NCBI GenBank assembly: GCA_041660105.1
Contig: JBAZWZ010000005.1
Location: 1-63,159 of the forward strand
Source: Minisyncoccota bacterium
GTDB lineage: Bacteria > Patescibacteriota > Minisyncoccia > Phycocordibacterales > UBA1550
DNA: 63,159 nucleotides
Direction of reading: 5' to 3'
The translations under genes were made by a program, and so were the position numbers. The notes under the pieces are model-generated. The model ran no database searches and was not told the origin of the DNA. It saw only the letters and a list, made by a program, of their open reading frames with translations. This document shows positions 1-63,159 of the stretch, piece by piece (position 1 is the first letter of the stretch; every line of letters begins with the position of its first letter).

Positions 1-238
1 AAACAAATAATGATTGTGATTTTCAAATTCCCAATAAGAATCGGCGTATTAGTACTCCTCTGCTGAAACGATTACTCGTCTTACACATAGAGCCTATCAA
101 CGTGATCATCTCTCACGGGCCTCAAACGAATTCTGATCTTGGGGTTGGCTTCCTTCTTAGATGCTTTCAGAAGTTATCCATTCCCGACATAGCTACGCTG
201 CGGTGCCCTTGGCAGGACAGCAGCCACACCAGAGGTCA

Positions 239-269
<31 letters not shown>

Positions 270-321
270 ATCCCCTCAAAATTCAACGCCTGCAGAAGAT
301 AGGAGACCAACCTGTCTCACG

Positions 322-754
322 CATTACTGTTTTACATCTCGCTCTGGTCTCCAAACCGCGAGAACCTCTTTTTCAAGAGGGATCGGACTATAGCATCGCC
401 TTGTTTTTAGCAAGGGTGCTGACGTTTAGTCTCTACGGGCACAGTATACTCTACTGTTTCCCTCGGAATTATCATACGATTTTACTCGCTTAGATTTTCC
501 CGAAATTAGTCAACTTGTCTACATACATCACTGTACATAGCCGCCGTGATTATGATGTCATTATTGATGAGTTTAGTCTCATCGCCTCGGGTTCAAACTA
601 AGAGAAGTCAATTACAAAGAAGATATGAACCCGTACTGGACTTGTCCATACGGAACCATATTAGCTCCTCGGCTCGGAAATATGAAAGATTACTTTCTTA
701 TTTCTCTCGCCCTACGTCGCTAATAATCTCACTATCTTTGTAATTCACTCCTCT
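322..754 (-). ncRNA. group I intron in 23S rRNA at the site equivalent to E. coli U2593/C2594
   Basis: Removing 322-754 joins GGGTTCAAACCGT|CGTGAGACAGG and restores the universal AACGUCGUGAGACAG-type block at the same length. The 5' exon ends in U and the intron ends in G (322). Minus-strand core elements are R-like GAGACTAAAC (424-433), P8 hairpin CCTTG/CAAGG (399-415) and S-like CTATAGTCC (385-393), giving P7 GACTA/TAGTC. No ORF lies inside. Confidence 0.75.
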
Positions 755-1413
755 ACGGTTTGAACCCAGCTCACGTATCTTTTTAATTGGCGAACAGCCA
801 AACCCTTGGAAGCTTCTCCACCTCCAGGATAAGATGAGCCGACATCGAGGTGCCGAACTCTGCCGTCGATATGAACTCTTGGGCAGAACTAGCCTGTTAT
901 CCCCGTGGTAGCTTTTATCCGTTAATCTTCGACCGCATCTAAAGCGTGTCGTCGGTTCACTATGCTCTGCTTTCGCACCTGCTCGACATGTCCGTCTTGC
1001 AGTTAAGCCCTCTTTTGCCATTACGCTATCGGCACGGTTTCCATTCGCGCCTAGAGGACCTTAATAGACTCCTCCGTTACCTTTTAGGAGGAGAGCGCCC
1101 CACTCAAACTACCCGCCAAATACTGTCTCCGTGCGTTTTTTCCGTACAGATTAGAATATGCCCCAAGTAAGGGTGGTATTTCACTGTTGACTCCAGACAA
1201 ACCGAAACCTGTCCTTCAAAGTCTCCCACCTATGCTACGCATACACAGAACATATTCAATATTAAGCTATAGTAAAGCTCACGGGGTCTTTTCGTCTATC
1301 TGCAGGTAACCGGCATCTTCACCGGTATTGTATTTTCACCGAGCTGCTTCTCGAGACAGTTCCCCACTCATTACGCCATTCGTGCACGTCTGAACTTACC
1401 AGACAAGGAATTA

Positions 1414-1452
<39 letters not shown>

Positions 1453-1620
1453 CAGGGCTTATACAAGCCAGCAATACAACCGAAGTCATATCACCACCCG
1501 TATTTAACCTTCTGGCATTGGTCAGGCGTCACCCCATATACATCCTCTTACGAGTTCGCATGGAGCTGTGTTTTTGGTAAACAGTTGGCAGGGAATCTTT
1601 CGCTGCGGCCTCCACCACTT

Positions 1621-2107
1621 TATTTTCAAAGTAGTTTCAGAGCCAGAAAAATTAGTCAACATTTTATTTGATGAGTTTGTAATTATAGGCTTCAGAGAGA
1701 CCACTATTCTTTAAAAATAGTGGATCCCCTGAGGGGTGCGGTAAGTAAACAGGTGCATGGCCTTACCGATACCTATTTCGGTTTTTTTGGCTTTCATACA
1801 TAGGCCCTGTTGCTTTTTCCGCAAACCCCATCAGAGGCTTTAGAGACTTTGTCTCTCTGAAGCCCACAATCACTCACCTTCTCAAATACTTTTTTTGTGT
1901 TTGATATCAGCTCTGATATCAAACACGGTCTCGATACACTCAATTCTTCGGACTCCATCACTATTGCATAAGCATTGATTAAATTGCTTTAGTTGCGAGG
2001 CGGGAAGAATTTTTTACGACCAAGATGTACAAGTGTACATTGCGTGGAGGAAAAAATTCTTCTCAACGATGCAAATGAAGTAATTTTATCGATGCGCTTT
2101 AAACGCA
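1621..2107 (-). other. ~487-nt insertion at the tip of 23S helix 63 (expansion segment, IVS or atypical intron)
   Basis: A 13-bp helix (1608-1620, GCCTCCACCACTT, with 2108-2120, AAGTGGTGGAGGC) sits where E. coli H63 (~1707-1751) is a short hairpin. The enclosed 487 nt has long-range helices (GGCTTCAGAGAGAC 1699-1712 with GTCTCTCTGAAGCC 1850-1863) and several perfect hairpins. I found no S-type group I element and no ORF. Confidence 0.6.
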
Positions 2108-2757
2108 AAGTGGTGGAGGCAAGCCTTATCCCGAAGTTACGGCTGCTTTTTTGCCGAGTTCCTTGAGAAGCAATCACTCGTTCGCCTTAGTCTACTCGAC
2201 TCGAGCACCTGTGTCGGTTTTAGGTACGGTTTTTTATTTGTTATGCTTAGAAGCTTTTCTCGGAAAGTTGCTTTGCTGTATCTGCTCAGGCGAACCTGAG
2301 CATTTCTGCTTCACTTGCGCTCGGTATTAAAACCAGACTCCCGGATTTACCTAAGAATCGCACTGATGACACAAACGCAAATCCAATAATGCGCACGGCA
2401 TACTAACCTTCGTCACTCCATCGCACAAATAAAAAGTTAAGGAATATTAACCTTATGTCCATCGGCTTCAGCTTTCGCTATCACCTTAGGCCCGACTAAC
2501 CCTTCGCTGATCAACATCGCAAAGGAAACCTTGCTCTTACGGCGTGCGGGGATCTCACCCGCATTGTGGTTACTTGTGCCAACATTCTCACTTCGTGCCG
2601 CTCCAGAGTTGCTCACACTTCTCCTTCAGCGCAGACACGAACGCTCTCCTACCGCTCCCCCATCTCTAAAGACGAGAGAACCCTCAGTTTCGGTACTACG
2701 CTTAGTCCCGATTATCTTCGGTGCAGAGTCTCTTAGTGAGTGAGCTGTTACGCTTTC

Positions 2758-2789
<32 letters not shown>

Positions 2790-3362
2790 TCACTGTCTGA
2801 GAAACTCCACCTCCTTAAGTACACTTAGCGTAGATTTTGGGACCTTAACTTGAGATCAGGGCTGTTTCCCTTTTGACCGACGGAGCTTCGCCCCCGTAGT
2901 CTTACTGCCGAGTATTTAATCTCTGGTATTCGGAGTTTGATAGGGTTAACGAGATTGCTCCCTGTTTAACCCTTCCAGTGCTCTACCCCCAGAGGGTACG
3001 CTCGACGCTATGCCAAAACATATTTCGGAGAGAACCAGCTATTACCAGATTCGATTAGCTTTTCACTCCTTACCACAAGTCATCCGATGGTGTCGCACGG
3101 CCAACCGGTTCGGGCCTCCATCTGTATTTCTACAAACTTCACCCTGCTCATGGTAAGCTCATCTGGCTTCGGGTCTCATGCATACAACAAACGCGCTATT
3201 CACACTCGGTTTCCCTAAGGCTCCACCCGACAAGGGCTTAGCCGCGCTGTATACATGAACTCGTTGGCTCATTCTTCAATAGGCACGCAGTCACTCTAAA
3301 TAAATTTAAAGCTCCTACTCCTTGTAAGCATATGGTTTCAGTTCTATTTCACTCCCCTCACC

Positions 3363-3407
<45 letters not shown>

Positions 3408-3927
3408 TTCTAAGAGTATTTAGCCTTACCAGTTAGTTCTGGTAGATTCCCCCGAGCTATTCGTGTCTCGAAGTACTCAAGAACAGAGACAAAGAAGATG
3501 TAATGTTTTCGTTTACCGGGCTATCACCGTCTAGGGCCTTGCTTTCCAGCAAGTTCAACTAACATTACATTTTGTAACTCCTCTCGTATAAATACGACGT
3601 CTCTGCCTTACAACCCCTACTATAAATAGTAGGTTTGGGCTATTTCCGTTTCGCTCGCCGCTATTCAGGAAATGTTCCGCCATTCGGCGGCTTTTTTTAT
3701 TTTCCTCCAGGTACTGAGATGTTTCACTTCCCTGGGTATACTCCAACATTTAAATGTTGGTCATGACCTATAACAGTCATGGGGTTTCCCCATTCAGAGA
3801 TCTCCGGATCAAAGGTTGCTAGGCACCTCCCCGAAGCTTATCGCAGCCATGCTACGTCTTTCATCGCCTCTTAGAACCAAGGCATCCACCATATGCTCTT
3901 AAATTTCTTATTAGGAAATTTAAAAAC

Positions 3928-3945
3928 CACAATCATTATTTGTTT
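3928..3945 (-). promoter_or_regulatory. 5' half of the pre-23S processing stem (pairs with window positions 1-18)
   Basis: CACAATCATTATTTGTTT (3928-3945) is the perfect reverse complement of positions 1-18. It brackets the mature 23S ends like an RNase III processing stem. Weaker pairing continues inward (19-30 / 3915-3927). Confidence 0.7.
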
Positions 3946-3997
3946 CCCGAGCACCAATACTGGTGCTCGGTAGCCTCGCTTGCTTAGAGCGAGACTT

Positions 3998-4154
3998 CAC
4001 CTCGTCTTTAATTTAGTCTTCGTAAATTTCGCTAAAAATTTCTGGCGAGACGAGGAGAAAAATTTGAATTGAACCGAGGTTCAAAGAAAATTTTTCTCAA
4101 AGTCGTAGCCGACATTTTTTGCGAAATGCGAAGAAGTCAATTAAAGACGAGGTG
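3998..4154 (-). repeat. 157-nt imperfect palindrome in the 23S leader, with boxA-like CTCGTCTTTAATT arms
   Basis: Arms CACCTCGTCTTTAATT...GAACC / GGTTC...AATTAAAGACGAGGTG are centred near 4078. The outer 16 nt are perfect and the inner part is degenerate. GTCTTTAAT resembles the boxA core (CTCTTTAAC). Confidence 0.55.
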
Positions 4155-4365
4155 CGTTCTTACCTGCCCGTCTCCACACACTCAAAGACCTCCTTAACGG
4201 TGTGTGGGACGGCATGAAATTGTCAATCAACAATCGATGAGATTTCTTTTCGGAAACAAAAAAACCGCTTTTATGGGCGGGTCAAAATAGAAGCCGTAAT
4301 GGTTCCTATATTATCCCAGCCAAGGGGTATTTCTCATTCCGATACTCATATACAACAATCCAGCC

Positions 4366-4393
4366 ATTATATACGAAAAAAAACCTGTGTCAA
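4366..4393 (-). promoter_or_regulatory. sigma70-type promoter for the 23S transcription unit
   Basis: The minus strand reads TTGACA (4388-4393), a 16-nt spacer, then TATAAT (4366-4371). An AT-rich tandem motif lies just upstream (4405-4440). Confidence 0.7.
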
Positions 4394-4451
4394 GGACTTT
4401 GGGCAGAATATAGAATATTGAATTTTGAATATGGAATATGGGCCCAAAATG

Positions 4452-4486
4452 CATAGAAAAACCCGCCTTTGGGCGGGTTTTTCTAT
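4452..4486 (-). terminator. intrinsic terminator hairpin (pair member with 5153-5188)
   Basis: CATAGAAAAACCCGCC-TTTG-GGCGGGTTTTTCTAT with A/T runs on both sides, downstream of CDS 4524-5075. Confidence 0.75.
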
Positions 4487-4523
4487 AAATATCAATCCTA
4501 CAAAATGCAACATCATTGAATGA

Positions 4524-5075
4524 TTATCTTACGGGAAAAGGAGAAGGTGTGGGACGAGTAAAAGACGGGGGTAGGACGACGGGGTTATTCATCCTAGGAT
4601 TATTCAATCTAGATAGTTTTATACCAATAATATTCATACCAATTATTACGACAATCAAGCTAATGAAGCCTAGGAGTATCAACCTGAGAGAAAGTAGTTT
4701 TGCGACAACGCCATACTTTCTAAATATGTTCGCTAGCAAAAAGAACACGGCCGCCCACAAACTCGAATTTATCAAAACACTGTAAGTAAAATTACTACCA
4801 CTTGTTGATGATGGTTCCCATACCTCCTGCATTGGATGAGGCTCATAATGAAAAGGGATTGGCCATCCTGTCTCAAGTGGTTTTATTAGATTCCTATCAA
4901 ATGAGGTGTCCGTTGTCCAGAATATTGAACTTTGAGTAAAGACGGTCGCGAAAACAATAATGAGTCCCGCAACTTTTACTTTACTACCTTTTGCTTGAAA
5001 GATATGCAGAATATTGATTGCGAGGACCGCATGAATAAAGAAGAAGAAGGTGAATATAATTGAGATATAGGACAT
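4524..5075 (-). CDS. hypothetical multi-pass membrane protein
   Basis: 183-aa ORF with about 4 hydrophobic helices and no recognisable motif. Confidence 0.6.
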   Translation of the reverse strand: MSYISIIFTFFFFIHAVLAINILHIFQAKGSKVKVAGLIIVFATVFTQSSIFWTTDTSFDRNLIKPLETGWPIPFHYEPHPMQEVWEPSSTSGSNFTYSVLINSSLWAAVFFLLANIFRKYGVVAKLLSLRLILLGFISLIVVIIGMNIIGIKLSRLNNPRMNNPVVLPPSFTRPTPSPFPVR

Positions 5076-5152
5076 AGCTGTAGTGTTAAAATTTCCTTTT
5101 CGTAGAAAGTTAGATTGCGGGACGAATTATTGACTAGTGTAGCATACCAACC

Positions 5153-5188
5153 CATAGAAAAACCCGCCTTTAGGCGGGTTTTTCTATG
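5153..5188 (-). terminator. intrinsic terminator hairpin, near-identical to 4452-4486
   Basis: CATAGAAAAACCCGCC-TTTA-GGCGGGTTTTTCTATG. Only one loop base differs from the 4452 copy. It lies downstream of CDS 5244-5930. Confidence 0.75.
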
Positions 5189-5243
5189 TCTTTATACTTT
5201 AGACTTTTGACTTTTTGACTTTTTGACTTGAGCGTTAGCGAGC

Positions 5244-5930
5244 CTACTTATTCGAGATGTCCTCGCGGAGCTTCTCGATATAGTTTGCTGCTGCTTCCTT
5301 GCCACCAAGTCCGAATGCGAGACCTCCTGCGAGAGCAAGCATTGCTACGAGCCCTGTGAAGAGTGTCTGCATCATACCCGCAGCGATACCGAGCTGGTTC
5401 ATTGCTGCAAGAATTGCAACAATCCAGATAGACCAACGTGCAATACCACCAACGAATCCTGCTGACTTTGACTCAAGAGCGCGAGCGCCACCGGCCATCA
5501 CCTTCTGTGTGAAGTCTGCAAGAACTGCTGCGGTAACCAAGATCAATGTTGCAACGATAACCTGTGGAATGTATCCAAGTACAACGTTGAGCAAGAACTG
5601 ATTAACTGCCTGGAGGTTGAGAATATCAAGAGCAGTCACGAGGAATACTACAATGATAAACCACTTAACCAAACCGCCGAGGAATGCGCCAGTGTTAAGT
5701 CTGAAACCTGCTTTCTCAAGAAGACCGCGTGCTCCTGCGCTTTCGAGGACTGAATCAATCTTTGTTGCCTTTACAAGCTTAGCAATAACCTCAGCAAGAA
5801 CTGAGCCAACAACCCACCCTGCAATGAAAATTACAATTGCAACGAGAAGCTTTGGAAGGAACGCGATCAACTGTCCGCCAATCCCCTGAAATGATCCCCC
5901 CAACTGTGTTCCCCAATCTGAAATAAGCAT
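5244..5930 (-). CDS. membrane protein with repeated conserved-TM-helix motifs (CmpX / MscS-N-terminal-like)
   Basis: 228-aa ORF with repeated 'LP.LL.A..I...G' style TM segments alternating with short amphipathic linkers. Confidence 0.55.
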   Translation of the reverse strand: MLISDWGTQLGGSFQGIGGQLIAFLPKLLVAIVIFIAGWVVGSVLAEVIAKLVKATKIDSVLESAGARGLLEKAGFRLNTGAFLGGLVKWFIIVVFLVTALDILNLQAVNQFLLNVVLGYIPQVIVATLILVTAAVLADFTQKVMAGGARALESKSAGFVGGIARWSIWIVAILAAMNQLGIAAGMMQTLFTGLVAMLALAGGLAFGLGGKEAAANYIEKLREDISNK

Positions 5931-6062
5931 ATTTTTATTTGTTATGCGCAGTTTCGTCTGCGCGTAAACATTAATTATTTAAAACTAATAAATTCTATCA
6001 ACTCCTTTACGCGGATGATGACCTTTTTATTATACCATTTTGAGGGACGGGGGCAAATGGGG

Positions 6063-6072
6063 TGTGGATAAC
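6063..6072 (-). promoter_or_regulatory. GTTATCCACA box (DnaA-box-like)
   Basis: Perfect 10-mer, about 28 nt upstream of the extended -10 TGGTATAAT that precedes CDS 5244-5930. Confidence 0.5.
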
Positions 6073-6079
6073 CGCAAGT

Positions 6080-6700
6080 TTACTCAACCCCTATTTTGTC
6101 GAGAATCGTATCATGACGGAAATCGAGGATATCGCGGACAAATTTGTCATATACACTAAGGCGGTAAAGGAAATCAGCTGTATCGAGCGCGCCGTACGAA
6201 AGCTCCTTCCCTACTTCTGCCTCAATAGACTTGAGCACGGTTTCAATGGCGCGCTTTTTGAGATTGTCCCCAACGATGAGTACGTCCACGCGTGCCTCAG
6301 GTTCATCAATAAAAATACCTGAGAGGACGAGGAGCTTCACCTTCCCTACTGATTTGAAACGACGGCTTATCTCATCTCTATTGAGTGGTGTTTCAGAAAT
6401 GACGAGATTCTTGAGGGGAACAAGAAGTGAGAATCCTGGCTTGAGCTGCACTCCCTGCACTCGCTTCCTTGTTGCAGGTTTCTTTGAACCACGCTTAGGG
6501 GGAATTTCTTTGAAATAACTTTTGTCCGAGAGGAAGCCAACCTTTTTGAGAAGTGCAATTTCGCGACGAGTCTCTGTCGTTGATACTTTGCTTTTTTCGG
6601 CAATGGTTGGCACGTCATATGCATCAAGCGGGTTCAAAAGAAAGAGGCGCAAAATCTTTACGCGCGCCTGGCTTCCAAAAAGTTTTCCGAGGGTATCCAT
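6080..6700 (-). CDS. winged-helix (ArsR-like N-terminus) DNA-binding protein
   Basis: 206-aa ORF. The N-terminus (ARVKILRLFLLNP..YDVPTIAEKSKVSTTETRREIALLKKVGFL) is a wHTH pattern. TGGTATAAT lies 7 nt upstream of the ATG. Confidence 0.6.
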   Translation of the reverse strand: MDTLGKLFGSQARVKILRLFLLNPLDAYDVPTIAEKSKVSTTETRREIALLKKVGFLSDKSYFKEIPPKRGSKKPATRKRVQGVQLKPGFSLLVPLKNLVISETPLNRDEISRRFKSVGKVKLLVLSGIFIDEPEARVDVLIVGDNLKKRAIETVLKSIEAEVGKELSYGALDTADFLYRLSVYDKFVRDILDFRHDTILDKIGVE

Positions 6701-6771
6701 GCGGGGAATTATACCACTTTATAAAAATATAGACCAATACCCTACTGCAGATGCCTCGGAGTATCGGTCTA

Positions 6772-6838
6772 TATTAACTCCTCGACTCAACAATGAGAAA
6801 GATTACTTTCTCATTGTGCTCGCCCTACGTCGTTAATA
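6772..6838 (-). repeat. 67-nt structured hairpin element, copy 3
   Basis: TATTAAC-TCCTCGACTC..hairpin ACAATGAGAAAG/CTTTCTCATTGT..CTCGCCCTACGTC-GTTAATA. Homologous to 659-725 and 9721-9785, with compensatory changes in both stems. Confidence 0.8.
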
Positions 6839-6870
6839 AAAGAAAAAGCCCCGCGGTACTCCGCGGGGCT
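6838..6870 (-). terminator. intrinsic terminator (pair member with 7754-7786)
   Basis: AAAGAAAAAGCCCCGCGG-TACT-CCGCGGGGCT, directly after the plsC stop. Confidence 0.75.
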
Positions 6871-6876
6871 TCGAAA

Positions 6877-7665
6877 CTACTCTACTACGTTTGCTTGGGG
6901 AATCTGATTCACTTCTGCTTCCTCATACCCCGAAGGGGCAAGCAGTTCCTGAATCCGCGACATTATTACTGCGGTCGCTTCAATCAACTCTTTATGACTC
7001 GGTTGCCTTTCTGCACAATCTGGTCCAAAAATTTCTTCGCGGGAAATTGGCTTCCCGTACGAAACCACAATTTTGTGCTTCCGGGCGAAAAAATCGCTTG
7101 GCCCCATTCGTTTATGCCCAGAAATTGCTACTGGGACAACAGGTCTCCCTGTGCGCCAAAGTAAGTACGCAACTCCTGGTTTCCCTTGCGCGAGTTGGGA
7201 CCCAGTGTTCAATTTCCCCTCAGGAAAAATGCAAACACTTTTCCCACGAAGCAGTAGGCTGATATGATGTGGGAGCATTTTTTCATAATCTTTGATTCCT
7301 ACAAGTGCTGGATACGCACCCCAGATTTTGAAGACAAGACCACCGTATGCATACCGAATAATTCCCCGCACATCATAGTAACTCCTTTCGCGTGAGACAT
7401 AGTGCATTGGCATTAAGGACGAAAAAGGATTGAGAGTCGCAGGGACAATAAATGGATCCAGTTGACTCAAATGATTAACCGCGAAAATTACTCCGTTATT
7501 ATTCTGCGCGATATACTCCCGTCCTTTTATTACTAATTTACCAAACACCACCAAAGGAACTCTCACGAATGGCCAGTAGAGCGCTTGGAAAATATGGGTA
7601 ATTATTGGGAAAAAATCAATCCGGAAAAACAACGCGGGCAAGAAAAACCCTTTGGGTATTCTCAT
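6877..7665 (-). CDS. plsC: 1-acyl-sn-glycerol-3-phosphate acyltransferase family
   Basis: HX4D motif (NHLSQLD) and FPEGK motif in a 262-aa ORF with an N-terminal hydrophobic segment. Confidence 0.8.
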   Translation of the reverse strand: MRIPKGFFLPALFFRIDFFPIITHIFQALYWPFVRVPLVVFGKLVIKGREYIAQNNNGVIFAVNHLSQLDPFIVPATLNPFSSLMPMHYVSRERSYYDVRGIIRYAYGGLVFKIWGAYPALVGIKDYEKMLPHHISLLLRGKSVCIFPEGKLNTGSQLAQGKPGVAYLLWRTGRPVVPVAISGHKRMGPSDFFARKHKIVVSYGKPISREEIFGPDCAERQPSHKELIEATAVIMSRIQELLAPSGYEEAEVNQIPQANVVE

Positions 7666-7753
7666 GACAATCTCCTTTAACCTAAATGTAGTGTTTCAAA
7701 AAACTTCTGCTTCTATTATTAACCCTATCAAATGGCGTACTATTTGCAAGGAC

Positions 7754-7786
7754 AAAGAAAAAGCCCCGCGGAGTAACGCGGGGCTT
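7754..7786 (-). terminator. intrinsic terminator sharing its 18-nt arm and flank with 6838-6870
   Basis: AAAGAAAAAGCCCCGCG-GAGTAA-CGCGGGGCTT, downstream of CDS 7803-8363. Confidence 0.75.
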
Positions 7787-7802
7787 GGTTAAAAACTTGA
7801 AA

Positions 7803-8363
7803 CTAGTAAAGAAACGACCACGGAGGCGATTTCTCCCACATCGACTCGAAGCGGTCCCGCAATCTCTGAGCAGCATCTGGCTCATTGAAATTACAAACCA
7901 CAAACAATTCATTGCCATCATCGTCAGCCTCACATCGGATTGAGTCCCCTACCACAAGAAAATGTTTTCCATATGGCGCATTAGACACCCGAAAATCAAT
8001 ACGACTCTGAGCTTCTTGAGGAAGCGCCCTGATGACATCCAGTGCACGAGAATTGCCAACATTGCCAAGGAGAATGCGAAAACTGCAGTATGAATTCAGA
8101 AGAATTTTCGCGTAGAATTCAGGTCCAAGTGAGTCGCTGTAAATCAAAACCTCTTCGTTTTTTGCATGGCTAACCATCATACCTGCAACAATTTCAGCGT
8201 GCCATTCCTCTCCATTGAGGAACCGCCGATCCTTCTTGCTGTTCGCAATTTCGGCCACAGCGAAGCGATACTTTTCGCGCTGTACTGGGCTTGCTCCGAA
8301 TTTCGGAAGGAAACCATAAACTTTTGATTTTATTCTAACAAATAACGATTTATGTTGGTTCAT
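7803..8363 (-). CDS. hypothetical protein (start moved to the internal Met with a consensus RBS)
   Basis: The ORF track gives 7803-8471. The ATG at 8363 is preceded by AAGGAG at 6-nt spacing. No confident family: the GKHFLVVGDS segment is only vaguely PLD-like. Confidence 0.55.
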   Translation of the reverse strand: MNQHKSLFVRIKSKVYGFLPKFGASPVQREKYRFAVAEIANSKKDRRFLNGEEWHAEIVAGMMVSHAKNEEVLIYSDSLGPEFYAKILLNSYCSFRILLGNVGNSRALDVIRALPQEAQSRIDFRVSNAPYGKHFLVVGDSIRCEADDDGNELFVVCNFNEPDAAQRLRDRFESMWEKSPPWSFLY

Positions 8364-8471
8364 CACTATCTCCTTCTCTTGTGCGTTGATATTTCGAAAT
8401 ACTTCTTTTCTATTTGAAAGACTAGCAAATGAGGGGTAATTTGCAAGGGGAAGATTAGGTAACTTTTGCAC

Positions 8472-8580
8472 CAGCCGTCGGCGGGTACGCCTCCCTAAGG
8501 ACCCACGGTCCTCAGCGCTCGCTTGAGTACAAGCTCACTGCTCTCCTTCACGGAAAACTTCCGTTTTCCGGCCCTTTCCC
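8472..8580 (-). ncRNA. candidate structured RNA / leader (GC-rich hairpin series)
   Basis: About 60% GC in an otherwise AT-rich spacer. Minus-sense hairpins: CGGAAAAC-GGAA-GUUUUCCG (GNRA loop), GCUUG-UACU-CAAGC, CUGAGGACC-GUG-GGUCCUUAG, GGCG-UACC-CGCC. I recognised no known family. Confidence 0.3.
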
Positions 8581-8610
8581 AAGCAGACGCAAAGGTAACT
8601 TTGAATATCA

Positions 8611-8665
8611 CACTTCCAAATAAAAAACCCCGAGGAATTTCCTCGGGGTTTTTTATTTGGAAGTG
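8611..8665 (-). terminator. rplL terminator (long perfect hairpin)
   Basis: CACTTCCAAATAAAAAACCCCGAGGA-att-TCCTCGGGGTTTTTTATTTGGAAGTG. Confidence 0.85.
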
Positions 8666-8673
8666 TAATAGTA

Positions 8674-9063
8674 TTACTTCAAAGTTACCTTTGCGCCTGC
8701 TTCCTCGAGCTTCTTCTTGAACGCTTCTGCGTCTGCCTTCTTCATACCCTCCTTGAGCATTGAAGGTGCTGCGTCTACGAGATCCTTTGCCTCCTTGAGA
8801 CCAAGTGCGAGAACCTCCTTTACAACCTTGATAACCGCAATCTTCTGGTCACCTGTTGCTGAGAGCTCTACGTTGAATGAGTCCTTCTCTTCTGCGCCTG
8901 CTGATGCGGCTGCGGGAGCTGCGGCTGCTGCTACTGCAGAAACACCAAACTTCTCCTCGAGAACCTTTACGAGCTCGTGAAGATCAAGAACAGTCATTGT
9001 CTCGATTTTCTCTACAAGGTCCTTGAACTTTGCAGGAACTACTACGTCTTTGTTTTCTGTCAT
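8674..9063 (-). CDS. rplL: 50S ribosomal protein L7/L12
   Basis: 129 aa with an Ala-rich hinge and a C-terminal [19 protein letters not shown]...[10 protein letters not shown] signature. Confidence 0.97.
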
Positions 9064-9091
9064 AATTTTAATAATTAAATTTCTAATTTGG

Positions 9092-9706
9092 TTATGCTAC
9101 TACTTCTGCTGACTCAGCTACGGGAGCTTCTGCCGCCACCTCTGCTGGAGCCTCAGGAGTTACTTCTGCTACTACTTCAGCAACAGGTGCTTCTGCTTTA
9201 GCTACGGGTGCCACACCCTTAGACTCGGCAATCTGGCCCATCGCAATAGCGAAACGCTGGATTGGTGAGTTGATAAGGTTGACGAACATACCACGGAGAA
9301 CCTGAAGTGGAGGAATGGTTGCAATTGCCATCATTTCTTCCTTTGTCTTGTACTCTCCATCGAAGATACCTCCTACGATTGAGATTGAACCCTTGTCGCG
9401 AGGCATAATCTGAAATCCATAAGTCTCACGTGCTGGAGCGAGGAGATCCTCACCGTATGCAATCGCGAGTTCTCCAGGGAGCTCAGGCATATCACCTTTT
9501 GCTTTGAGGTCAGTGAGTACACGCTTTGCTAAAGTCTTCTTCGTAACAAAGTATCCAACATTGTCTGCGGAAAGCTTTCGGCGGAGGATTTTTGTGTCCG
9601 CAGCTGAGAGCGCTTTGAAGTTTACGAAAACGATTGACTTAGCTGTCGCGAGACGCTCTGACATCGAGCCAATAAGTTCTACTTTCTTTTGTTTTGTAAT
9701 TGCCAT
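9092..9706 (-). CDS. rplJ: 50S ribosomal protein L10 with an A/P/E/V-rich C-terminal tail
   Basis: L10-like N-terminus ([41 protein letters not shown]), directly upstream of rplL. It carries about 40 extra low-complexity residues at the C-terminus. Confidence 0.93.
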
Positions 9707-9720
9707 ATAACTGTATACAA

Positions 9721-9785
9721 TATTAGCTCCTCGGCTCGGAAGTGAGAAATAATTTTCTCACTTCTCTCGTCCTACGTCGCTAATA
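9721..9785 (-). repeat. 67-nt structured hairpin element, copy 2 (in the rplJ 5' leader)
   Basis: TATTAGC-TCCTCGGCTCGG-hairpin GAAGTGAGAAA/TTTCTCACTTC-CTCTCGTCCTACGTC-GCTAATA. It ends 15 nt upstream of the rplJ ATG. Confidence 0.8.
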
Positions 9786-9918
9786 ATTAATATTTTGAGC
9801 GGCCAGAACGCGGAGCGTTCTGGCCGAAAGCCATCCCATAACGGGAATAAGTCGACCTCCGCAGGGCCTATGTCGCTTTTCTCTGCGACCGCCTACTTCT
9901 TCGGGCTTCGGGGTTATA

Positions 9919-10062
9919 TTAGCGTGTGTGGACAATATTGTCAACCGTCATGATGGTTGCATTCATTTGCCCCAATTTCATTGCCTTTGAGACTGTTACG
10001 CCCGCCAAACCAACGAGTAAAATCGCTACAAATCCAAGCAATGATTTGATGATTTCTTTCAT
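9919..10062 (-). CDS. possible 47-aa single-TM small protein (below the ORF-track cutoff)
   Basis: ATG at 10062 and TAA at 9919. Sequence: MKEIIKSLLGFVAILLVGLAGVTVSKAMKLGQMNATIMTVDNIVHTR. No clear RBS seen. Confidence 0.3.
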   Translation of the reverse strand: MKEIIKSLLGFVAILLVGLAGVTVSKAMKLGQMNATIMTVDNIVHTR

Positions 10063-10100
10063 ACATTGACTATACCACATTCGGCAAAAAACGTCTAACT

Positions 10101-10156
10101 ACCAAAAACTAAGGCCTTGCCTTCGCAGATGCGAAGGCAAGGCCTTAGTTTTTGGT
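10101..10156 (-). terminator. terminator, 26-bp perfect stem
   Basis: ACCAAAAACTAAGGCCTTGCCTTCGC-agat-GCGAAGGCAAGGCCTTAGTTTTTGGT, downstream of CDS 10170-10673. Confidence 0.85.
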
Positions 10157-10169
10157 GGTTTCCAATCCC

Positions 10170-10673
10170 CTACTTTTGAATAGTAACCGTTGCTACATTC
10201 AACTGCTTATTACAATCCATAAGGAGAGAGGCGGGCAGCGTAGCGCTTGAGAGTTTAATGATTCTAAAACCATACCCAGGAAGTGTGTACGCAGTACCGA
10301 GCGTAATGGTACGCACCTCAGACGAACGGTTGTCGATCATAATACTTGTGCCGTTCTTAAAGGTCGCCATTGTTGGGCTCGCCTGGCAAAACGTTCCTCC
10401 AGTCAACTGGATGCGATTTTTCTCAGGATAAAGCGCGAGCGCTTGCACATAGCTTAGCGAAGCAGCCTCTCCTGTTGAAGTATTCGTGTTTTTGATGGTG
10501 GTTGTTTTTGGTGTTGTGATGAGGGCGCTACTTGAGGTGGATACCTGTTCCCCTGCTGGGATTCCACTCTCAGGAGCAACTGCTGGCTTCCCAAAGAAGA
10601 ACGCCGCAACAACGCCAACAATAATAATTGCAGCGACCCCAATTCTTATATTCTGTTTACTAATATTTTCCAT
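10170..10673 (-). CDS. membrane-anchored secreted hypothetical protein
   Basis: 167 aa with an N-terminal TM/signal anchor and a Thr/Ser-rich linker, downstream of the giant surface gene. Confidence 0.6.
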   Translation of the reverse strand: MENISKQNIRIGVAAIIIVGVVAAFFFGKPAVAPESGIPAGEQVSTSSSALITTPKTTTIKNTNTSTGEAASLSYVQALALYPEKNRIQLTGGTFCQASPTMATFKNGTSIMIDNRSSEVRTITLGTAYTLPGYGFRIIKLSSATLPASLLMDCNKQLNVATVTIQK

Positions 10674-10802
10674 ATAATTTTTAAACTTTTTGTGCGAAAT
10701 TTCTTATTAAATTAATTACCTAAACCTGCTAGTCGTACTTTGCCATACCTCCTATAAGCCTAGCAAATCAAGGCTTTTTTGCAAGAGTTATGACGTTGCC
10801 CG

Positions 10803-13800
10803 CTAGATGACTTCTTTTCTAACCGTAATGAAGTACGGGGAAAGATAATCGTTGAACTCATTGTTTGCAGAATCTTTTATGTGGGCTTTTATTCGATAAG
10901 TTCCTACGGGGACAGTGGTTGTTGCCCCAGAAAGAACCCAGTTCCAGGATTTCGAACATGAGACTGTCCCGTCGACACACCCTGTCCCCGAATAAAAGAT
11001 TTTGTCTTTTGATGGATCTGATATATCCTGAATCGCAACGGAAACCCAATCAACGCTTTCACTTGCGGTAAGCTCGAGCTCCATATCAGCTGGTGTCGTC
11101 GTCGCAAAATCTGCAACAACATCCCCCGCGACACCATTAAACGTATAACTCAAAATCGAAGGAGGAGTGGTGTCGAGCACGACAGGAGGTGGGGTCGTAT
11201 CTGGCGCGACAGTTACCGTAACAGTGTACACTTGCGTTGAGCCATTTTCTGCAGTAACCGTATACGAAACAGGATTTGTGAAGTCTTGAGAAGATAGTAA
11301 CGATGGGCTCGACGTTGCAAGTGGTGACAGAGTAATAGCTGGCGTAAGTGTACGCACATCAATACCAAAAGGAACCGTCAGACTAATAGTGTGTACAGTC
11401 TCATCGATGACTCCAGGAATTGTTGATGTAGAAACCTGCAAACTAAAAGCTGTGATTGATTTTTCAGTACTAAGAACTACGGGTGGAGTTGTGTCTTGAG
11501 AAATAATTACCGTAACAGTGTACACTTGTGTCATGCCATTTTCTGCAGTTACCGTGTATGTAACTGGATTCGTAAAATCATGCACAGCCCCCGAAGCTGG
11601 GCTTGAAGTTGCAAGAGCAGGCACTGATATAGCTGGTGAGAGAGAGTGAACATCAGTACCAAAAGGAACCGTCAGACTAATAGTGTGCGTAGTCTCGTCT
11701 ATAACTCCTGAGATTGTTGACGTAGAAACCTGCAAACTAAATGCAGTAATTGATTTTTCCGAGCTCAAGATTACAGGAGGTGGAGGAAGGACTATCGCAG
11801 GCTTATTACTGATATTATCAATCACCACTTTCCCATTCCCCGCACACGTTTTTGACCATCCATCAAGACTACCGCACGCACCAGGGGCAACAGCGACTCC
11901 TGTATACGACGAAGTTTGGTAGTACACAGCGACACGTCCGCCTGAAGGAATGATAAACCCACAGTTCCACCCGCACCAAACCATACTTCCTCCTGCTGAT
12001 ACGAATGATCCAGCCCCTTCCAATTCACTAGCTTCAACATAAACACTACCGCCAACTTTTCCAGCTGGACCATTCGCAGAAACACCGCCGTTATTAATAA
12101 ATTTACCGGAGGATTTAATGTACACAGAAGCCCTTTCTCCGGAAGCAAAGAAATTGTCGGGGTCACTCACCGTAGGTGTGGTCCAAGCAGAAACAGAGGA
12201 ACCGACACCAATATCAAGATTGTTAACAACAATACGAAGTTGTTGCCCCGCTCCTGCGCCTAATTTACCGCCATCTTTCAAAATAAGCGAATCAACAATC
12301 AATGGGTCTGCACACATCAGTGTCAAAGTGCTTCCCTTCCCTATTGTCATAGTGGGAACATTTAATGTCACTCCTGACCCAATAGTTACAAAGGAACTAC
12401 TAGTTGCAGATAGATTGTTTGCGTTGACCGTAGAGTTGTCACTCATAGTAAATCGCGCACCACCAGCCAAAGAAATTGTGTCGGCTGTAAGCGTTGCACT
12501 TTTTTCAATTTCAACACTAGCTCCGTTTGTAAGATAAATATTGTGATAATTTAATGGCTCATCATTTTTTTGAAACCTGAACGAGTTTTTAATATACAAA
12601 TCTTTATGAGTATCATCAAAAAATGCTGCAGTTCCCGCTCCCACCGCTGAACCAGAAAACGATGAACTTGCATAGTGAACTGCTATTCTACCACCACCTC
12701 CAGCAAATCTGTATGGCCAATTTGCATAACTACCATTTGCACTTAACATGCCTGTCCCGGCAAAATTGTTTGCGACCACGTAAATACTCCCCCCGCTTGC
12801 ACGAGTACCACTGCCATTCGCAGAAATAATTCCGTCATTTACAAACGAATCTGTTACAACTATTTGTACTGCTCCTCCACCTCGTGGCCCCATTCCACTT
12901 CCTAAATCAACAGGTCTTGTGGCAGATCCATAAATTGGTGGATTCACCCCTCCTCCCCCACCTCCGTAACTTGCAGCTGGGTCTGATCCTGTACCAGCTT
13001 GAGGGGGACTCCCTGGCCCCATGTTGTACCCTTGACCGTTTGCAGAGATTGAGGAGCCAGAAGAGACTGTGAGATTTGCAACCTCCAGTGAGAGTGTTTT
13101 TTCTATCGAACCAGTAATAGCAGATCCTCCTAACACAGACAGCGTGTTCGTATTTATTTTTTCTCCACCAGAAAGCACTAAGGTTGAGGCCCCATCCAGA
13201 ATAATCTCGGGGATATTTAATACATCGCCATTCGAAAAAGAGAGATATGAGCCACCAGAAAGAACAAGTTTATCTGCGGAAAGTGATACACCACTATCTA
13301 CACTGACTGATGCGCCGTTTGTAAGATAAATATTGTGATAATTTAATGGCTCATCATTTTTTTGAAACCTGAACGAGTTTTTAATATACAAATCTTTATG
13401 AGTATCATCAAAAAATGCTGCAGTTCCCGCTCCCACCGCTGAACCAGAAAACGATGAACTTGCATAGTGAACTGCTATTCTACCACCACCTCCAGCAAAT
13501 CTGTATGGCCAATTTGCATAACTACCATTTGCACTTAACATGCCTGTCCCGGCAAAATTGTTTGCGACCACGTAAATACTCCCCCCGCTTGCACGAGTAC
13601 CACTGCCATTCGCAGAAATAATTCCGTCATTTACAAACGAATCTGTTACAACTATTTGTACTGCTCCTCCACCTCGTGGCCCCATTCCACTTCCTAAATC
13701 AACAGGTCTTGTGGCAGATCCATAAATTGGTGGATTCACCCCTCCTCCCCCACCTCCGTAACTTGCAGCTGGGTCTGATCCTGTACCAGCTTGAGGGGGA

Positions 13801-15851
13801 CTCCCTGGCCCCATTCTGTACCCTTGCCCATTTGCAGAAACCGAGGAGCCCCTCTCAACCGTGAGATTTTTTGCAAATATTTTTACTCCCTTAAAAGTAT
13901 TCGTTGAATTTTCATTTCCAGCTGCAGTAATTACTGCATTATTGGTTATTGTTAAATTGTTGAATACATATTCTCCGGCAGCTAACCATGCGCTCGATGA
14001 CGCTGTGACATTTTCCTCTACACTATCTGCGATGCCATTTTTGTTGAGGTCTGAATATAAAATGTTTGCGGGGTTGGGGGTTTCAAATACCATCGCAAAT
14101 GTTGTGGATGGGACGGGTGTGTTCGTTGCGGTAGTAGTGGTTGCAAAATTCGTCTCAAAATAACCAAAAGCAGACCAGTTTGTACTTGAAGTGCTTACGC
14201 TACTTTCAAGACGTGTGCGATATTGCCAAATACCAGGACTTGGGATCTCTACTTCTTTATGAAAAGATAATACTGCGCTTGTGGTAGTAGCTTCGGCTGA
14301 AATAATTACTGATGATGTTGCGGTATCAAGCGATGTGTTTTTTAGCTCGATTGCAATCGTATCAAAAGTTGAAGTACTGTTGTGGTATTCGCCAGAAAAT
14401 ATTACAGTACTTGTGCTGTATGTTTGCGCGGAGGTTGTTGCAAAGACGATGCCGTCAGGAATAATAATTTCTTCAGTTGATGTTGCAGGTGGCTCACTTG
14501 AGTCCTCTGTAGAAGTTGCTACCGCTGGTGAAGCTGGCTGCTGTATCGACCCACCCCCAAAAGACATTGGCTGTGGATTTGACGAGCCTCCTCCTGCTAT
14601 TTGCTGCGGTGTTGATGGCAGCTGTGGTAAATTAGGCCGTTGTCCCGCAATAACGACTGGTGGTGGTAACGCTGGAGTGAGAGGGGTTTGGATAATATTA
14701 GGAGTAAGAGCAGATGGGGCAGTTTGTGGTGGTGGTAACGCTGGAGTGAGAGGGGTTTGGATTGCGCCAATGACAGATGCGGTGTTGCTTGCTGGGTTAA
14801 TATTTTCAGACAGGAGTCCCCCGACGGCATCACGAATCCCAGAACCAACAGCGACAGCGGTGTTAGAAATAGCACTCCCGACGGCAACAGTTGTGTTTAT
14901 TACGGCATTGCCTACAGCGGTACTTGCATGGTATCCCCAAACGGCCGTATTAACGGCAAGATAGTAAGTCCCGACAGCGACATCAGAACACGTGTTGTAG
15001 CTCGCAACAAAGGCACCTTCAGTGGTACCGATAACAGTATCAGCGACTGCAAAAACTGCCCCGTTTAACTTATGTGAAAAAGAATACATGGGTGGCGACA
15101 TACAGGGCGCGTCTGTGTCTTGAGTTGTATTGCTTGAGAGACTACTGAGGCCCTCGCCTACTTTCGTAATAATTTCACTACTACTTCCACTATATTTTAG
15201 ATATACATCGGAAAAACTATGTCCTGAAAGTGGGTTTATGCCTCCGGCAACTTCTGCTATATGTATATTAGTTGGCAAAATCGGATGAAGTGGCGAAAGG
15301 TGTCCAACGAGACCTGAGATAACATGGTCTGTATCAGAGGTGAGCCATTTTCCACCCCCAGCAACTCGACTAGCGGGAGTAGCGACTCCATACACTCCCA
15401 TAGATTGTTTTGGGATGCCACCAGCCTGATCGGCAACTACATCATAAAAACTATTTGCATAAAAATTTCCCTGTGAGTGGGCAACAAGGAGGAGCTTTTG
15501 AGTTTTGATTTTTTTACTTGCATCATCCAGCATCTCGATGAGATCATAGTCTGCAACTACCTCGCTTCCAAATGCTTTTTGAATAATAGAATCAAAAAGG
15601 TCAGCAACACCACCAAAATGGGAAGGGTTGAGGAGGTATTCGTATTTTATCTTTTGATTATTCCAATCAAAACCAACCTTCTTCATGAGCGCCTCCATAT
15701 TATTTATAGCACCATCTTTATCAGTTAGAACACCATTTATAGTAGCAATGGTGTATCCGTCTGCAGAACATTTCCCCGTCTCAATTGCTGCAAAAGATAC
15801 TGCCGGGAAAATGAAAATGATGACCAAAAAGTAGTAGAGGGGGAATTTCAT
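10803..15851 (-). CDS. giant secreted surface protein: N-terminal alpha/beta-hydrolase (lipase-like), Gly-rich beta-helix repeats, Ig-like repeats
   Basis: 1682 aa. It has a signal peptide and an A-H-S-Q-G nucleophile-elbow motif (LLLVAHSQGNFY). A ~264-aa unit is repeated, containing GQGYxMGPGSPPQAGTGSDPAASYGGGGGG and ISANGSG/LSANGS beta-helix-type turns. Two ~95-aa Ig-like repeats (SEKSITAFSLQVSTSTI..YTVTAENG.TQVYTVTV) are present, along with proline-rich linkers. Confidence 0.85.
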   Translation of the reverse strand: MKFPLYYFLVIIFIFPAVSFAAIETGKCSADGYTIATINGVLTDKDGAINNMEALMKKVGFDWNNQKIKYEYLLNPSHFGGVADLFDSIIQKAFGSEVVADYDLIEMLDDASKKIKTQKLLLVAHSQGNFYANSFYDVVADQAGGIPKQSMGVYGVATPASRVAGGGKWLTSDTDHVISGLVGHLSPLHPILPTNIHIAEVAGGINPLSGHSFSDVYLKYSGSSSEIITKVGEGLSSLSSNTTQDTDAPCMSPPMYSFSHKLNGAVFAVADTVIGTTEGAFVASYNTCSDVAVGTYYLAVNTAVWGYHASTAVGNAVINTTVAVGSAISNTAVAVGSGIRDAVGGLLSENINPASNTASVIGAIQTPLTPALPPPQTAPSALTPNIIQTPLTPALPPPVVIAGQRPNLPQLPSTPQQIAGGGSSNPQPMSFGGGSIQQPASPAVATSTEDSSEPPATSTEEIIIPDGIVFATTSAQTYSTSTVIFSGEYHNSTSTFDTIAIELKNTSLDTATSSVIISAEATTTSAVLSFHKEVEIPSPGIWQYRTRLESSVSTSSTNWSAFGYFETNFATTTTATNTPVPSTTFAMVFETPNPANILYSDLNKNGIADSVEENVTASSSAWLAAGEYVFNNLTITNNAVITAAGNENSTNTFKGVKIFAKNLTVERGSSVSANGQGYRMGPGSPPQAGTGSDPAASYGGGGGGVNPPIYGSATRPVDLGSGMGPRGGGAVQIVVTDSFVNDGIISANGSGTRASGGSIYVVANNFAGTGMLSANGSYANWPYRFAGGGGRIAVHYASSSFSGSAVGAGTAAFFDDTHKDLYIKNSFRFQKNDEPLNYHNIYLTNGASVSVDSGVSLSADKLVLSGGSYLSFSNGDVLNIPEIILDGASTLVLSGGEKINTNTLSVLGGSAITGSIEKTLSLEVANLTVSSGSSISANGQGYNMGPGSPPQAGTGSDPAASYGGGGGGVNPPIYGSATRPVDLGSGMGPRGGGAVQIVVTDSFVNDGIISANGSGTRASGGSIYVVANNFAGTGMLSANGSYANWPYRFAGGGGRIAVHYASSSFSGSAVGAGTAAFFDDTHKDLYIKNSFRFQKNDEPLNYHNIYLTNGASVEIEKSATLTADTISLAGGARFTMSDNSTVNANNLSATSSSFVTIGSGVTLNVPTMTIGKGSTLTLMCADPLIVDSLILKDGGKLGAGAGQQLRIVVNNLDIGVGSSVSAWTTPTVSDPDNFFASGERASVYIKSSGKFINNGGVSANGPAGKVGGSVYVEASELEGAGSFVSAGGSMVWCGWNCGFIIPSGGRVAVYYQTSSYTGVAVAPGACGSLDGWSKTCAGNGKVVIDNISNKPAIVLPPPPVILSSEKSITAFSLQVSTSTISGVIDETTHTISLTVPFGTDVHSLSPAISVPALATSSPASGAVHDFTNPVTYTVTAENGMTQVYTVTVIISQDTTPPVVLSTEKSITAFSLQVSTSTIPGVIDETVHTISLTVPFGIDVRTLTPAITLSPLATSSPSLLSSQDFTNPVSYTVTAENGSTQVYTVTVTVAPDTTPPPVVLDTTPPSILSYTFNGVAGDVVADFATTTPADMELELTASESVDWVSVAIQDISDPSKDKIFYSGTGCVDGTVSCSKSWNWVLSGATTTVPVGTYRIKAHIKDSANNEFNDYLSPYFITVRKEVI
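12523..13812 (-). repeat. 792-bp-period tandem duplication inside the giant gene (~500 bp essentially identical)
   Basis: 12523-~13020 matches 13315-~13812. The antisense ORFs 12623-12829 and 13415-13621 are 100% identical. Identity decays after ~13020/13812. Confidence 0.9.
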
Positions 15852-15852
15852 T

Positions 15853-16458
15853 TTAATTTTTTAAGAGAGCAACTTCCACATCACACCAATCGTCAGAAAC
15901 TGAATAACTTCCAACATATTCATAAAAATTATGCATATATTTTTTTCTTTCTTCTGTATTGATTTGTCGCTGTTTAACAAAATTTTCGTTTTGATCAGTC
16001 TCCTTTGTAAATTTATCCATATCAGACCGCGAACTAATACTCCAAATGCATTTAAGCGCCTTGCTTTCATTATCCTCAACACTCGCGGTCGCTGTTTCTT
16101 TGTTCAAAATTGGCAATGTCATCTGTGTCTGCAACGCCAACGCATACTGAAGCAGTACCGCTCGTGTCTTTGCCGAGTTTGGGTATTCCTTGAAGATTGC
16201 GAGTTCCACATCATCGCGAATACCATTATTATTCGCATCAATACCTGCGACCGTCTTATCAGCCTCTACTCCTGGGTCCGCTGGTAGGTTCTTCCCCATC
16301 ACATCATCCATAGTGAGCTTTGTTGCGTGGATTATAGCCACCTGCGCTTCTGTCTTCTTGTTTTGCATATAAAACGGAATACGCGCAATAACTAATAAAA
16401 TAAAGGCGGCAAGTATTGTGATCGCCGTCCACTTCAAAATCTTCATAAATTTTTTCAT
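15853..16458 (-). CDS. hypothetical N-terminally anchored protein, first gene of the giant-protein operon
   Basis: Its stop lies 1 nt before the giant gene's ATG. I prefer the ATG at 16458, preceded by GAGGG and TGGTACAAT. The TM helix is LKWTAITILAAFILLVIA. Confidence 0.6.
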   Translation of the reverse strand: MKKFMKILKWTAITILAAFILLVIARIPFYMQNKKTEAQVAIIHATKLTMDDVMGKNLPADPGVEADKTVAGIDANNNGIRDDVELAIFKEYPNSAKTRAVLLQYALALQTQMTLPILNKETATASVEDNESKALKCIWSISSRSDMDKFTKETDQNENFVKQRQINTEERKKYMHNFYEYVGSYSVSDDWCDVEVALLKN

Positions 16459-16524
16459 AATTCCCTCTATTGTACCACGCACACATCACATCCCACCACA
16501 AAATATCCCTGAATATTGTTTATC

Positions 16525-16534
16525 TGTGGATAAC
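16525..16534 (-). promoter_or_regulatory. GTTATCCACA box
   Basis: Perfect 10-mer between the REP-like hairpin (16539-16562) and the promoter of CDS 15853-16458. Confidence 0.5.
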
Positions 16535-16538
16535 TTTT

Positions 16539-16562
16539 AAACAAAGGACCGCCCTTTGTTTT
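16539..16562. repeat. REP-like hairpin (variant AAAGGACCGCCCTTT) just 3' of the RAYT gene
   Basis: AAACAAAGGACCGCCCTTTGTTT. The same 15-mer recurs as an inverted pair at 21982-22030. Confidence 0.7.
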
Positions 16563-17233
16563 TATTCTTCCTCGCCAAAAGAGAGCCAGTCGTTAACGAA
16601 ATCATCAAAATCTTTTGTAGTGTCAAAATATTGTGGACCGGCTTCACGGTTAGTAATCTTCGACTGCAGGCGCGGTGACCCTTGATAATCAACATAACTT
16701 GAGTATTCATAGCTTTTCAAATATTCTTGAGCCGCTACGCGATCTTGAATACCGCTTTCTTTCCATTCGGGCTCGATGAGTTTAATTGGGTTTAAATGAA
16801 TATATGCAAATAAATATTTCAAATACTCATCCGTATCAGCGTGTTTTGCTTTGAATCTGCTCTCAAACAGAGCTCCTGTACGCTTATTCTTCTTGTTGAA
16901 ATACATTGAGTAGCCAGTTAGGAGCTTTGAGACAAACTTCGCAACGCCGCCCTCTGATTTCTCGCGGACAACAAGATGAAAATGGTTTGGCATCAGACAA
17001 TACGCAACAATATCCACAAGTGTTTCACCACGCTCTATTTCAAAAAGCTCAATAAAGGACCGTCCTTGTTTGAAATGTAGACCAATATTTACTGGATTTG
17101 AGCTATTGCAGGCATATAGTAGCGCCTCAAATCGTTTGTAATCATGTTGTGCAAGGAAAATGAGGCGCTTGTCGGTTCCTCTATTATATATATGGTAGTA
17201 CTCCCCTGTCGAGAAATTAAACTTTCGTAACAT
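16562..17233 (-). CDS. HUH Y1 tyrosine transposase, IS200-like / REP-associated (RAYT-type)
   Basis: YHIYNRG N-terminal block, HUH motif (MPNHFHLVV) and catalytic-Tyr block (AYIHLNP). The ORF track's extra N-terminal 23 aa are encoded by a REP hairpin, so I start at Met-24 (17233), 6 nt after TATACT. Confidence 0.8.
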   Translation of the reverse strand: MLRKFNFSTGEYYHIYNRGTDKRLIFLAQHDYKRFEALLYACNSSNPVNIGLHFKQGRSFIELFEIERGETLVDIVAYCLMPNHFHLVVREKSEGGVAKFVSKLLTGYSMYFNKKNKRTGALFESRFKAKHADTDEYLKYLFAYIHLNPIKLIEPEWKESGIQDRVAAQEYLKSYEYSSYVDYQGSPRLQSKITNREAGPQYFDTTKDFDDFVNDWLSFGEEE

Positions 17234-17254
17234 CCCAATAGTATACAACTTTTC

Positions 17255-17551
17255 AAATAAAGGACGGTCCTTTATTTGGAGAAACTGTGGATAACTCATC
17301 ATTTATATAGTGTTTTTTAGGAAATATTGAAATAAAGGACCGTCCTTTATTCGGGGAAGCAGAGCCCCTTCTCAGGGAACATGGACTATGGGCTTAGAGT
17401 GCACTCGTTTCGCGCTTACTGTCAGCTTGATCCCTTAATTTCTTGATTTCTGGTCATCATTTTGAAATAAAGGACGGTCCTTTATTTTGGGGTTTTGTTG
17501 AGAAATATGGGCGAAATGGGGAAAAGTGCAGAAAAAGGACCGTCCTTTATT
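17255..17551. repeat. cluster of four REP-like palindromes ATAAAGGAC(G/C)GTCCTTTAT (BIME-like)
   Basis: Copies at 17255-17277, 17330-17351, 17465-17487 and 17532-17551. The central base alternates G,C,G,C, meaning alternating orientation. All lie within 320 nt upstream of the RAYT gene. Confidence 0.85.
17286..17295 (-). promoter_or_regulatory. GTTATCCACA box
   Basis: Perfect 10-mer, 9 nt from the first REP copy, upstream of the RAYT -10 element. Confidence 0.5.
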
Positions 17552-17562
17552 TATGGGCAATA

Positions 17563-17600
17563 CAAAAGCCCCCGGATCCTTGCGGAAGCGGGGGCTTTTG
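17563..17600 (-). terminator. terminator of the 1153-aa surface gene
   Basis: CAAAAGCCCCC-(16-nt loop)-GGGGGCTTTTG, with a U-run on the minus sense. Confidence 0.75.
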
Positions 17601-17712
17601 TATTTATCTAGGTTTCCCTATCTACTTTTGACTTTGGAGGGCTACGAAATAATCTGTAATTTAATACTGGATTGCTTCGTTCCTCGCAAAGACGATAAAC
17701 CTTTTAGAAACA

Positions 17713-20700
17713 CTAGTTATTTGTGATAACTGATGTATCTGTTGGGTAGTTGTAGATGAGTGTTCCTGTGATGTTGCTTACACCACCATCAACATCGTTC
17801 CAAAGGAGGAGATTTGCGGCGCCAAGTTTGGTTGATACTGAAGTTGTGTTAACAGCACCTGACACATCGGTAGCTGTACCGTAGATTCTGAAGGTCTTTG
17901 AAGTTCCTGCAGAAATAGTGTAGCCAGTTCCGAGTGTGATTGTTGTTGTTGCAGTTCCGCCAGCTGACATAGTGAAGTTACCGTTTGTACTGGTAATTGT
18001 AGTACCATCGGTTCCCTTTACTGTGAATGCTGCTGTTCCTGAAGCAACTCTTGTAACACCAGTTGATGTCATACTAATTGGCAAGTCAACAAGCTTCAAA
18101 GCACCATTTGCATCAGCTGCAACGGTAATCTCAGCAAGTTTTACAAGACCATTAATAAGTGAATCAGATGAGTCAGCAATAGTTACGGTTGGCTTTGTTG
18201 CAACCATAGTCAACGTGTTAGAAGGAACAGCGAGGAACGAAATGTTACCCGTGCCGAACGCTGCTGTCGTCGTTGCCCAAAGTACTGTTACTGAAGTTGC
18301 ACTTGCAACTGCGGTAATTGTACCGAGTCCACCTACCAACGTAGCAGGTGATGATGTCGCTCCAACAGTAGAGAGTACCATTCCAACCTTTGCTGGAGTT
18401 GCCCCTGCTACAATTGTAAGCGCAGACTCAGCACCAGCTACTGGTGTTGTACCAGAAGGATCTGTTGCAAACGTCTGAGCACTACCAACTGGAGTTGATG
18501 TTGTTACACCACCAATTGTGTACTTCATAAACGTAAGGTTCAAGATAGCTGTCGTATTTGACAAGATACCGTTTGTACCTACTGTTGACAATGAAGCCTG
18601 TACAACTACATTCGCACCACCAGCACCTGCAGGAATAACTACTGCAAGACCTGTGAGGTGTGCAACGTTATTCACTACTGGAGCACATACACCACCTACA
18701 CATACCTGTGTAACTGGAGTTGATGTTGCTGCGATTGTACCACCAGAAACGAGGAACTTAAGTTCTGAGATGGTTGCTGTACCGTTCGTAGCAACAAAGT
18801 TGTATGAAGCGGCTGAAAGATTCTGTGATCCTCCAACAACGAACTGCGCAGACAATGAAGCTGGAGATGGGTTGAGGGTAGGAGCAGCAGAAACTGAACC
18901 TGTCAAAACTGTAAGTGTCTGACCGTTAGTTGCTGAAGCAGGAGTCAATGTAGCATTTGAACTTGCACCTACAGCTGTAGGGCGAAGTGTTGATGTGTAT
19001 GTACTCGAACTTGTTGCAGCACCGAGATCAGCCATAATGTCAATCGTCTTCGTCTGCCCTGGAGCAAGAGTGAAGTTAACTGAGAAGTTGTTTGCAGCTG
19101 AAGGATTGATAGGTGTTGCACCTGATCCTGAAGTCTCTGTTGTACGCAAGTTACTCAAGTTTGTAAGAACGCCAGTTGTCGTAAGAGCAACTGCGAGGTT
19201 CGTAATACGAACGCCTTCTGACGCGCTTGGGTTTGAAAGAATGTATGAACCCAACTTAACGTTTGATGTGTTTGGGTTAACAGTCTGTGCACCTGAGTAC
19301 CCAGCTGACTGAGCAACACTAAGTGAACCTGCAGCAATAGTCAAAGAATTACCAGTAACTGCTGCTGTAGGAACGTTCACCATAGAAGATGAATTCTGTC
19401 CTTGACCATTAGATGCTCCAATAATCAAGTTTGCGCTCACTGTACCATCAGTGTAGTTTGCAGCACCAGTTCCCTGGAGGTCTGCACGTACTTCAAGAGT
19501 TGCAGTCTGTCCAGCCGCCAAGATCATTGATGATCCGAGGTTGAATGCAGTATCCACTCCTGAAAGGATGTTAGATACACTTGAACCAACCTGTGCTCCA
19601 TTGTAGAAGAGCGCAACGTTGTTAACACCTGTAGCAGCAACAGCTGACTGTCCTGCAAGGATAGGCTCAATAGTAATTGTACTTACCTTGATATCCTCCC
19701 CGTACGCCTTAACAGAGAACTTTGCAATCGTTGCACCTGTTGATCCACTCGTTACGGTTGTAAGACCGTTGAATGTAGTATCAACAGTTGTTGAAACTGA
19801 ACCTACGTTAATAGTGATAGTTCCAGCGCTTGCAAGAGTCGATGAAAATGACGGTGCAGCGTGTGTACCGCCAGTTCTCATTGAAACATTCACGCCGAGC
19901 TGTGAATCCATAACGATGAGGTCAGCTGTGTTCTGAAGAGAAAGCTGAACTGTACGGTTTGAACCCTTTACAACATCAGCACGTACTTCTACGGTTGCTG
20001 AACCAGTGTTCAATGTTACAGGAGATGAAGCAAAGTCAAACGAGATAATCTGCGTTGAAGCATTTACTACTCCGTTTGAACCTACTGCTGTACCGTTAAC
20101 ATAGAGCTTGATGTTTGCAAGTGCATCTGATGGCGCTGAGCCGATGTACTTGAAGTTCGCACCCTTAAGTGATACGGCACGTGTTGATACCGTTACTGGA
20201 GCTGACCAGAATGAGTATCCAAGTGTACCTGCATCTACGTTTGCAGTCGCAACAGTCTGTGTTCCAACAAGAACATCAGCGAAAGTAGCTGAAGCAACGG
20301 TCATAATGTTGCCTGAGATACTTGCTGTTGTTGCTGCTGAAGAACCAGTTGTTGTGAAGCTTGTGAGCTGTACACCAACGAGCTGTCCCTGTGTATCAGC
20401 AAGAATATCAGCTTTCACTGAAAGTGTTACTGAACCAGAAACTGCAAGACTAAGACCGCTGAAGATGACTCCACCTGTGGTGTTCACCGAAGCGCCATCA
20501 GATACGCGCGTATTCCCCTGATAGAGGTATACGTTTGAAAGTGTGGTGTTTGATGAAATACCAATACGCTGGAACTCAACGCGAGAAATCGTACCATTAC
20601 CTGTGAAGGTGAAGTGTGCGAGATCAGCAGTTGCCTGACCAGCTACAACAGCTGATGCTGCAGGATTGTCCTGAGCGAGAGCAGCGGTAACAGGACCTGA

Positions 20701-21174
20701 CTGTGTAGTCGTGGTCACTGGTGTTGTTGTAGTTGTTGTTCCACATGCCTGAGCCGTCAATGGGCTAAATGCATAACCAGGAAGACAACCTGGGATTGTT
20801 GATGTGGTTGTCGTAACTGTGCCACCCATGGTGTTCAACTTTGCACGTGTAAGTGCACCTACGAAACCTGTTCCTGAAGTAAGACCAGCTGGTGTAAGAA
20901 CCTCTGATGCATACTTGTTCTGGAACTTGATAACTGCAGCTTTCGTTGCAGCACCGAAATAAGTAGTCTCTGATCCAGGAGCACCTGCACCTGAAACTGA
21001 AACCTGAGTTGCGGCGTCTGAGTTCAAGACAACCTGAAGTGCCTGAACATCAGCACCTGTGCTACCCTGCTTCAAGTTTGCTGAAAATGTGTACGCTGAT
21101 GCTGTCGTTGCGATAGCAAATGCGGCCACAAACAAACCTGCAACAATGGCAGACTTTGATGTGAATTTATTCAT
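17713..21174 (-). CDS. S-layer-like surface protein with an N-terminal peptidoglycan-binding domain
   Basis: 1153 aa. It has a signal peptide and a PG_binding_1-like block (LKQGSTGADVQALQVVLN...YFGAATKAAVIKFQNKY). A poly-Thr linker follows, then about 1000 aa of T/S/A/G/V-rich beta repeats. Confidence 0.8.
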   Translation of the reverse strand: MNKFTSKSAIVAGLFVAAFAIATTASAYTFSANLKQGSTGADVQALQVVLNSDAATQVSVSGAGAPGSETTYFGAATKAAVIKFQNKYASEVLTPAGLTSGTGFVGALTRAKLNTMGGTVTTTTSTIPGCLPGYAFSPLTAQACGTTTTTTPVTTTTQSGPVTAALAQDNPAASAVVAGQATADLAHFTFTGNGTISRVEFQRIGISSNTTLSNVYLYQGNTRVSDGASVNTTGGVIFSGLSLAVSGSVTLSVKADILADTQGQLVGVQLTSFTTTGSSAATTASISGNIMTVASATFADVLVGTQTVATANVDAGTLGYSFWSAPVTVSTRAVSLKGANFKYIGSAPSDALANIKLYVNGTAVGSNGVVNASTQIISFDFASSPVTLNTGSATVEVRADVVKGSNRTVQLSLQNTADLIVMDSQLGVNVSMRTGGTHAAPSFSSTLASAGTITINVGSVSTTVDTTFNGLTTVTSGSTGATIAKFSVKAYGEDIKVSTITIEPILAGQSAVAATGVNNVALFYNGAQVGSSVSNILSGVDTAFNLGSSMILAAGQTATLEVRADLQGTGAANYTDGTVSANLIIGASNGQGQNSSSMVNVPTAAVTGNSLTIAAGSLSVAQSAGYSGAQTVNPNTSNVKLGSYILSNPSASEGVRITNLAVALTTTGVLTNLSNLRTTETSGSGATPINPSAANNFSVNFTLAPGQTKTIDIMADLGAATSSSTYTSTLRPTAVGASSNATLTPASATNGQTLTVLTGSVSAAPTLNPSPASLSAQFVVGGSQNLSAASYNFVATNGTATISELKFLVSGGTIAATSTPVTQVCVGGVCAPVVNNVAHLTGLAVVIPAGAGGANVVVQASLSTVGTNGILSNTTAILNLTFMKYTIGGVTTSTPVGSAQTFATDPSGTTPVAGAESALTIVAGATPAKVGMVLSTVGATSSPATLVGGLGTITAVASATSVTVLWATTTAAFGTGNISFLAVPSNTLTMVATKPTVTIADSSDSLINGLVKLAEITVAADANGALKLVDLPISMTSTGVTRVASGTAAFTVKGTDGTTITSTNGNFTMSAGGTATTTITLGTGYTISAGTSKTFRIYGTATDVSGAVNTTSVSTKLGAANLLLWNDVDGGVSNITGTLIYNYPTDTSVITNN

Positions 21175-21823
21175 AAATATTAATTACAATGTTTTGATTG
21201 CGTGCGAGGTCGCGAGGGTTAATAGTTCGCTCGCTCGTCGCTTGTCAAAACAGATACGTTTCTAATAGCACGGTGTGATGATTTTATTCATCGCACTTTT
21301 TGTTACTGTCGTTTTATCGGTCATGCGGTAGTGCTTCGACCCGCACGGGTCGAAGTCATAGAAATTTGCTTTGCAAATACAACTGACAACTGACGGGGAT
21401 GCAAATGCAAGCAAACAATGAGAACATACCTAATTTGTGAGATATGTTTTCTATGCAAGACCCGCTGCATTCAGCATTGAATATCGAATGTTGAATTTTG
21501 AATTTTGAATTTTGAATCTGGGATACAGAACTCAAACTCATCAATCGAGATGTATGTCTTTGCGAGCGAAGCGAAGCAATCTAGAATCAAAATATAAATA
21601 CTGGATTGCTTCGTCGAGTACTCCTCGCAAAGACGGGGCATCAGCACTTCAGTGCTCAATGCAACGGATCTAGTTTTCAATGACTTCACCCCGGTGCGTG
21701 CAATCTATCGTAAGCCGGGAATTTCTCTTTGAAGATATTGCAGTGATGCAAATTAAACAAGATGCGCCACTACTATACCTAAATTCAGCGCGTGGATAAT
21801 CTCCACTCACTGAACTTATATTC

Positions 21824-21852
21824 ATTATATACAGTACTCGTTAAACGTGCAA
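21824..21852 (-). promoter_or_regulatory. strong promoter about 640 nt upstream of the surface-protein ATG
   Basis: Minus strand reads TTGCAC (21847-21852), a 17-nt spacer, then TATAAT (21824-21829). A GTTATCCACA box (21864-21873) lies 11 nt upstream of the -35. Confidence 0.6.
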
Positions 21853-21863
21853 AGTATACAAAG

Positions 21864-21873
21864 TGTGGATAAC
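21864..21873 (-). promoter_or_regulatory. GTTATCCACA box
   Basis: Perfect 10-mer. A 9/10 copy (ATTATCCACG) is at 21791-21800, and TTCCACACA lies at about 21921-21929. Confidence 0.5.
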
Positions 21874-21981
21874 TTGTGAACAGCCTTTTACTTGCGTATT
21901 AAGCTAGAAACAGTGCTATTCCACACAGGTATAGGATAGCAAAAAATGGGGGGAAAAGCAATGAAACGAGCATTGCGTAAT

Positions 21982-22030
21982 ACAACAAAGGACCGCCCTT
22001 TGCTGGTGCATAAGGGCGGTCCTTTGTTGT
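21982..22030 (-). terminator. terminator built from an inverted pair of the REP-variant 19-mer
   Basis: ACAACAAAGGACCGCCCTT-(11 nt)-AAGGGCGGTCCTTTGTTGT, immediately after the stop of CDS 22032-22904. Confidence 0.75.
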
Positions 22031-22031
22031 G

Positions 22032-22904
22032 TTACATTAGGGTGTATTTACTCCATCTTCGCTCTCCAAATTTCTTAAGGACATTGGACTCGACGAGGGT
22101 CACGAGTTCACGCTGAATCGTCTTCTCGGACAGGTCTGGGAAGTGGTTTGCAATGTCCTTTATGGTTACCTCTCTATTGTCCTTTACGAGTTTTAAAATG
22201 CGTGCGCGCCTGCCTTCTTTTTGAATATCTGTGAGGGCACGGGCGGGGGCAGAATTTTGAATATTGAATTTGGGATTTGGAATGGGTGCGGGGGTGGTGG
22301 TTTTGTGTCCGATAGAATGTCCTTTAGAAAGTGCTCGGGGTTGCATATCTGACATACTGGATTGCTTCGGTCGCGCTTCAATCGACACTGCGCGACGTGA
22401 TTTTGCTAAATCAGCAATGACGGGACGGGATACGGGGGTGGAAATATTTTCTTCTTGATGAAATGCGGAGCCAAAAAAGTTATCCCCAAGTACGTTATCG
22501 GTGCGTGATTCACGAGACGCTTTTTTGATCTCAATCGTGTCTCGAAGTGATGCGTATTCCCTCTTCAAAATAGTGAAGTTCATTTCAGAAACGAGACCCG
22601 CTACGAACGCGAGCTCGAGCAAAGAAAGTGTCTCGAGAATATTGGAACGGAGCGCTTCAAGGACATTGGCTTCAACTCCATAGCTACCGTTCTTAAGGAC
22701 AGAAGCGTCTCGGACAAAGTCGAGAGAGAGTGCACGGAGTCGGGACTTCATCGGCTCAGTGTCCGATAGAAAATTAGTAACGAGATATATAGCTGTCGCT
22801 AGGCGTTCGCATTTCTTCGGCAACATAATACTGAACGCTCCTGTACTGTTTGCCTGTCTATGAGACATTACGTTTCCTTGGTTGTTGTTGTTTTTGTAGT
22901 CCAT
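22032..22904 (-). CDS. hypothetical regulator with a C-terminal DeoR-like winged HTH
   Basis: 290 aa. The C-terminus reads ILKLVKDNREVTIKDIANHFPDLSEKTIQRELVTLVESNVLKKFGERRWSKY. The middle is low-complexity and is encoded partly by dispersed repeat motifs (IPNPKFNIQNS). Confidence 0.65.
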   Translation of the reverse strand: MDYKNNNNQGNVMSHRQANSTGAFSIMLPKKCERLATAIYLVTNFLSDTEPMKSRLRALSLDFVRDASVLKNGSYGVEANVLEALRSNILETLSLLELAFVAGLVSEMNFTILKREYASLRDTIEIKKASRESRTDNVLGDNFFGSAFHQEENISTPVSRPVIADLAKSRRAVSIEARPKQSSMSDMQPRALSKGHSIGHKTTTPAPIPNPKFNIQNSAPARALTDIQKEGRRARILKLVKDNREVTIKDIANHFPDLSEKTIQRELVTLVESNVLKKFGERRWSKYTLM

Positions 22905-23101
22905 ATTTATGTCCTTTAAGTGTCCTTTATGTAATTACTCTGAAGTATTTATGTACTATATCGGACAATGGATAAAAGTCAAAGGGAGGGGGAACAACTG
23001 ACATCTGACCACTGACAACTGACAGGGTGCTGGATTGCTTCGTTCCTCGCAAAGACGGATGCAACGTAACGGTTTTTCTGATATTATAGACGAACATTAC
23101 T

Positions 23102-25414
23102 ATGGCAAAAAAAGAAATAAAGGGACGCAAGAATACAGCAACGAAGATTACTAAGAAAGTTGAGAAGGTTTCGATAGATGGACCGTCGTGGTGGAGTGAA
23201 GTGTCGCTCTTTGGTGGGCTCTCTGATGAGATTCGTCACAGTGTTATCGCGATACTCTTTTTTGTTTTTGGTGTCTTCTTTTCTGTCGCTCCGTGGGGAT
23301 ATGCGGGGATGCTCGGACAGTCGGTATATGGTGGCTTCGAATACCTCCTCGGCGTCGGATATTTCACACTCCCTCTTCTCCTCTTTCTGCTTGGCATTTC
23401 TTTCTTCCGTGAGTCACGTCCCAACATCGCCGTGACCACGAGTATCGGCGCATTTCTTTTTCTTTTTTCTACGCTCGGACTCGTGAATATTTTTTCAGGA
23501 AGCACTACTTCTGTAGCGCCAATCTTTGATGCAACAGGCACCACTGATGGAGGACTTTTTGGCAGACTTATTTCCTTCCCTCTCGTCAAACTTTTTGATG
23601 TCTATATCGCGTCACTTTTTCTCTTTTCATTCCTCGCAATTTCACTTCTCATGATGTTCAACACGCGTCCAAACTTTGGCGCACTTCTTTTCTGGAGAAC
23701 GAGGACAGACGCGGACGATGAGGAGGAACAAGAAGAACAGGGGGAACTAGGGGGAACAGAGGAAACGAAACAAGATGCAGAACCCATTAAAGAAGTAAGG
23801 GAGGAACAACCTTCGAAGCTCTCACAAATAGTAGCAAAAATTAAAGAGAAAAAGGAAGAAATAAAAGGTGATGAGTCGGGTATCTCAATGAACCAAGTGA
23901 TGAACACCACATATGTTCCTCCCCCACTTTCTATCCTCGAAGGTGACCGTGGCAAGCCTGGAGTCGGTGACATAAAAGCAAACTCAAACATCATCAAGCA
24001 TACCCTCGCACAGTACGGCATCACCGTGGAGATGGATGAGATTTCCATCGGGCCATCGGTCACACGATACGCTCTCAAACCTGCTGAAGGTGTGAAGCTC
24101 GCACGCATCGTCGGACTCCAGAGTGAGCTCTCTTATGCACTCGCTGCGCACCCCATCCGTATCGAAGCACCGATCCCTGGACAGTCACTTGTGGGCATCG
24201 AAGTCCCCAACTCGACAAAGACTGTCGTCGGTCTCAAAACACTTTTTTCTGCAGATGAATTTCAAGAGTCTCCAAAGCCACTTCTCGTTGCTCTCGGACG
24301 CGGTGTTTCGGGTAAGCTCTACTATGCTGACCTCGCGAAGATGCCTCACGTGCTCATCGCAGGTGCAACTGGCTCAGGTAAGTCGGTGACCATTCACGCG
24401 GTCTTGAACTCCCTCCTCTATAGGAATGGACCTGAGGCGCTCCGTCTCATTATGATCGACCCAAAGCGCGTCGAGCTCACCCTCTACAACAAGATCCCTC
24501 ACCTTCTCACTCCCGTCATCACTGATGCTAAGAAAGCCATCCTCGCACTCAAGTGGGCAGCGAAGGAAATGGATCGTCGCTACAACATCCTTGAAGCTGA
24601 GTCCGTGCGCGACATCGGTTCGTATCACAAGAATATTGTTGAGCCCGCACTCAAGGCCGCAGAGAAAGCAAAGAAGGCTGGCAAAGAAGTCGAGGCTGCT
24701 TCTCTTCCTGAACGTATGCCGTACATTGTTATCATCCTCGATGAACTCGCGGACATTATGCAGACATATCCACGTGAGCTCGAAAGCGCCATCGTACGTC
24801 TCGCACAGATGAGCCGTGCGGTCGGTATCCACCTCATCCTCTCGACACAGCGTCCATCGGTGAATGTTATTACGGGTCTCATCAAGGCAAACGTGCCTGC
24901 GCGTGTGGCACTCCAAGTGTCTTCACAGATTGACTCACGCACTATCCTTGATGCATCGGGCGCAGAAAAGCTCCTTGGTGCGGGCGATATGCTCTATATA
25001 TCTGGGGAAATGTCGAAGCCAACGCGTATTCAGTCGGCATTTATGTCAGAGGCTGAAGTGAAGGCCGTCGTGAAGTACTTGGTAAACCTCCCTACTGACG
25101 GTATTCCTGACAATGATGAGATTAATCTCTCAAGTGGAAGCATTAGCAATGAGAAGGATTCTATCTTTAGTTCATCGTTTGATGAGGACGAGAGTGGCGA
25201 TGATGACGACGCACTCTATGAAGACGCACGCGCAATCGTGATTGAGGCAGGAAAAGCGTCGACTTCATACCTCCAGAGACGCCTCAAGGTCGGCTACGCA
25301 CGTGCTGCGCGCCTTATGGATATGCTCGAGGACCGCAGTGTTATCGGTCCGGGCGATGGGGCGAAACCGCGCCAAGTTATTGAACAGCCTGGCGGGGGTA
25401 CAATTGACGATTAA
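23102..25414 (+). CDS. ftsK: DNA translocase FtsK/SpoIIIE
   Basis: N-terminal TM helices, an acidic linker, Walker A (GATGSGKS), DEL Walker B (IILDELAD) and a gamma-domain wHTH (STSYLQRRLKVGYARAARLMDMLE). Confidence 0.95.
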   Translation: MAKKEIKGRKNTATKITKKVEKVSIDGPSWWSEVSLFGGLSDEIRHSVIAILFFVFGVFFSVAPWGYAGMLGQSVYGGFEYLLGVGYFTLPLLLFLLGISFFRESRPNIAVTTSIGAFLFLFSTLGLVNIFSGSTTSVAPIFDATGTTDGGLFGRLISFPLVKLFDVYIASLFLFSFLAISLLMMFNTRPNFGALLFWRTRTDADDEEEQEEQGELGGTEETKQDAEPIKEVREEQPSKLSQIVAKIKEKKEEIKGDESGISMNQVMNTTYVPPPLSILEGDRGKPGVGDIKANSNIIKHTLAQYGITVEMDEISIGPSVTRYALKPAEGVKLARIVGLQSELSYALAAHPIRIEAPIPGQSLVGIEVPNSTKTVVGLKTLFSADEFQESPKPLLVALGRGVSGKLYYADLAKMPHVLIAGATGSGKSVTIHAVLNSLLYRNGPEALRLIMIDPKRVELTLYNKIPHLLTPVITDAKKAILALKWAAKEMDRRYNILEAESVRDIGSYHKNIVEPALKAAEKAKKAGKEVEAASLPERMPYIVIILDELADIMQTYPRELESAIVRLAQMSRAVGIHLILSTQRPSVNVITGLIKANVPARVALQVSSQIDSRTILDASGAEKLLGAGDMLYISGEMSKPTRIQSAFMSEAEVKAVVKYLVNLPTDGIPDNDEINLSSGSISNEKDSIFSSSFDEDESGDDDDALYEDARAIVIEAGKASTSYLQRRLKVGYARAARLMDMLEDRSVIGPGDGAKPRQVIEQPGGGTIDD

Positions 25415-25439
25415 CTCCGCCTCCGCGGACATGTGACAC

Positions 25440-25470
25440 GGGAGGATTTTCGCTTCGCGAAAATCCTCCC
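25440..25470 (+). terminator. ftsK terminator hairpin
   Basis: GGGAGGATTTTCGC-ttc-GCGAAAATCCTCCC. The T-run is weak. Confidence 0.6.
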
Positions 25471-25506
25471 GTCAATTGTCAAATGTTAAATGTTTCCTAA
25501 ATTATT

Positions 25507-25857
25507 ATGGAAGGTCGTAAAATACTAAAATTAACACTTGCGGGGCTCGGAGTCGCTGTGGTTATCGGCTACTCGTGCTTTGTGTTGTATGACTTCGTTC
25601 GTGGCCCGAGAATCATCATCGACTCCCCTCTCAGTGGATTTTCAACTACCACGCCTATGATTTCCATTATTGGCCGCGTCGTCCACACCAACAACGTCAC
25701 CATCAATGACAACCAAACTGCCGTCGACCTCACAGGAAACTTCAATACTCGATTGATACTCGCTCCTGGTTATAATATAATTAAAGTTACCGCGAAAGAT
25801 AGTTACGGAAGAGTTGAGAATAAAACGATAGAGACGGTGCTTACGGGGGACAACTAA
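25507..25857 (+). CDS. hypothetical membrane-anchored protein
   Basis: 116 aa with one N-terminal TM helix and a beta-rich ectodomain. Confidence 0.55.
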   Translation: MEGRKILKLTLAGLGVAVVIGYSCFVLYDFVRGPRIIIDSPLSGFSTTTPMISIIGRVVHTNNVTINDNQTAVDLTGNFNTRLILAPGYNIIKVTAKDSYGRVENKTIETVLTGDN

Positions 25858-25957
25858 CAACTGACACCGCTTCGCGGACAACTGACGAGGATGCGACAAC
25901 AGGTGCGACGACTACATCAAGTTTCTAAATTAATAATTATTTTAATATTTTAAAATT

Positions 25958-26983
25958 ATGGTTCTTGTAAAAAAGGCGGTGAAAGTGAAAAAGGAAAATG
26001 GTGGAAACATCGAGGACACACTCAAAGCTATCCAGGCGAAGTTTGGCGAGGGCTCTATTATGAAGCTCGGCGACAAGCCAAAAGTTGGCGTGGACGCTAT
26101 CTCAACCGGCTCAATCGGGCTCGACTACGCACTCGGAGTTGGCGGCCTCCCCCGCGGTCGTATCATTGAGATCTTTGGACCAGAGTCTTCCGGAAAAACT
26201 ACACTCACCCTCCACGTGGTTGCTGAAGCGCAGAAGCTTGGTGGCATCTGTGGTTTCATCGATGCAGAGCACGCAATGGACCCTGAATACGCAAAGAAGC
26301 TCGGGGTAAACATTGATGAGCTCCTCATCTCCCAGCCAGACAACGGTGAGCAAGCGCTCGAAATCGTCGAGAGCCTCGTGCGCTCGGGCAAAATGGACGT
26401 TATCGTCATCGACTCTGTGGCAGCACTGACACCAAAGGATGAAATCGAGGGCGATATGGGCGCGCATCACGTCGGCAAGCAGGCACGCCTCATGTCACAA
26501 GCACTCCGCAAGCTCACCGCTATCGTCGCTAATTCAAAAACAATCGTTATTTTCATCAATCAAATCCGTATGCAAATCGGTGTGATGTTTGGTAATCCTG
26601 AGACAACGCCAGGAGGTAAGGCGCTTAAGTTCTACACATCAGTGCGTCTTGATATTCGTCGCATCGCGCAAATTAAAAAAGGTGACGAAGTTGTGGGCAG
26701 TCGCACACGCGTGAAGGTCATCAAGAATAAGGTGGCTGCACCATTTAAACAAGCGGAGTTTGACCTTATGCACGGACATGGGATCTCACAGGAAGGAGAA
26801 ATCCTCGGGCTCGGAGAAAAGTTTGAGATTCTTCAGAAGTCGGGCTCTTCGTATTCATATGGCGATGTTAAAATCGGTCGTGGCTATGATTCTGCGTGCG
26901 TCTTCCTCGCCGACAAAGAGAACAAAGCAATCCGCGCTTCCCTCTTGAAAGAAATCCGTGCACAACTAAAAGAGACAGAGTAG
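25958..26983 (+). CDS. recA: recombinase RecA
   Basis: [10 protein letters not shown] Walker A, FIDAEHA, and L1/L2 regions ([29 protein letters not shown]). Confidence 0.98.
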
Positions 26984-27009
26984 CTTTTAATATAGGTATT
27001 ATTACCCAC

Positions 27010-27043
27010 CAGCCCCCGCTTTTGATGCCAAAAGCGGGGGCTG
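27010..27043 (+). terminator. recA terminator hairpin
   Basis: CAGCCCCCGCTTTT-gatgcc-AAAAGCGGGGGCTG. Confidence 0.6.
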
Positions 27044-27078
27044 AAGGTGATTGCATTTTGTTAAAAAACGAGTAAGAT

Positions 27079-27663
27079 ATGAGGATTATGGCAATTATAG
27101 ATTACAATGAAATTAAACCAGGAAAGTGTATTGTTTTAAAAGGTGAGCCTTATTTGGTTATGTCTTCGCACGTAGCTCAGAAGCAAAAGCGTCGCCCAAC
27201 CAACCAAACCAAGCTCAAGCACCTCGTTACGGGTCGTGTTGTGGAAGAAACCTTCCAGCAGTCTGACCGAGGAGTGGAGGCAGATATTGAGTCAAAGGAG
27301 CTTAAGTACCTCTACTCGGGTAAAGGTGAATCGTGGTTCTGTGATGTAAAAGACGCATCTGATAGATTTGCACTCAAGACAGAAATTCTCGATGGAAAGG
27401 AAGGCCTACTCAAGGCAAACACGATTGTAACCGCAATGCTTTTTGATGACAAAGTTATCGGTGTGAAGCTCCCTATCAAAGTTGAGCTCCTCGTAAAAGA
27501 AGCTCCGCCAGCAGTACGTGGCAACACGGTTTCAGGTGGATCAAACACCGTGACTCTCGAAACAGGTGCGACGATCCAGGTGCCAATGTTTATCCACGAA
27601 GGCGACCTCATCAGGGTGAATACAGAGACGGGTACGTATGCGGAACGCGTAGATAAAAAGTAA
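27079..27663 (+). CDS. efp: elongation factor P
   Basis: EF-P fold pattern (..GKCIVLKGEPYLV.., ..GVKLP.KVEL.V.EAPP..RGNT.., ..TGA.IQVP.FI..GD.I.V.T..G.Y..R). The start may be the ATG at 27088. The tip loop is non-canonical (see findings). Confidence 0.9.
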   Translation: MRIMAIIDYNEIKPGKCIVLKGEPYLVMSSHVAQKQKRRPTNQTKLKHLVTGRVVEETFQQSDRGVEADIESKELKYLYSGKGESWFCDVKDASDRFALKTEILDGKEGLLKANTIVTAMLFDDKVIGVKLPIKVELLVKEAPPAVRGNTVSGGSNTVTLETGATIQVPMFIHEGDLIRVNTETGTYAERVDKK

Positions 27664-27720
27664 GAGGAGAACAGGGGGAACTAAAATGCACAAAGGGAAC
27701 GAAGGTGCACACAAAGAAAC

Positions 27721-27753
27721 AAAACGCCCGGTCGCTTCGCGACCGGGCGTTTT
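27721..27753. terminator. bidirectional terminator shared by efp (+) and rpsR (-)
   Basis: AAAACGCCCGGTCGC-ttc-GCGACCGGGCGTTTT, with A- and T-runs on both sides. Confidence 0.85.
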
Positions 27754-27806
27754 GTCTATGTTTTCCTCGTTCTCTCTGGTTCTTCCTGTCCCAAGTGTTC
27801 CCTTTT

Positions 27807-28016
27807 TTACTTTGATACGAATGGAATGAACGCCATGAAACGGGCGCGCTTGATAGCAGACGCGAGCTGGCGCTGGTACTTTGCTGAAACTCCTGTACGC
27901 TTCCCCGCAATCATACGTGCGTGGGGTGTAAGGAACTTCTTCAAAATATCAACATCCTTATAGTCGATAAGTTTTACGTTGTTCGTCGTAAAATAACATT
28001 GTGTGTTCTTTTTCAT
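27807..28016 (-). CDS. rpsR: 30S ribosomal protein S18
   Basis: 69 aa: IDYKDVDILKKFLTPHARMIAGKRTGVSAKYQRQLASAIKRARFMA. Confidence 0.96.
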   Translation of the reverse strand: MKKNTQCYFTTNNVKLIDYKDVDILKKFLTPHARMIAGKRTGVSAKYQRQLASAIKRARFMAFIPFVSK

Positions 28017-28063
28017 GGTAGTTTAAAGTTTTTTAATTTGATTTTTTGAACTTAGGCAGTTGA

Positions 28064-28150
28064 GTGCAGTACGAGGCGCAACCGAGCATTGTGACCAAGC
28101 TGTACATGGAGTACTGTGCGGAAACAAGCGGAGTTTGCAACGAAGTAATG
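28064..28150 (-). repeat. 87-nt structured element, copy 1 (ssb-rpsR spacer)
   Basis: 83/87 identical to 28695-28781. The termini TGCAGTAC...GTAATGCA are self-complementary. The flanks extend the stem (GCAGTTGA / TCAACTGC). Confidence 0.85.
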
Positions 28151-28171
28151 CATCAACTGCGTATGTTCAAA

Positions 28172-28636
28172 CTAGAATGGGATGTCGTCGGGATTGATAT
28201 CCTCCTCCGGATACTCAATAGTTTCTAGAGCTTCGTGAGCGGGAGCTGCTGCTGATTTTGATACTGGAGCAGCTGCTGCGGGAGTATAGCCTCCAGCCGT
28301 GGGCGCTCCTGCGCGGGGACCAAACTGCATACTGTCTGCAATGATTTCTGTACGGTATTTCTTGACACCGCTTGGATCATCCCAACTGCGAGTCTGCATA
28401 CGTCCTTCAATGTATACACCTGAACCTTTTTTCAAGTACTGAGCTGCGAGTTCTGCGAGCTTTGCGAACATCACAATATTGTGATAATCCACACTCTCCT
28501 GCTTTGCCCCCATCTTATCTTTCCAGACGCGGTTGGTTGCAAGACTGAAACTGGTAACTTGCTGTCCCGAAGGGAGCGCTTTCATTTCTGGGTCGCGCGT
28601 CAAGTTCCCGTAAACCATTGCTTTGTTGATGTACAT
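28172..28636 (-). CDS. ssb: single-stranded DNA-binding protein
   Basis: OB-fold N-terminus (NKAMVYGNLTRDPE..LATNRVWKDK..), a Gly/Pro/Ala-rich linker, and an acidic tip DDIPF. Confidence 0.96.
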   Translation of the reverse strand: MYINKAMVYGNLTRDPEMKALPSGQQVTSFSLATNRVWKDKMGAKQESVDYHNIVMFAKLAELAAQYLKKGSGVYIEGRMQTRSWDDPSGVKKYRTEIIADSMQFGPRAGAPTAGGYTPAAAAPVSKSAAAPAHEALETIEYPEEDINPDDIPF

Positions 28637-28694
28637 AATAATATAATTATTTTCTATCTTTTATTTTGTATCCAGTAAGGACTTATATTTGGGA

Positions 28695-28781
28695 TGCAGT
28701 ACGAGGCGCAACCGAGCATTGTGACCAAGCTGTACATGAAGTACCGCGCGGAAACAAGCGGAGGTTGCAACGAAGTAATGC
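28695..28781 (-). repeat. 87-nt structured element, copy 2 (rpsF-ssb spacer)
   Basis: Same core as 28064-28150. Here the flanks TTTGG / CCAAA extend the closing stem with a different sequence. Confidence 0.85.
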
Positions 28782-28800
28782 GCCAAAATTAAGTTCTTAC

Positions 28801-29274
28801 CTATGCTACCAATTCTTCAATAGCCTTGTCCAGCACTTCCTCCGTTGGTGCTACAACTGGGGCTTCTTCATTCACAATTTCAGCAACCTCTTCCTCCTTT
28901 ACTTTTGCTGCCGTAAACTTCTTTGCAATGAAAGTGTTCTCCTTAATCGTCTTTACGACGAGGTAGCGAAGAACGTTGTCGTCCTTCTTGAGTGCTTCTT
29001 CGAGTGTTGCAATCCCTTCTGGGTTTGCTTCAAACTTAATCCATCCAAAGTAAGCATTGTCGAAGCGCTTGTTCTTGTGCTCGACAGTCTTAACAATGGT
29101 GTAGGCGAGGTCGATGAATACAGGAAGTTCCTCGGCAATGATGTCCCTGGAAATCTGCTCAATCATACCACGCACGGCTCCCGACGCTCCTGGGATTTGC
29201 TCCACAGCAAGCGTTGGAACGAGATGGTAGCCTAGCTCATATACGCGAGGCTCCGTGTGTTCATTATGATCCAT
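28801..29274 (-). CDS. rpsF: 30S ribosomal protein S6 (extended C-terminus)
   Basis: S6-like core (YELGYHLVP... FGWIKFEANPEGIATLEEALKKDDNVLRYLVVKT), first gene of rpsF-ssb-rpsR. Confidence 0.9.
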   Translation of the reverse strand: MDHNEHTEPRVYELGYHLVPTLAVEQIPGASGAVRGMIEQISRDIIAEELPVFIDLAYTIVKTVEHKNKRFDNAYFGWIKFEANPEGIATLEEALKKDDNVLRYLVVKTIKENTFIAKKFTAAKVKEEEVAEIVNEEAPVVAPTEEVLDKAIEELVA

Positions 29275-29286
29275 ATTTTTAATTGC

Positions 29287-29443
29287 GAACCTAGTTTTAA
29301 AATAGTTACTACTGCGTTTGGCAAAATTCTACTACAAACCTTCGTAATGCTCGTCATTGTGCCTCGGCACAACTCCTCTCATTTCTCGGTTTTCGCTACG
29401 AATTTTGCAAAACTCGCTACGCAATTATTTTAAAACCAGGTTC
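29287..29443 (-). promoter_or_regulatory. long nested hairpin in the rpsF 5' leader (candidate autoregulatory leader or MITE)
   Basis: Outer arms GAACCTAGTTTTAAAATA (29287-29304) / TATTTTAAAACCAGGTTC (29426-29443) match 17/18. Inner arms are GCAAAATTC (29321-29329) / GAATTTTGC (29400-29408). The apical hairpin is TTGTGCC-gag-GGCACAA. Confidence 0.5.
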
Positions 29444-29515
29444 TGTGGGGTTTCCCCCGTTAACCTGATAACTTGCGTATACTACCAAAGTATCGTCCAA
29501 AAGTCCACAAATAAA

Positions 29516-29547
29516 ACCCGTTCAAGTCTATTTCAACTTGAACGGGT
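29516..29547 (-). terminator. terminator after CDS 29580-30170
   Basis: ACCCGTTCAAGT-(8 nt)-ACTTGAACGGGT, followed on the minus sense by TTTTAT. Confidence 0.8.
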
Positions 29548-29579
29548 CTGAGCTAGTATTACTCTACAATGGCACTAAT

Positions 29580-30170
29580 CTAAGCCGCCTTGCGCGACAG
29601 CTCCGCCTTCAAATGGAAACCATCTGAGCATCTGCCGTTGCACTCCTTATAGTGTGGCTCACAAACCATGAATGCTTCGACTGTCCCGTGGTTGTTGTTC
29701 CAAGCAAGATGTGTGCGTGGCTGGTCGCAACCTTCATGCACACAAATCCCCGGGGTCACAGCGAGGTCATCTGGATAATAAATCACATTTATACCAAGAC
29801 GATTGTTTTTAAAACCAAATGCTTGATTAATCAAGGAATCAACTCTGTTCTCAATGGTCAGGTGCCACTCCGGCATCTCACTTGGCTCCAGATGGGCAAG
29901 TTCGATACCTTCGTCCAAAAGCAGGAAGTCATCTTCGGATTTTGACCACCCCTCCCTTACCCACTCTCGAATGACATGTGACCCGAAGTTTTTTGTGAGG
30001 TACCATTTCGGAACTGAAATCTTCGCAAAGTCTTTACCGTCTTTCTGAAAAATTTCAGTAATTGTTCCCGCAACATCAAACTGATGCATCCAGGTGTCAC
30101 TTGCTGATAATGCTTTAACAACTGACCCAACCTCAAATTTTTTCATAATTCTCTCCTGTAAACACACCAA
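29580..30170 (-). CDS. hypothetical Cys/His-rich protein
   Basis: 196-aa ORF with a TTG start in the track. The more likely start is the internal ATG (MKKFEVG, ~30146). The C-terminal half has CxxxxC...H...C...C..C spacing suggestive of metal binding. Confidence 0.55.
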   Translation of the reverse strand: MVCLQERIMKKFEVGSVVKALSASDTWMHQFDVAGTITEIFQKDGKDFAKISVPKWYLTKNFGSHVIREWVREGWSKSEDDFLLLDEGIELAHLEPSEMPEWHLTIENRVDSLINQAFGFKNNRLGINVIYYPDDLAVTPGICVHEGCDQPRTHLAWNNNHGTVEAFMVCEPHYKECNGRCSDGFHLKAELSRKAA

Positions 30171-30210
30171 AATTGGTCTAAATGAAGACTACGCCAAAAG
30201 AAACAGACTG

Positions 30211-31044
30211 TCAAACTACTATATTAAATGTTCGCAGGGCGTTTTGCACTAAAGCTGCGCGGACAGTTTCGAAATCCTCTCCGCGAATTTCGGCGATTTT
30301 CTTTACTACTTCTTCTACATAAATAGGCTCATTACGCTTGCCACGATATGGGGCAGGTGCTACGTACGGGCAGTCGGTCTCTGACATCAATCTCTCAAGT
30401 GGGGCTTCGCGAATCACCTCGTCGTACTCGCGAGAGAATGTAATAACCCCCGTGAACGAAATAGTGAAATCAAGCGCAAAATATTCGCGCGCAATATCAA
30501 GCGTTTGCGCAAAGAAGTGCACATCACCGCGGAGTGCTGCCCCTGCGGTCTCTTTCTTTTCTTTTAATATTGCGAGCACTTCGTGATGTGCGTCCGCGTC
30601 GCTTTTATTGGAATCACGCACGTGGAGCATCAAGGGAAGGTTGTGCTCTATCGCAAAATCGACTTGGTCACGAAAAAGATCGCGCTGTCGTTCCTTCTCA
30701 TTTTCAATATTTTCTTTATCCGCAAGTCGCGAATAATCTATACCGCATTCCCCTACTGCCACGACGCGGGGGTTCGTTGCAAGCTCGTCAAAAATAGTTT
30801 TGGGAAACTTAATACAATAAGTATCAGTAGGGTGTATCCCCATTGTTGCATACACACCGCTTGAGATCGCTGAGGCCAATGATATTACTTCTTGCGAGCT
30901 CTCATAGTCCGTGCCAACGAGTATCCCCCACACATTATGCTCGCGCATACGCCCAAAGACATCGTCTCTGTCATTTGCAAACTGCTTATCGTTTACGTGA
31001 CTATGGATGTCGAAGTATTGTGGGAGCATTTTGTCAGTTGTCAT
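30211..31044 (-). CDS. tatD: TatD-family metal-dependent hydrolase/DNase
   Basis: FDIHSH.., GECGIDY, LMLHVRD, HFF.., ETDCPY motifs. Confidence 0.92.
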   Translation of the reverse strand: MTTDKMLPQYFDIHSHVNDKQFANDRDDVFGRMREHNVWGILVGTDYESSQEVISLASAISSGVYATMGIHPTDTYCIKFPKTIFDELATNPRVVAVGECGIDYSRLADKENIENEKERQRDLFRDQVDFAIEHNLPLMLHVRDSNKSDADAHHEVLAILKEKKETAGAALRGDVHFFAQTLDIAREYFALDFTISFTGVITFSREYDEVIREAPLERLMSETDCPYVAPAPYRGKRNEPIYVEEVVKKIAEIRGEDFETVRAALVQNALRTFNIVV

Positions 31045-31073
31045 ATGTCAATTGTCAAATGTGCGCGAAGCGC

Positions 31074-32678
31074 CTACTCTTTACGCATAAAGAGTGGCTC
31101 GAAGGGGGCCTTTGCGTGGAACACAACACTGCCGTCATCTGCATCAGTAGCACCGAGGAAAATCTCCATACGCATAGCCGTGTCGGGCATAATTGGTTTA
31201 ATCATTTGTCCCACTTCGCGAAGTCCGTACAATATCCCCCAAAGTACTGCCTCCGTAGTTTCCTTGTCGGTCTTTACGAGCTTGAACGGCTCATAATCAG
31301 AAATGTACTGATCAAGATATCCAATGAGCTCCCAGATGACGTCTGCGCCTTTGTTTATTTCATGAGCACTCATATGCTTGTGGTACCGCGGAAGAATATC
31401 GTTAATAACAAGATAAGGAATATTATATCCCGCTACATTTTCCCCAGGAATTTCGATGTCAGTTATTTTTGTGCTAATAGCCGGCACCCGCGCTCTATCT
31501 CCCTTAACACCCTCTGGGAAATACGACTCAGCCATCTTGAGTGTGCGCGATATCAAATTACCAAGACCATTCGCGAGGTTTGCATTGTAAACTTCTTTAA
31601 ATTTTTCGTCTGTCAAATCCCAATCTTCCAAGGGTGAGACCTCGCGCGTAAGATAGTAGCGCAAAGCATCTTTGCCATATTCGTCAATAAAATTACTAGG
31701 AATTAATACATTGCCAAGACTCTTTGACATTTTCTTTCCGCCTGAGTTTACAAAACCATGGACAAGAAGCTCGCGTGGGAGAGGAAGCTTTGCCGAAAGA
31801 AGAAAAGCTGGCCAAAGAAGGGCGTGGAAGCGCACAATTTCCTTGCCAAGCACATGGACGTCTGCTGGCCAATAAGTATTGAATTTTGAATCATCTGGGG
31901 CCCCGTATCCGAGCGCTGAGATGTAATTTGAAAGTGCATCGCACCATACATACATAAGCTGTCCAGGATCACTGGGAACAGGAATCCCCCATGGGATTGC
32001 GCGCTCAGGGCGAGAGATACTTATGTCTCCTAAACTATTTTCTCCTTCTTTCTCGGATATCAAAGCGGTGACCTCATTAACTTTTGAGTGTGGAATAATT
32101 TTCAGTTCTCCACTAAGAAGTAAGCGTTTGATCTCGTTTCCATATTTTGAAAGTCTAAAAAAATAATTTTCCTCTTCGATTTGCTCAGGCACTGTGTCGT
32201 GAAGCGCGCATTTTCCGTTTACCAATTCTTTCTCAGTGATAAATGCTTCACAACCAACACAATACAATCCCTTGTAGGTACCCTTGTATATGTCGCCCGC
32301 CTCTTCAAGTTCTTTCCAGAGTTTTTTTGCCCCAGGCCAGTGATGCTCTTTGTCAGACGTACGAATAAACATATCGTTTGAAACGCCGAGGGCCTTGATG
32401 AGCTCCTGCATTTTTTCTACGTTTCCATTTACAAATGCTTGTGGACCGACTCCCTCCATTTGAGCGGCACGAACAATCTTGTCACCATGCTCATCAGAGC
32501 CCGTAAGAAAAAAAGTGTTGTCACCAATGGAACGATGATATCGCGCGAGAACATCAGTCAAGACAAGAGTGTAGCTGTGCCCCATATGTAGCGGTGCATT
32601 CGCATAAAAAATCGGGGTTGTTATGTAAAATTTCTTTTCTGACACCCCATTAGAACTTTCTTTGTTTAAATTATTCAT
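31074..32678 (-). CDS. metG: methionine--tRNA ligase (short form, no C-terminal tRNA-binding domain)
   Basis: HIGH-type (APLHMGHSYT) and KMSKS (KMSKSLGN) motifs, plus a CxxC...C knuckle (LYCVGCEAF). Confidence 0.95.
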   Translation of the reverse strand: MNNLNKESSNGVSEKKFYITTPIFYANAPLHMGHSYTLVLTDVLARYHRSIGDNTFFLTGSDEHGDKIVRAAQMEGVGPQAFVNGNVEKMQELIKALGVSNDMFIRTSDKEHHWPGAKKLWKELEEAGDIYKGTYKGLYCVGCEAFITEKELVNGKCALHDTVPEQIEEENYFFRLSKYGNEIKRLLLSGELKIIPHSKVNEVTALISEKEGENSLGDISISRPERAIPWGIPVPSDPGQLMYVWCDALSNYISALGYGAPDDSKFNTYWPADVHVLGKEIVRFHALLWPAFLLSAKLPLPRELLVHGFVNSGGKKMSKSLGNVLIPSNFIDEYGKDALRYYLTREVSPLEDWDLTDEKFKEVYNANLANGLGNLISRTLKMAESYFPEGVKGDRARVPAISTKITDIEIPGENVAGYNIPYLVINDILPRYHKHMSAHEINKGADVIWELIGYLDQYISDYEPFKLVKTDKETTEAVLWGILYGLREVGQMIKPIMPDTAMRMEIFLGATDADDGSVVFHAKAPFEPLFMRKE

Positions 32679-32768
32679 ATCTTTTGTTTAGTGTAGCATT
32701 TGTTTCCCGACTTTTTAAGTAGTATTTTAAAACTTCTAACGGGGCAGGTTTTCTTTATAAAATACGCA

Positions 32769-33824
32769 TTAAACAATCATTCCCTTTTTGCGCTCGATGT
32801 CCTCCACGAGCTCCATAAGCGCTGCTGCTACAGGGACTGAAATCAATACCCCCAAAACTCCGCCAAGCTCAAGCCCGATGATAAGAGCGAGGATTACGAG
32901 GATAGGAGGGACCCCGACAACCTTGCGCACAACAAGTGGGTAAATAAGGTGACTTTCAAACTGTTGAACAAGGAGATAGAAAGCAGCGATAATGACAGCG
33001 AGCGTAGTCCCTCCAACAGTGAAAGCCAGGATGACTCCGGGAATCGATGAAAGTATTGGTCCGAAAACAGGAATAATTTCGAGCACCCCCGCAAGAAGCG
33101 CGAGCGACATAGCATAAGGAACATTAAAAATAGTAAGACCGAGATATACGAGCACAAAGATGAGCACACCAAGGAGGAGCTGCCCCTGCATCCACTTCCC
33201 TATCTTTGCTTTGGAGCGCGACCAAAGATCAATAGCATACTCCTCTGTTTCAAATGGAAGAATAATACGCAAGAAATTCTCAATGCCACGCTCTTGCATC
33301 GCAAAGTAAAACGAAAGTACGACAATGAGGACAACACTAAACACACCACCAAAAATAGTGCCCACCGCTCCAAACACTCCGTCAGTCGCGCCACTCGCAG
33401 AAGAAATCTTACCAAACAAATTACCCAAGCCAGCATTGAGTGATGAGTCCCCTCCGAGCGCGCTCACGAGAATTCCCTTGTCTCCCAAAATATTCTTGTC
33501 AATCGACTGCATCATACTTGGGAGCTTTTGAGTAATCTCCGCAGCTTCGTTTACCATAGGGGGAACGAACGCGAAGATAAGAGCGACAAGCAAGCCTGCA
33601 GCAGCAAGGTAGGTCAAGAGCACCGCGGGAATACGATGAATATGGAACTTCGAGAGAAATTTAATTCCTGGCTCAATAGATGAAGCGAGAATAACCGCTG
33701 TGATGATAATCATCACGAGATCGCGCAATGTCCACAATACCCAAACCCCCGCGACAATAGCGAGACCTTTTACAATAGTCCCTGAGGTAATCGAAATAAC
33801 GGTGTCTTTTTCCTTCCCTTTCAT
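32769..33824 (-). CDS. AI-2E family transporter (PerM/YhhT-like permease)
   Basis: About 8 TM helices with the conserved C-terminal ..P.LVIL.L..G..LGG..GVL..VP.. block. The start is moved to the ATG at 33824, 6 nt after TACTAT. Confidence 0.8.
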   Translation of the reverse strand: MKGKEKDTVISITSGTIVKGLAIVAGVWVLWTLRDLVMIIITAVILASSIEPGIKFLSKFHIHRIPAVLLTYLAAAGLLVALIFAFVPPMVNEAAEITQKLPSMMQSIDKNILGDKGILVSALGGDSSLNAGLGNLFGKISSASGATDGVFGAVGTIFGGVFSVVLIVVLSFYFAMQERGIENFLRIILPFETEEYAIDLWSRSKAKIGKWMQGQLLLGVLIFVLVYLGLTIFNVPYAMSLALLAGVLEIIPVFGPILSSIPGVILAFTVGGTTLAVIIAAFYLLVQQFESHLIYPLVVRKVVGVPPILVILALIIGLELGGVLGVLISVPVAAALMELVEDIERKKGMIV

Positions 33825-33848
33825 CACCCTATAGTAACACAAAGAACG

Positions 33849-35117
33849 CTAAAATCTAAGAAGCGCAGCGAGGGCTTTTTCGTCTTTTGAGGGTCCAACG
33901 AGCGCGAGGTTGAGGTTTTTCTCAATAAATATCTTTTTGGCGATGGTGCGAATATCCTCTGCAGTGACCGCGCGAATAAGACGCTCGCGCTCCTTGGGAG
34001 TACGGAGCTCTCGACGCATAATCTCCTGCATACCGTAGTACTCTGCGAGGTCGTCCGACGACTCGAGCCCGAGATACATCATCCCCACAAGGTGCTCTTT
34101 TACTTTCGTAAGCTCCTCTTCAGAAACAAGATTATTTTTCAAATTATTGAGCTCGGAAATTATTGCACGAATGACTTCCAGAAGACGATCATTAGCGACA
34201 CCAGCGGACACTGCGAAGTATCCGCTATCTGTCGATGCTCTGTTGCCAGCGTTTACATAGTACCCCACTCCCATCTCATCGCGGAGCTTGCGAAAAAGTC
34301 GCGACGACATTCCGCTTCCGAGAATACCACTGAGTACAGCGAGTGTTGGATTTCGCTTATCATACACGGGGAATGTTCGCACACCGAGAATGAGATGCGT
34401 CTGATCAGTCTCCTTGTGTTTGATAGCAACCTGCGGACCCGACTGAGTATCACGTGTTTTTTTCTTTCCGCCTTTTTTGCTGTCTGAAATGCCTTTGAAG
34501 TTTCTCGTAATTTCTTTGAAAGCGGAATTTGCGTCAATATTCCCCGTCACAATAACGGTCGTAGCATTTGCCACATAGTGCGCCTTGCGATATTGAGCAA
34601 TATCCTTTCGCGACATCCCTCTTACTACATCACGCTCGCCTGAAATTTTCCACCCCGCTCCTTGGTCGCTGTAAAGAAGATTCATCCACACTTCGTGAAC
34701 TTTTTGCATCGGCATATCGTCGTACATATTAATCTCGTCAACGATTACTCCCTTTTCTTTTTCTATCTCATCTTCTTTGAGAAGTGGATTTAAGTAGAGG
34801 TCAGAAATAATATCAATAAGCTTTGGGAAATCTGATGCCTTGCCCTTTGCATAATAACCCGTAAACTCTTGACCTGTGAATGCGTTGAATTCACACCCAA
34901 GTCCATCAAGCTCTTTTGAGAGGTCGCTCGTGTTAGGGCGTGTCGTCGTTCCCTTGAAACACATATGCTCAAGAAAATGAGAGATGCCGTTTTTTGCTTT
35001 CGTCTCGTATTTTGAGCCCGTCTCAACGAGCACAAGGACGGTCGTCGTAGGATTGTCCGCCATCGGCACCACAATCATACGGAGGCCATTTGGTAGTATT
35101 TTCTTTTTGAATTTCAT
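33849..35117 (-). CDS. M16-family zinc peptidase (pitrilysin-like)
   Basis: Inverted zinc motif HxxEH (HFLEHMCFKG) and the downstream E of the M16 fold. 422 aa. Confidence 0.9.
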   Translation of the reverse strand: MKFKKKILPNGLRMIVVPMADNPTTTVLVLVETGSKYETKAKNGISHFLEHMCFKGTTTRPNTSDLSKELDGLGCEFNAFTGQEFTGYYAKGKASDFPKLIDIISDLYLNPLLKEDEIEKEKGVIVDEINMYDDMPMQKVHEVWMNLLYSDQGAGWKISGERDVVRGMSRKDIAQYRKAHYVANATTVIVTGNIDANSAFKEITRNFKGISDSKKGGKKKTRDTQSGPQVAIKHKETDQTHLILGVRTFPVYDKRNPTLAVLSGILGSGMSSRLFRKLRDEMGVGYYVNAGNRASTDSGYFAVSAGVANDRLLEVIRAIISELNNLKNNLVSEEELTKVKEHLVGMMYLGLESSDDLAEYYGMQEIMRRELRTPKERERLIRAVTAEDIRTIAKKIFIEKNLNLALVGPSKDEKALAALLRF

Positions 35118-35152
35118 CCCGTTAGTTTAACACAAGAAACGGGCAAATAAAA

Positions 35153-35178
35153 AAGAGCTCGAGAAATCCCGAGCTCTT
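35153..35178 (-). terminator. terminator after the small ORF 35196-35318
   Basis: AAGAGCTCG-(8 nt)-CGAGCTCTT, followed on the minus sense by TTTTTATTT. Confidence 0.75.
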
Positions 35179-35195
35179 GTCCTATCCCGGCATAT

Positions 35196-35318
35196 TCAGT
35201 GCATGGGGGCACCGTGCGTTGCTATCATGCCCGCAAGTGCCAAAGTAACTACCAGGCCACCTGCGAAACACATCCCCCAAAAGAGAACTTTCGATGCAAC
35301 AGTCATTACTTTTTTCAT
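35196..35318 (-). CDS. 40-aa hydrophobic small protein (not in the ORF track)
   Basis: ATG at 35318 preceded by TAAGGAGCAGAAA (consensus RBS at 6-7 nt). Sequence: MKKVMTVASKVLFWGMCFAGGLVVTLALAGMIATHGAPMH. It has its own terminator. Confidence 0.55.
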   Translation of the reverse strand: MKKVMTVASKVLFWGMCFAGGLVVTLALAGMIATHGAPMH

Positions 35319-35372
35319 TTTCTGCTCCTTAAAGAACGTGGCAAAATTGCCATAAACCGTGCTAACCTATAT

Positions 35373-36785
35373 CTAAAGGATAGCACTTTTGATGTATTTT
35401 GTCAAGTCCCCTATTGGCATTCTTTTTTGCTCACCAGTGTCGCGGTCGCGAACAGTGACGGTGTTCAAAAGCTCAGGATTCTCACCGAGGGTGTCAAAGT
35501 CGATTACGACGCAGAACGGTGTGCCAATCTCATCCTGACGGCGATAGCGCTTGCCGACATTTCCGTTGTCATCCCACATTATCTGAGGAACTTCGAGCTT
35601 GAGCATTGAGAATACTTCGCGTGCTTTTGCTACGAGCTCAGGCTTATTTTTAAGAAGTGGGGAAACTGCTGCCTTGATCGGCGCGATACGAGGATGGAAC
35701 TTGAGATATGAGCGCACTTCCCCACCCATTTCATCTTCGCTGTATGCCTCACTGAGAACTGCGAGCATCGTGCGACCAACACCAAGTGACGGCTCAATAA
35801 CGTGTGGCAAAAACTTTTCTTTTGTTTCCTCGTCAAAGTATTCAAGGTTTACCTTGCTGCCGTTTTGGTGACTTGTGAGATCGTAGTTGGTACGATATGC
35901 GAGACCATAAAGTTCTTTACGTCCAAAAGGAAAGTCGTATTCAAAATCAATCGTGCGCTTTGAGTAAAACGCTCGGTCAGCATCTGCAACTTCAAGTTCG
36001 TGTACCTTGTCCTTATCGAGACCAACCGCTTCAATAAACTTCCACATTTCCTTGCGCCAGTTCTCAAACTGATTCTGCCAATCATCAGGACGAATAAAAT
36101 ATTCAACTTCCATCTGCTCAAGCTCACGCACACGAAAGATAAAGTCACGTGGGGCAATCTCATTGCGAAATGCTTTGCCAATCTGTCCGAGGCCAAACGG
36201 AAGCTTGGGGTGGAATGAATCCACAACATTTTTGTAATTCACAAACATACCTCCTGCGGTCTCAGGGCGAAGATACGTCACGCTCGCTGCATCATCAGAC
36301 GCACCGATGTGTGTACTAAACATCATATTAAACTGTCGCACCTCTCCAAGCTCGTTACCTTCTGGGCTCTTCACTTTGTTTGCCTTGATAGCAGCGTCGA
36401 GATCAGCGAGCTTCATCCCCTTGCAATCAACGCCAATATCTTCGAGAAGGTGGTCTGCACGGTAGCGTTTCTTCGTCTTCAAATCTTCGACAAGGGGGTC
36501 AGAGAATCCCCCTACGTGACCAGAAGAAACCCAAGCCTCGGGATTCATAATAATAGCAGCATCAATCCCGTACATATCTTCACGGCTGTCCACGAACATA
36601 TTCCACCAGAGGTTGGTTATGTTGTTCTTGAGCTTTACGCCGAGAGGACCGTAGTCCCATGTTCCCGCAAGACCACCATAAATCTCTGAACCTTGATAGA
36701 TAAAGCCGCGACGCTTGCAAAGCGAGATTATCTTCTCCATTTTGTCTTCGGGCTCTTTGATAGTCATTATAGTGTTGATGTCCAT
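35373..36785 (-). CDS. glyQS: glycine--tRNA ligase (class II, alpha2 type)
   Basis: RGFIYQGSEIYGGLAGTWDYGPLG, FRNEI.PR.., and the GVGRT(M)LA C-terminal core. The start could be the internal MEKIISL. Confidence 0.95.
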   Translation of the reverse strand: MDINTIMTIKEPEDKMEKIISLCKRRGFIYQGSEIYGGLAGTWDYGPLGVKLKNNITNLWWNMFVDSREDMYGIDAAIIMNPEAWVSSGHVGGFSDPLVEDLKTKKRYRADHLLEDIGVDCKGMKLADLDAAIKANKVKSPEGNELGEVRQFNMMFSTHIGASDDAASVTYLRPETAGGMFVNYKNVVDSFHPKLPFGLGQIGKAFRNEIAPRDFIFRVRELEQMEVEYFIRPDDWQNQFENWRKEMWKFIEAVGLDKDKVHELEVADADRAFYSKRTIDFEYDFPFGRKELYGLAYRTNYDLTSHQNGSKVNLEYFDEETKEKFLPHVIEPSLGVGRTMLAVLSEAYSEDEMGGEVRSYLKFHPRIAPIKAAVSPLLKNKPELVAKAREVFSMLKLEVPQIMWDDNGNVGKRYRRQDEIGTPFCVVIDFDTLGENPELLNTVTVRDRDTGEQKRMPIGDLTKYIKSAIL

Positions 36786-36844
36786 GACACGAACCAGCTG
36801 GTTCGTAGTCGTTAGTTTATAGTTAAAATATCATTAATACAAGT

Positions 36845-36871
36845 GGCGAATTTGCCGAAGGCAAATTCGCC
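36845..36871 (-). terminator. terminator after CDS 36907-38817
   Basis: GGCGAATTTGCC-gaa-GGCAAATTCGCC. Confidence 0.7.
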
Positions 36872-36906
36872 TCCTATCGACTAATGACTATTAACTATGG
36901 ACTTCC

Positions 36907-38817
36907 TTAATTTACCACATTTGCGTCATTTGGGGTAAATTGTGGATCAGACGAAATATAGGTTGTTAATGCAGGCTTTTTATCACGAATCTCACTCTTT
37001 GTAAAATCATCAATTGAAATCATATCAAATTCTCCCGTGAGTAATGGTGAGGTGTTGATATGGTTTATACTTGGAATGATTGATATCTGAAACGACGCGT
37101 CACGTGTGCCCCCAGCGGGAATGCGTCCAACATTCCAAGCAATCTCTCTTGTGCTTTCGTTAAAAGTGATATCTTCCCCTTCTGGGTATATATTGTTCTT
37201 CCAGTCTACATAAATAGGAAGTGTTGTTTTTATGTAAGTGCTGGAAACATTGTTAGCTGAATTTTGAGCAGTCAAAGATACTGTGTATGTGGTCTCCTTG
37301 TCAGCTTGAGGAGGTAGTGGCCCTGTGCTCTGAAACGGTCCCGTAAAATACAGACCTTTGGCGGCAATCTTGACCTCCGTATCAAATTTTACACTTCCTG
37401 TCGCACGCGTTGTGATTTTTCCCAAAGAGCTTGCTTCTCCTGTTTGTAATGCGCTCGCGCTGACTTCAAAAATTATTTGTGGATTCTTGATAAGCGTTCC
37501 TGAACCAACCCCCAAAGCCGTAGGCGAGAAACTGAATGTTACCATTCCATTTGCGCCTGGTTCAAGGACAGAAAGATCTTGGTTTCCTGTTTTATCCCAG
37601 ACAATAGTGTTATCGACTGATCTATAAAACCCACCGCTTGATGCATAAATAGAGTATTTATTGAGCGCAGTACCCTTGAGCTTTACCGCGATAACCGCAT
37701 CAGTTACTTTTGTATCATTATTACTCTTCCAAAATACATCCACACGTACACCCTTATTAATAGATGCGACATTATTCTGCGCCCTGTTATTGTTTACCGC
37801 TAACTCAAGTGCAAGAAACGGTTTCGTAATATTACTTGACTCTGTTGTTGCGTTATAAATAATGCCGATTTGTCGTTCATCATTTACACTCTGTGTTCCT
37901 ACGGAAATCTTAGAAACTTTGTCTTCTCCCTCTTGTCCTTCAATAATCCCAATAATCTTTATGGTGCGTTTCTCTTGAGGAGCAAGATTAGAAAGTACCC
38001 ATACATTATTGTCATAACTTGGAGCAATATTTGCGCTTATAAAAGTGAACCCCGATGGATAAGTTGCATTTACCACAAGCGCGCTGATTGCATCTCTACT
38101 GTTTGAAGAAATATCCACATCCATTTCTATCTCTTGTCCAGAACTTGCCTGTCTCGGCGTGACGAGCTGAATATTTACGGGAGATGAGGCAACTTTTATC
38201 GAGTATGTTGTCACCTTTTTAAGAATTGCATTTGACCCTGCCATACGATATTCGAGAGTAACCGAAACATCTTTGTTGGTACTTTCTTCGCCATACAAAA
38301 GAGTATTTACTGTTTCAGAAATAGATTGCCCCACAGCAATCACTCCAAAATCTTTTGACACGCGTGGGAGGTCAGTTTTGTTTGGTGTTGAATAAAATCC
38401 TGTTGGATATTCGATGAGTAGTGTCGCCACTTCAATGGGAACCTTGTTGTTATTTGTTATAGTAAATTTTGAATCAAAAGGCTCCCCTCCTGCTGCAGCA
38501 ACTGGCGCTACAATATCAATAGCAATATTGTCCCCCGAGACAATATTTGCTCCTCGCCACCAAACAAACGCAGCAATCGCAACTGCGAGAACAAAGAAAC
38601 CGATAGAAAATTTTACAAATTTTTTCATCATATTATGACGTCTTATCATGGCAGCTTCATCAAATGTTTTTGGCGGCATTTCTTCTTCAGCACTCCAAAC
38701 AGGAACCTCCGCCGCTTGCTTTGGAGCCAAAATATCTTCCACGCGATGAGCGGTGAAATCTTTTGAGTAGAGCTCTTTTTCAAGCTCGGAAATTTTACTT
38801 TTTACATCTTCTGACAT
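36907..38817 (-). CDS. hypothetical single-TM protein with a large Ig-like-repeat ectodomain
   Basis: 636 aa with a cytoplasmic N-terminus, one TM helix (FSIGFFVLAVAIAAFVWW) and a beta-rich repeat region. TGGTATAAT lies 6 nt upstream of the ATG, so the mRNA may be leaderless. Confidence 0.65.
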   Translation of the reverse strand: MSEDVKSKISELEKELYSKDFTAHRVEDILAPKQAAEVPVWSAEEEMPPKTFDEAAMIRRHNMMKKFVKFSIGFFVLAVAIAAFVWWRGANIVSGDNIAIDIVAPVAAAGGEPFDSKFTITNNNKVPIEVATLLIEYPTGFYSTPNKTDLPRVSKDFGVIAVGQSISETVNTLLYGEESTNKDVSVTLEYRMAGSNAILKKVTTYSIKVASSPVNIQLVTPRQASSGQEIEMDVDISSNSRDAISALVVNATYPSGFTFISANIAPSYDNNVWVLSNLAPQEKRTIKIIGIIEGQEGEDKVSKISVGTQSVNDERQIGIIYNATTESSNITKPFLALELAVNNNRAQNNVASINKGVRVDVFWKSNNDTKVTDAVIAVKLKGTALNKYSIYASSGGFYRSVDNTIVWDKTGNQDLSVLEPGANGMVTFSFSPTALGVGSGTLIKNPQIIFEVSASALQTGEASSLGKITTRATGSVKFDTEVKIAAKGLYFTGPFQSTGPLPPQADKETTYTVSLTAQNSANNVSSTYIKTTLPIYVDWKNNIYPEGEDITFNESTREIAWNVGRIPAGGTRDASFQISIIPSINHINTSPLLTGEFDMISIDDFTKSEIRDKKPALTTYISSDPQFTPNDANVVN

Positions 38818-38880
38818 ATTTGTATTATACCACGGGAAACAAGATTTCGAACATACGTATTGTTAAAAAGGAGCAATAAT

Positions 38881-38932
38881 AATCACCCTATCCGTATCCG
38901 ATACTATAGTATGTGATACGGATAGGGTGATT
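38881..38932 (-). terminator. recO terminator: 18-bp stem with the ATACTATAGTAT core in the loop
   Basis: AATCACCCTATCCGTATC-cgATACTATAGTATgt-GATACGGATAGGGTGATT. Confidence 0.75.
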
Positions 38933-38935
38933 GTT

Positions 38936-39523
38936 TTACAAATGTGACGCACTCAGCGCATCGTTGATCTTGGGGATAATTTCTAATCGTATTTTTTCAA
39001 ATTCACGCAGAATATCAAGGGAATATACGCTTTGTTCAAAATATGATTCATATCCTGCTAGGTTCATATAGCCCAAATGCACCAGTACACGAAAAGCAAC
39101 GAGTGTTTCAAAGGACGGCGCAAATTCCTCCTCTATTGGGGTCTTCTCCAAGAAATCCACAACACGCACAATCTCATCAAAAAGTTCTTGGTCTCTTCCC
39201 TCACCTTGAAGAAGTCGGGAGAGCAGTGCACAATATCGCGCAAAGAGTTTCATACGGATCTCATCGCCTTTTATGATATCGAGTGGTCGCCAGGCGCCAG
39301 CACTCACGATGCGCCACACCTCTTTCCCGCGCACGAGGTCCACGGTCACCAGAGAATAATCCTGAAGTGTATATTTGAGTTTTGATTTTGCTTCACGCAC
39401 AGACTGTGCGGCGCCACCAATAAGCCCAAGCTCCTCGGTAAATATTTTATAGTAGCGATTTGATTCTCCTGACGGCGTGCTGCTTAAAATTATACCGCGT
39501 GTATGATAGATATGATGCGTCAT
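38936..39523 (-). CDS. recO: DNA repair protein RecO (short form)
   Basis: 195 aa with a RecO N-terminal OB pattern (..TRGIILSS.P.GESN....FTEELG.I...AQSVRE..SKL). It overlaps the ileS stop by 4 nt. Confidence 0.8.
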   Translation of the reverse strand: MTHHIYHTRGIILSSTPSGESNRYYKIFTEELGLIGGAAQSVREAKSKLKYTLQDYSLVTVDLVRGKEVWRIVSAGAWRPLDIIKGDEIRMKLFARYCALLSRLLQGEGRDQELFDEIVRVVDFLEKTPIEEEFAPSFETLVAFRVLVHLGYMNLAGYESYFEQSVYSLDILREFEKIRLEIIPKINDALSASHL

Positions 39524-42500
39524 ATACTGTGCCCAACAAAACCAAAACCGAAATCAATTCCTTCAATTTTAGCAGGGGAACCTGCAAATCCACCTTCCTC
39601 AACAAATTCAATACCACTTAAAAGAGCACTTCTTTTCAAATCTTCAGTAAATTCATTTATAAGATCTTGCCCATCTTTTGTTGTCTTGACGTTAAGAATC
39701 ACAATGTCAGTTGGTTCAAGATTTGCTAATTTACGAAGCCCTTGCACGGTACGGAGAAGCTCGCGGAATTGTCCCTCCTTTTTGAGCTCGGGAGTGATGA
39801 CGGTATCGAGCTCAACATCGGTCGCGAGATTGGTTGACCACATAACTTCTTTAACGTTGAGTTCATCAGCAATAATCAGCGCAAGTTCTTGTGAAAGTGC
39901 TTCACCTTTTACCGTCACGGATGCAAGTGGTTGACGAACCTTGAGACCTGCCTTTGCGCGCGCCTCAAGAGCAAGTGACACAACACGGCGCACCTCTGTC
40001 ATTGCAGAAATTATTTTATCATCTGGCTCAGTAAATAGTGGCCACGACTCGAGGTGCACACTTTCCTTCTCTCCCCCAGCGTGCGCATACAAATGTTCCG
40101 CCAAAAACGGCATCACAGGAGCAAGAAGCTTCGAAAGTTCAAGGAGTACAATACGTGTCGTCTCAATAGCGTGCGCGCGGTCGGCAACATCATCAGACTT
40201 GAAGCGATCACGCGAACGACGAATGTACCACGTGGAAAGGTCGTCAACAAAGAGCCCTAGTGGCTTCACGGCTCGGTCGAGCTCGTATGCATCAAGGGAT
40301 GTAGTCATCTCTGACACAAGCTCTGCAAGACGCGCAAGGATCCACTGATCAAGAGGATTATCGCTCACATTGTCTACCGTTTTCATCTGTACCCCGTACA
40401 TTTCATAAAACGAGAGCACGTTCAAAAGGCGCGCAATATTTTTCTTTACCACTTCATCCACACCACGTTCAGAAAATGAGAGGTCCTCTGCGTGCACTAT
40501 TGGTGACGAGAGTAAATAGTATCGCACTGCATCCGCGCCGTATTTCGCAAGGACCTCACTAGGGTCAGGATAATTCTTGAGCTTCTTGGACATCTTTTGA
40601 CCATCCTCTGCAAGCACAAGCCCGTTTACGATTACATTCTTGAAGGGCGCTTTCCCAAAGAGGCCCACCGAGAGGATGAGGAGTGAGTAGAACCATCCGC
40701 GTGTTTGGTCGATACCTTCTGCAATAAAATCAGCTGGAAAATTCTTTTCAAAAAGTTCCTTGTTTTCAAACGGATAGTGGAACTGCGCATACGGCATAGA
40801 GCCCGACTCGAACCAACAGTCGAATACATACGGAACACGCGTCATCATGGCGCCACACGCACAACCAACCTGCACCTTGTCGATGTATGGCAAATGGAGG
40901 TCAAATTCATAATCTCCATTGTGGGGAAATGGCGTAAACGCGAGGGGGACCATTTCTCCCGTCTTCACGAAGTCAACCTTGCCGTCCTTGAGCTCGACGC
41001 CACCCGCGACTCCTGCACCTTCGACTCCCGTCATAAGCATCCACACAGGGTACTCGTGGGTCACGATGAGAATAGTTTTGCCCGTGTACTTTTCTTCAAG
41101 GTCCTCGAGAAACGCCATTGCGCGACGCTTCACGTCGAGAAGATTCTCTCCCCCTTCAGGGCGCCGGGTAAATTTATCTTCCTGAGAAACGAAGTGTTCG
41201 CGATAATCAGAGATTGGCTTGCCGTCAAAAATTCCCGTATCTATTTCCTTGATACGTTCGTCAACAATAATATTTTTTGCATCAAAACCAATTGTGTTCG
41301 CGACAATTTCCGCCGTCTGTCTCGTGCGTGCAAAAGGCGACACAAAAATCAAATCAATTTTTTCATTCTTGAGAGTATCAGCTGTTTTTTCTGCTGACGC
41401 GCGACCATTCGCCGTGAGTCCGTACTTGGTACTCGTTTCAACTTTTGAGCTTACCGTATTTGTCGCATTACTCTCTGCTTCGCCGTGACGCATTACGAGA
41501 TACTTATTGCCAGACTTTTTTGTGTGATCAGCAAGCTCTGCCCGAGAGCCTGATACAAAACGCTCATTACACTCACTACACTGCCACACAGGAAGAGGCG
41601 CACCCCAATAACGAGAGCGAGAAATAGCCCAATCACGCGCCCCTTCGAGCCATTTGCCGAAGCGCCCATCACGCATATTTTGAGGCACCCATGATGTGGT
41701 CGCATTTGCTTCGAGGAGCCTCTCCTTAAGCTCGGGAACTTTCACAAACCATGACTGTGCCGCGTAGTTCAGGAGTGGAGTCTCGCAACGCCAACAGTGA
41801 GGATAGGCGTGCACTATTTTTTCTTTTGAGAAAAGCGCTCCAATACCTGCAAGGTGTTTGATAATTAAAATATCGGTGGCTTGCTGTCCATCCTTCTCTT
41901 TTGACTTTGGTTTTACTTGAACCCCCGCGAAATCTCGCACTTCCTTCTTCATCGTACCATCCATCGCTACGTGCTGAACAAACGGAAGATTCTCCTTCAC
42001 CCCGAGCGCCATATCGTCCTCACCAAAGGCAGGCGCAATATGCACCACGCCCGTACCACTATCCATCGTTACAAATTCTGCGCCGTAAATCTTCCAGCCG
42101 TTTTCTCGGTTTTTGAGAGTTGCATCGTTTGCATAGTAATCAAAAATCGGCTTGTAGGATTTACCAACGAGGTCAGCACCCTTAAACTCCCCAATAATTT
42201 CATGTTCCAAATCCTTTAATACATATGGCAACCGCTCCTTCGCAAGAATGTAGAATTCTGCGCTTTTGACTTTTGACTTTTGACTTTTGACTTTGCAATA
42301 AATGGACTCTTCATTTATTGCTAATGCTACATTCCCTGGAAGTGTCCATGGGGTCGTCGTCCATGCGAGTACATACGTGCCAGGCTCGTCGAGGAGCTCA
42401 AACTTCGCCGTCACTGAAATATCGGTGATGTCTTTGTAGTTGCTCGTGACTTCATTGTTTGAAAGTGTCGTCTCGCAACGAGGACAAATGTGCATTGACT

Positions 42501-43026
42501 TGAAACCCTGATACACAAGATTTTTCTCGTAGAGATTTTTAAAAGCCCACCACACACTTTCGGTGTACCCCGCATCCATCGTCGTATATGAATGTTCCAT
42601 ATCCACAAATCTTCCGATGCGGGGAATCGTTTTCTTCCACTCAGTGTCATAGCGGAAAACCGAAGCACGCGCAGCTTCATTGAATGCACCCACGCCATAT
42701 TTCTCAATGTCAGTCTTGTGTCCGAGTCCGAGCTCTTGCTCAATGAGGTTCTCAATAGGAAGACCGTGGCAGTCCCAACCCCACACACGACGCACATGGC
42801 GCCCCTTCATCGTCTGGTAGCGAGGGATAGTATCCTTGATCGTACTTGCAAGGAGATGCCCGTAGTGAGGAAGCCCAGTTGCAAAAGGAGGCCCGTCATA
42901 AAAGACAAACTCTCCGCCATCCTTGGTCTGCGCAAGGGATTTCTCAAAAATCCCCTTCTCAGCCCACATCGCCTGTGTTTCCTCCTCGCGGCGCGCAATA
43001 TCAGATTTTTTTACATCTTCATCCAT
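39520..43026 (-). CDS. ileS: isoleucine--tRNA ligase (type 2) carrying an internal histidine-phosphatase domain
   Basis: HIGH (PHYGHLL), CP1 editing block (WTTTPWTLPGN), KMSKS (KMSKKL), DQTRGWFYSL. The ORF is 1168 aa, about 190 aa longer than expected because of the insertion at aa ~508-700. Confidence 0.95.
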   Translation of the reverse strand: MDEDVKKSDIARREEETQAMWAEKGIFEKSLAQTKDGGEFVFYDGPPFATGLPHYGHLLASTIKDTIPRYQTMKGRHVRRVWGWDCHGLPIENLIEQELGLGHKTDIEKYGVGAFNEAARASVFRYDTEWKKTIPRIGRFVDMEHSYTTMDAGYTESVWWAFKNLYEKNLVYQGFKSMHICPRCETTLSNNEVTSNYKDITDISVTAKFELLDEPGTYVLAWTTTPWTLPGNVALAINEESIYCKVKSQKSKVKSAEFYILAKERLPYVLKDLEHEIIGEFKGADLVGKSYKPIFDYYANDATLKNRENGWKIYGAEFVTMDSGTGVVHIAPAFGEDDMALGVKENLPFVQHVAMDGTMKKEVRDFAGVQVKPKSKEKDGQQATDILIIKHLAGIGALFSKEKIVHAYPHCWRCETPLLNYAAQSWFVKVPELKERLLEANATTSWVPQNMRDGRFGKWLEGARDWAISRSRYWGAPLPVWQCSECNERFVSGSRAELADHTKKSGNKYLVMRHGEAESNATNTVSSKVETSTKYGLTANGRASAEKTADTLKNEKIDLIFVSPFARTRQTAEIVANTIGFDAKNIIVDERIKEIDTGIFDGKPISDYREHFVSQEDKFTRRPEGGENLLDVKRRAMAFLEDLEEKYTGKTILIVTHEYPVWMLMTGVEGAGVAGGVELKDGKVDFVKTGEMVPLAFTPFPHNGDYEFDLHLPYIDKVQVGCACGAMMTRVPYVFDCWFESGSMPYAQFHYPFENKELFEKNFPADFIAEGIDQTRGWFYSLLILSVGLFGKAPFKNVIVNGLVLAEDGQKMSKKLKNYPDPSEVLAKYGADAVRYYLLSSPIVHAEDLSFSERGVDEVVKKNIARLLNVLSFYEMYGVQMKTVDNVSDNPLDQWILARLAELVSEMTTSLDAYELDRAVKPLGLFVDDLSTWYIRRSRDRFKSDDVADRAHAIETTRIVLLELSKLLAPVMPFLAEHLYAHAGGEKESVHLESWPLFTEPDDKIISAMTEVRRVVSLALEARAKAGLKVRQPLASVTVKGEALSQELALIIADELNVKEVMWSTNLATDVELDTVITPELKKEGQFRELLRTVQGLRKLANLEPTDIVILNVKTTKDGQDLINEFTEDLKRSALLSGIEFVEEGGFAGSPAKIEGIDFGFGFVGHSI
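40927..41505 (-). other. histidine-phosphatase (PGAM/CobC/SixA superfamily) domain inserted in-frame in IleRS
   Basis: YLVMRHGEAESN (RHG..N), SPFARTRQTA, EIDTGIFDG and ILIVTHEYP match the four signature blocks of the superfamily. It is flanked by IleRS sequence (..APLPVWQCSECNERF.. and ..DLHLPYIDKV..). Confidence 0.8.
42263..42294. repeat. (CTTTTGA)4.5 heptamer microsatellite inside ileS
   Basis: Encodes KVKSQKSKVKS within the CP1 region. The same heptamer array occurs in intergenic DNA at 5203-5230 and 56277-56312. Confidence 0.9.
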
Positions 43027-43057
43027 ATTTCCCTAGAATATCACAAGTGGGGCTCGG

Positions 43058-43103
43058 CTCCAAAAGGGCCCGCCGTTTATGCAAACGGCGGGCCCTTTTG
43101 GAG
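43058..43103 (-). terminator. argS terminator (21-bp stem)
   Basis: CTCCAAAAGGGCCCGCCGTTT-atgc-AAACGGCGGGCCCTTTTGGAG. Confidence 0.8.
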
Positions 43104-43112
43104 AGATATGTT

Positions 43113-44870
43113 TTACATCCTCTCGGGGGCAGAAACTCCCAACACCCACAACCCTTCATGTAATACTGCCTTTAAGCGCTTCACGATTGCGAGATAGTGC
43201 TCTGAATTTTCTTTATCCTCAGATACGATTTGCGTATTTCCATAAAAACCATTAAAGAGTTGCGCAACTTCAAAGAGATACGTGACGAGCTTTTGCGGAG
43301 CAAAATTTGTAACGGCATATGAAAGTTCGTATTCAAACTGAGCAAGATTTTTCTCGAGGTCTGTTGCGGGCATATCTTTAAACTTTGGCTCATACCCTTT
43401 CTCCCTCCCCTTCTCGAGGAGCGATGCACAGCGTGCGTGCGTGTAGAGAAGATATGGTCCCGAGTCTCCTTCAAATGAAAGCGAGGTCTCTGGGTCAAAG
43501 TTGATATTCATACCCGGCTTCGAGCGAAGGACGGCGATACGGAGCGCAGAGAGCGCAATCTCTGTCACAAGTTTTTTCTTCTCATCAGGACTCAAGTGTG
43601 AAGTCCTCTCTCCTGCTCGTTCTCTCACTTCTTCCTCAACAACTGCAATCACATCAAGCGCCACTGGCACACCACCGAGGCGGCTCGACATCTTTTGTCC
43701 TTTAAAAAGCATACGACCGTGAGGAATATGGATGCTTCTATCTGCGCGCGTCTTCCACTCTTCGTTTATTTTTGTTGCAGCATCGAGAACTACTTTGAAA
43801 TGATGAGCCTGTTCATTGTCAGTAACAAAGAGAGACAAGTCGACAGATCCGTACTCAGTAAATTTCTTTTCTATCAAGCCGAGGTCTTTCGCCTCATACG
43901 TTGGGTGCCCCTCACTGTTTACAAAGACGAGCGTGTTCAAATCCTTGCGCTCCTCGCTCGGCACGTACACATACGCTCCTTCACTTTGTGTAAAAACTGC
44001 TGGTGTATTTACCACAACAATATCCTTCCCGCTTTTTGCTACTTCACTTTCAAAAATCGTTTTGCCGAGTTTTGAACCAAGACTTTCGAGGACGTATTGG
44101 AAGTAGGCTGTGTTAATAGTCTTAACTTGCGCCCACGCCTGGTAACCTTCCGAGCTACTGAGTTCTCCGTTTTCTATTTCGTTATACAAATTCTTTGCGA
44201 TGTCCTTGATTTCGTTTTCAAGTTCTGGATTTTCCTTCGCGAGAGCGACGCCACGCGTGTAGCACTCCCCGAGATAATTAACTACTCTTGTTTGAGCCTC
44301 AAAATCTCCTGAAGCCAGCATGTCTTTAAATATCTGCTGCGAAGTTCCTCCATCCTTTTGAAGTACGTAGATGGCCTTTGCGATGCCGAGTGAAATGTCG
44401 GACGGGAACGCGACTGTCGTCACACGAGCGCCCCCTTTCGCCATCGCGCGCGCAACAAACTCCCCCACAATATTGTTCATAAGGTGTCCGATATGAAATG
44501 GCTTAAAGAGGTTTGGCGATGAATGCTCAACGAGAATATTTTTGCCAGAGTAAATAGTTTGAAGTGAAGTTCTCCCTTTTGAATTTTCATTTCTTATAGC
44601 CTCGTCTGTAAGCCTGAAGTTAATAAACCCCGGCCCTGCAATCTCAAGCTCTTTCACCTCCTCACTGGATGTCTCGAGTATTTTCTCCATGAGCTTCCCC
44701 GCAAGCTCGCGCGGTGAAATACCTGCAATCTTTGCATATGCAAGGGCAACGTTCGTCGAATAGTCGCCGTGGGTAATATCTGCAGGACGCTCAATGGTCA
44801 CCATCGTCGCCTCAATCCCGAGCGCTCCGAGTGCCTCACGTACCAATGTTTCTAGTTTTTCACTCATCAT
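43113..44870 (-). CDS. argS: arginine--tRNA ligase
   Basis: N-terminal Arg_tRNA_synt_N pattern, HIGH (PFHIGHLMN), MSSR-type second motif (KMSSRLGG), and a DALR anticodon-binding C-terminus ending ..RM. Confidence 0.95.
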   Translation of the reverse strand: MMSEKLETLVREALGALGIEATMVTIERPADITHGDYSTNVALAYAKIAGISPRELAGKLMEKILETSSEEVKELEIAGPGFINFRLTDEAIRNENSKGRTSLQTIYSGKNILVEHSSPNLFKPFHIGHLMNNIVGEFVARAMAKGGARVTTVAFPSDISLGIAKAIYVLQKDGGTSQQIFKDMLASGDFEAQTRVVNYLGECYTRGVALAKENPELENEIKDIAKNLYNEIENGELSSSEGYQAWAQVKTINTAYFQYVLESLGSKLGKTIFESEVAKSGKDIVVVNTPAVFTQSEGAYVYVPSEERKDLNTLVFVNSEGHPTYEAKDLGLIEKKFTEYGSVDLSLFVTDNEQAHHFKVVLDAATKINEEWKTRADRSIHIPHGRMLFKGQKMSSRLGGVPVALDVIAVVEEEVRERAGERTSHLSPDEKKKLVTEIALSALRIAVLRSKPGMNINFDPETSLSFEGDSGPYLLYTHARCASLLEKGREKGYEPKFKDMPATDLEKNLAQFEYELSYAVTNFAPQKLVTYLFEVAQLFNGFYGNTQIVSEDKENSEHYLAIVKRLKAVLHEGLWVLGVSAPERM

Positions 44871-44901
44871 ATATGCGCATCATAGCACGCAAAAAACAAA
44901 G

Positions 44902-44927
44902 AAAAAACCCTCAGCCGAAACTGAGGA
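44902..44927 (-). terminator. tmk terminator
   Basis: Minus sense: CCTCAG-tttcgg-CTGAGGG followed by TTTTTT. Confidence 0.75.
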
Positions 44928-44949
44928 TTTAACAAGAGACTGCATTTCA

Positions 44950-45666
44950 TCACTTCAAAACAATCTCGCGAATCTTCATATGAACCTCCTCCGGAGTGAG
45001 CTCATGAGGAGGGAGCGCCAGATCTTGATTGGGGACAACACACTTGATCACTGCCCATCCAAAAAAGTCTGCGTAAAGTCTCCCTGTTTTCGCCCCGTTT
45101 CTGACATATTCCATATCAGACTCGACAGCATCGAGACCAATCCCCGACCCTCGAGCACGCCTGAGCGCTCGCTCGCGAGAAACTTCGGGATCGAGGTCAA
45201 GATAAATAGTCACATCAGGTTTCGGCAACCCAAGATGATTATATTCAAGATCATAAAGCCAGTTTGCAAAGTTAATGATCTCTTCTTCTGTCTTCATCTT
45301 TCCTCCCTGGTGAAGGAGGTTGGATTCGACGTAGCGGTCAAAGATGACGATGTCGTGATTTGCAATCAAACTCTCGAGATAGTATTTGGACTCAAACCTG
45401 TCCTGAGCATAAACACGCGATGCCAGCTTGGGGTTTGCGTGCGCCCAGTCGTATTCGGCTGCGCGCGGAGACTTCATGAACTCAAAGAGCATTTTCCCCG
45501 CAAGGGTATCCTTATAGCGTGGGAATGAAACATTTCCCACGCGAATACCAGCTCTGCGAAAAAAATCTGCGAGCATCAATGTCTGTGTTTCCTTGCCTGC
45601 GCCATCAGAACCTTCAATGGCAATAGTTTTTATCTTCTTGCTTGGATCCTTTGCGTTAATGGACAT
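44950..45666 (-). CDS. tmk: thymidylate kinase-like
   Basis: IAIEGSDGAGKETQ P-loop, SFPRY, FDRYVESNLLHQ. The start is moved to the ATG at 45666, preceded by AGGAGG. Confidence 0.8.
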   Translation of the reverse strand: MSINAKDPSKKIKTIAIEGSDGAGKETQTLMLADFFRRAGIRVGNVSFPRYKDTLAGKMLFEFMKSPRAAEYDWAHANPKLASRVYAQDRFESKYYLESLIANHDIVIFDRYVESNLLHQGGKMKTEEEIINFANWLYDLEYNHLGLPKPDVTIYLDLDPEVSRERALRRARGSGIGLDAVESDMEYVRNGAKTGRLYADFFGWAVIKCVVPNQDLALPPHELTPEEVHMKIREIVLK

Positions 45667-45732
45667 TTCTGCCTCCTGTAAAATATTGAGAACTGTGACC
45701 GAATTATTTTTACCACAAAACAACCCAAAACA

Positions 45733-46290
45733 CTACTCGCTCAAAGCTAGCGTCTTTTGAATTTGGGAGATACGCTCTTCGCGCGACCCCGCAACAACAA
45801 CGATTTTTACAGGCGAACGTTTGGTAATTTCGAACAGTGTTTCGATAAAAAGACAGTTAACACGATCGACGAAAGCAGTATTTGTATCTCGCAAAAGATC
45901 GTTCACAAGAGAGACTGAAACAGCTGTTGGTATAAAAACAAGGACATCAAGCCCCGAGAGTGACTTGTACATTATCTCCTCTGTTTCTTTTAAGAATTCT
46001 TCACCAATGACCCCCTTTTCAAATTGAGCCAGCGTGTAAATATAATTATCAATCACACAACGGTCAAACAAAATATTTTGCTCATTCCCATCAAACGTTT
46101 GATGGAATAAGAAATCACGAATGGCGCGCTGACTTTCTTCAGTTGTTTTTTGATTAATCTGAAGCCCTTTTTGTTTTACAAGATCACGATACGTCTCCTG
46201 TGTTGTACTGTAAGCGGGAAATGCCTTCAAAAAATCCTTCACAAACGTAGACTTCCCTGTATTTTGTGGACCAATTACCGCAATGCGCAT
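45733..46290 (-). CDS. P-loop NTPase, small kinase-like (AAA_28 / dNMP-kinase-like)
   Basis: MRIAVIGPQNTGKST Walker A and a DR..ID Walker-B-like block. 185 aa, embedded in the pyrimidine dNTP cluster. Confidence 0.5.
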   Translation of the reverse strand: MRIAVIGPQNTGKSTFVKDFLKAFPAYSTTQETYRDLVKQKGLQINQKTTEESQRAIRDFLFHQTFDGNEQNILFDRCVIDNYIYTLAQFEKGVIGEEFLKETEEIMYKSLSGLDVLVFIPTAVSVSLVNDLLRDTNTAFVDRVNCLFIETLFEITKRSPVKIVVVAGSREERISQIQKTLALSE

Positions 46291-46316
46291 AGTTTAAAGA
46301 TTATAGCACGCCACCC

Positions 46317-46739
46317 CTACTTCCCCGTACTGCCGAATCCGCCTTCGCCACGAAGTGTATTTGAGAGTTCAGAGACTTCATATATTTCGGCATGCTCTAC
46401 TTTTTGTATGAGCATCTGTGCGACTTTGTGCCCAAGCCCCACGTGGTATTCTTCGATACCCAAATTGATGAGTCCAGCCTTCACTTCACCGCGATACCCC
46501 GCATCTACGACGCCTCCAAGCGTTTTCAAGCCATGGGTGTTCGAAAGTCCGCTCTTGTCCCAAATGAGCCCAACGAAACCAGAAGGTATCTCCATTGCAA
46601 TACCTGTACTCACGAGAACACGCTCACCAGGTGCTACGACAACGTCTTCACACGCATATAGGTCAAACCCTGCATCACCCTCATGTGCATAGGTCGGAAT
46701 CTTTGCATCAGGGTGAAGTTTTTTGATATTGAGTTTCAT
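46317..46739 (-). CDS. dut: dUTP diphosphatase
   Basis: AGFDLYA, GVVDAGYRGEV and RGEGGFGSTG motifs. The start is moved to MKLNIKKL (46739). Confidence 0.93.
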   Translation of the reverse strand: MKLNIKKLHPDAKIPTYAHEGDAGFDLYACEDVVVAPGERVLVSTGIAMEIPSGFVGLIWDKSGLSNTHGLKTLGGVVDAGYRGEVKAGLINLGIEEYHVGLGHKVAQMLIQKVEHAEIYEVSELSNTLRGEGGFGSTGK

Positions 46740-46809
46740 TGACACCAAGTGTACCACGAGCGAACTCGTACAAACAAATACCCCACAGTCTTGCGACTGT
46801 GGGGTAATA

Positions 46810-47307
46810 TTATGCAAATTGCTTCCCTACGATATTGCTGGGGTGTTCGCGATTAAACAATCGCTCGCTCCCCTCCATCATAAACACATCGCCGAGTTCG
46901 GCAGCGATCATCTTGTCCCAGCACGAGGAACAAAAGAACCAATGACCCCAGGTGTACATCTCTGCCCCACGTATGTCGTGCCCACGCTCGCGTGCATCCG
47001 CTATCGCGCGAGCTTCACCGTGATTTTTTGTATCGCACCCTTCACAAAGTTCATATTGCTGCCCTGACGGAATCCTGAGCTTCACACGCTCACATCCGTG
47101 GTGCTCATGGTAGTCGCTGCCATTTGCCCCCATGCCGAGAACGTGTCCATTCTTCATAATCACACACCCGACAGGCATACTCTTGTCGACAGAATATTTC
47201 CGCGCGTACTCCTTCGCAAGCACCATAAACAAATGATTGACTGGTACGTGTTGGATAATGCGCCCCTCAGGCAGATACGGGTAAACAATTCCATTTGAAC
47301 TCTTCAT
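46810..47307 (-). CDS. dCMP deaminase / ComEB-type cytidine-deoxycytidylate deaminase
   Basis: Zinc motifs HGE (NHGEARAI) and CxxC (CSSCWDKM), plus an extra Cys/His-rich insert (HEHHGCERV...CEGC). Confidence 0.8.
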   Translation of the reverse strand: MKSSNGIVYPYLPEGRIIQHVPVNHLFMVLAKEYARKYSVDKSMPVGCVIMKNGHVLGMGANGSDYHEHHGCERVKLRIPSGQQYELCEGCDTKNHGEARAIADARERGHDIRGAEMYTWGHWFFCSSCWDKMIAAELGDVFMMEGSERLFNREHPSNIVGKQFA

Positions 47308-47436
47308 CGTACACCTCCTTAATATTAAAGAATAACCTCATTGAAAACTACTCTTTTTTGTTCCCTCCGTCAATGTCTACCGCAAAAGAAAAAGGCGGCA
47401 AAACGCTTCGCGTTTTGCCGCCCCATATTACTGCTT

Positions 47437-48057
47437 TTACACCTTCGGGTTTGTTACCCCACGCTGTCCTTGGTACTTACCACCGCGATCCTTGTACGAA
47501 GTCTCGCACACCTCGTCACTCTCAAGAAACAGTACCTGTGCGCAACCTTCGTTTGCGTAGATCTTTGCTGGAAGCGGGGTTGTGTTGGAGAACTCAAGCG
47601 TAATCTCCCCTTCCCATTCAGGCTCGAGGGGTGTCACGTTGACGATGATACCGCAACGCGCGTAGGTCGACTTGCCGAGGCAAACAACCAAAACGTTTCG
47701 CGGAATACGGAACCACTCCACCGTCCGAGCAAGAGCGAAAGAGTTGGGAGGGATGATACAGAAATCACCTTCCTTCTCGACGAACGACTGCGGATCGAAG
47801 TTCTTCGGGTCAACAATCGACGAATGAATGTTGGTGAATATCTTGAACTTGCTCGAGCAACGGACATCGTAACCATAGCTTGAAGTGCCGTAGGACACGA
47901 TTTTTTGCCCGTTCGCCTCCTTCACTTGCTTCGGGGAAAAAGGCTCAATCATCGGCCCGTCGAGGCGCTGCATCCCCGTGGGGACAGCGACCGATGCCCT
48001 TTCGACGGGGTCGAGACTACACATCTTGCGAATCCACTTATCGGACTTAATGCTCAT
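47437..48057 (-). CDS. dcd: dCTP deaminase
   Basis: [10 protein letters not shown].., [77 protein letters not shown]. Confidence 0.95.
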
Positions 48058-48207
48058 ACTGCCTCCCTCTCGTGTAATAAATTAAAAGAATTGCCTCCCC
48101 AAAAACTACCACGCGAACTGAAAAAAGTAAAGAGTGTTGACTGTGTATAAAAATAAAGGTAGTGTGACAACAGCAGTTCTTTCTCAACGACACAAAAGGA
48201 GTTTGCA

Positions 48208-49002
48208 ATGCAAAAATATCTCAATTTGCTTCATCACATCATGACGAATGGTGAAATCAAAGGTGACCGGACTGGCACGGGCACAAAAGGGGTCTTTGGC
48301 TATCAAATGCGATTTGACCTTAAACAAGGATTCCCGCTCGTCACGACCAAGAAGTGCCACTTGAAGTCCATCATCCACGAGCTGCTCTGGTTCCTGCAAG
48401 GAAGCACGAATACAAAGTATCTCAAGGATCACGGAGTCAGCATATGGGACGAATGGGCAAACGAACAGGGTGAGCTTGGTCCAGTATACAGCAAACAATG
48501 GCGTTCGTGGGAAACAGTAGACGGGCAAGTAATCGACCAAATCTCAGTCGCAATTGACCAGATCAAGAAAAACCCGAACTCGCGGCGCATCATTGTTTCG
48601 GCCTGGAACGTTGGCGACTTACCGAAAATGGCTCTTGAGCCTTGTCATACGTTCTTCCAGTTTTACGTTGCGAACGGCAAGCTTTCTTGTCATCTCTACC
48701 AACGTAGCGCCGATATTTTCCTCGGCGTACCATTCAACATCGCAAGCTTCGCATTACTCACCATGATGATGGCGCAGGTTTGTGGACTTGAGCTCGGCGA
48801 CTTCGTGCACACGTTCGGCGATGCACATCTGTACTCCAATCACATGGAACAGACAGCACTGCAACTCTCCCGTGAGCCGCGCGCATTGCCAACGATGCAC
48901 ATCAACCCCGACGTGAAAGACATCTTTGGTTTCAAATTCGAAGACTTCACGCTCGAGGGCTACGATCCGCACCCCGCAATCAAAGCACCCGTCGCGGTGT
49001 GA
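48208..49002 (+). CDS. thyA: thymidylate synthase (ThyA)
   Basis: [25 protein letters not shown], catalytic PCH ([12 protein letters not shown]), [34 protein letters not shown] is present. Confidence 0.98.
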
Positions 49003-49020
49003 CAAGAAGCAAAATTCAAA

Positions 49021-49050
49021 GGCCGACAGCTACGCTGTCGGCCTTTTTCT
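49021..49050 (+). terminator. thyA terminator
   Basis: GGCCGACAGC-tac-GCTGTCGGCC followed by TTTTTCTTT. Confidence 0.85.
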
Positions 49051-49095
49051 TTGCAACATTCAAAATTCAATATTCGAAATTCTATATTCTACTCA

Positions 49096-49135
49096 AAAAG
49101 AAAAGCCGCTCTCCAGGAGAGCGGCTTTTCTTTTT
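49096..49135 (-). terminator. rplK terminator (bidirectional shape)
   Basis: AAAAAGAAAAGCCGCTCTCC-a-GGAGAGCGGCTTTTCTTTTT. Confidence 0.8.
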
Positions 49136-49140
49136 GAACA

Positions 49141-49566
49141 CTATCCCTTCACCTCGATACCTGCTGAACGTGCTGTTCCTGCAATGATCTTCATTGCGGC
49201 CTCAACATCGTTTGCGGAGAGGTCAGGCATCTTCTTCTCGGCGATCTCGCGGAGCTGAGCGGAAGTGATTGAACCTGCCTTGCTTGAGCCAGGCTTCTTT
49301 GAGCCACTTGCGAGTCCTGCTGCCTTCTTCACAAGTCCTGAAGCAGGAGGGGTCTTCATTACGAAGTCGAATGTACGATCCTCGTAAACCGTGATAACCA
49401 CAGGAACCATATCCCCCATCTTGTCGGCTGTTGCGGCGTTGAACTTGGTAACGAATTCACCAATGTTTACTCCCGCTTGTCCGAGCGCAGGCCCCAAAGG
49501 AGGCGCTGGTGTTGCCTTCCCCGCAGGGATGACTACTTTTACTTTTTTTGTTACTTTCTTTGCCAT
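49141..49566 (-). CDS. rplK: 50S ribosomal protein L11
   Basis: [24 protein letters not shown]...FN and the C-terminal ..[12 protein letters not shown]. No rplA follows. Confidence 0.97.
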
Positions 49567-49741
49567 AATTTTTGAGCTGGTATTAATATTGGAATTCGTT
49601 GAGTCTACCCTAGTTTGGGAGATTTTTCAAGTGGTTAATTTTTAAGGAGTAAAACGACTATAAAAATGACCACCCACCTAAGTTTTTCTTCGAAAAATTT
49701 GGGCGGGTAAGAAAATCATAATCGCTTCGCTCTTCGCTTTT

Positions 49742-50287
49742 CTATATCTTATGAATCTGGAGGAAATCGAGTTCTACGGGTGTCTCACGACCAAACATTG
49801 AGACGAGTACCTTCGCGCGACCACGCTCGCCGTCAACCTCAGAAACCTTACCTTCGAGATCCTTGAATGGCCCGTCGACAATAGTCACCATGTCGCCAAC
49901 GACGAGGTCAATATTGTGCTTTGCGGTCTTGTCAGACATACGACTGAAGAGCAAGTCTGCTTCTGCTTTCGCAAGAGGTACTGGAGTTACTCCTGCCCCC
50001 ACGAAACCAGTAACACGGGGAGTATTGCGCACCACATACCATGAGTCATCCGTAACAATCATATCCACGAGAATGTACCCAGGGAAAATTTTCTCTTCAA
50101 CCTCAACACGCTTTGTGCCCTTTACTTTGATCTTCTTCTCGAGAGGAATAAGTACGTTGAAAATCTTGTCCTCCATACCGAGAGACTCAATACGCTGTTT
50201 CAAATTGCGGAGCACGGCGTTTTCGTAACCCACATAGGTGTGGATTGCGTACCAATTGCGCTCGCCAGTTGTTTCTTGTTTTGCCAT
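49742..50287 (-). CDS. nusG: transcription termination/antitermination factor NusG
   Basis: NGN (WYAIHTYVGYENAV) and KOW (GDMVTIVDGPFKDLEGKVSEVD) domains. Confidence 0.96.
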   Translation of the reverse strand: MAKQETTGERNWYAIHTYVGYENAVLRNLKQRIESLGMEDKIFNVLIPLEKKIKVKGTKRVEVEEKIFPGYILVDMIVTDDSWYVVRNTPRVTGFVGAGVTPVPLAKAEADLLFSRMSDKTAKHNIDLVVGDMVTIVDGPFKDLEGKVSEVDGERGRAKVLVSMFGRETPVELDFLQIHKI

Positions 50288-50307
50288 TTAGTTAAAATTT
50301 AAAATTA

Positions 50308-50490
50308 TTAACGAACGAAGAACTTCTTAATAAGTGCAGTGAACAATGTATCAAACGCACCGAGGTAAAACGAGGTGAGGACAGAGAGCACAATAACGAG
50401 AATAGTAAAAGCGATAGCCTGACTGCGCGTTGGCCACGATACGTGGGCGAGCTCGCCCTTTGACTCTTTGATATATTCGATGAATGACAT
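50308..50490 (-). CDS. secE: preprotein translocase subunit SecE
   Basis: 60 aa: KGELAHVSWPTR.Q....T..VIVLSVL. It sits directly upstream of nusG. The overlapping 166-aa ORF 50292-50792 is rejected. Confidence 0.9.
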   Translation of the reverse strand: MSFIEYIKESKGELAHVSWPTRSQAIAFTILVIVLSVLTSFYLGAFDTLFTALIKKFFVR

Positions 50491-50538
50491 GGTGTTATTA
50501 GTTCTTGTTTAAAAAACAGCCCCGCAGGGCTTTCGCCT

Positions 50539-50567
50539 ACTATACTCTTTGAGGCAAGAAAAGTCAA
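50539..50567 (-). promoter_or_regulatory. promoter of secE-nusG-rplK
   Basis: Minus strand reads TTGACT (50562-50567), a 17-nt spacer, then TATAGT (50539-50544). Confidence 0.6.
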
Positions 50568-50599
50568 TGTCGCCCCACAAATACTGTGTATAAAGAAAA

Positions 50600-50626
50600 A
50601 CACCCCACGGATAAACCGTGAGGTGT
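50600..50626 (-). terminator. terminator after CDS 50648-51595
   Basis: Minus sense: ACACCTCACGG-tttat-CCGTGGGGTGT followed by TTTTTCTTT. Confidence 0.8.
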
Positions 50627-50647
50627 GATTGTACAGCAATTTCCTGC

Positions 50648-51595
50648 TTAGGCAGCCTGCGGAAGGCGGTAATCTGCCGGGACAGGAACTTTGTCGCCAG
50701 GCTTCATACCTTCCGTGTTTGCCACAACACCGAGAATCGCCGAAGGCAGAGCTTTGCGATGCCCGACAACGAGGCCATTCAGGAATTCCCAAATCTTCTG
50801 GGAATCACCAGCGTGGGTCCCCTTAAAGTTGGGCATCTTCTTCCAGGTGAGCACATCGTGATAGATGTAAGCGCCCTTACGAACGTAGCCCGACAGAGGG
50901 TGGCCTTCTTCTGCAGAGAGCAGTTCTATCTTCGGATAGATCTTCTCTTTCTTGCCGAATTGCGGTGCATGCACCGCACCGACCATCGAGAAGACTGCAC
51001 GCGGACCATTCGAATCGAAGCAGTACATGCCAGGAATCGCCATGATCAGGTCGCCAACTGAGACCGAGGTCTTCACCTCGACAGCAGGAGCCTTCGCGGG
51101 AGTGGCCTTCTTCTCGTGGACCTTTTTGAGACCCATTTCGATGAAGTGCTCATGGAAGAACTTCCAGATGCGCTCCTGGGTTTCGTATTGCGCGGAACCC
51201 TTTTTGAACTTCGAGCTGAACTCGGGCATGTGGAGCGAGGCGATCGTGACATACGTCTTCGGACTCATGATTCCGGCGAGTTTGGTGCCAAGAGGAGCTG
51301 AAGCCACGGAGACAATCTTGAAGCTGTGCTTGCCGTCACCCGAAGTTTCTTCAGACACACGGAAGCGGATACCTTGGGCTTCCGCTACGCCGTTCCAGCC
51401 GTTCCACACCACCTCGGGAGACTGAACAAGATTGTCCCATCTCTTCGTCCTCGGCGTATAATCCGGCTTGGGACCCTTCGGCTTCTCCACCTTCGGTTTA
51501 GCAACCTTCGCGACGGCTTCCTTCTTGTCGCCCTTGTTACCACCCTTATCTTTGCCTTTTTTCTTGCCATCACCCTTGCCTTTGTTCTTGGACAT
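50648..51595 (-). CDS. orphan protein with a Lys/Gly-rich disordered N-terminus
   Basis: The start is moved to MSKNKGKG (51595), preceded by AAAGGAG. It has a consensus promoter upstream. GC is 57% by hand count over 50641-50760, against 33% over 51781-51840. No family recognised. Confidence 0.7.
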   Translation of the reverse strand: MSKNKGKGDGKKKGKDKGGNKGDKKEAVAKVAKPKVEKPKGPKPDYTPRTKRWDNLVQSPEVVWNGWNGVAEAQGIRFRVSEETSGDGKHSFKIVSVASAPLGTKLAGIMSPKTYVTIASLHMPEFSSKFKKGSAQYETQERIWKFFHEHFIEMGLKKVHEKKATPAKAPAVEVKTSVSVGDLIMAIPGMYCFDSNGPRAVFSMVGAVHAPQFGKKEKIYPKIELLSAEEGHPLSGYVRKGAYIYHDVLTWKKMPNFKGTHAGDSQKIWEFLNGLVVGHRKALPSAILGVVANTEGMKPGDKVPVPADYRLPQAA

Positions 51596-51660
51596 CTTGT
51601 TCTCCTTTGAGAAAGTTGTAGGAAATTGCTCTTTGTTAAAGATCACTTAATGCTCTCTAT

Positions 51661-51688
51661 ATTATACATATTTTGAATACTTTGTCAA
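51661..51688 (-). promoter_or_regulatory. consensus sigma70 promoter of the orphan gene
   Basis: Minus strand reads TTGACA (51683-51688), a 16-nt spacer, then TATAAT (51661-51666). Confidence 0.7.
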
Positions 51689-51785
51689 TAGCACCGTAAT
51701 ACCTCAATAGCTTGGAACCACCTCTATGGCAAGGTCAATGGCAAGGTCCGACCTTGCCGTAATTCTTTGTGCAAGTGTGCAAGAG

Positions 51786-52943
51786 TTATTTGGGGATGGT
51801 ATTAGTACTCCCTTTTAGCAACACATCAACAATTGTTTTATGTGTTACAACAGAAAATGTAGCCTGTGGATATAGTGCACTGAACGACAACGGAGCCGAA
51901 ACTCCATCTTTCCATTTGCACTCAAACGCCTCCAGCTTGCCAGACGATGACTTGTTCTCCACAAAATCAACCTCTGCCCCTTGGCGGTTGCGCCAAAAAT
52001 GAATAGTGGTGTCTCTCCCCGCATAACTCCTTTCCTTAACCTTCTCGGCAATAAAAAAATTTTCCAATATTGCGCCTCTATCAAGACGCATCTCAAGCGG
52101 ATCTGTATTACTAATGAGCGCATTGCGCATACCCGTGTCATAAAAATATATTTTGTGACTCTTATTGATTTCTTTTGTCTTATTTGTATAGAAGGGCGTA
52201 AGACGAAATACGATAAATGCTTGCTCGAGGAGCGTAATATATGCGTTCACCGTCTCCCTGCTGATACCCACCTCTTTTGCAAGTTCATTGTATGATATTT
52301 CGCTCCCGACTCGTAGAGCCAAGAGTTTAACTAGTTTCTCAAATGCGAACGAATTGCGGATATCACCAAACAAGAACAAGTCTTTAAAAAGGTAATCGCT
52401 CGCGAGCTCTCGTATAAGGATTGCCTTCCGCTCGCGAGACTCAGCATTTACAATTTGTGGATACATCCCGAAGATGAGGTAATCCTCCAGTTTTTGCATC
52501 ACCGCAACTTTACCATACGATGCAACCACCTCAGGGATGGATAACGGGTAAAGATGAATCTTCCGGTTTCGTCCTGTCAACGGCTCGCTCACCTTGTTTG
52601 CTAATTCAAAACTTGATGAACCACTTGCAATCATCTGAACGCCAGGCACATTGTCGGCAATAAGTTTAAGTATGATGCCAATATCACGCACGCGTTGCGC
52701 CTCGTCAATGACAACGAGTTCGTGTCCAGCAACCAACTGCCCCAGCTCTTTAGCACCACGACCCTCAAGCAAGGCTGCGTCCTTTGGGTCATCACCCTGA
52801 AGATACAGTCCGTTGGAAAATTGTTCTAAAATAGACTTAATAAGTGTTGTTTTGCCTACCTGCCGAGCTCCATATAAAACTATGATTGGTTTCTCTGCTA
52901 TATTATCCAGCAGTTTCTGCTCAATTGTTCGTATATATTTCAT
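51786..52943 (-). CDS. AAA+ ATPase of the AAA_14/DUF4143 type (COG1373-like)
   Basis: Walker A GARQVGKTT and Walker B VVIDEAQ. The C-terminal DUF4143-like half has a wHTH-like ISYNELAKEVGISRETV. The start is at 52943, 6 nt after TATACT. Confidence 0.8.
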   Translation of the reverse strand: MKYIRTIEQKLLDNIAEKPIIVLYGARQVGKTTLIKSILEQFSNGLYLQGDDPKDAALLEGRGAKELGQLVAGHELVVIDEAQRVRDIGIILKLIADNVPGVQMIASGSSSFELANKVSEPLTGRNRKIHLYPLSIPEVVASYGKVAVMQKLEDYLIFGMYPQIVNAESRERKAILIRELASDYLFKDLFLFGDIRNSFAFEKLVKLLALRVGSEISYNELAKEVGISRETVNAYITLLEQAFIVFRLTPFYTNKTKEINKSHKIYFYDTGMRNALISNTDPLEMRLDRGAILENFFIAEKVKERSYAGRDTTIHFWRNRQGAEVDFVENKSSSGKLEAFECKWKDGVSAPLSFSALYPQATFSVVTHKTIVDVLLKGSTNTIPK

Positions 52944-53085
52944 AGGTATAGTATACAAAATACATACACAAAATGCAAGGTTTCTATTTTCTTACATTTC
53001 CTCTTGCCATTTCTCACAGAAGACCGCTTTTCATTTTAGAAAATTCCTGTCACAGCAAGGTCCGACCTTGCTGTGAAATAAATAT

Positions 53086-53122
53086 ACGAAAAGGTGGGCG
53101 CCTGCGGCGCCCACCTTTTCGT
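53086..53122 (-). terminator. terminator (17-bp GC-rich stem)
   Basis: ACGAAAAGGTGGGCGCC-tgc-GGCGCCCACCTTTTCGT, downstream of CDS 53160-53507. Confidence 0.85.
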
Positions 53123-53159
53123 ATCTCCTTTCGACATTAAGGACTTTAAAGACTATTTT

Positions 53160-53507
53160 TTACGCGTTCTCTTGCTTCTTACCACGAAGGAGCATCGATG
53201 TGAGGATCACGAGCCAAACGAAAATCACCCCAAACAAATAATCACTTATTGGCAGTCCACCCTTCGTACTCACGGGTGAGGGCTCGACAGCGCCCGCAAC
53301 AACAGGTGCTACTACGTTCGCACGGTATGATTTTTCCTGGGCATCCATCTCTGCAATCTGCTCTGGAGTTGGTCCACTAGACATAGCCCCCCCTTTTTGA
53401 GGCGCTACTCTGCTGGTCACCTCCTGTGCAAATGAATACTGCGTGGTTATGAAAACAGTAAACAGCACCAAAGATACGAATAACGGGTATTTTATTTTTC
53501 TCTGCAT
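53160..53507 (-). CDS. small secreted protein with a C-terminal TM helix and basic tail (sorting-signal-like)
   Basis: Signal peptide (FVSLVLFTVFITTQYSFA) and a C-terminus of GGLPISD + YLFGVIFVWLVILTSMLL + RGKKQENA. Confidence 0.6.
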   Translation of the reverse strand: MQRKIKYPLFVSLVLFTVFITTQYSFAQEVTSRVAPQKGGAMSSGPTPEQIAEMDAQEKSYRANVVAPVVAGAVEPSPVSTKGGLPISDYLFGVIFVWLVILTSMLLRGKKQENA

Positions 53508-53522
53508 ATTATTTATAAATAT

Positions 53523-55599
53523 TTACTGATAATCCCCATACAGAACATCCACATAGCAGGTATTAGATCCTCCACCATAAGTCCATTGAGAATAATATAG
53601 GGTTCTCCCTGGGGGTATACTTGTTAGCCCAAGAGCCTTGTTATAAATAGGTACGCCTTGAGTCCATGGGGTAGCCGTTCGCCCCGGGGCTGTGGTTTCA
53701 AAAATCCACGTAGAAGGAGCGAACGCGCCATACCCCCCACTCCAAGCAGACCAGGAGGACCAGCTAACAAGGTTAAAATCTTGAACAGTGGTGAAAGAAG
53801 AACTTCCACCATTAGATGCTATCCCCCCTTTAAAATAATTGGGGACGCTCGCCACACATACAGACCCACCCCCCCCGGAAATTTTTATTCCTAATACTGG
53901 GCGCGTTGTACTGAGTGCAACACTCGAGCTGTAGGTCGAACCACAAGATGCGCACACACTCGAAACAACCCTCGTCCATACCCAAGCGCCAGCAGAATCC
54001 ACTGCAGCAAGAGGCGTATCGGTCACACTTGCCCCCCCGATTGCATTCGAAATATAATTATTAGCAGTAATGTTTCCCGATGTAGTTAGGTTACCAACAA
54101 CGAGCACATTTGCATCTGTCTGAGCAGAACCATTAGTAGTGAGACCTCTCAAAACAAGAGTGCCACCTCCATTCCCCGTAGTATTGCTAACATTAATATA
54201 CGCAGTATTATCACTACGCGTAAGCGAAAGTTCTCCGTTTACTTGCAAATTTCGAATTGGCGCAGCAGTCCCGATGCCGACGTTGCCACCGTTTAATATT
54301 GATAATTTATAACCTGCATTCCCTCCACCGCCACCATTAACACCTCTGTCATAAAGATGTAAACCAGTAGCCTGCGGATACCATTCAAATTGATCACTTC
54401 CGTCTAGAAGCATGGTAACTCTGCCGTGTCCACCAGTTGGACCGTGCGCAAAAATGCTTCCTCCAGCAACTTCTAGTTTATTTGATGGTGCTGTCGTCCC
54501 AATGCCGACGTTGCCACTAGTAGGCGCTAAAACTATATTATTTGCACCTACTTGACTGCCTTGTATTTTTAATGCTCCAGTAGCAGGATCTCTTCCCATA
54601 TCATAATAGTAAGTTCCTGCAGCATTTGATAACCTTAACGCATATTCAGAACCAGAATTAACCTGAAGAGGTTGGCCTGGCGCTATCGTCCCGATACCGA
54701 CGTTGCCGGCCGTATCAATACGAACTTTTTCAGTTGCATTGGTCCACAAGGTCATTGCGCCACCTGCGCCTGCGTAAATATTAAGTGAGTTTGCCCCGCC
54801 GTACAGAGTTGAGTTTTGATTCATTGTCCATATCCAACTAGTTGCCGAGCCTGCCCTTATTCCGATTTGGGAATACGCATTTGCTGTTGAGGTGGCGTTT
54901 TCGAAAATACCCAGATTCCCAACTCCACCAACTCCACTGCTGACAACGTGAAATTTCGTGGTAGGCGTGGTCGTCCCGATGCCGACTTGGCCTGCATCAT
55001 CTATAATCATTTTTGGGGTTGCTGTACCGCCAGTATAGAATTTTAATTTCTTCATGGTCTCGGCAGTTAAAGCAATATCGGTGTCAGAGTTACCTTCCCA
55101 TGCTCCGGACCGTCCTAACCCCCCCCAATGCAGTTGTACTACTGGCCAAAACAATCCACGACCTTGATCTAATATTTCCATTCACATCCAAGGGGTACCC
55201 CGGCGCCGTCGTCCCAATCCCCACATTCGTGCCGTTGTTGAAGATGACCGAGTTTGCAATCCACGATGCGCCATTATGACGAATGGTCTGACCCGCGGTT
55301 CCTGCGGGGAGACTGCCCCCTGTTGCTGCTTCCCAGCTTGCGTTACCGATTGCATCTGAGGTGAGGACATATCCCGCAGTTGTTGTTGTCGCAAGCCTGA
55401 AGTAGGGAGCGGTGAAACTCCACGCAGTGATGGCACCTGTCTTGATTTGATCCGATCCCCCGACATTGATAGGCGTATCGATGTTCCCTGCGGGCGGGTT
55501 CAGGGTTGGCGCTGACCAGGCGTATGCGTACGTTGCGCCGAGCGCGAGGGCTATCGCAACTGCGGAAATCTTGAGAACAGACAAAATATTTTTGGTCAT
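53523..55599 (-). pseudogene. tail-fibre-like repeat surface protein, split by a frameshift at a G8 tract
   Basis: ORFs 55090-55599 (signal peptide, W..P.LNPPAGN..P.N) and 53523-55181 overlap by 92 nt. Both carry the (N/Q)VGIGT(T/A)xP...L.V repeat, five copies in total. Reading the run as G7 would fuse them (..TALGG|LGRSGAWEGN..). Confidence 0.7.
55119..55126 (-). repeat. homopolymeric G8 (C8 on the plus strand) at the frameshift point
   Basis: Plus strand reads ..TAACCCCCCCCAATG... It is the only place where the two reading frames can be joined. Confidence 0.9.
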
Positions 55600-55706
55600 T
55601 GGGGTTGGTACTAAATTGATAATAATATATTAAGTATACCACTCAACGGTAAAATGCATAGGGGGTTATGCACAGGAGAGGGGGGGGGTAGGAAGAGGGG
55701 GGGGTA

Positions 55707-55748
55707 GGAAGAGGGGGGCGGGACCGAAGGTCCCGCCCCCCTCTTCCT
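55707..55748. terminator. 19-bp GC hairpin preceded by a G-rich tandem repeat
   Basis: GGAAGAGGGGGGCGGGACC-gaag-GTCCCGCCCCCCTCTTCC plus a T-run on the plus sense. Upstream GGGGGGGGTAGGAAGA occurs twice. It shares its 12-nt arms with 56231-56267. Confidence 0.6.
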
Positions 55749-55789
55749 CTTTTTTGCGCTGTCATACTTCCTCGTATCAGCTATCAGCT

Positions 55790-56173
55790 CTACTTGTTCG
55801 CATTTGCACTGAGAGACTGTAGTATGCGCAATCGCTCCTCAGGAGACACGGTGCTTTTTGGAACTGTTTTTGTAAGGTCTTGTAGCACCTTCAACTTTGC
55901 ATCTTGCACTGAAGTATCCTTTGGTGTTGAAGACGCGAGGTCGGTCAAAATCTGCAACCTTTGCTCAGACGTAGTGGCTTTTGCCGACTGAGTGCCCGCT
56001 GGTTTTTCTGTAACTGCTGTATCTTGCTTGGTACCAGACTGCAATGCCTGATTTTGCGTATTAATAAAAGAACGAACTCCAGCAATAACTAACACCAACA
56101 CAACCACCCCCACTACGGTGGTTATTATTACAAACTTTTTATTACTACCATTTGTTGTATTTTCTGGTTCCAT
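55790..56173 (-). CDS. small membrane-anchored protein with repeated 'L..L' coiled segments
   Basis: 127 aa with a TM helix (VIITTVVGVVVLVLVIAGV). TGATACAAT lies 5 nt upstream of the ATG. Confidence 0.6.
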   Translation of the reverse strand: MEPENTTNGSNKKFVIITTVVGVVVLVLVIAGVRSFINTQNQALQSGTKQDTAVTEKPAGTQSAKATTSEQRLQILTDLASSTPKDTSVQDAKLKVLQDLTKTVPKSTVSPEERLRILQSLSANANK

Positions 56174-56216
56174 AGGACTATTGTATCACTTCGTTGCTTT
56201 TAGTACACAACAAATG

Positions 56217-56226
56217 TGTGGATAAC
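56217..56226 (-). promoter_or_regulatory. GTTATCCACA box
   Basis: Perfect 10-mer between hairpin 56231-56267 and the -10 of CDS 55790-56173. Confidence 0.5.
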
Positions 56227-56230
56227 CAAT

Positions 56231-56267
56231 AGTGGGGGGCGGGACGCGTAGCGTCCCGCCCCCCACT
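56231..56267 (-). terminator. GC hairpin (pair member with 55707-55748)
   Basis: AGTGGGGGGCGGGACGC-gta-GCGTCCCGCCCCCCACT, downstream of CDS 56318-57148. Confidence 0.65.
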
Positions 56268-56317
56268 TACTGCTTTAGACTTTTTGACTTTAAGACTTTG
56301 GACTTTACAGACTAATC

Positions 56318-57148
56318 TTACCTTATCTCATACGTAATCGTCACATTCGACGTGATCTGATTTTGTCCCTGAGGAAGCTCGGGGGCAGGGGAGCTTCCCG
56401 CTGCATCATACTTTGCGCTTGACATCATTTCGCGTGCGTAGATTGGATAGTTATTCCCCTCTGAGAATGAAACGACGCGCACAAGCGAAACCCCGAGGTC
56501 ACGTGCGAGCACTTCTGCTTTTGCCTTTGCTTTATCGATTGCCTGCTTGCGTGCCTCTGCTTGGAGTGCGTCTTCTTGATCGATAGCGAAGTTTGGACCC
56601 TGCATCTCGGTGACTCCTGCGCCCGCAAGACCATCAACGAGACCGTTCACAGACTCGAGATTGCGCACTTTTATATTAACAGTTTGAGAAACTTCGTAGC
56701 CGATGATCACCTGCTTGCCAGGGCGATACGCTGGGCAGCTAACTCCTGCGCAATATGGTGTCCCCTCCTGCCACTCATACTTTGGATATGAACTGTAGTT
56801 TTGAGTCTTGATATCCTTATCAGCAACACCAGACTTGCGAACGACGGCGAGTGCAGATTTCACCTTTACAGAAACTTTATCCTGAGCATCAGAAACTTTC
56901 TTTGACTCCTCGCGAACGGTGAAAGAAATGTTTGCAATATCTGGTGCTGCAAACACTTCGCCACTTCCTGAAACAGAGATCGTATTTGAAGAAGGAACTC
57001 CTCCGCCAATAAAACGATATCCCTTGACCTCAGAAATAATCATTGCCCCCGCGAGCACCGCACCGAGTAATGCGAGAATCGTGAGCGCTTGGAACAATTT
57101 CGAAACAGCTGTTTCGTGGCTTGGCCATAAACTTTTGTTGTTTTCCAT
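56318..57148 (-). CDS. SIMPL / DUF541 family periplasmic-type protein
   Basis: ..ISVSGSGEVFAAPDIANISFTV.. and ..GVTEMQGPNFAIDQEDALQAEARKQAIDKAKAKAE.. are typical of DUF541. The start is moved to MENNKSL (57148). Confidence 0.75.
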   Translation of the reverse strand: MENNKSLWPSHETAVSKLFQALTILALLGAVLAGAMIISEVKGYRFIGGGVPSSNTISVSGSGEVFAAPDIANISFTVREESKKVSDAQDKVSVKVKSALAVVRKSGVADKDIKTQNYSSYPKYEWQEGTPYCAGVSCPAYRPGKQVIIGYEVSQTVNIKVRNLESVNGLVDGLAGAGVTEMQGPNFAIDQEDALQAEARKQAIDKAKAKAEVLARDLGVSLVRVVSFSEGNNYPIYAREMMSSAKYDAAGSSPAPELPQGQNQITSNVTITYEIR

Positions 57149-57218
57149 AATAATGTAAGTAAATATTGTGAACCTAGTAATGTAGCTATTATACCATGAC
57201 GCACAAAAAGAATAATCC

Positions 57219-58523
57219 TTACTTCCCACTCAATATTCTCCTCGTTGCCTCCTTGTATGACTCCACATTCGGTTGATCAAATGCATTGATGTTGAGCTGG
57301 TTTGCGAGATGCATCACGGTACACATCATAAACTGGAGCAGCGCCCCAAGTGACTCGGGGTCGAGATCGGTGAGAGTAATTTCCCCATACGATATTCCGC
57401 GCTTCTGATACGTCTCGGTGACACCTTTATAAATAGCATCGAGGATCTCGCACGGGGAACGGCGGGACACGCCTTCAACAAGCGGTGCAAATACTTTGTC
57501 CTCTGCGAGAAACTGATGTTCCCAATGTGGCTCGTGTGCTCGCACGAGGAACCGCGCACTCACGTGGGGTTGTGCGAGATTCATCTGCTCTACGGAGTGA
57601 AGGTCTGTGGAGCCGATTGATACCGTCGGCACCATACGATGCGTCGTAGGCACACCATCCCTCGTTGTCTCCTTGCCAATACTTTCTGCAAAGAGCTGAC
57701 GATACCATTTACCTACCGACTCAAGCTCAGGATGAAATACAAAGAAGTCGTAGACGACCGCGCCCTTCTCGTGCCATGCGATGATATCCTGTGCTGCGCG
57801 AAATGCATTACTCTCTACCCCTCTCTCAATAGTGTCGTCGATTGCTGACTGCGCTCCGCGCATAAGTGGCGCAACATCCATCCCCGCACAGAGAAGCGGG
57901 AAAACTCCCGCAGGAGAAAACACTGAGTAGCGACCGCCCACTTTTTTTGGCACGGGGAGCAGATGAAAACCTTGCTTCTCCCCCATATCCCAGAGCGGCG
58001 AATGTTCATCGGTGATGCATACGATACGGTCCGCAACAGAACCAAACTTTTCTTCGAGCGCATGCACGAGGACAGATGCGTTCGTGATTGTTTCAGTCGT
58101 CGCGCCTGACTTACTTGCGACAATAATAATAATTTCTTCTTTCTCCATGAGTTCATTCACAAGGAGCTCAGTGATGTCAGAGAGAAGCTCCGGCGAGCAC
58201 GTGTCTGCAAAAAGCATTTTTGGCGCAAAAGGCGTATGAGGATCCATCACGCCCGCGGTCGCTTCATAGAGTGCCTTTGCACCAAGGTTCGAACCACCGA
58301 TACCGATATCGAGAATGTACGAAAGCTTTGGTCCTGCGAGCTTTGACGCGAGCGTTTTTGATTTCTTGAGAAGCTCCTCGTCAAAAGGCAGACGGAGTGA
58401 CGCCTCGGGAAGCGAGTATGTGCTGTCGCTCATTGCGCCACGCATCGTCGCTACATACTCCTCTACGCGTGCTGTATCAACACTTTTTTGTTCTTCATCT
58501 TTATGGTATCCCTGATATTTCAT
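57219..58523 (-). CDS. pgi: glucose-6-phosphate isomerase
   Basis: SIS-domain blocks (DIGIGGSNLG, IVASKSGATTET, PVPKKVGGRYSVFS, GSTDLHSVEQ). Confidence 0.9.
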   Translation of the reverse strand: MKYQGYHKDEEQKSVDTARVEEYVATMRGAMSDSTYSLPEASLRLPFDEELLKKSKTLASKLAGPKLSYILDIGIGGSNLGAKALYEATAGVMDPHTPFAPKMLFADTCSPELLSDITELLVNELMEKEEIIIIVASKSGATTETITNASVLVHALEEKFGSVADRIVCITDEHSPLWDMGEKQGFHLLPVPKKVGGRYSVFSPAGVFPLLCAGMDVAPLMRGAQSAIDDTIERGVESNAFRAAQDIIAWHEKGAVVYDFFVFHPELESVGKWYRQLFAESIGKETTRDGVPTTHRMVPTVSIGSTDLHSVEQMNLAQPHVSARFLVRAHEPHWEHQFLAEDKVFAPLVEGVSRRSPCEILDAIYKGVTETYQKRGISYGEITLTDLDPESLGALLQFMMCTVMHLANQLNINAFDQPNVESYKEATRRILSGK

Positions 58524-58587
58524 AGTATCTACATTCTATCCCAAAAATGCGCACAGTGCGAATTTATATTGGATCGTGTCACTTCTT

Positions 58588-58639
58588 CCCTCTTATGTAC
58601 CTATTTTATACTATCGTATAAAATAGGTACATAAGAGGG
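58588..58639. repeat. 52-nt perfect palindrome (24-bp arms) between the PaaX/Cas2-fold gene and pgi
   Basis: CCCTCTTATGTACCTATTTTATAC-tatc-GTATAAAATAGGTACATAAGAGGG. Confidence 0.9.
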
Positions 58640-58683
58640 TGTGGGGGCAAAACAATGAAAGGGGCGGGATGCTTGGGAAGCAA

Positions 58684-59235
58684 TTATATTTTAAAAACTT
58701 TCTTGAGAGCTTCAGAGTTTTCTATTTCACTAGCAACGATAATACGGAGGTGATCGCGTACTTTGAAACACTCGCCAATCAAATCAATTTCCTTCTCACA
58801 CGGAAACGGGATGACGAAAACTGACTTTTGATACTGCACAAAACCAAGTCTTTTCAATGCAAAGTTGATTGCACGTCGAGCCTGCAATATTTCTTCTGGC
58901 ACATCAAACATTACAATGCGCCACTTTTTATCCCACGTTTTTTGTGATGCAATTTTTATTTTTGCTATCGCATAACGCATCGCTTTCTCTCTCCCCTTTT
59001 CTGTCAGCACATAGAGCCCACGTTCGTTACCTTTAAATTCAACAAAACCACCACGTCTGAGTCCTTCTATTGCCCGCTTGATCTTGACTCTCTCGGAAGT
59101 ATCTTTGGGTTTAAAATATTTGAACAGTTGAACCGCATTCGGCATTGTAGCAGCAACTGCGACCACCCCCACCACCAGAAGAGTCCCGAGTATTATTTCT
59201 GCTATTTCTCCTTTTTCGAATTTTTTCATATTCAC
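58684..59235 (-). CDS. PaaX / Cas2-fold regulator-like protein with an N-terminal TM helix
   Basis: TM helix (IILGTLLVVGVVAVAA), a wHTH-like middle (RAIEGLRRGGFVEF..LTEKGREKA), and a C-terminus WDKKWRIVMFDVPEE...R..I...LKRLGFVQYQKSVFVIP typical of PaaX_C / Cas2-like ferredoxin folds. Confidence 0.5.
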   Translation of the reverse strand: MNMKKFEKGEIAEIILGTLLVVGVVAVAATMPNAVQLFKYFKPKDTSERVKIKRAIEGLRRGGFVEFKGNERGLYVLTEKGREKAMRYAIAKIKIASQKTWDKKWRIVMFDVPEEILQARRAINFALKRLGFVQYQKSVFVIPFPCEKEIDLIGECFKVRDHLRIIVASEIENSEALKKVFKI

Positions 59236-59237
59236 TT

Positions 59238-59281
59238 ACTATGTACCTATATTATACTATAGTATGGGATAGGTACATAGT
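59238..59281. repeat. nested palindrome related to 58588-58639, at the promoter of CDS 58684-59235
   Basis: ACTATGTACCTAT-att-ATACTATAGTAT-ggg-ATAGGTACATAGT. Confidence 0.85.
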
Positions 59282-59412
59282 GGAAAAATATCAAATCAAC
59301 AACCCTTAGACTAGAGAGGAATGAGTATCAAAACAAGGACAAGGAACGAGGAGTCAGGACTTCGAGAATGGAACTTCCCAAGTCTTGCGAACCTTGGTAT
59401 TATAGGAGCACT

Positions 59413-60084
59413 ATGGATACACAAAAAAGAATTATTGTTTGGTTTTCAGCAGCATTGGTCGTTATTATTGCAGCAGTGGGTGCTTATCAGGTTGCCAATG
59501 GTCCTCGTGCTGAGCTACGAAAGACGGATGGCACACTCAGCACTCCTATTGATGCGACTGACTGGACCAAAGGTTCAAAGACTCCAAAGGTTACATTCCT
59601 AGAATACAGCGATTTCCAGTGCCCTGCTTGTGGCGCGTATAATCCTCTTCTTGAAGAAATGTACGCAAAATACAAGAACGTTATTTCATTTACCTATCGA
59701 CACTTCCCTCTTCCACAGCATCCCAACGCGCTCCCTGCAGCCTACGCATCTGAGGCCGCTGGCGCGCAGGGTAAATTCTGGGAGATGAAGGATATGCTTT
59801 TTACCAAACAAGCTGAGTGGTCAGAGAGCAAAGATGTTGCTACTGTTTTCGAAGGCTACGCGCGAGAGCTCGGACTTGATATCGCAAAATACAACGTTGA
59901 TGTAGTGAGCGAGGCGACAAAAGCACGTGTTGAAGCCAACGTTAAGAGTGGTACACTTTCATCTATCAACCACACACCGACTTTCTTCATCAATGGCAAA
60001 ATGATTGAGAATCCAGAGTCTCCGGAAGAATTGTATGCTCTCATTGATACTGCGATAGCTTCTTCGACACCGAAAACAAACTAA
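59413..60084 (+). CDS. DsbA-like thioredoxin-fold thiol:disulfide oxidoreductase
   Basis: N-terminal TM anchor, CPAC active site (FQCPACG), and the FFINGK cis-Pro-loop region. The ATG at 59413 is preceded by AGGAG. Confidence 0.85.
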   Translation: MDTQKRIIVWFSAALVVIIAAVGAYQVANGPRAELRKTDGTLSTPIDATDWTKGSKTPKVTFLEYSDFQCPACGAYNPLLEEMYAKYKNVISFTYRHFPLPQHPNALPAAYASEAAGAQGKFWEMKDMLFTKQAEWSESKDVATVFEGYARELGLDIAKYNVDVVSEATKARVEANVKSGTLSSINHTPTFFINGKMIENPESPEELYALIDTAIASSTPKTN

Positions 60085-60103
60085 ACCAAAACTTCACTTC
60101 TCA

Positions 60104-60568
60104 ATGTTCAACTATAAAGAAATAATAAATACCAAATTCGCAGGGCAAATTCCGAGCTGGCTCATCTGGTCTATTGTAATCCTCTCGCTCGTCGGCTTCA
60201 CGGATGCGGCGTTCCTCCTCGCAAAGCGTTTGTCGGGCACACCCATCCCCTGCTTCATCACTACAGGATGTGACGAGGTTTCAAAATCCCCTTACTCTGT
60301 AATGTTTGGCGTGCCCTTGTCTCTGTGGGGCGTCCTCTTTTATCTCGGCACGGGATTTCTCGCGATACTCTACGCTGATACAAAAAACTTTTTTGTCGCG
60401 AGACTCATCCCCGTCGCAACAACGCTTGGCTTTCTCTCATCGTGCTACTTCATCTATGTACAAAAATTTCTCATCGGCGCATTTTGTATCTACTGTATTT
60501 TGTCAGCACTTATTGCAACGATTCTTTTTGTGTTGGGAATTATTTTCTATAGAAGGCTAAGAAGTTAG
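60104..60568 (+). CDS. vitamin K epoxide reductase (VKOR) family membrane protein
   Basis: 4 TM helices, loop Cys pair (PCFITTGCDEV), active-site CxxC (CIYC), and the S.YS motif. It is adjacent to the DsbA-like gene. Confidence 0.85.
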   Translation: MFNYKEIINTKFAGQIPSWLIWSIVILSLVGFTDAAFLLAKRLSGTPIPCFITTGCDEVSKSPYSVMFGVPLSLWGVLFYLGTGFLAILYADTKNFFVARLIPVATTLGFLSSCYFIYVQKFLIGAFCIYCILSALIATILFVLGIIFYRRLRS

Positions 60569-60618
60569 CTGTAACCAAACAGTCCACGATTCGGTGAATC
60601 GTGGACTGTTTGGTTTTA

Positions 60619-61233
60619 CTAAAATCCTAGTTTCTCCTTCACAAGAATGAGGGTGATGTGGCGGTTGGGCATTATTTCACGTTCGAATACGAGCACGCGT
60701 CCAATAGTGCTTCCTGGCGCGCCCGTGCTTTGCATACGCTTATTCTCTAGTGGAAACACATAGTCCTCAATACGCTTGAAAGCTGCTTCACGGTCTGGGA
60801 CAATCTTGTGCGCTCCCGCTACCCAGATGACATTGTTCGAAGTGAATGCATAGCTTGGAATCTGGCTTCCCGACGCTGATGCGTCGAGTACTTGCCCCGC
60901 CTCAGTGATGGCGTGCACAGAGCCGAGGAAATAATCAGCGAGGACGGACTCTTTGCGGAGCTTTGATTTCTTCTCTTTGTCTTCTTCTTTCAAAATATTT
61001 TCATGCACATTGTTCCATCCGTGCGAGCCCGATTTGAGGTACTCAATGAAACCGATTTCTTGCAAAGTTGTTGACGAGCCATTCATCACCGAGCCACCTG
61101 CGGGGATAAGCTTCTTCACTTCTTCGAGTGCTTGCTCTTTCGTATCTACGACAATGGCGGACACATTGCGCTCTTTGAGATTTGCGATTACTTTTGCAAT
61201 AACTTCATCCGACGCGATTTGTTCGTAGTGCAT
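60619..61233 (-). CDS. LUD-domain (DUF162, LutC/YkgG-like) protein
   Basis: 204 aa with ..GGSVMNGSSTTLQEIG.. and ..AITEAGQVLDASASGSQ.. patterns as in LUD_dom proteins. Confidence 0.55.
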   Translation of the reverse strand: MHYEQIASDEVIAKVIANLKERNVSAIVVDTKEQALEEVKKLIPAGGSVMNGSSTTLQEIGFIEYLKSGSHGWNNVHENILKEEDKEKKSKLRKESVLADYFLGSVHAITEAGQVLDASASGSQIPSYAFTSNNVIWVAGAHKIVPDREAAFKRIEDYVFPLENKRMQSTGAPGSTIGRVLVFEREIMPNRHITLILVKEKLGF

Positions 61234-61245
61234 GTGTATATATTA

Positions 61246-62097
61246 TTAATTATTACCTTCAAACAATGTTGGCTCCTCAACTTCGCGCATATTAATGGAA
61301 ACAATAAGGAGGAACACGAGGAACGTAAAGTATGAGGGGAGGAACAACACACCAAGCGCATTCAAAAAAGTTTTGAGCGCGAGCGCGGGGACGATAGCGT
61401 ACAAGCTCATCTTGTATGCAGACGCATATGAAAGTGGTGACCTCTTGATATATGCGATGAGTTTTGGAACAAGCGCAAAGAGGGTGAGGGGAAGAAGGTA
61501 CATCAGATACCCAAGGAAGACTGCGATAAATGAGATTGCCAGACCAGCAACGACAATCGTTCCCAAATAATTTTGGATATTCGTAACCCATGACACGAGT
61601 GTGTCTTGGCTGATAGTTGCTGTAAAGGCACGCCCGACAGGCTGGATAGTGATTGAGTTATTCTGTCCCCTCGTCACAATATCTGTCTTGGTAAGGAGGG
61701 CGTACGTGTTGTACTCTACGAATTTTTGTTTATCAAATTCTTGAGTCGTATCGATGACGAGCATATTTCGCACCGCATCAGTCGTTGTTGCTATTGATAA
61801 GTCTTTCAAAGGAACAAAGTATGGCATTGCGACATTTGCAGAGGCCACACCTTTGTCAATGTTGACCGTGAGCTCTTGTGGGTAGTACTCTTGCACGAGA
61901 GATGGGGCGCGTTCGGTTACAAATTTGATCCCTTGAGGAACGACAAATATTCCGAGCACTGCAACGAGAAATAGCGAAAGAAGGAGGACCATCTTTGTGT
62001 AATATTTCAGAATTTTTGGAAAAGAATCGTTTGTTGCTTCTTTGTAAAAAGACGGGTTGTAAATACTCTTTTTAAATGTTTCAAAAATGGTTTTCAT
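61246..62097 (-). CDS. DUF1189-like multi-pass membrane protein
   Basis: 283 aa with the N-terminal F..FKKSIYNP.FY motif and about 6 TM helices. Confidence 0.5.
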   Translation of the reverse strand: MKTIFETFKKSIYNPSFYKEATNDSFPKILKYYTKMVLLLSLFLVAVLGIFVVPQGIKFVTERAPSLVQEYYPQELTVNIDKGVASANVAMPYFVPLKDLSIATTTDAVRNMLVIDTTQEFDKQKFVEYNTYALLTKTDIVTRGQNNSITIQPVGRAFTATISQDTLVSWVTNIQNYLGTIVVAGLAISFIAVFLGYLMYLLPLTLFALVPKLIAYIKRSPLSYASAYKMSLYAIVPALALKTFLNALGVLFLPSYFTFLVFLLIVSINMREVEEPTLFEGNN

Positions 62098-62130
62098 ATT
62101 ATATATTATACCTTATGAGTCCTTTCTAGA

Positions 62131-62505
62131 CTACTCTGTCTTTAAATCCCGTGCACCTAATGCGAGAGAAAACGCCATCATTGAAATTGCAATGTCGCGA
62201 AACAGAATTTCAAAATTATTATAATTAAACAATACAATAGAAACAAGAAGAAACGCTGCAAAGAGTGAGGGGTAAAAAATTTTCTTTCCCGAGAGTATCC
62301 ATAGAGCGATGATTACTTCCATAAATGCAAACCCGTGGAGCATCACGAGGTCAGGAGCATCCCCGCGCATAAACTTTGGGAAATACCCGATCCAAGTGTA
62401 TGGATTAAAGATCCCATCAATCGCAGGAAAAAGAAAGGCGAATGCAACACCAATCCTCAATAACAAATTGGGAGCTTTATAAAAATTCATTTTATGGAAG
62501 AACAA
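62131..62505 (-). CDS. small DoxX-like membrane protein
   Basis: 124 aa with 4 TM helices. Confidence 0.45.
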   Translation of the reverse strand: MFFHKMNFYKAPNLLLRIGVAFAFLFPAIDGIFNPYTWIGYFPKFMRGDAPDLVMLHGFAFMEVIIALWILSGKKIFYPSLFAAFLLVSIVLFNYNNFEILFRDIAISMMAFSLALGARDLKTE

Positions 62506-62944
62506 TGATCATCCCCGTATCATTTGGACTCACATGGTTATGATATCCCCACTTACCCGCGTCAGTAAATGCAAACGAGTATGTTGAGCTTGAAGAGCAC
62601 TGGTCAAATGCTGTCTTTGCAGTGTCGGGACAGTGCGCAGTGCGACTCGTCCCACTGTATTCAATATGAGTTGGATGAGCGTTAGAAGCAACCCACATAC
62701 GACTACCGTCAGCACTAGTGAAAGTAACCGTCCCTCCTTGTTTAATAACTACTACGCTCGGAGAAAATCCGCCTGCAGTATATTGAACAGATGCACTCAT
62801 TTGAGCAGATGATTGCGTTACGGGAGTACTATCCCCTGTGTTTGAAATTGGTGCATTCGCGCGAGGGATTGAAAAAATAAACCACCCAGCAATCGCAATA
62901 AGAACAGCAATCAACGACAACGAAATTCCAATTGTTTTATTCAT
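62492..62944 (-). CDS. membrane-anchored cupredoxin-like protein
   Basis: 150 aa with a signal anchor. The sequence ..VVIKQGGTVTFTS....WVASN.HPTH.....C......GKWGYHNH.....G.I.V resembles EfeO-type cupredoxin-like domains. Confidence 0.45.
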   Translation of the reverse strand: MNKTIGISLSLIAVLIAIAGWFIFSIPRANAPISNTGDSTPVTQSSAQMSASVQYTAGGFSPSVVVIKQGGTVTFTSADGSRMWVASNAHPTHIEYSGTSRTAHCPDTAKTAFDQCSSSSTYSFAFTDAGKWGYHNHVSPNDTGMIIVLP

Positions 62945-63063
62945 TTAATTTGTAAGGAATAGGCACTCTGTTAATACTATAAGTTTAACACTTTTACACA
63001 AAAAAAATAGTACCGATCTGGCATTTCGCTACTACGTATTCCAACCAATAGCTTGGAAACACT

Positions 63064-63159
63064 TTAGTTAATTAATTCTCTTGGCGTTTGGCACGAAATC
63101 CCCAAATGAAGGCGTTCGTTGTTGTAGTATGTCATATATTTTTTGAGTGCGCCATTAAA
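63064..63159 (-). CDS. C-terminal end of an rve (DDE integrase-core) transposase, 5'-truncated by the window edge
   Basis: The minus strand reads FNGALKKYMTYYNNERLHLGISCQTPRELIN*. The YYN.ER.H..L....P motif is the usual C-terminal tail of IS3/IS481-type transposases. Confidence 0.7.
   Translation of the reverse strand, partial: FNGALKKYMTYYNNERLHLGISCQTPRELIN

Follow-up and report, generated by a model that had tools for sequence, protein, structure and literature searches.

The locus lies within a window of 63,159 nucleotides (the whole stretch of DNA that was analysed, from contig JBAZWZ010000005.1 of a Minisyncoccota bacterium) and comprises the genes rpsF, ssb, and rpsR, which follow one another on the reverse strand (Table 1). 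The initial annotation had described an 87-nt element, 83/87 identical between two copies of the same orientation, in each of the two spacers of this operon. Repeat comparison bears this out: the two 87-nt cores differ by 4 mismatches, and a repeat finder pairs 28065-28156 with 28695-28786 (92 nt, 93%, same orientation). The start of copy 1 had been placed one nucleotide too early, at 28064, and its core occupies 28065-28151 instead of 28064-28150. A 31-mer from the core has 2 exact occurrences in the window, compared with 0 expected from shuffled sequences. The spacers, hereafter sp1 (rpsF/ssb) and sp2 (ssb/rpsR), are indeed inflated, with 164 and 155 nt against 2-39 nt in relatives that have no hairpin there.

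Terminator-like hairpins are present at both bounds of the operon (29549-29514 and 27757-27717), and a search for a terminator-like site in both spacers found none. This arrangement makes co-transcription plausible, and the three genes are probably expressed as one mRNA. The spacer hairpins described below precede A-rich tails, unlike intrinsic terminators, in which a GC-rich stem is followed by a U tract. The first suggestion, a structured element embedded in an operon that is probably co-transcribed, agrees with the organization of the spacers and with the covariation described below.

Table 1. Coordinates of genes, spacers, and structured elements in the window
Feature	Position	Strand	Basis or remark
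rpsF (ribosomal protein S6, 157 aa)	28801..29274	-	PF01250
ssb (single-stranded DNA-binding protein, 154 aa)	28172..28636	-	PF00436 in orthologues
rpsR (ribosomal protein S18, 69 aa)	27807..28016	-	PF01084
rpsF/ssb spacer (sp1)	28637-28800		164 nt
ssb/rpsR spacer (sp2)	28017-28171		155 nt
Conserved 87-nt core, copy 1, in sp2	28065..28151	-	repeat comparison
Conserved 87-nt core, copy 2, in sp1	28695..28781	-	sequence of sp2 type
Full hairpin module, sp2	28045..28171	-	predicted fold, R1 match, orthologues
Full hairpin module, sp1	28675..28800	-	predicted fold, R1 match, orthologues
Long hairpin (146 nt) in rpsF 5' leader, diverged relative of the module, antisense to the operon	29295..29440	+	R1, 20 bits
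Bidirectional terminator-like hairpin closing the operon	27717..27757	.	between rpsR and convergent efp
Third family member, inside the 23S rRNA gene	1974..2084	- (rRNA sense)	R1, 65.1 bits, E ~1e-17

The repeats are the cores of a long, covarying hairpin

Most of each spacer is predicted to fold into a single hairpin, which takes up 127 of the 155 nt in sp2 (-42.8 kcal/mol) and 126 of the 164 nt in sp1 (-44.6 kcal/mol). Folded in the mRNA sense, the two copies gave z-scores of -2.8 and -5.2. The outer stem of the sp2 hairpin (TTTGAAC...GTTCAAA) begins with the base directly after the ssb stop codon, and that of the sp1 hairpin (GTAAGAACTTAATTTTGG...CCCAAATATAAGTCCTTAC) with the base directly after the rpsF stop codon. 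The gap between hairpin and next ATG is filled by an A-rich tail of 28 nt ahead of rpsR and by an A/T-rich tail of 38 nt ahead of ssb. The self-complementary termini that had been noticed earlier, together with their locus-specific extensions (GCAGTTGA/TCAACTGC at one copy and TTTGG/CCAAA at the other), are present in these predicted folds.

Each repeat is the core of a ~126-nt hairpin that belongs to a dispersed family of such long, irregular structures. The architecture of the family combines a conserved interior with an inner helix and a closing stem that vary in compensating fashion. In order, the interior reads CUUyGUUGC, a variable helix, CUCCGUUUGCUCC-CGCGCAGUA, a loop, UACAGCUUGGUCGCAAUACUC, a second variable helix, and GCGCCUCG. 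We aligned 71 copies (alignment A6) and derived a 30-pair structure with RNAalifold and refinement by hand. Standard pairs fill 91.4% of the paired cells of A6, compared with 72.6% after shuffling and 32-42% when the structure is slid. Cells changed on both sides number 377 against 120 +/- 8 in shuffled alignments, none of 500 shuffles reaching that value, and 19 pairs contain such a change (15.5 when shuffled). Free covariation is seen in the closing helices and in the inner helix (columns 27-32 with 87-91), as exemplified by columns 14/103 (CG 28, AU 25, GC 12, UA 4), and the apical stem covaries among GUAU, GUAC, and GUAG. In contrast, the loops and mismatches between the helices are near-invariant, amounting to ~40 nucleotides that are unpaired or mismatched. 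This covariation pattern is that of a structured nucleic acid under selection.

R1, a covariance model of the family, matches the window copies at 28680-28788(-) in sp1 (110.9 bits) and at 28050-28158(-) in sp2 (104.2 bits), and these sense scores of 111 and 104 bits compare with 12 bits on the antisense strand. Two wobble pairs are near-invariant on the sense strand (U.G in 70/71 copies and G.U in 66/71). Over all copies G-U outnumbers A-C by 208 to 99, a preference that becomes neutral (72 to 99) once these two pairs are left out, so the strand is assigned mainly from orientation relative to genes and rRNA. No reading frame of a micro-ORF is kept across the copies, as loop lengths differ by 1-5 nt and shift the frame while the stem substitutions are compensatory.

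Two alternative internal pairings had been proposed in the initial annotation. GCAACC/GGTTGC, which corresponds to columns 27-32 with 87-91 of A6, covaries, whereas GGCGCA/TGCGCC forms only in copy 2, where it uses flanking sequence, and we found no evidence for a switch between them. By eye, the antisense strand resembles the sarcin-ricin loop (AGUACGAG), but this likeness was dropped because most members have GAA and not GUA at this place.

Both spacer copies are old, and one core was converted

Orthologous operons were collected from 28 genomes through S6 alignment and from three loci through exact-protein look-ups. S6 homologues assign the source organism of the window to the Yonathbacteria-like Parcubacteria. 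In relatives without hairpins, the two spacers measure 4-39 nt (rpsF-ssb) and 2-19 nt (ssb-rpsR), and spacers of 2-5 nt occur in many genomes (L009, L018, L025, sp1 of L008, and others). The module of the two repeats, here type A, occupies sp1 in L014, L024, L027, L053, L058, and L059 as well as the window, and sp2 in the window, L006, L007, L010-L014, and L032, with compensatory changes among the orthologous sp2 copies. Rearranged type A variants are found in L004, sp1 of L010, and L028. R1 is blind to rearranged variants such as sp2 of L004 and sp1 of L010, and our copy counts are therefore lower bounds.

Across genomes, sp1 copies have orthologous flanks, as do sp2 copies. In L019, the spacer is down to 19 nt (TTTGAACAT|TAAACTTATT), a remnant left by deletion within the sp2 hairpin. 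Together, the orthologous flanks and this remnant indicate that the copies of the two spacers are paralogues of old standing, that each has orthologues in other genomes, and that both are lost repeatedly. The module is dispensable in relatives, given how often their spacers measure 2-34 nt. Both a local duplication and ssb as a cassette between direct repeats were rejected on these data: many relatives have the three genes separated by 2-4 nt, and the two copies have separate sets of orthologues.

Against this history, the near identity of the two window cores calls for a separate explanation. The sp1 core of the window is 94% identical to the sp2 core of the window and 88% identical to the sp2 core of L012, but only 70-76% identical to its orthologous sp1 cores, which share 85-92% among themselves. 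Its flanks show the opposite: they are 73-81% identical to those of sp1 orthologues and 30% to those of the window sp2 copy. In L014, the sp1 and sp2 cores share 64%. Judged from these identities, gene conversion overwrote the sp1 core with the sp2 core in the window lineage, and the locus-specific outer stems stayed in place. Conversion of this kind accounts fully for near-identical cores with unrelated stem extensions. The initial annotation had read the flank pattern either as selection for a closed hairpin, which the covariation of the closing stem supports, or as insertion by a hairpin-targeting mechanism, which is not needed.

Other hairpins were also found. The 146-nt hairpin of the rpsF leader (fold z-scores of -5.0 and -4.7) is kept at the same place in L021 (96%) and in L023 and L006 (~83%) and is absent from most relatives. 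A separate, short 5' leader hairpin is common to all relatives. The spacers of some other relatives contain unrelated hairpins of types B, C, and D, and one junction can hold different types, as at NusG-L11, where the window has type B (49664-49740) and L083 has type A. In DNA sequencing runs, the sp1 hairpin or the leader hairpin is missing from co-occurring relatives, and assemblies break at the repeat.

The module is dispersed over gene junctions

Additional copies, for which the initial annotation had advised a search, proved numerous. We scanned metagenome and viral contigs with a degenerate pattern built from the conserved 3' arm (TACANCTTGGTCNNARTNCTCNNNNNCGC). The metagenome contigs gave 101 matches in 98 stretches, with 84 unique sequences, and the viral contigs gave 0 matches to the same pattern. 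The wider family consensus surrounds all pattern matches but one, the exception (L037) lying apparently within an ORF. Only ~18 of the 101 matches are near rpsF, ssb, or rpsR. In the window itself there are 3-4 family copies in 63 kb, including the third one in the 23S gene. Beyond the pattern-defined copies, 7 matches were found in ~476 kb of loci that had been preselected for holding a copy.

Clustering of the flanking ORFs defined the types of junction. The module was found on 7 contigs at the S7-EF-G junction, and further at SSB-S18, S6-SSB, KH-domain protein-TrmD, and FtsW/RodA-FolD; downstream of L10, upstream of rpoB, and at NusG-L11 and L6-L18; and at SecY-Adk, AtpE-AtpF, DnaG-RpoD, YchF-helicase, and others. 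Altogether, more than 20 kinds of junction outside the S6-SSB-S18 operon carry it. The names of source organisms of the flanking proteins include Candidatus Nomurabacteria, Paceibacterota, and the Parcubacteria group, and the family ranges over Parcubacteria/Paceibacteria genomes (Yonathbacteria, Nomurabacteria, and others). This distribution marks the module as an element of operon junctions in general, not one dedicated to regulating S6-SSB-S18.

Placement relative to genes is constrained: members occupy transcribed positions outside coding sequence, mostly in the sense orientation and in housekeeping operons. With boundaries that are approximate, the median start of the hairpin is -1 nt relative to the upstream stop codon where the upstream gene is co-oriented, and its median end lies 42 nt ahead of the next start. 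Between co-directional neighbours, 28 copies are sense and 5 antisense, or ~17 to 6 once orthologous sites are collapsed, the antisense copies being found at 5-6 junction types. This bias could also be a replication-strand bias. Some copies have small hairpins nested within them, and copies of one lineage share subtype features.

Copies in rRNA operons and a search for transcripts

The third member in the window lies inside the 23S rRNA gene. In the Rfam LSU alignment it appears as a 145-nt insertion in the apical loop of a hairpin at model positions ~1750-1780, after the GCCGUAACUUCGGGAUAAGGC hairpin; we take this hairpin to be 23S helix 63, the variable helix. The 23S contigs of other organisms skip 1611-2117, which brings the full insertion to ~507 nt. 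The module forms its 5' side, the remaining ~363 nt are very strongly structured, and the fold of the whole insertion has a z-score of -13. The insertion is thus an extended stem-loop at the tip of a helix, missing in other 23S contigs, as is the case for 23S intervening sequences. In another organism (L101, L094, L078, and L040), the module lies in the sense orientation between the 23S 3' end and a tRNA and the 5S rRNA.

The rpsF-ssb-rpsR operon was found in none of the RNA runs searched. In metatranscriptome X8, positions 1959-2113, which are exactly the hairpin portion of the 23S insertion, are covered by a 168-nt contig (depth 5.2, one mismatch) that carries 13 nt of flanking sequence differing from the window. 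Depth is 0 over the remaining ~350 nt of the insertion and ~390 in the 23S sequence on either side that matches exactly; relatives without the insertion share this flanking 23S sequence. The depth pattern is compatible with a stable excised hairpin; it is weak evidence, given the foreign 13-nt flank and 23S flanks shared with insertion-free relatives.

Possible roles of the module

An autoregulatory site for S6:S18, or S18, specific to the rpsF operon had been raised as a possibility in the initial annotation and now appears highly improbable. Such a site would lie within the S6-SSB-S18 mRNA, as the spacer copies do, and S6:S18 autoregulation through an mRNA mimic is known in other bacteria, though in the 5' UTR. 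However, more than 80% of the family is found in other operons or rRNA (the >20 other kinds of junction, an rRNA-operon spacer, and the 23S gene), many relatives have the same operon without the module, and no Rfam ribosomal leader matches at E <= 10. The short 5' leader hairpin present in all relatives is a better candidate for autoregulation than the spacer modules. Also rather improbable, if less so, is a regulon operator whose loops bind one trans-acting protein, RNA polymerase, or the ribosome; it would act as a processive antiterminator of the put or EAR kind, or aid re-initiation, and so coordinate long housekeeping and rRNA operons. The ~40 near-invariant loop nucleotides flanked by covarying helices resemble protein- or ligand-binding RNAs, and both the enrichment in translation, transcription, and rRNA operons and the fixed placement relative to the stop codon would be expected of an operator. 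Its dispensability in close relatives and the existence of antisense copies argue against it, a copy within mature-rRNA sequence is hard to explain in this way, and no candidate partner was found.

The main rival, which we regard as somewhat unlikely, is a selfish, non-autonomous palindromic element of the MITE, ERIC, or REP kind with no host function. The conserved interior would then be the target of a mobilising enzyme acting on folded single-stranded DNA, copies would survive only at harmless sites (cistron junctions, rRNA helix tips, and spacers, for example), and the orientation bias would reflect replication-strand or tolerance effects. Several features fit such an element: its scattered copies are low to moderate in number (3-4 in 63 kb), it differs in presence among close relatives, and the same junction can hold different hairpin families by genome (types A and B at NusG-L11 of L083 and the window, respectively). 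Nested small hairpins, a copy within an rRNA gene, and subtype features shared by lineage fit as well. Conversely, the termini are the least conserved part and the interior the most, the reverse of MITEs defined by their inverted repeats. No target-site duplication was seen by eye in the flanks of ~80 copies, whose hairpin ends are fuzzy and AT-rich, and the clusters of flanking ORFs contained no recurrent transposase-like neighbour. Orthologous copies are old, and paralogues only 64% alike in L014 speak against recent bursts; the strong sense bias in co-directional contexts is a further point against a purely selfish nature. The initial annotation had named two observations that would speak against a function. 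One was relatives that lack the element and have unchanged expression; relatives lacking it were found. The other was a random high-copy MITE with no structural conservation; dispersal is indeed genome-wide, but placement is non-random and structure is conserved.

With slightly less than even confidence, we favour a co-transcribed double-stranded RNA module for processing or stability, by analogy with ERIC elements and rRNA intervening sequences. The module would act as RNA, in cis, within the polycistronic transcript. Its ~50 bp of interrupted double-stranded RNA would be the type of substrate used by an RNase III-like endonuclease or by a dedicated partner, and cleavage, or the stable hairpin ends left over, would split the transcript, so that adjacent cistrons would no longer be tied to one another in stability and translation. 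Within rRNA, the module may behave like an excised intervening sequence or a spacer-processing stem. New copies would arise rarely, by duplication or conversion, and losses would be frequent.

This processing role is favoured by the locations in an rRNA spacer and at a helix tip, sites where RNase III substrates and intervening sequences are typically found. It is also favoured by junctions that need different output of their cistrons (AtpE/AtpF, L10/L12/RpoB, S6/SSB/S18, and DnaG/RpoD) and by L036, a contig that carries a canonical RNase III gene together with two module copies. RNase III is not known to need as many as the ~40 near-invariant positions that are unpaired or mismatched here. 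This large invariant loop content suggests an additional specific partner, be it a protein or the element's own chemistry, or a mobilisation machinery. Any function must be dispensable, as close relatives manage with spacers of 2-4 nt.

A bolder version, which we consider unlikely, is an autonomous RNA-processing cassette. Its loops would form a self-cleaving core or the site for a dedicated Parcubacteria nuclease, and one and the same cassette would be removed from rRNA (helix 63 and the 23S-5S spacer) and cut polycistronic mRNAs at cistron junctions. If true, the cassette would be a mobile intervening sequence by which reduced genomes segment their operon transcripts.

Significance

Parcubacteria are uncultivated and have very small genomes, and their post-transcriptional control is almost unstudied, so the module offers a handle on the processing of operon mRNA. 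It also has practical consequences. The repeats break short-read assemblies at the rpsF operon, and inflated spacers can mislead gene callers, as in L004, where the gene call for rpsR was an ORF of 163 aa. A possible new Rfam family could be built from alignment A6 and model R1.

A search of the whole window against Rfam 15 at the gathering score returned only LSU rRNA and a group I intron, with nothing on the element, and a search of region 27600-29700 at E <= 10 gave nothing that overlaps either copy. In the literature on structured RNAs, MITEs, and rRNA insertions of CPR/Patescibacteria, we found no description of the module and only one general survey (PMC11270868). The survey reports many uncharacterised short, ORF-free insertions in CPR rRNA genes, possibly IVS-like, and does not describe the module or its mRNA-spacer copies (PMC11270868). 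The module may explain some of these insertions; it is apparently undescribed and a good candidate for a new RNA family.

Comparison with known systems

Integron attC sites and elements derived from IS200/IS605 were set aside on architecture alone, as the interior of the module is conserved and its ends are not. The same architecture departs from MITEs with conserved terminal inverted repeats, because the outer stems of the module pair but are its most variable part. In the S6:S18-binding leader of rpsF, a short hairpin of the 5' UTR imitates 16S rRNA. This leader shares with the module the property of being a structured RNA in the rpsF operon transcript. In contrast, the module lies between cistrons, has a length of ~130 nt, and is not confined to this operon, ~80 of the 101 metagenome copies being in other contexts.

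Correia/NEMIS elements of Neisseria give RNA hairpins that are RNase III substrates; they have conserved 26-bp terminal inverted repeats and a TA duplication and are present in hundreds of copies. REP/BIME hairpins of E. coli stabilise upstream mRNA and thereby cause differential expression within operons; REP elements are 20-40 nt long and clustered, with a conserved GTAG head and a RAYT transposase. Both kinds resemble the module in being dispersed palindromic repeats co-transcribed with neighbouring genes. Their distinguishing features (the terminal repeats, the TA duplication, the GTAG head, and RAYT) were not found for the module, which is ~130 nt long and has an apical stem without a fixed GTAG.

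The closest resemblances are to ERIC elements and 23S intervening sequences. ERIC (or IRU) elements of enterobacteria are ~127-bp imperfect palindromes found only in transcribed intergenic regions. They are of low copy number in some genomes and variable among relatives, with variants that contain internal insertions. Conservation of their sequence and hairpin suggests a constraint at the RNA level, and an effect on mRNA stability has been proposed. The module is like them in size, palindromic form, transcribed intergenic sites, and patchy presence; a sequence relation was neither expected nor seen. It differs in coming from another phylum, in having a variable closing stem and a conserved interior, in showing no TA target duplication, in being found also in an rRNA gene and an rRNA spacer, and in its strong sense bias. 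Intervening sequences of 23S rRNA are excised by RNase III, and their classical sites are helices 9, 25, and 45. The module shares with them an extended stem-loop at the tip of a surface 23S helix and a sporadic presence among relatives; it differs in lying at helix 63, in being only part of a 507-nt insertion, and in occurring also in mRNA spacers. The module combines the two habitats of rRNA insertions and mRNA junctions.

Upstream region and leader of rpsF

The initial annotation suggested that the structured elements in the spacers of the rpsF-ssb-rpsR operon could act as processing, stability or protein-binding modules, the last perhaps for the ribosomal protein pair S6:S18. A promoter-like element, TTGACTT-N17-TGGTAG(G/T)AT, lies upstream of rpsF and is common to all relatives (window 29441-29510; related loci L004-L034). 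It is followed in all of them by a short conserved leader, GTTAYYAGGTTAACGGGGGRAACCCC, located ~20–45 nt before the rpsF ATG. Compared with the spacer elements, this short hairpin is the stronger candidate for a leader involved in S6:S18 autoregulation. A longer, 146-nt rpsF-leader hairpin is found in the window and in three related loci (see table); the window copy and that of L021 are 96% identical, although the S6 proteins are only 73% identical. In two other relatives, L004 and L007, this position is taken by a hairpin of 16 nt, CCTGGGTAAAACCAGG, with a stem that matches the basal part of the 146-nt hairpin.

Coordinates of hairpins, rRNA features and neighboring genes in the window and in related loci (L numbers)
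Feature	Locus	Position	Strand	Context
146-nt rpsF-leader hairpin	window	29295-29440		
146-nt rpsF-leader hairpin	L021	2338-2481		
146-nt rpsF-leader hairpin	L023	2336-2481		
146-nt rpsF-leader hairpin	L006	3837-3978		
Type D filler	L006	4484-4635		rpsF-ssb spacer
Type D filler	L011	2984-3134		rpsF-ssb spacer
Type D filler	L016	2993-3137		rpsF-ssb spacer
Type D filler	L034	1432-1540		rpsF-ssb spacer
Type B hairpin	window	49664-49740	-	NusG-L11 spacer
NusG gene	window	49742-50287		
L11 gene	window	49141-49566		
23S rRNA gene	window	31-3912	-	
~507-nt insertion	window	1611-2117	-	tip of 23S helix 63; contains hairpin module 1974-2084
Group I intron	window	364-564		23S rRNA gene region

Hairpin families in operon spacers

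In some relatives the spacers are occupied by other kinds of hairpin. Type B (AAGCGAAGAGCGAAGCGAT...CTTACCCGCC...GGTGGGTGG), a second family unrelated to the dispersed type A module, fills the ssb-rpsR spacer of L008, L015, L024 and L027, and two copies occur in L129. In the window it lies in sense orientation directly after the NusG stop codon; in L083 a type A module takes its place at the NusG-L11 junction. Type C occupies the ssb-rpsR spacer of L016 and L021, with a further copy in L080. Type D, a ~150-nt palindromic and extremely AT-rich filler (11–17% GC), is found in the rpsF-ssb spacer of several genomes and elsewhere in L010 (~840-900) and L058 (~5440-5560).

Some type A members contain an additional nested hairpin, small and GC-rich, within either the 3' arm or the apical loop (L047/L055, where CCCGCCCGAAACGTACCGTTTCGGTACGGGCGGG is flanked by GCGCC and TCGAA; L109; and L057/L060/L118). 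In the ssb-rpsR spacer of L004 and the rpsF-ssb spacer of L010, a small hairpin common to these two spacers, CTGAATCAGCAGATTC, replaces the 5' arm. Downstream of ssb in L004, the public annotation gives an ORF of 163 aa (11123-11614) that has no Pfam match. The true rpsR, located by tblastn, encodes 69 aa and begins at position 11106; gene calling was apparently misled by the long structured spacer.

Ribosomal RNA genes and other repeats

Folded whole, the helix 63 insertion has a z-score of -13, and it includes a perfect 13-bp hairpin, GTTTGATATCAGAGCTGATATCAAAC. Its ~363-nt remainder outside the module had no match among the other loci. A family of 69-nt repeats (ATATTAGCTCCTCGGCTCGG...CGCCCTACGTCGCTAATAA) is represented by three copies in the window (658-726, 6771-6839 and 9718-9786); one of them falls within the 23S rRNA gene region, close to the group I intron, and the other two lie elsewhere. 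In the rRNA operon of locus L101, ARAGORN calls a tRNA-Ile (4345-4419) whose anticodon, AAT, is unusual; this tRNA separates the hairpin module from 5S rRNA.

The window also contains a perfect 300-nt direct repeat (12520-12819 and 13312-13611; spacing 792 nt) and additional 78%-identical repeats at 11188-11780; together these probably represent a repetitive protein-coding region. Finally, a short palindrome, AAATAAAGGACCGTCCTTTATT, is present six times in a 1-kb stretch (16529-17551), and its copies resemble terminator-type hairpins repeated between small genes.

Follow-up and report, generated by a model that had tools for sequence, protein, structure and literature searches.

A predicted histidine-phosphatase domain nested within the CP3 region of a patescibacterial type 2 isoleucyl-tRNA synthetase

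Results

A type 2 isoleucyl-tRNA synthetase interrupted in CP3

The window (the whole stretch of DNA that was analysed, 63,159 nucleotides from a Minisyncoccota bacterium) carries the gene of an isoleucyl-tRNA synthetase (IleRS), ileS, in which a second enzyme domain is embedded. The features of the gene are given below, with subdomain names following published IleRS structural work (PMC7191050, PMC7955072).

39520..43026, minus strand: ileS, type 2 isoleucyl-tRNA synthetase with nested phosphatase module, 1168 aa (uninterrupted ORF; TIGR00392, Pfam, AF2, Foldseek)
41521..43026, minus strand: IleRS N-terminal part, aa 1-502, comprising the first Rossmann half, CP core, CP1 editing domain, CP2, CP2-3 linker and start of CP3 (8c8u 10-478)
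42856..42867, minus strand: HIGH signature, here HYGH, aa 54-57 (motif scan)
42337..42363, minus strand: threonine-rich editing-site motif WTTTPWTLP, aa 222-230 (motif scan)
41605..41643, minus strand: CP2-3 linker ARDWAISRSRYWG, aa 462-474 (read from the sequence; equivalent to ScIleRS 453-465, PMC7955072)
41569..41580, minus strand: first half of the CP3 zinc knuckle, C483-S-E-C486, 5' of the insert (motif scan)
40924..41520, minus strand: inserted module, aa 503-701, consisting of a short linker, the histidine-phosphatase domain and a C-terminal beta-hairpin tail (gap in the 8c8u alignment)
41005..41499, minus strand: Pfam His_Phos_1 (PF00300) match, aa 510-674 (E=2.3e-34, 119.2 bits against a cut-off of 21.7)
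41482..41490, minus strand: RHG motif R513-H514-G515, with His514 the predicted phospho-accepting nucleophile (R and H in 75/75 fused sequences, G in 74/75)
41326..41328, minus strand: R567, second catalytic arginine (75/75 fused sequences; also invariant in stand-alone relatives)
41245..41247, minus strand: E594, predicted general acid (same residue in at least 97% of 75 fused sequences)
41056..41058, minus strand: H657, second catalytic histidine (75/75)
40855..40863, minus strand: second half of the CP3 zinc knuckle, C722-A-C724, 3' of the insert (motif scan)
39520..40923, minus strand: IleRS C-terminal part, aa 702-1168, comprising the end of CP3, second Rossmann half, anticodon-binding and C-terminal domains (8c8u 480-869)
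40582..40596, minus strand: KMSKK, aa 811-815, within the IleRS C-terminal part (motif scan)

The TIGR00392 ileS profile matches the protein with 860.6 bits (cut-off 621.4) in two stretches split by the insert, and Pfam assigns tRNA-synt_1, Anticodon_1 (aa 893-1035) and DUF5915 (aa 1037-1144), the tRNA-synt_1 match being cut in two by His_Phos_1. The initial annotation had described an unbroken 1168-residue frame colinear with type 2 IleRS; the frame is indeed a single ORF, and the HIGH, editing and KMSKS blocks were all located, the first within PHYGHLL (aa 53-59) and the last as KMSKKL (aa 811-816). [quoted passage not shown] The full-length AF2 model (pLDDT 92, pTM 0.85; insert blocks ~90-97) matched solved IleRS structures in Foldseek with TM scores from 0.82 (8c8w) to 0.91 (1ile).

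Among 75 relatives bearing the insert, the editing residues W222, T223-225, W227, T228, H329 and D338 are invariant, as are K811 and K814 of the KMSKK motif, and D465, W466, R470 and R472 of the CP2-3 linker vary little or not at all; in yeast IleRS this linker lines the pocket for the tRNA 3' end and reveromycin (PMC7955072). The HIGH motif is replaced by GxHH in 28 of the 75. All four zinc-knuckle cysteines are present in 52 and jointly replaced in the others, a zinc motif being also found in CP3 of the T. thermophilus enzyme (PMC7191050). As read from the sequence, the synthetase keeps every synthetic-site and editing-site residue and is predicted to function in aminoacylation; the gene product is the housekeeping type 2 IleRS of a Yonathbacteria-like member of the Patescibacteria (CPR). 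Assignment to the mupirocin-resistance enzymes MupA/MupB was rejected, since their models (NF000257/NF000258) gave 693.5 and 713.3 bits where 1900 are needed.

The insert is a branch 1 histidine phosphatase with a full catalytic set

Alignment to P. megaterium IleRS2 (8c8u) pairs query residues 10-502 with chain residues 10-478 and query residues 702-1085 with chain residues 480-869. The module, which takes up the place of a single 8c8u residue, is thus bounded at approximately aa 503-701 (~199 residues), which refines the limits of the non-IleRS stretch originally placed at aa ~508-700 (40927..41505). It lies in CP3 between the two halves of the zinc knuckle, starting ~30 residues past the CP2-3 linker, and is flanked by IleRS sequence on both sides (RYWGAPLPVWQCSECNERF, aa 472-490; DLHLPYIDKVQVGCACG, aa 709-725). 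A whole enzyme domain is thus found where 8C8U has one residue, an arrangement that no solved or described IleRS shares.

Comparison of the ORF with PF00300 and the IleRS profiles had been set beforehand as a check, and both score above threshold and delimit the domain, the PF00300 alignment covering profile positions 2-164 of 194. The four phosphatase blocks noticed at the outset occur in order (YLVMRHGEAESN, aa 509-520; SPFARTRQTA, aa 563-572; EIDTGIFDG, aa 594-602; ILIVTHEYP, aa 652-660), and the Arg-His...Arg...Glu...His set, which had been thought intact, is present, with four of its five residues invariant in the 75 orthologues. The fifth position, E594, is Asp or Glu in 100% of fused sequences versus 70% of stand-alone relatives.

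Modeled in isolation with AF2 (pLDDT 91, pTM 0.89), the insert retrieved PspA, PhoE, GpgP, HFP, CobC and dPGM in Foldseek with TM 0.70-0.78, the E-values for PspA, PhoE, GpgP and dPGM being 1e-14 to 1e-11. Its likeness to PspA (4IJ5), PhoE/YhfR (1H2E/1EBB), GpgP Rv2419c (4QIH), CobC (6E4B) and HFP (9MMH) comprises the fold, a size of ~200 residues and the catalytic residues, and like these compact branch 1 enzymes it has no mutase-type C-terminal tail. Of these, 4QIH is the glucosyl-3-phosphoglycerate phosphatase Rv2419c, 4IJ5 the phosphoserine phosphatase PspA and 9MMH the riboflavin-pathway HFP. The insert differs from the compact phosphatases in its low identity (only 19-27%), in being nested rather than free-standing and in its clade-specific conserved charges.

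No specific subfamily was reached for the isolated insert at NCBIfam equivalog cut-offs: dPGM_arch scored 90.6 against 225, CobC (TIGR03162) 74.8 against 162.9, PspA 77.8 against 350, SixA 40.1 against 74.5 and GpmB 59.4 against 261. Since all specific equivalogs fall below their cut-offs, no substrate can be transferred to the insert. The second-best NCBIfam match is the RNase H/acid phosphatase PRK07238 (Rv2228c/SCO2299 type; E=2.5e-25), of which the insert is a non-member (89.6 bits against 326). That family likewise joins His_Phos to a nucleic-acid enzyme, the difference being that its fusion is end-to-end with RNase H, whereas the ileS module is nested within a synthetase. The only curated precedent found for an extra enzyme domain in or on IleRS is NF040702 ('ileS_w_GNAT'), to which the present protein does not belong (310 bits against 1999, and no acetyltransferase Pfam match).

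We regard it as virtually certain that the insert is a branch 1 histidine phosphatase (PhoE/PspA/CobC-like) nested in an IleRS, and consider it probable from the retained residues that the nested phosphatase is catalytically competent. Throughout a large clade the module descends together with the gene, and its conservation is close to that of the synthetase: mean identity to the window protein is 0.46 for the insert versus 0.50-0.59 for the IleRS body. Across the 75 sequences the spacing between the equivalents of W481 and W738 is held at 250-273 aa, and K633, K650, R591, D642 and E644 are conserved in fused copies, not in stand-alone relatives. Together with the pLDDT and pTM values of the full-length model, this strict length and these fused-only charges suggest that the phosphatase is structurally integrated with the synthetase. 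With a median pI of 6.0 and a net charge of -3, the insert is mildly acidic; its sequence shows no evident basic patch, and in this respect the insert by itself is unlike an RNA binder.

Phosphatase modules recur in IleRS and ValRS of the CPR

The insert is a clade-wide feature and no peculiarity of one genome. An intact single ORF with the same in-frame insert was found in 66 independent genomes, PF00300 is present in 119 of the 120 nearest IleRS bodies, and insert-bearing IleRS occurs in at least 80 species-representative Patescibacteria genomes; matches to the whole profile fall into at least 150 protein clusters at 50% identity, and 565 score at E<=1e-30. A search of Patescibacteria for ileS with and without the insert, suggested by the initial annotation, recovered both forms, the insert-bearing one being widespread. 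One close relative of 62% identity (P0268) has an ordinary short linker where the insert would be, and presence is patchy among near kin, ValRS with and without an insert occurring at similar identity. Such patchiness agrees with an accessory function, perhaps one driven by conflict.

Extra copies are seen in some relatives, in tandem within CP3 or at two more sites flanking KMSKS; overall, His_Phos inserts in IleRS and ValRS occupy three sites with up to four copies, and multi-copy variants exist in both synthetases. In one cluster only (P0158), a P-loop kinase-like module (AAA_18/AAA_33; a weak match) lies beside the phosphatase. Such a kinase-phosphatase pairing resembles RNA end-healing enzymes. 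A stand-alone Patescibacteria homologue (P0006) is 44% identical.

ValRS of Gracilibacteria/Peregrinibacteria-type CPR (P0138, P0300-P0417) also bears His_Phos inserts, in another host synthetase and another lineage than those of IleRS. In 48 sequences these inserts lie past the WCISRQ linker and ahead of the next Rossmann strand, a position equivalent to the CP3 site of IleRS. In a neighbour-joining tree, which is crude and whose stand-alone set was picked by similarity to the IleRS insert, the phosphatase modules of ValRS form a separate clade (83/84 tips), suggesting independent capture, and the IleRS inserts cluster near stand-alone phosphatases such as P0006-type proteins; a single origin of the IleRS and ValRS inserts is unsupported by this tree.

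The conserved neighbours of ileS are argS, recO, a DUF11-like surface protein and a class II aminoacyl-tRNA synthetase, the last read from its sequence as a putative GlyRS; no kinase, toxin or phosphatase partner was found among them. Neither the insert nor the whole protein matched PADLOC-DB v2 defence models at E<=0.01. Proteins of this kind have been public since the 2015 Parcubacteria genomes as 'isoleucine-tRNA ligase', 'class I tRNA ligase family protein' or 'hypothetical protein'. We found no description in the searched literature (including IleRS evolution and structure papers) or in curated families, in line with the initial impression that no such synthetase insertion had been described, and the IleRS-His_Phos fusion and its ValRS counterpart appear to be new to these sources.

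Discussion

The protein is most likely a bifunctional enzyme. His514 would accept the terminal phosphoryl group of a phosphomonoester to give a phospho-histidine, Glu594 would serve as the acid, and water would then free the phosphate. The extra copies, the extra sites and the separate ValRS clade at the equivalent site lead us to view the physical tethering of phosphatase to synthetase as selected, and such selection would imply local action on a phosphate that otherwise blocks isoleucylation. We tentatively favor this reading, in which the phosphatase frees the tRNA 3' end or the enzyme of a phosphate that blocks charging, while placing it somewhat below an even chance. Its likeliest target would be a 2'/3'-phosphate or a pyrophosphate on the tRNA CCA end, although unblocking at this site, taken separately, is a doubtful proposition; the alternative target, a phospho-Ser/Thr/His on the synthetase near the ATP and KMSKS site, is an unlikely one.

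Both kinds of lesion have precedents, as toxSAS toxins pyrophosphorylate the tRNA 3'-CCA and thereby prevent aminoacylation (bioRxiv 10.1101/2021.04.30.441581; PMC11559606), and the class I synthetases GltX and TrpS are inactivated by the kinases HipA and HipT (PMC6581861). Against local unblocking, the nearest relatives in sequence and structure are all small-molecule enzymes, with phosphoserine, phosphoglycerate derivatives, alpha-ribazole phosphate and a riboflavin precursor as substrates. To our knowledge, no member of the histidine-phosphatase superfamily acts on RNA ends, nor do we know of RNA activity for any His_Phos enzyme. The resemblance to T4 Pnkp-type kinase-phosphatases, and to the small alarmone hydrolases that counter toxSAS, is one of functional analogy only, in that these enzymes remove a phosphate or pyrophosphate blocking the 3' end of a tRNA or RNA. 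Their phosphatase folds belong to the HAD or HD families and are unrelated to His_Phos. No CP3-tRNA contact is described in the IleRS structural papers searched (including PMC7191050 and PMC7955072). The mild acidity of the insert, the lack of a kinase or toxin gene among the conserved neighbours and the negative PADLOC result also weigh against local unblocking, and repair of tRNA-Ile by itself could not restore translation after attack by a toxin with many tRNA targets. Of the three roles proposed at the outset, turnover of Ap4A or alarmones is the least likely, because histidine phosphatases take the terminal phosphoryl group off monoesters.

Nearly as likely as local unblocking, and a possibility to be weighed seriously, is a hitchhiking small-molecule phosphatase in a permissive surface loop, with a substrate unrelated to aminoacylation. 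An enzyme of the PhoE/PspA/CobC type would then serve salvage metabolism, with a nucleotide, phosphosugar or phospho-amino acid as its substrate, and would be kept only for its assured co-expression with an abundant essential protein in a minimal genome. The small-molecule substrates of all the closest characterized relatives argue for this explanation, as do the 44%-identical stand-alone homologue, the grouping of the IleRS inserts near such proteins and the acidic surface of the insert. CP3 is plausibly permissive, given that its fold differs among IleRSs (PMC7191050), and unrelated domains are also found inside class Ia synthetases, namely GNAT (NF040702) and AAA_18 (P0158), with DUF559 and HU listed for some ValRS. 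The second-best NCBIfam match, the Rv2228c-type RNase H/acid phosphatase, points the same way. In that family, His_Phos is fused to a nucleic-acid enzyme yet has a small-molecule substrate. On the other side, two paralogous synthetases appear to have acquired the same family independently of one another at matching positions, and three sites with up to four copies are hard to explain by permissiveness alone; moreover, the tight predicted docking (pTM 0.85), strict length and fused-specific charges suggest integration rather than passive carriage.

A more specific form of local unblocking, which we consider rather unlikely, casts the phosphatase as an antidote that would strip a toxin-placed phosphate or pyrophosphate from the tRNA 3'-CCA or the synthetase, so that charging resumes. 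The toxins would stem from competitors, hosts or phages, IleRS and ValRS would have come to the same defence logic by convergence, in different lineages of the CPR, and the tandem copies, added sites and kinase-bearing variants would be traces of an arms race. 

Less probable still is a regulatory sensor or structural module, in which binding of a phosphorylated metabolite or phosphorylation of His514 would tune aminoacylation or editing allosterically, or the domain would offer a docking surface, with no net turnover as its purpose. The rigid, confident arrangement with the catalytic body in the AF2 model would suit such a module, as would its position adjoining the CP2-3 linker, part of the active-site pocket (PMC7955072). 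The retention of the full catalytic set is at odds with it, since Glu594 is an acid for turnover and not for binding, and multiple tandem copies are hard to rationalize. CPR genomes have few dedicated regulators, which we count in its favor.

That the phosphatase confers built-in resistance, by taking the phosphate off some natural inhibitor as it attacks IleRS or ValRS, we consider very improbable. The patchy gain, loss and copy number would agree with such a role, and GxHH, present in 28 of the 75 fused IleRSs, gives mupirocin hyper-resistance in IleRS2 (PMC10485003), which shows antibiotic pressure at the IleRS of this clade. No biosynthetic or immunity gene context was found around ileS, however. 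Furthermore, we know of no phosphomonoester inhibitor of either synthetase. The known phosphorus-bearing synthetase inhibitors are phosphoramidate diester-type adenylate mimics, without the terminal phosphoryl group that this chemistry needs.

Finally, an artefact or selfish element (a chimeric join, frameshifted gene pair, intein or mobile insertion) can be dismissed: the first homology matches were fragments of 234-392 aa and ileS is in pieces on two related contigs, but those contigs share one sample and have many neighbouring genes also broken, indicating a noisy, indel-ridden assembly, and with the same in-frame layout recurring in 66 independent assemblies a chimeric join is excluded. 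As initially reported, the insert has neither intein blocks nor flanking repeats; Pfam gave no Hint/intein match, the junction 'PHNG' aligns to the host (8c8u H480...) and is followed by Gly, not Cys/Ser/Thr, and the repeat scan returned only short chance repeats. There is likewise no composition break, with a GC content over insert windows of 0.43-0.53, inside the range of the surrounding 37-45 kb region.

Aminoacyl-tRNA synthetases belong to the best-studied enzymes, and where they bear additional domains, editing, signalling, resistance or other new biology is usually involved. In the present protein the catalytic core of an essential synthetase encloses a second catalytic centre, apparently active and from another enzyme class, which is conserved in much of the Candidate Phyla Radiation and has its mirror in the ValRS of other CPR lineages. 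If the phosphatase is a metabolic passenger, the protein would be a clean natural case of a tolerated nested insertion at CP3, useful for engineering, and would hold a lesson for annotation too, the NCBI pipeline name being only 'class I tRNA ligase family protein'. If the tRNA or the synthetase is its target, no earlier synthetase would be known to contain a repair or de-blocking activity of its own, and the histidine-phosphatase fold would gain its first role directed at RNA or at a synthetase.

A histidine phosphatase nested within isoleucyl-tRNA synthetase

The ileS gene of the window is, as the initial annotation had proposed, one uninterrupted ORF encoding 1168 residues; it lies at 39520..43026 on the minus strand, and all the motifs quoted there were found where it had placed them. 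The insert that it described inside the synthetase also stood, with corrections limited to the strand, which is minus, and to the boundaries, which move by a few residues.

Landmarks of the window IleRS, read from the sequence (residues of the minus-strand ORF)
aa 53-59: HIGH-type motif, PHYGHLL
aa 222-230: editing block, WTTTPWTLP
aa 462-474: CP2-3 linker, ARDWAISRSRYWG
aa 472-490: upstream flank of the insert, RYWGAPLPVWQCSECNERF
aa 509-520, 563-572, 594-602 and 652-660: four phosphatase blocks
aa 709-725: downstream flank of the insert, DLHLPYIDKVQVGCACG
aa 811-816: KMSKKL

Pfam His_Phos_1 (PF00300) matched aa 510-674 with E = 2.3e-34 and a score of 119 bits (cut-off 21.7), placing the proposed family assignment far above threshold. 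The match interrupts that of tRNA-synt_1, which is left with one piece on each side, and the NCBIfam ileS model reached 860.6 bits (cut-off 621.4) in two stretches. In an alignment with the solved IleRS2 of Priestia megaterium (8c8u), residues 10-502 and 702-1085 of the query corresponded to chain residues 10-478 and 480-869, respectively; the module (aa ~503-701, window 40924..41520) therefore occupies the place of a single residue. The host is a type 2 IleRS and the insert a member of PF00300, each with every testable defining feature. At aa 54-57 (42856..42867) the window protein carries the canonical H-Y-G-H, and 28 of 75 fused relatives carry G-x-H-H, a swap that leads to mupirocin hyper-resistance in IleRS2 (PMC10485003).

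The insertion is inherited across a clade of Patescibacteria

An initial search with the insert returned short fragments only. On two related contigs of ENA ERZ1286166 (L001 and L002) ileS is in pieces, and since neighbouring genes are also broken into short ORFs (infC/IF3, argS/ArgRS, a SIS-domain gene and others), these contigs look like a noisy, indel-rich long-read assembly. Protein fragments from this assembly had seeded the misleading "short protein" matches of the initial search.

A scan of one genome per species recovered the insert between its two flanks, in colinear order, in at least 80 Patescibacteria genomes (44-78% identity), including Yonath-, Nomura-, Zambryski-, Wolfe-, Taylor- and Lloydbacteria, Paceibacterota and Minisyncoccia; 66 of these encode it in one unbroken ORF longer than 1000 aa (median 1174). 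A profile searched exhaustively against 1.84 billion representatives yielded 565 clusters at E<=1e-30, and nearly all of the best 150 cover the whole profile, at residues ~440-760 when the protein is of IleRS length. With the insert deleted from the query, such that relatives were ranked by the IleRS body alone, PF00300 was present in 119 of the 120 nearest (62-83% identity). The intact ORFs and these relatives argue so strongly against an assembly artefact that we regard this origin as practically excluded. An intein or mobile insertion is likewise disfavored: the window IleRS has no Pfam match to intein or Hint domains and no meaningful repeats flank the insert, bearing out what had been noted by eye, and no break in composition marks it. 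In one close relative, P0268 (967 aa, 62% identity; P-numbers denote proteins found in our searches), the module is missing and an ordinary short linker spans the site; the synthetase can therefore exist without it.

Gene neighborhood

Other features of the window
31..3912, minus: 23S rRNA gene, spanning 3882 nt against a 2925-nt model
364..564: group I intron in the 23S rRNA gene (Rfam RF00028, 56.8 bits)
10803..15851 and 17713..21174, minus: two very large ORFs, of 1682 aa and 1153 aa
38936..39523, minus: recO (RecO_N, E = 2.3e-11)
44950..48057, minus: pyrimidine nucleotide salvage genes, upstream of argS

The order argS, ileS, recO, DUF11-like surface protein and class II aaRS, the last of which we read from its sequence as a probable GlyRS, represents conserved housekeeping synteny and recurs in 44-61 of 80 related loci. 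The ileS stop codon and the recO start overlap by 4 nt (39520..39523), which suggests translational coupling. The salvage run comprises a thymidylate kinase, an AAA_28 protein, a dUTPase, a dCMP deaminase and a dCTP deaminase-like gene. The excess length of the 23S rRNA gene implies further inserted sequence beyond the group I intron; intron-bearing rRNA is typical of CPR bacteria.

Predicted structure and conservation of the module

CP3 has been delimited to residues 459-526 of ScIleRS and 473-534 of CaIleRS, and carries a zinc motif in T. thermophilus (PMC7191050); such structural papers locate the insertion site in CP3. The module splits the CP3 zinc knuckle, separating its upstream pair (C483/C486) from its downstream pair (C722/C724), and relatives either retain all four cysteines (52/75) or lack all of them. 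In the window IleRS, CP3 starts directly after the CP2-3 linker, which in yeast IleRS forms part of the pocket for the tRNA 3' end and reveromycin A (PMC7955072).

A full-length AlphaFold2 model built with a 66-sequence alignment gave a pLDDT of 92.0 and a pTM of 0.85, with the insert blocks at ~90-97, and its IleRS part superposed on solved IleRS structures with TM 0.82-0.91. Modeled alone (pLDDT 91), the insert resembled compact small-substrate His_Phos structures (TM 0.70-0.78, 19-27% identity), its neighbors being the phosphoserine phosphatase PspA, PhoE, glucosyl-3-phosphoglycerate phosphatase, a riboflavin-pathway phosphatase and CobC. Since the insert lies below every NCBIfam equivalog cut-off, no substrate can be transferred by homology.

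Among 75 aligned full-length fused IleRS, four residues never vary (R513, H514, R567 and H657), at least 97% retain E594, 74 retain G515 and 71 retain N520, in agreement with the earlier impression of intact catalytic residues. The synthetase essentials (KMSK, WTTTPWT, H329, D338 and the CP2-3 linker) are equally invariant, mean identity to the window protein is 0.46 for the insert and 0.50-0.59 for the IleRS body, and module length is confined to 250-273 residues. From this pattern of conservation, both synthetase and phosphatase activities appear to be under purifying selection. K633, K650, R591, D642 and E644 are conserved in fused copies and not in stand-alone relatives.

Additional modules in IleRS and ValRS

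At least two phosphatase modules occur in 8 of 149 representatives, and some IleRS relatives have 2-3. The copies are in tandem within CP3 (P0144, P0152 and P0160), at a second site downstream of KMSKS and ahead of the anticodon-binding domain (P0067, P0148, P0156 and P0147), or at a third that follows the WFESG strand and precedes KMSKS (P0156 and P0147). In P0158 (1395 aa), which has the CP3 phosphatase, this third site holds a P-loop kinase-like module (residues ~745-865; AAA_18, E = 1.3e-7; AAA_33; Walker A GACGAGKT), on weak matches in a single cluster.

P0138, a fragment of a valyl-tRNA synthetase, contains four modules, and a search with it revealed His_Phos-bearing ValRS to be common in Gracilibacteria-/Peregrinibacteria-type genomes (P0300-P0417). 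A motif scan found one or more RHG modules in 68 of 119 sequences, with 1-4 per ValRS; the dominant order (HIGH, WCISRQ linker, phosphatase, Rossmann strand, KMSKS) corresponds to the CP3-equivalent site. A few of these ValRS also list DUF559 (PF04480) or HU (PF00216) domains. A crude neighbor-joining tree, whose stand-alone proteins were selected for their resemblance to the IleRS insert, groups the ValRS modules in a clade of their own (83 of 84 tips) and puts those of IleRS closer to stand-alone phosphatases from Patescibacteria, which suggests that the two synthetases captured His_Phos separately.

Possible role of the nested phosphatase

Because one domain family was captured repeatedly, at several sites, in several copies and in two paralogous synthetases, is tightly docked in the prediction and is patchily present among close relatives, we infer that selection maintains the physical link with the synthetase and that the phosphatase has an accessory, perhaps conflict-driven, role. 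In enzymes of this superfamily the RHG histidine accepts a terminal phosphoryl group and a glutamate serves as general acid; their substrates are phosphomonoesters (or phospho-histidine) rather than dinucleoside polyphosphates, which makes the turnover of Ap4A or alarmones the least likely of the roles initially suggested. Few phosphomonoesters occur at a synthetase: a blocked tRNA 3' end, the phosphorylated synthetase, and AMP. Both kinds of block have precedent, as toxSAS toxins pyrophosphorylate the CCA end and thereby prevent aminoacylation (10.1101/2021.04.30.441581; PMC11559606), and the class I synthetases GltX and TrpS are inactivated by the kinases HipA and HipT (PMC6581861). On these grounds we tentatively favor a local unblocking enzyme, which would remove a phosphate from the tRNA end, a possible if doubtful target, or from the synthetase itself, which we consider improbable.

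Against local unblocking, all characterized close relatives act on small molecules, the insert is mildly acidic, the IleRS structural papers examined describe no CP3-tRNA contact, no partner gene is conserved beside ileS among related loci, and the window protein matches no defense family. Its main rival is nearly as likely: a small-molecule phosphatase carried as a passenger in a permissive loop for the sake of co-expression in a minimal genome. A sensor or structural role of the module seems rather unlikely, and inactivation of an inhibitor still less so.

An undescribed synthetase family

The window protein belongs to no specific phosphatase subfamily, nor to MupA/MupB, the GNAT-bearing IleRS family or the inteins. 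Conceptually, it comes closest to the RNase H/acid phosphatase fusion, which is end-to-end and involves a different partner, and to NCBIfam "ileS_w_GNAT". Consistent with the initial annotation, which was aware of no such insertion in an aaRS, the IleRS-phosphatase architecture did not come up in literature searches, nor is it mentioned in recent work on the structure and evolution of IleRS, and no curated database model for it was found. Most relatives are named "class I tRNA ligase family protein" or "hypothetical protein" at NCBI rather than isoleucine--tRNA ligase, presumably because the insert disrupts equivalog naming. The analysis shows an apparently working type 2 IleRS with a catalytically complete histidine phosphatase, predicted to be folded, nested in CP3 and inherited across a clade. 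Such sequences abound in public data, which makes the window protein a single representative of a large undescribed family.
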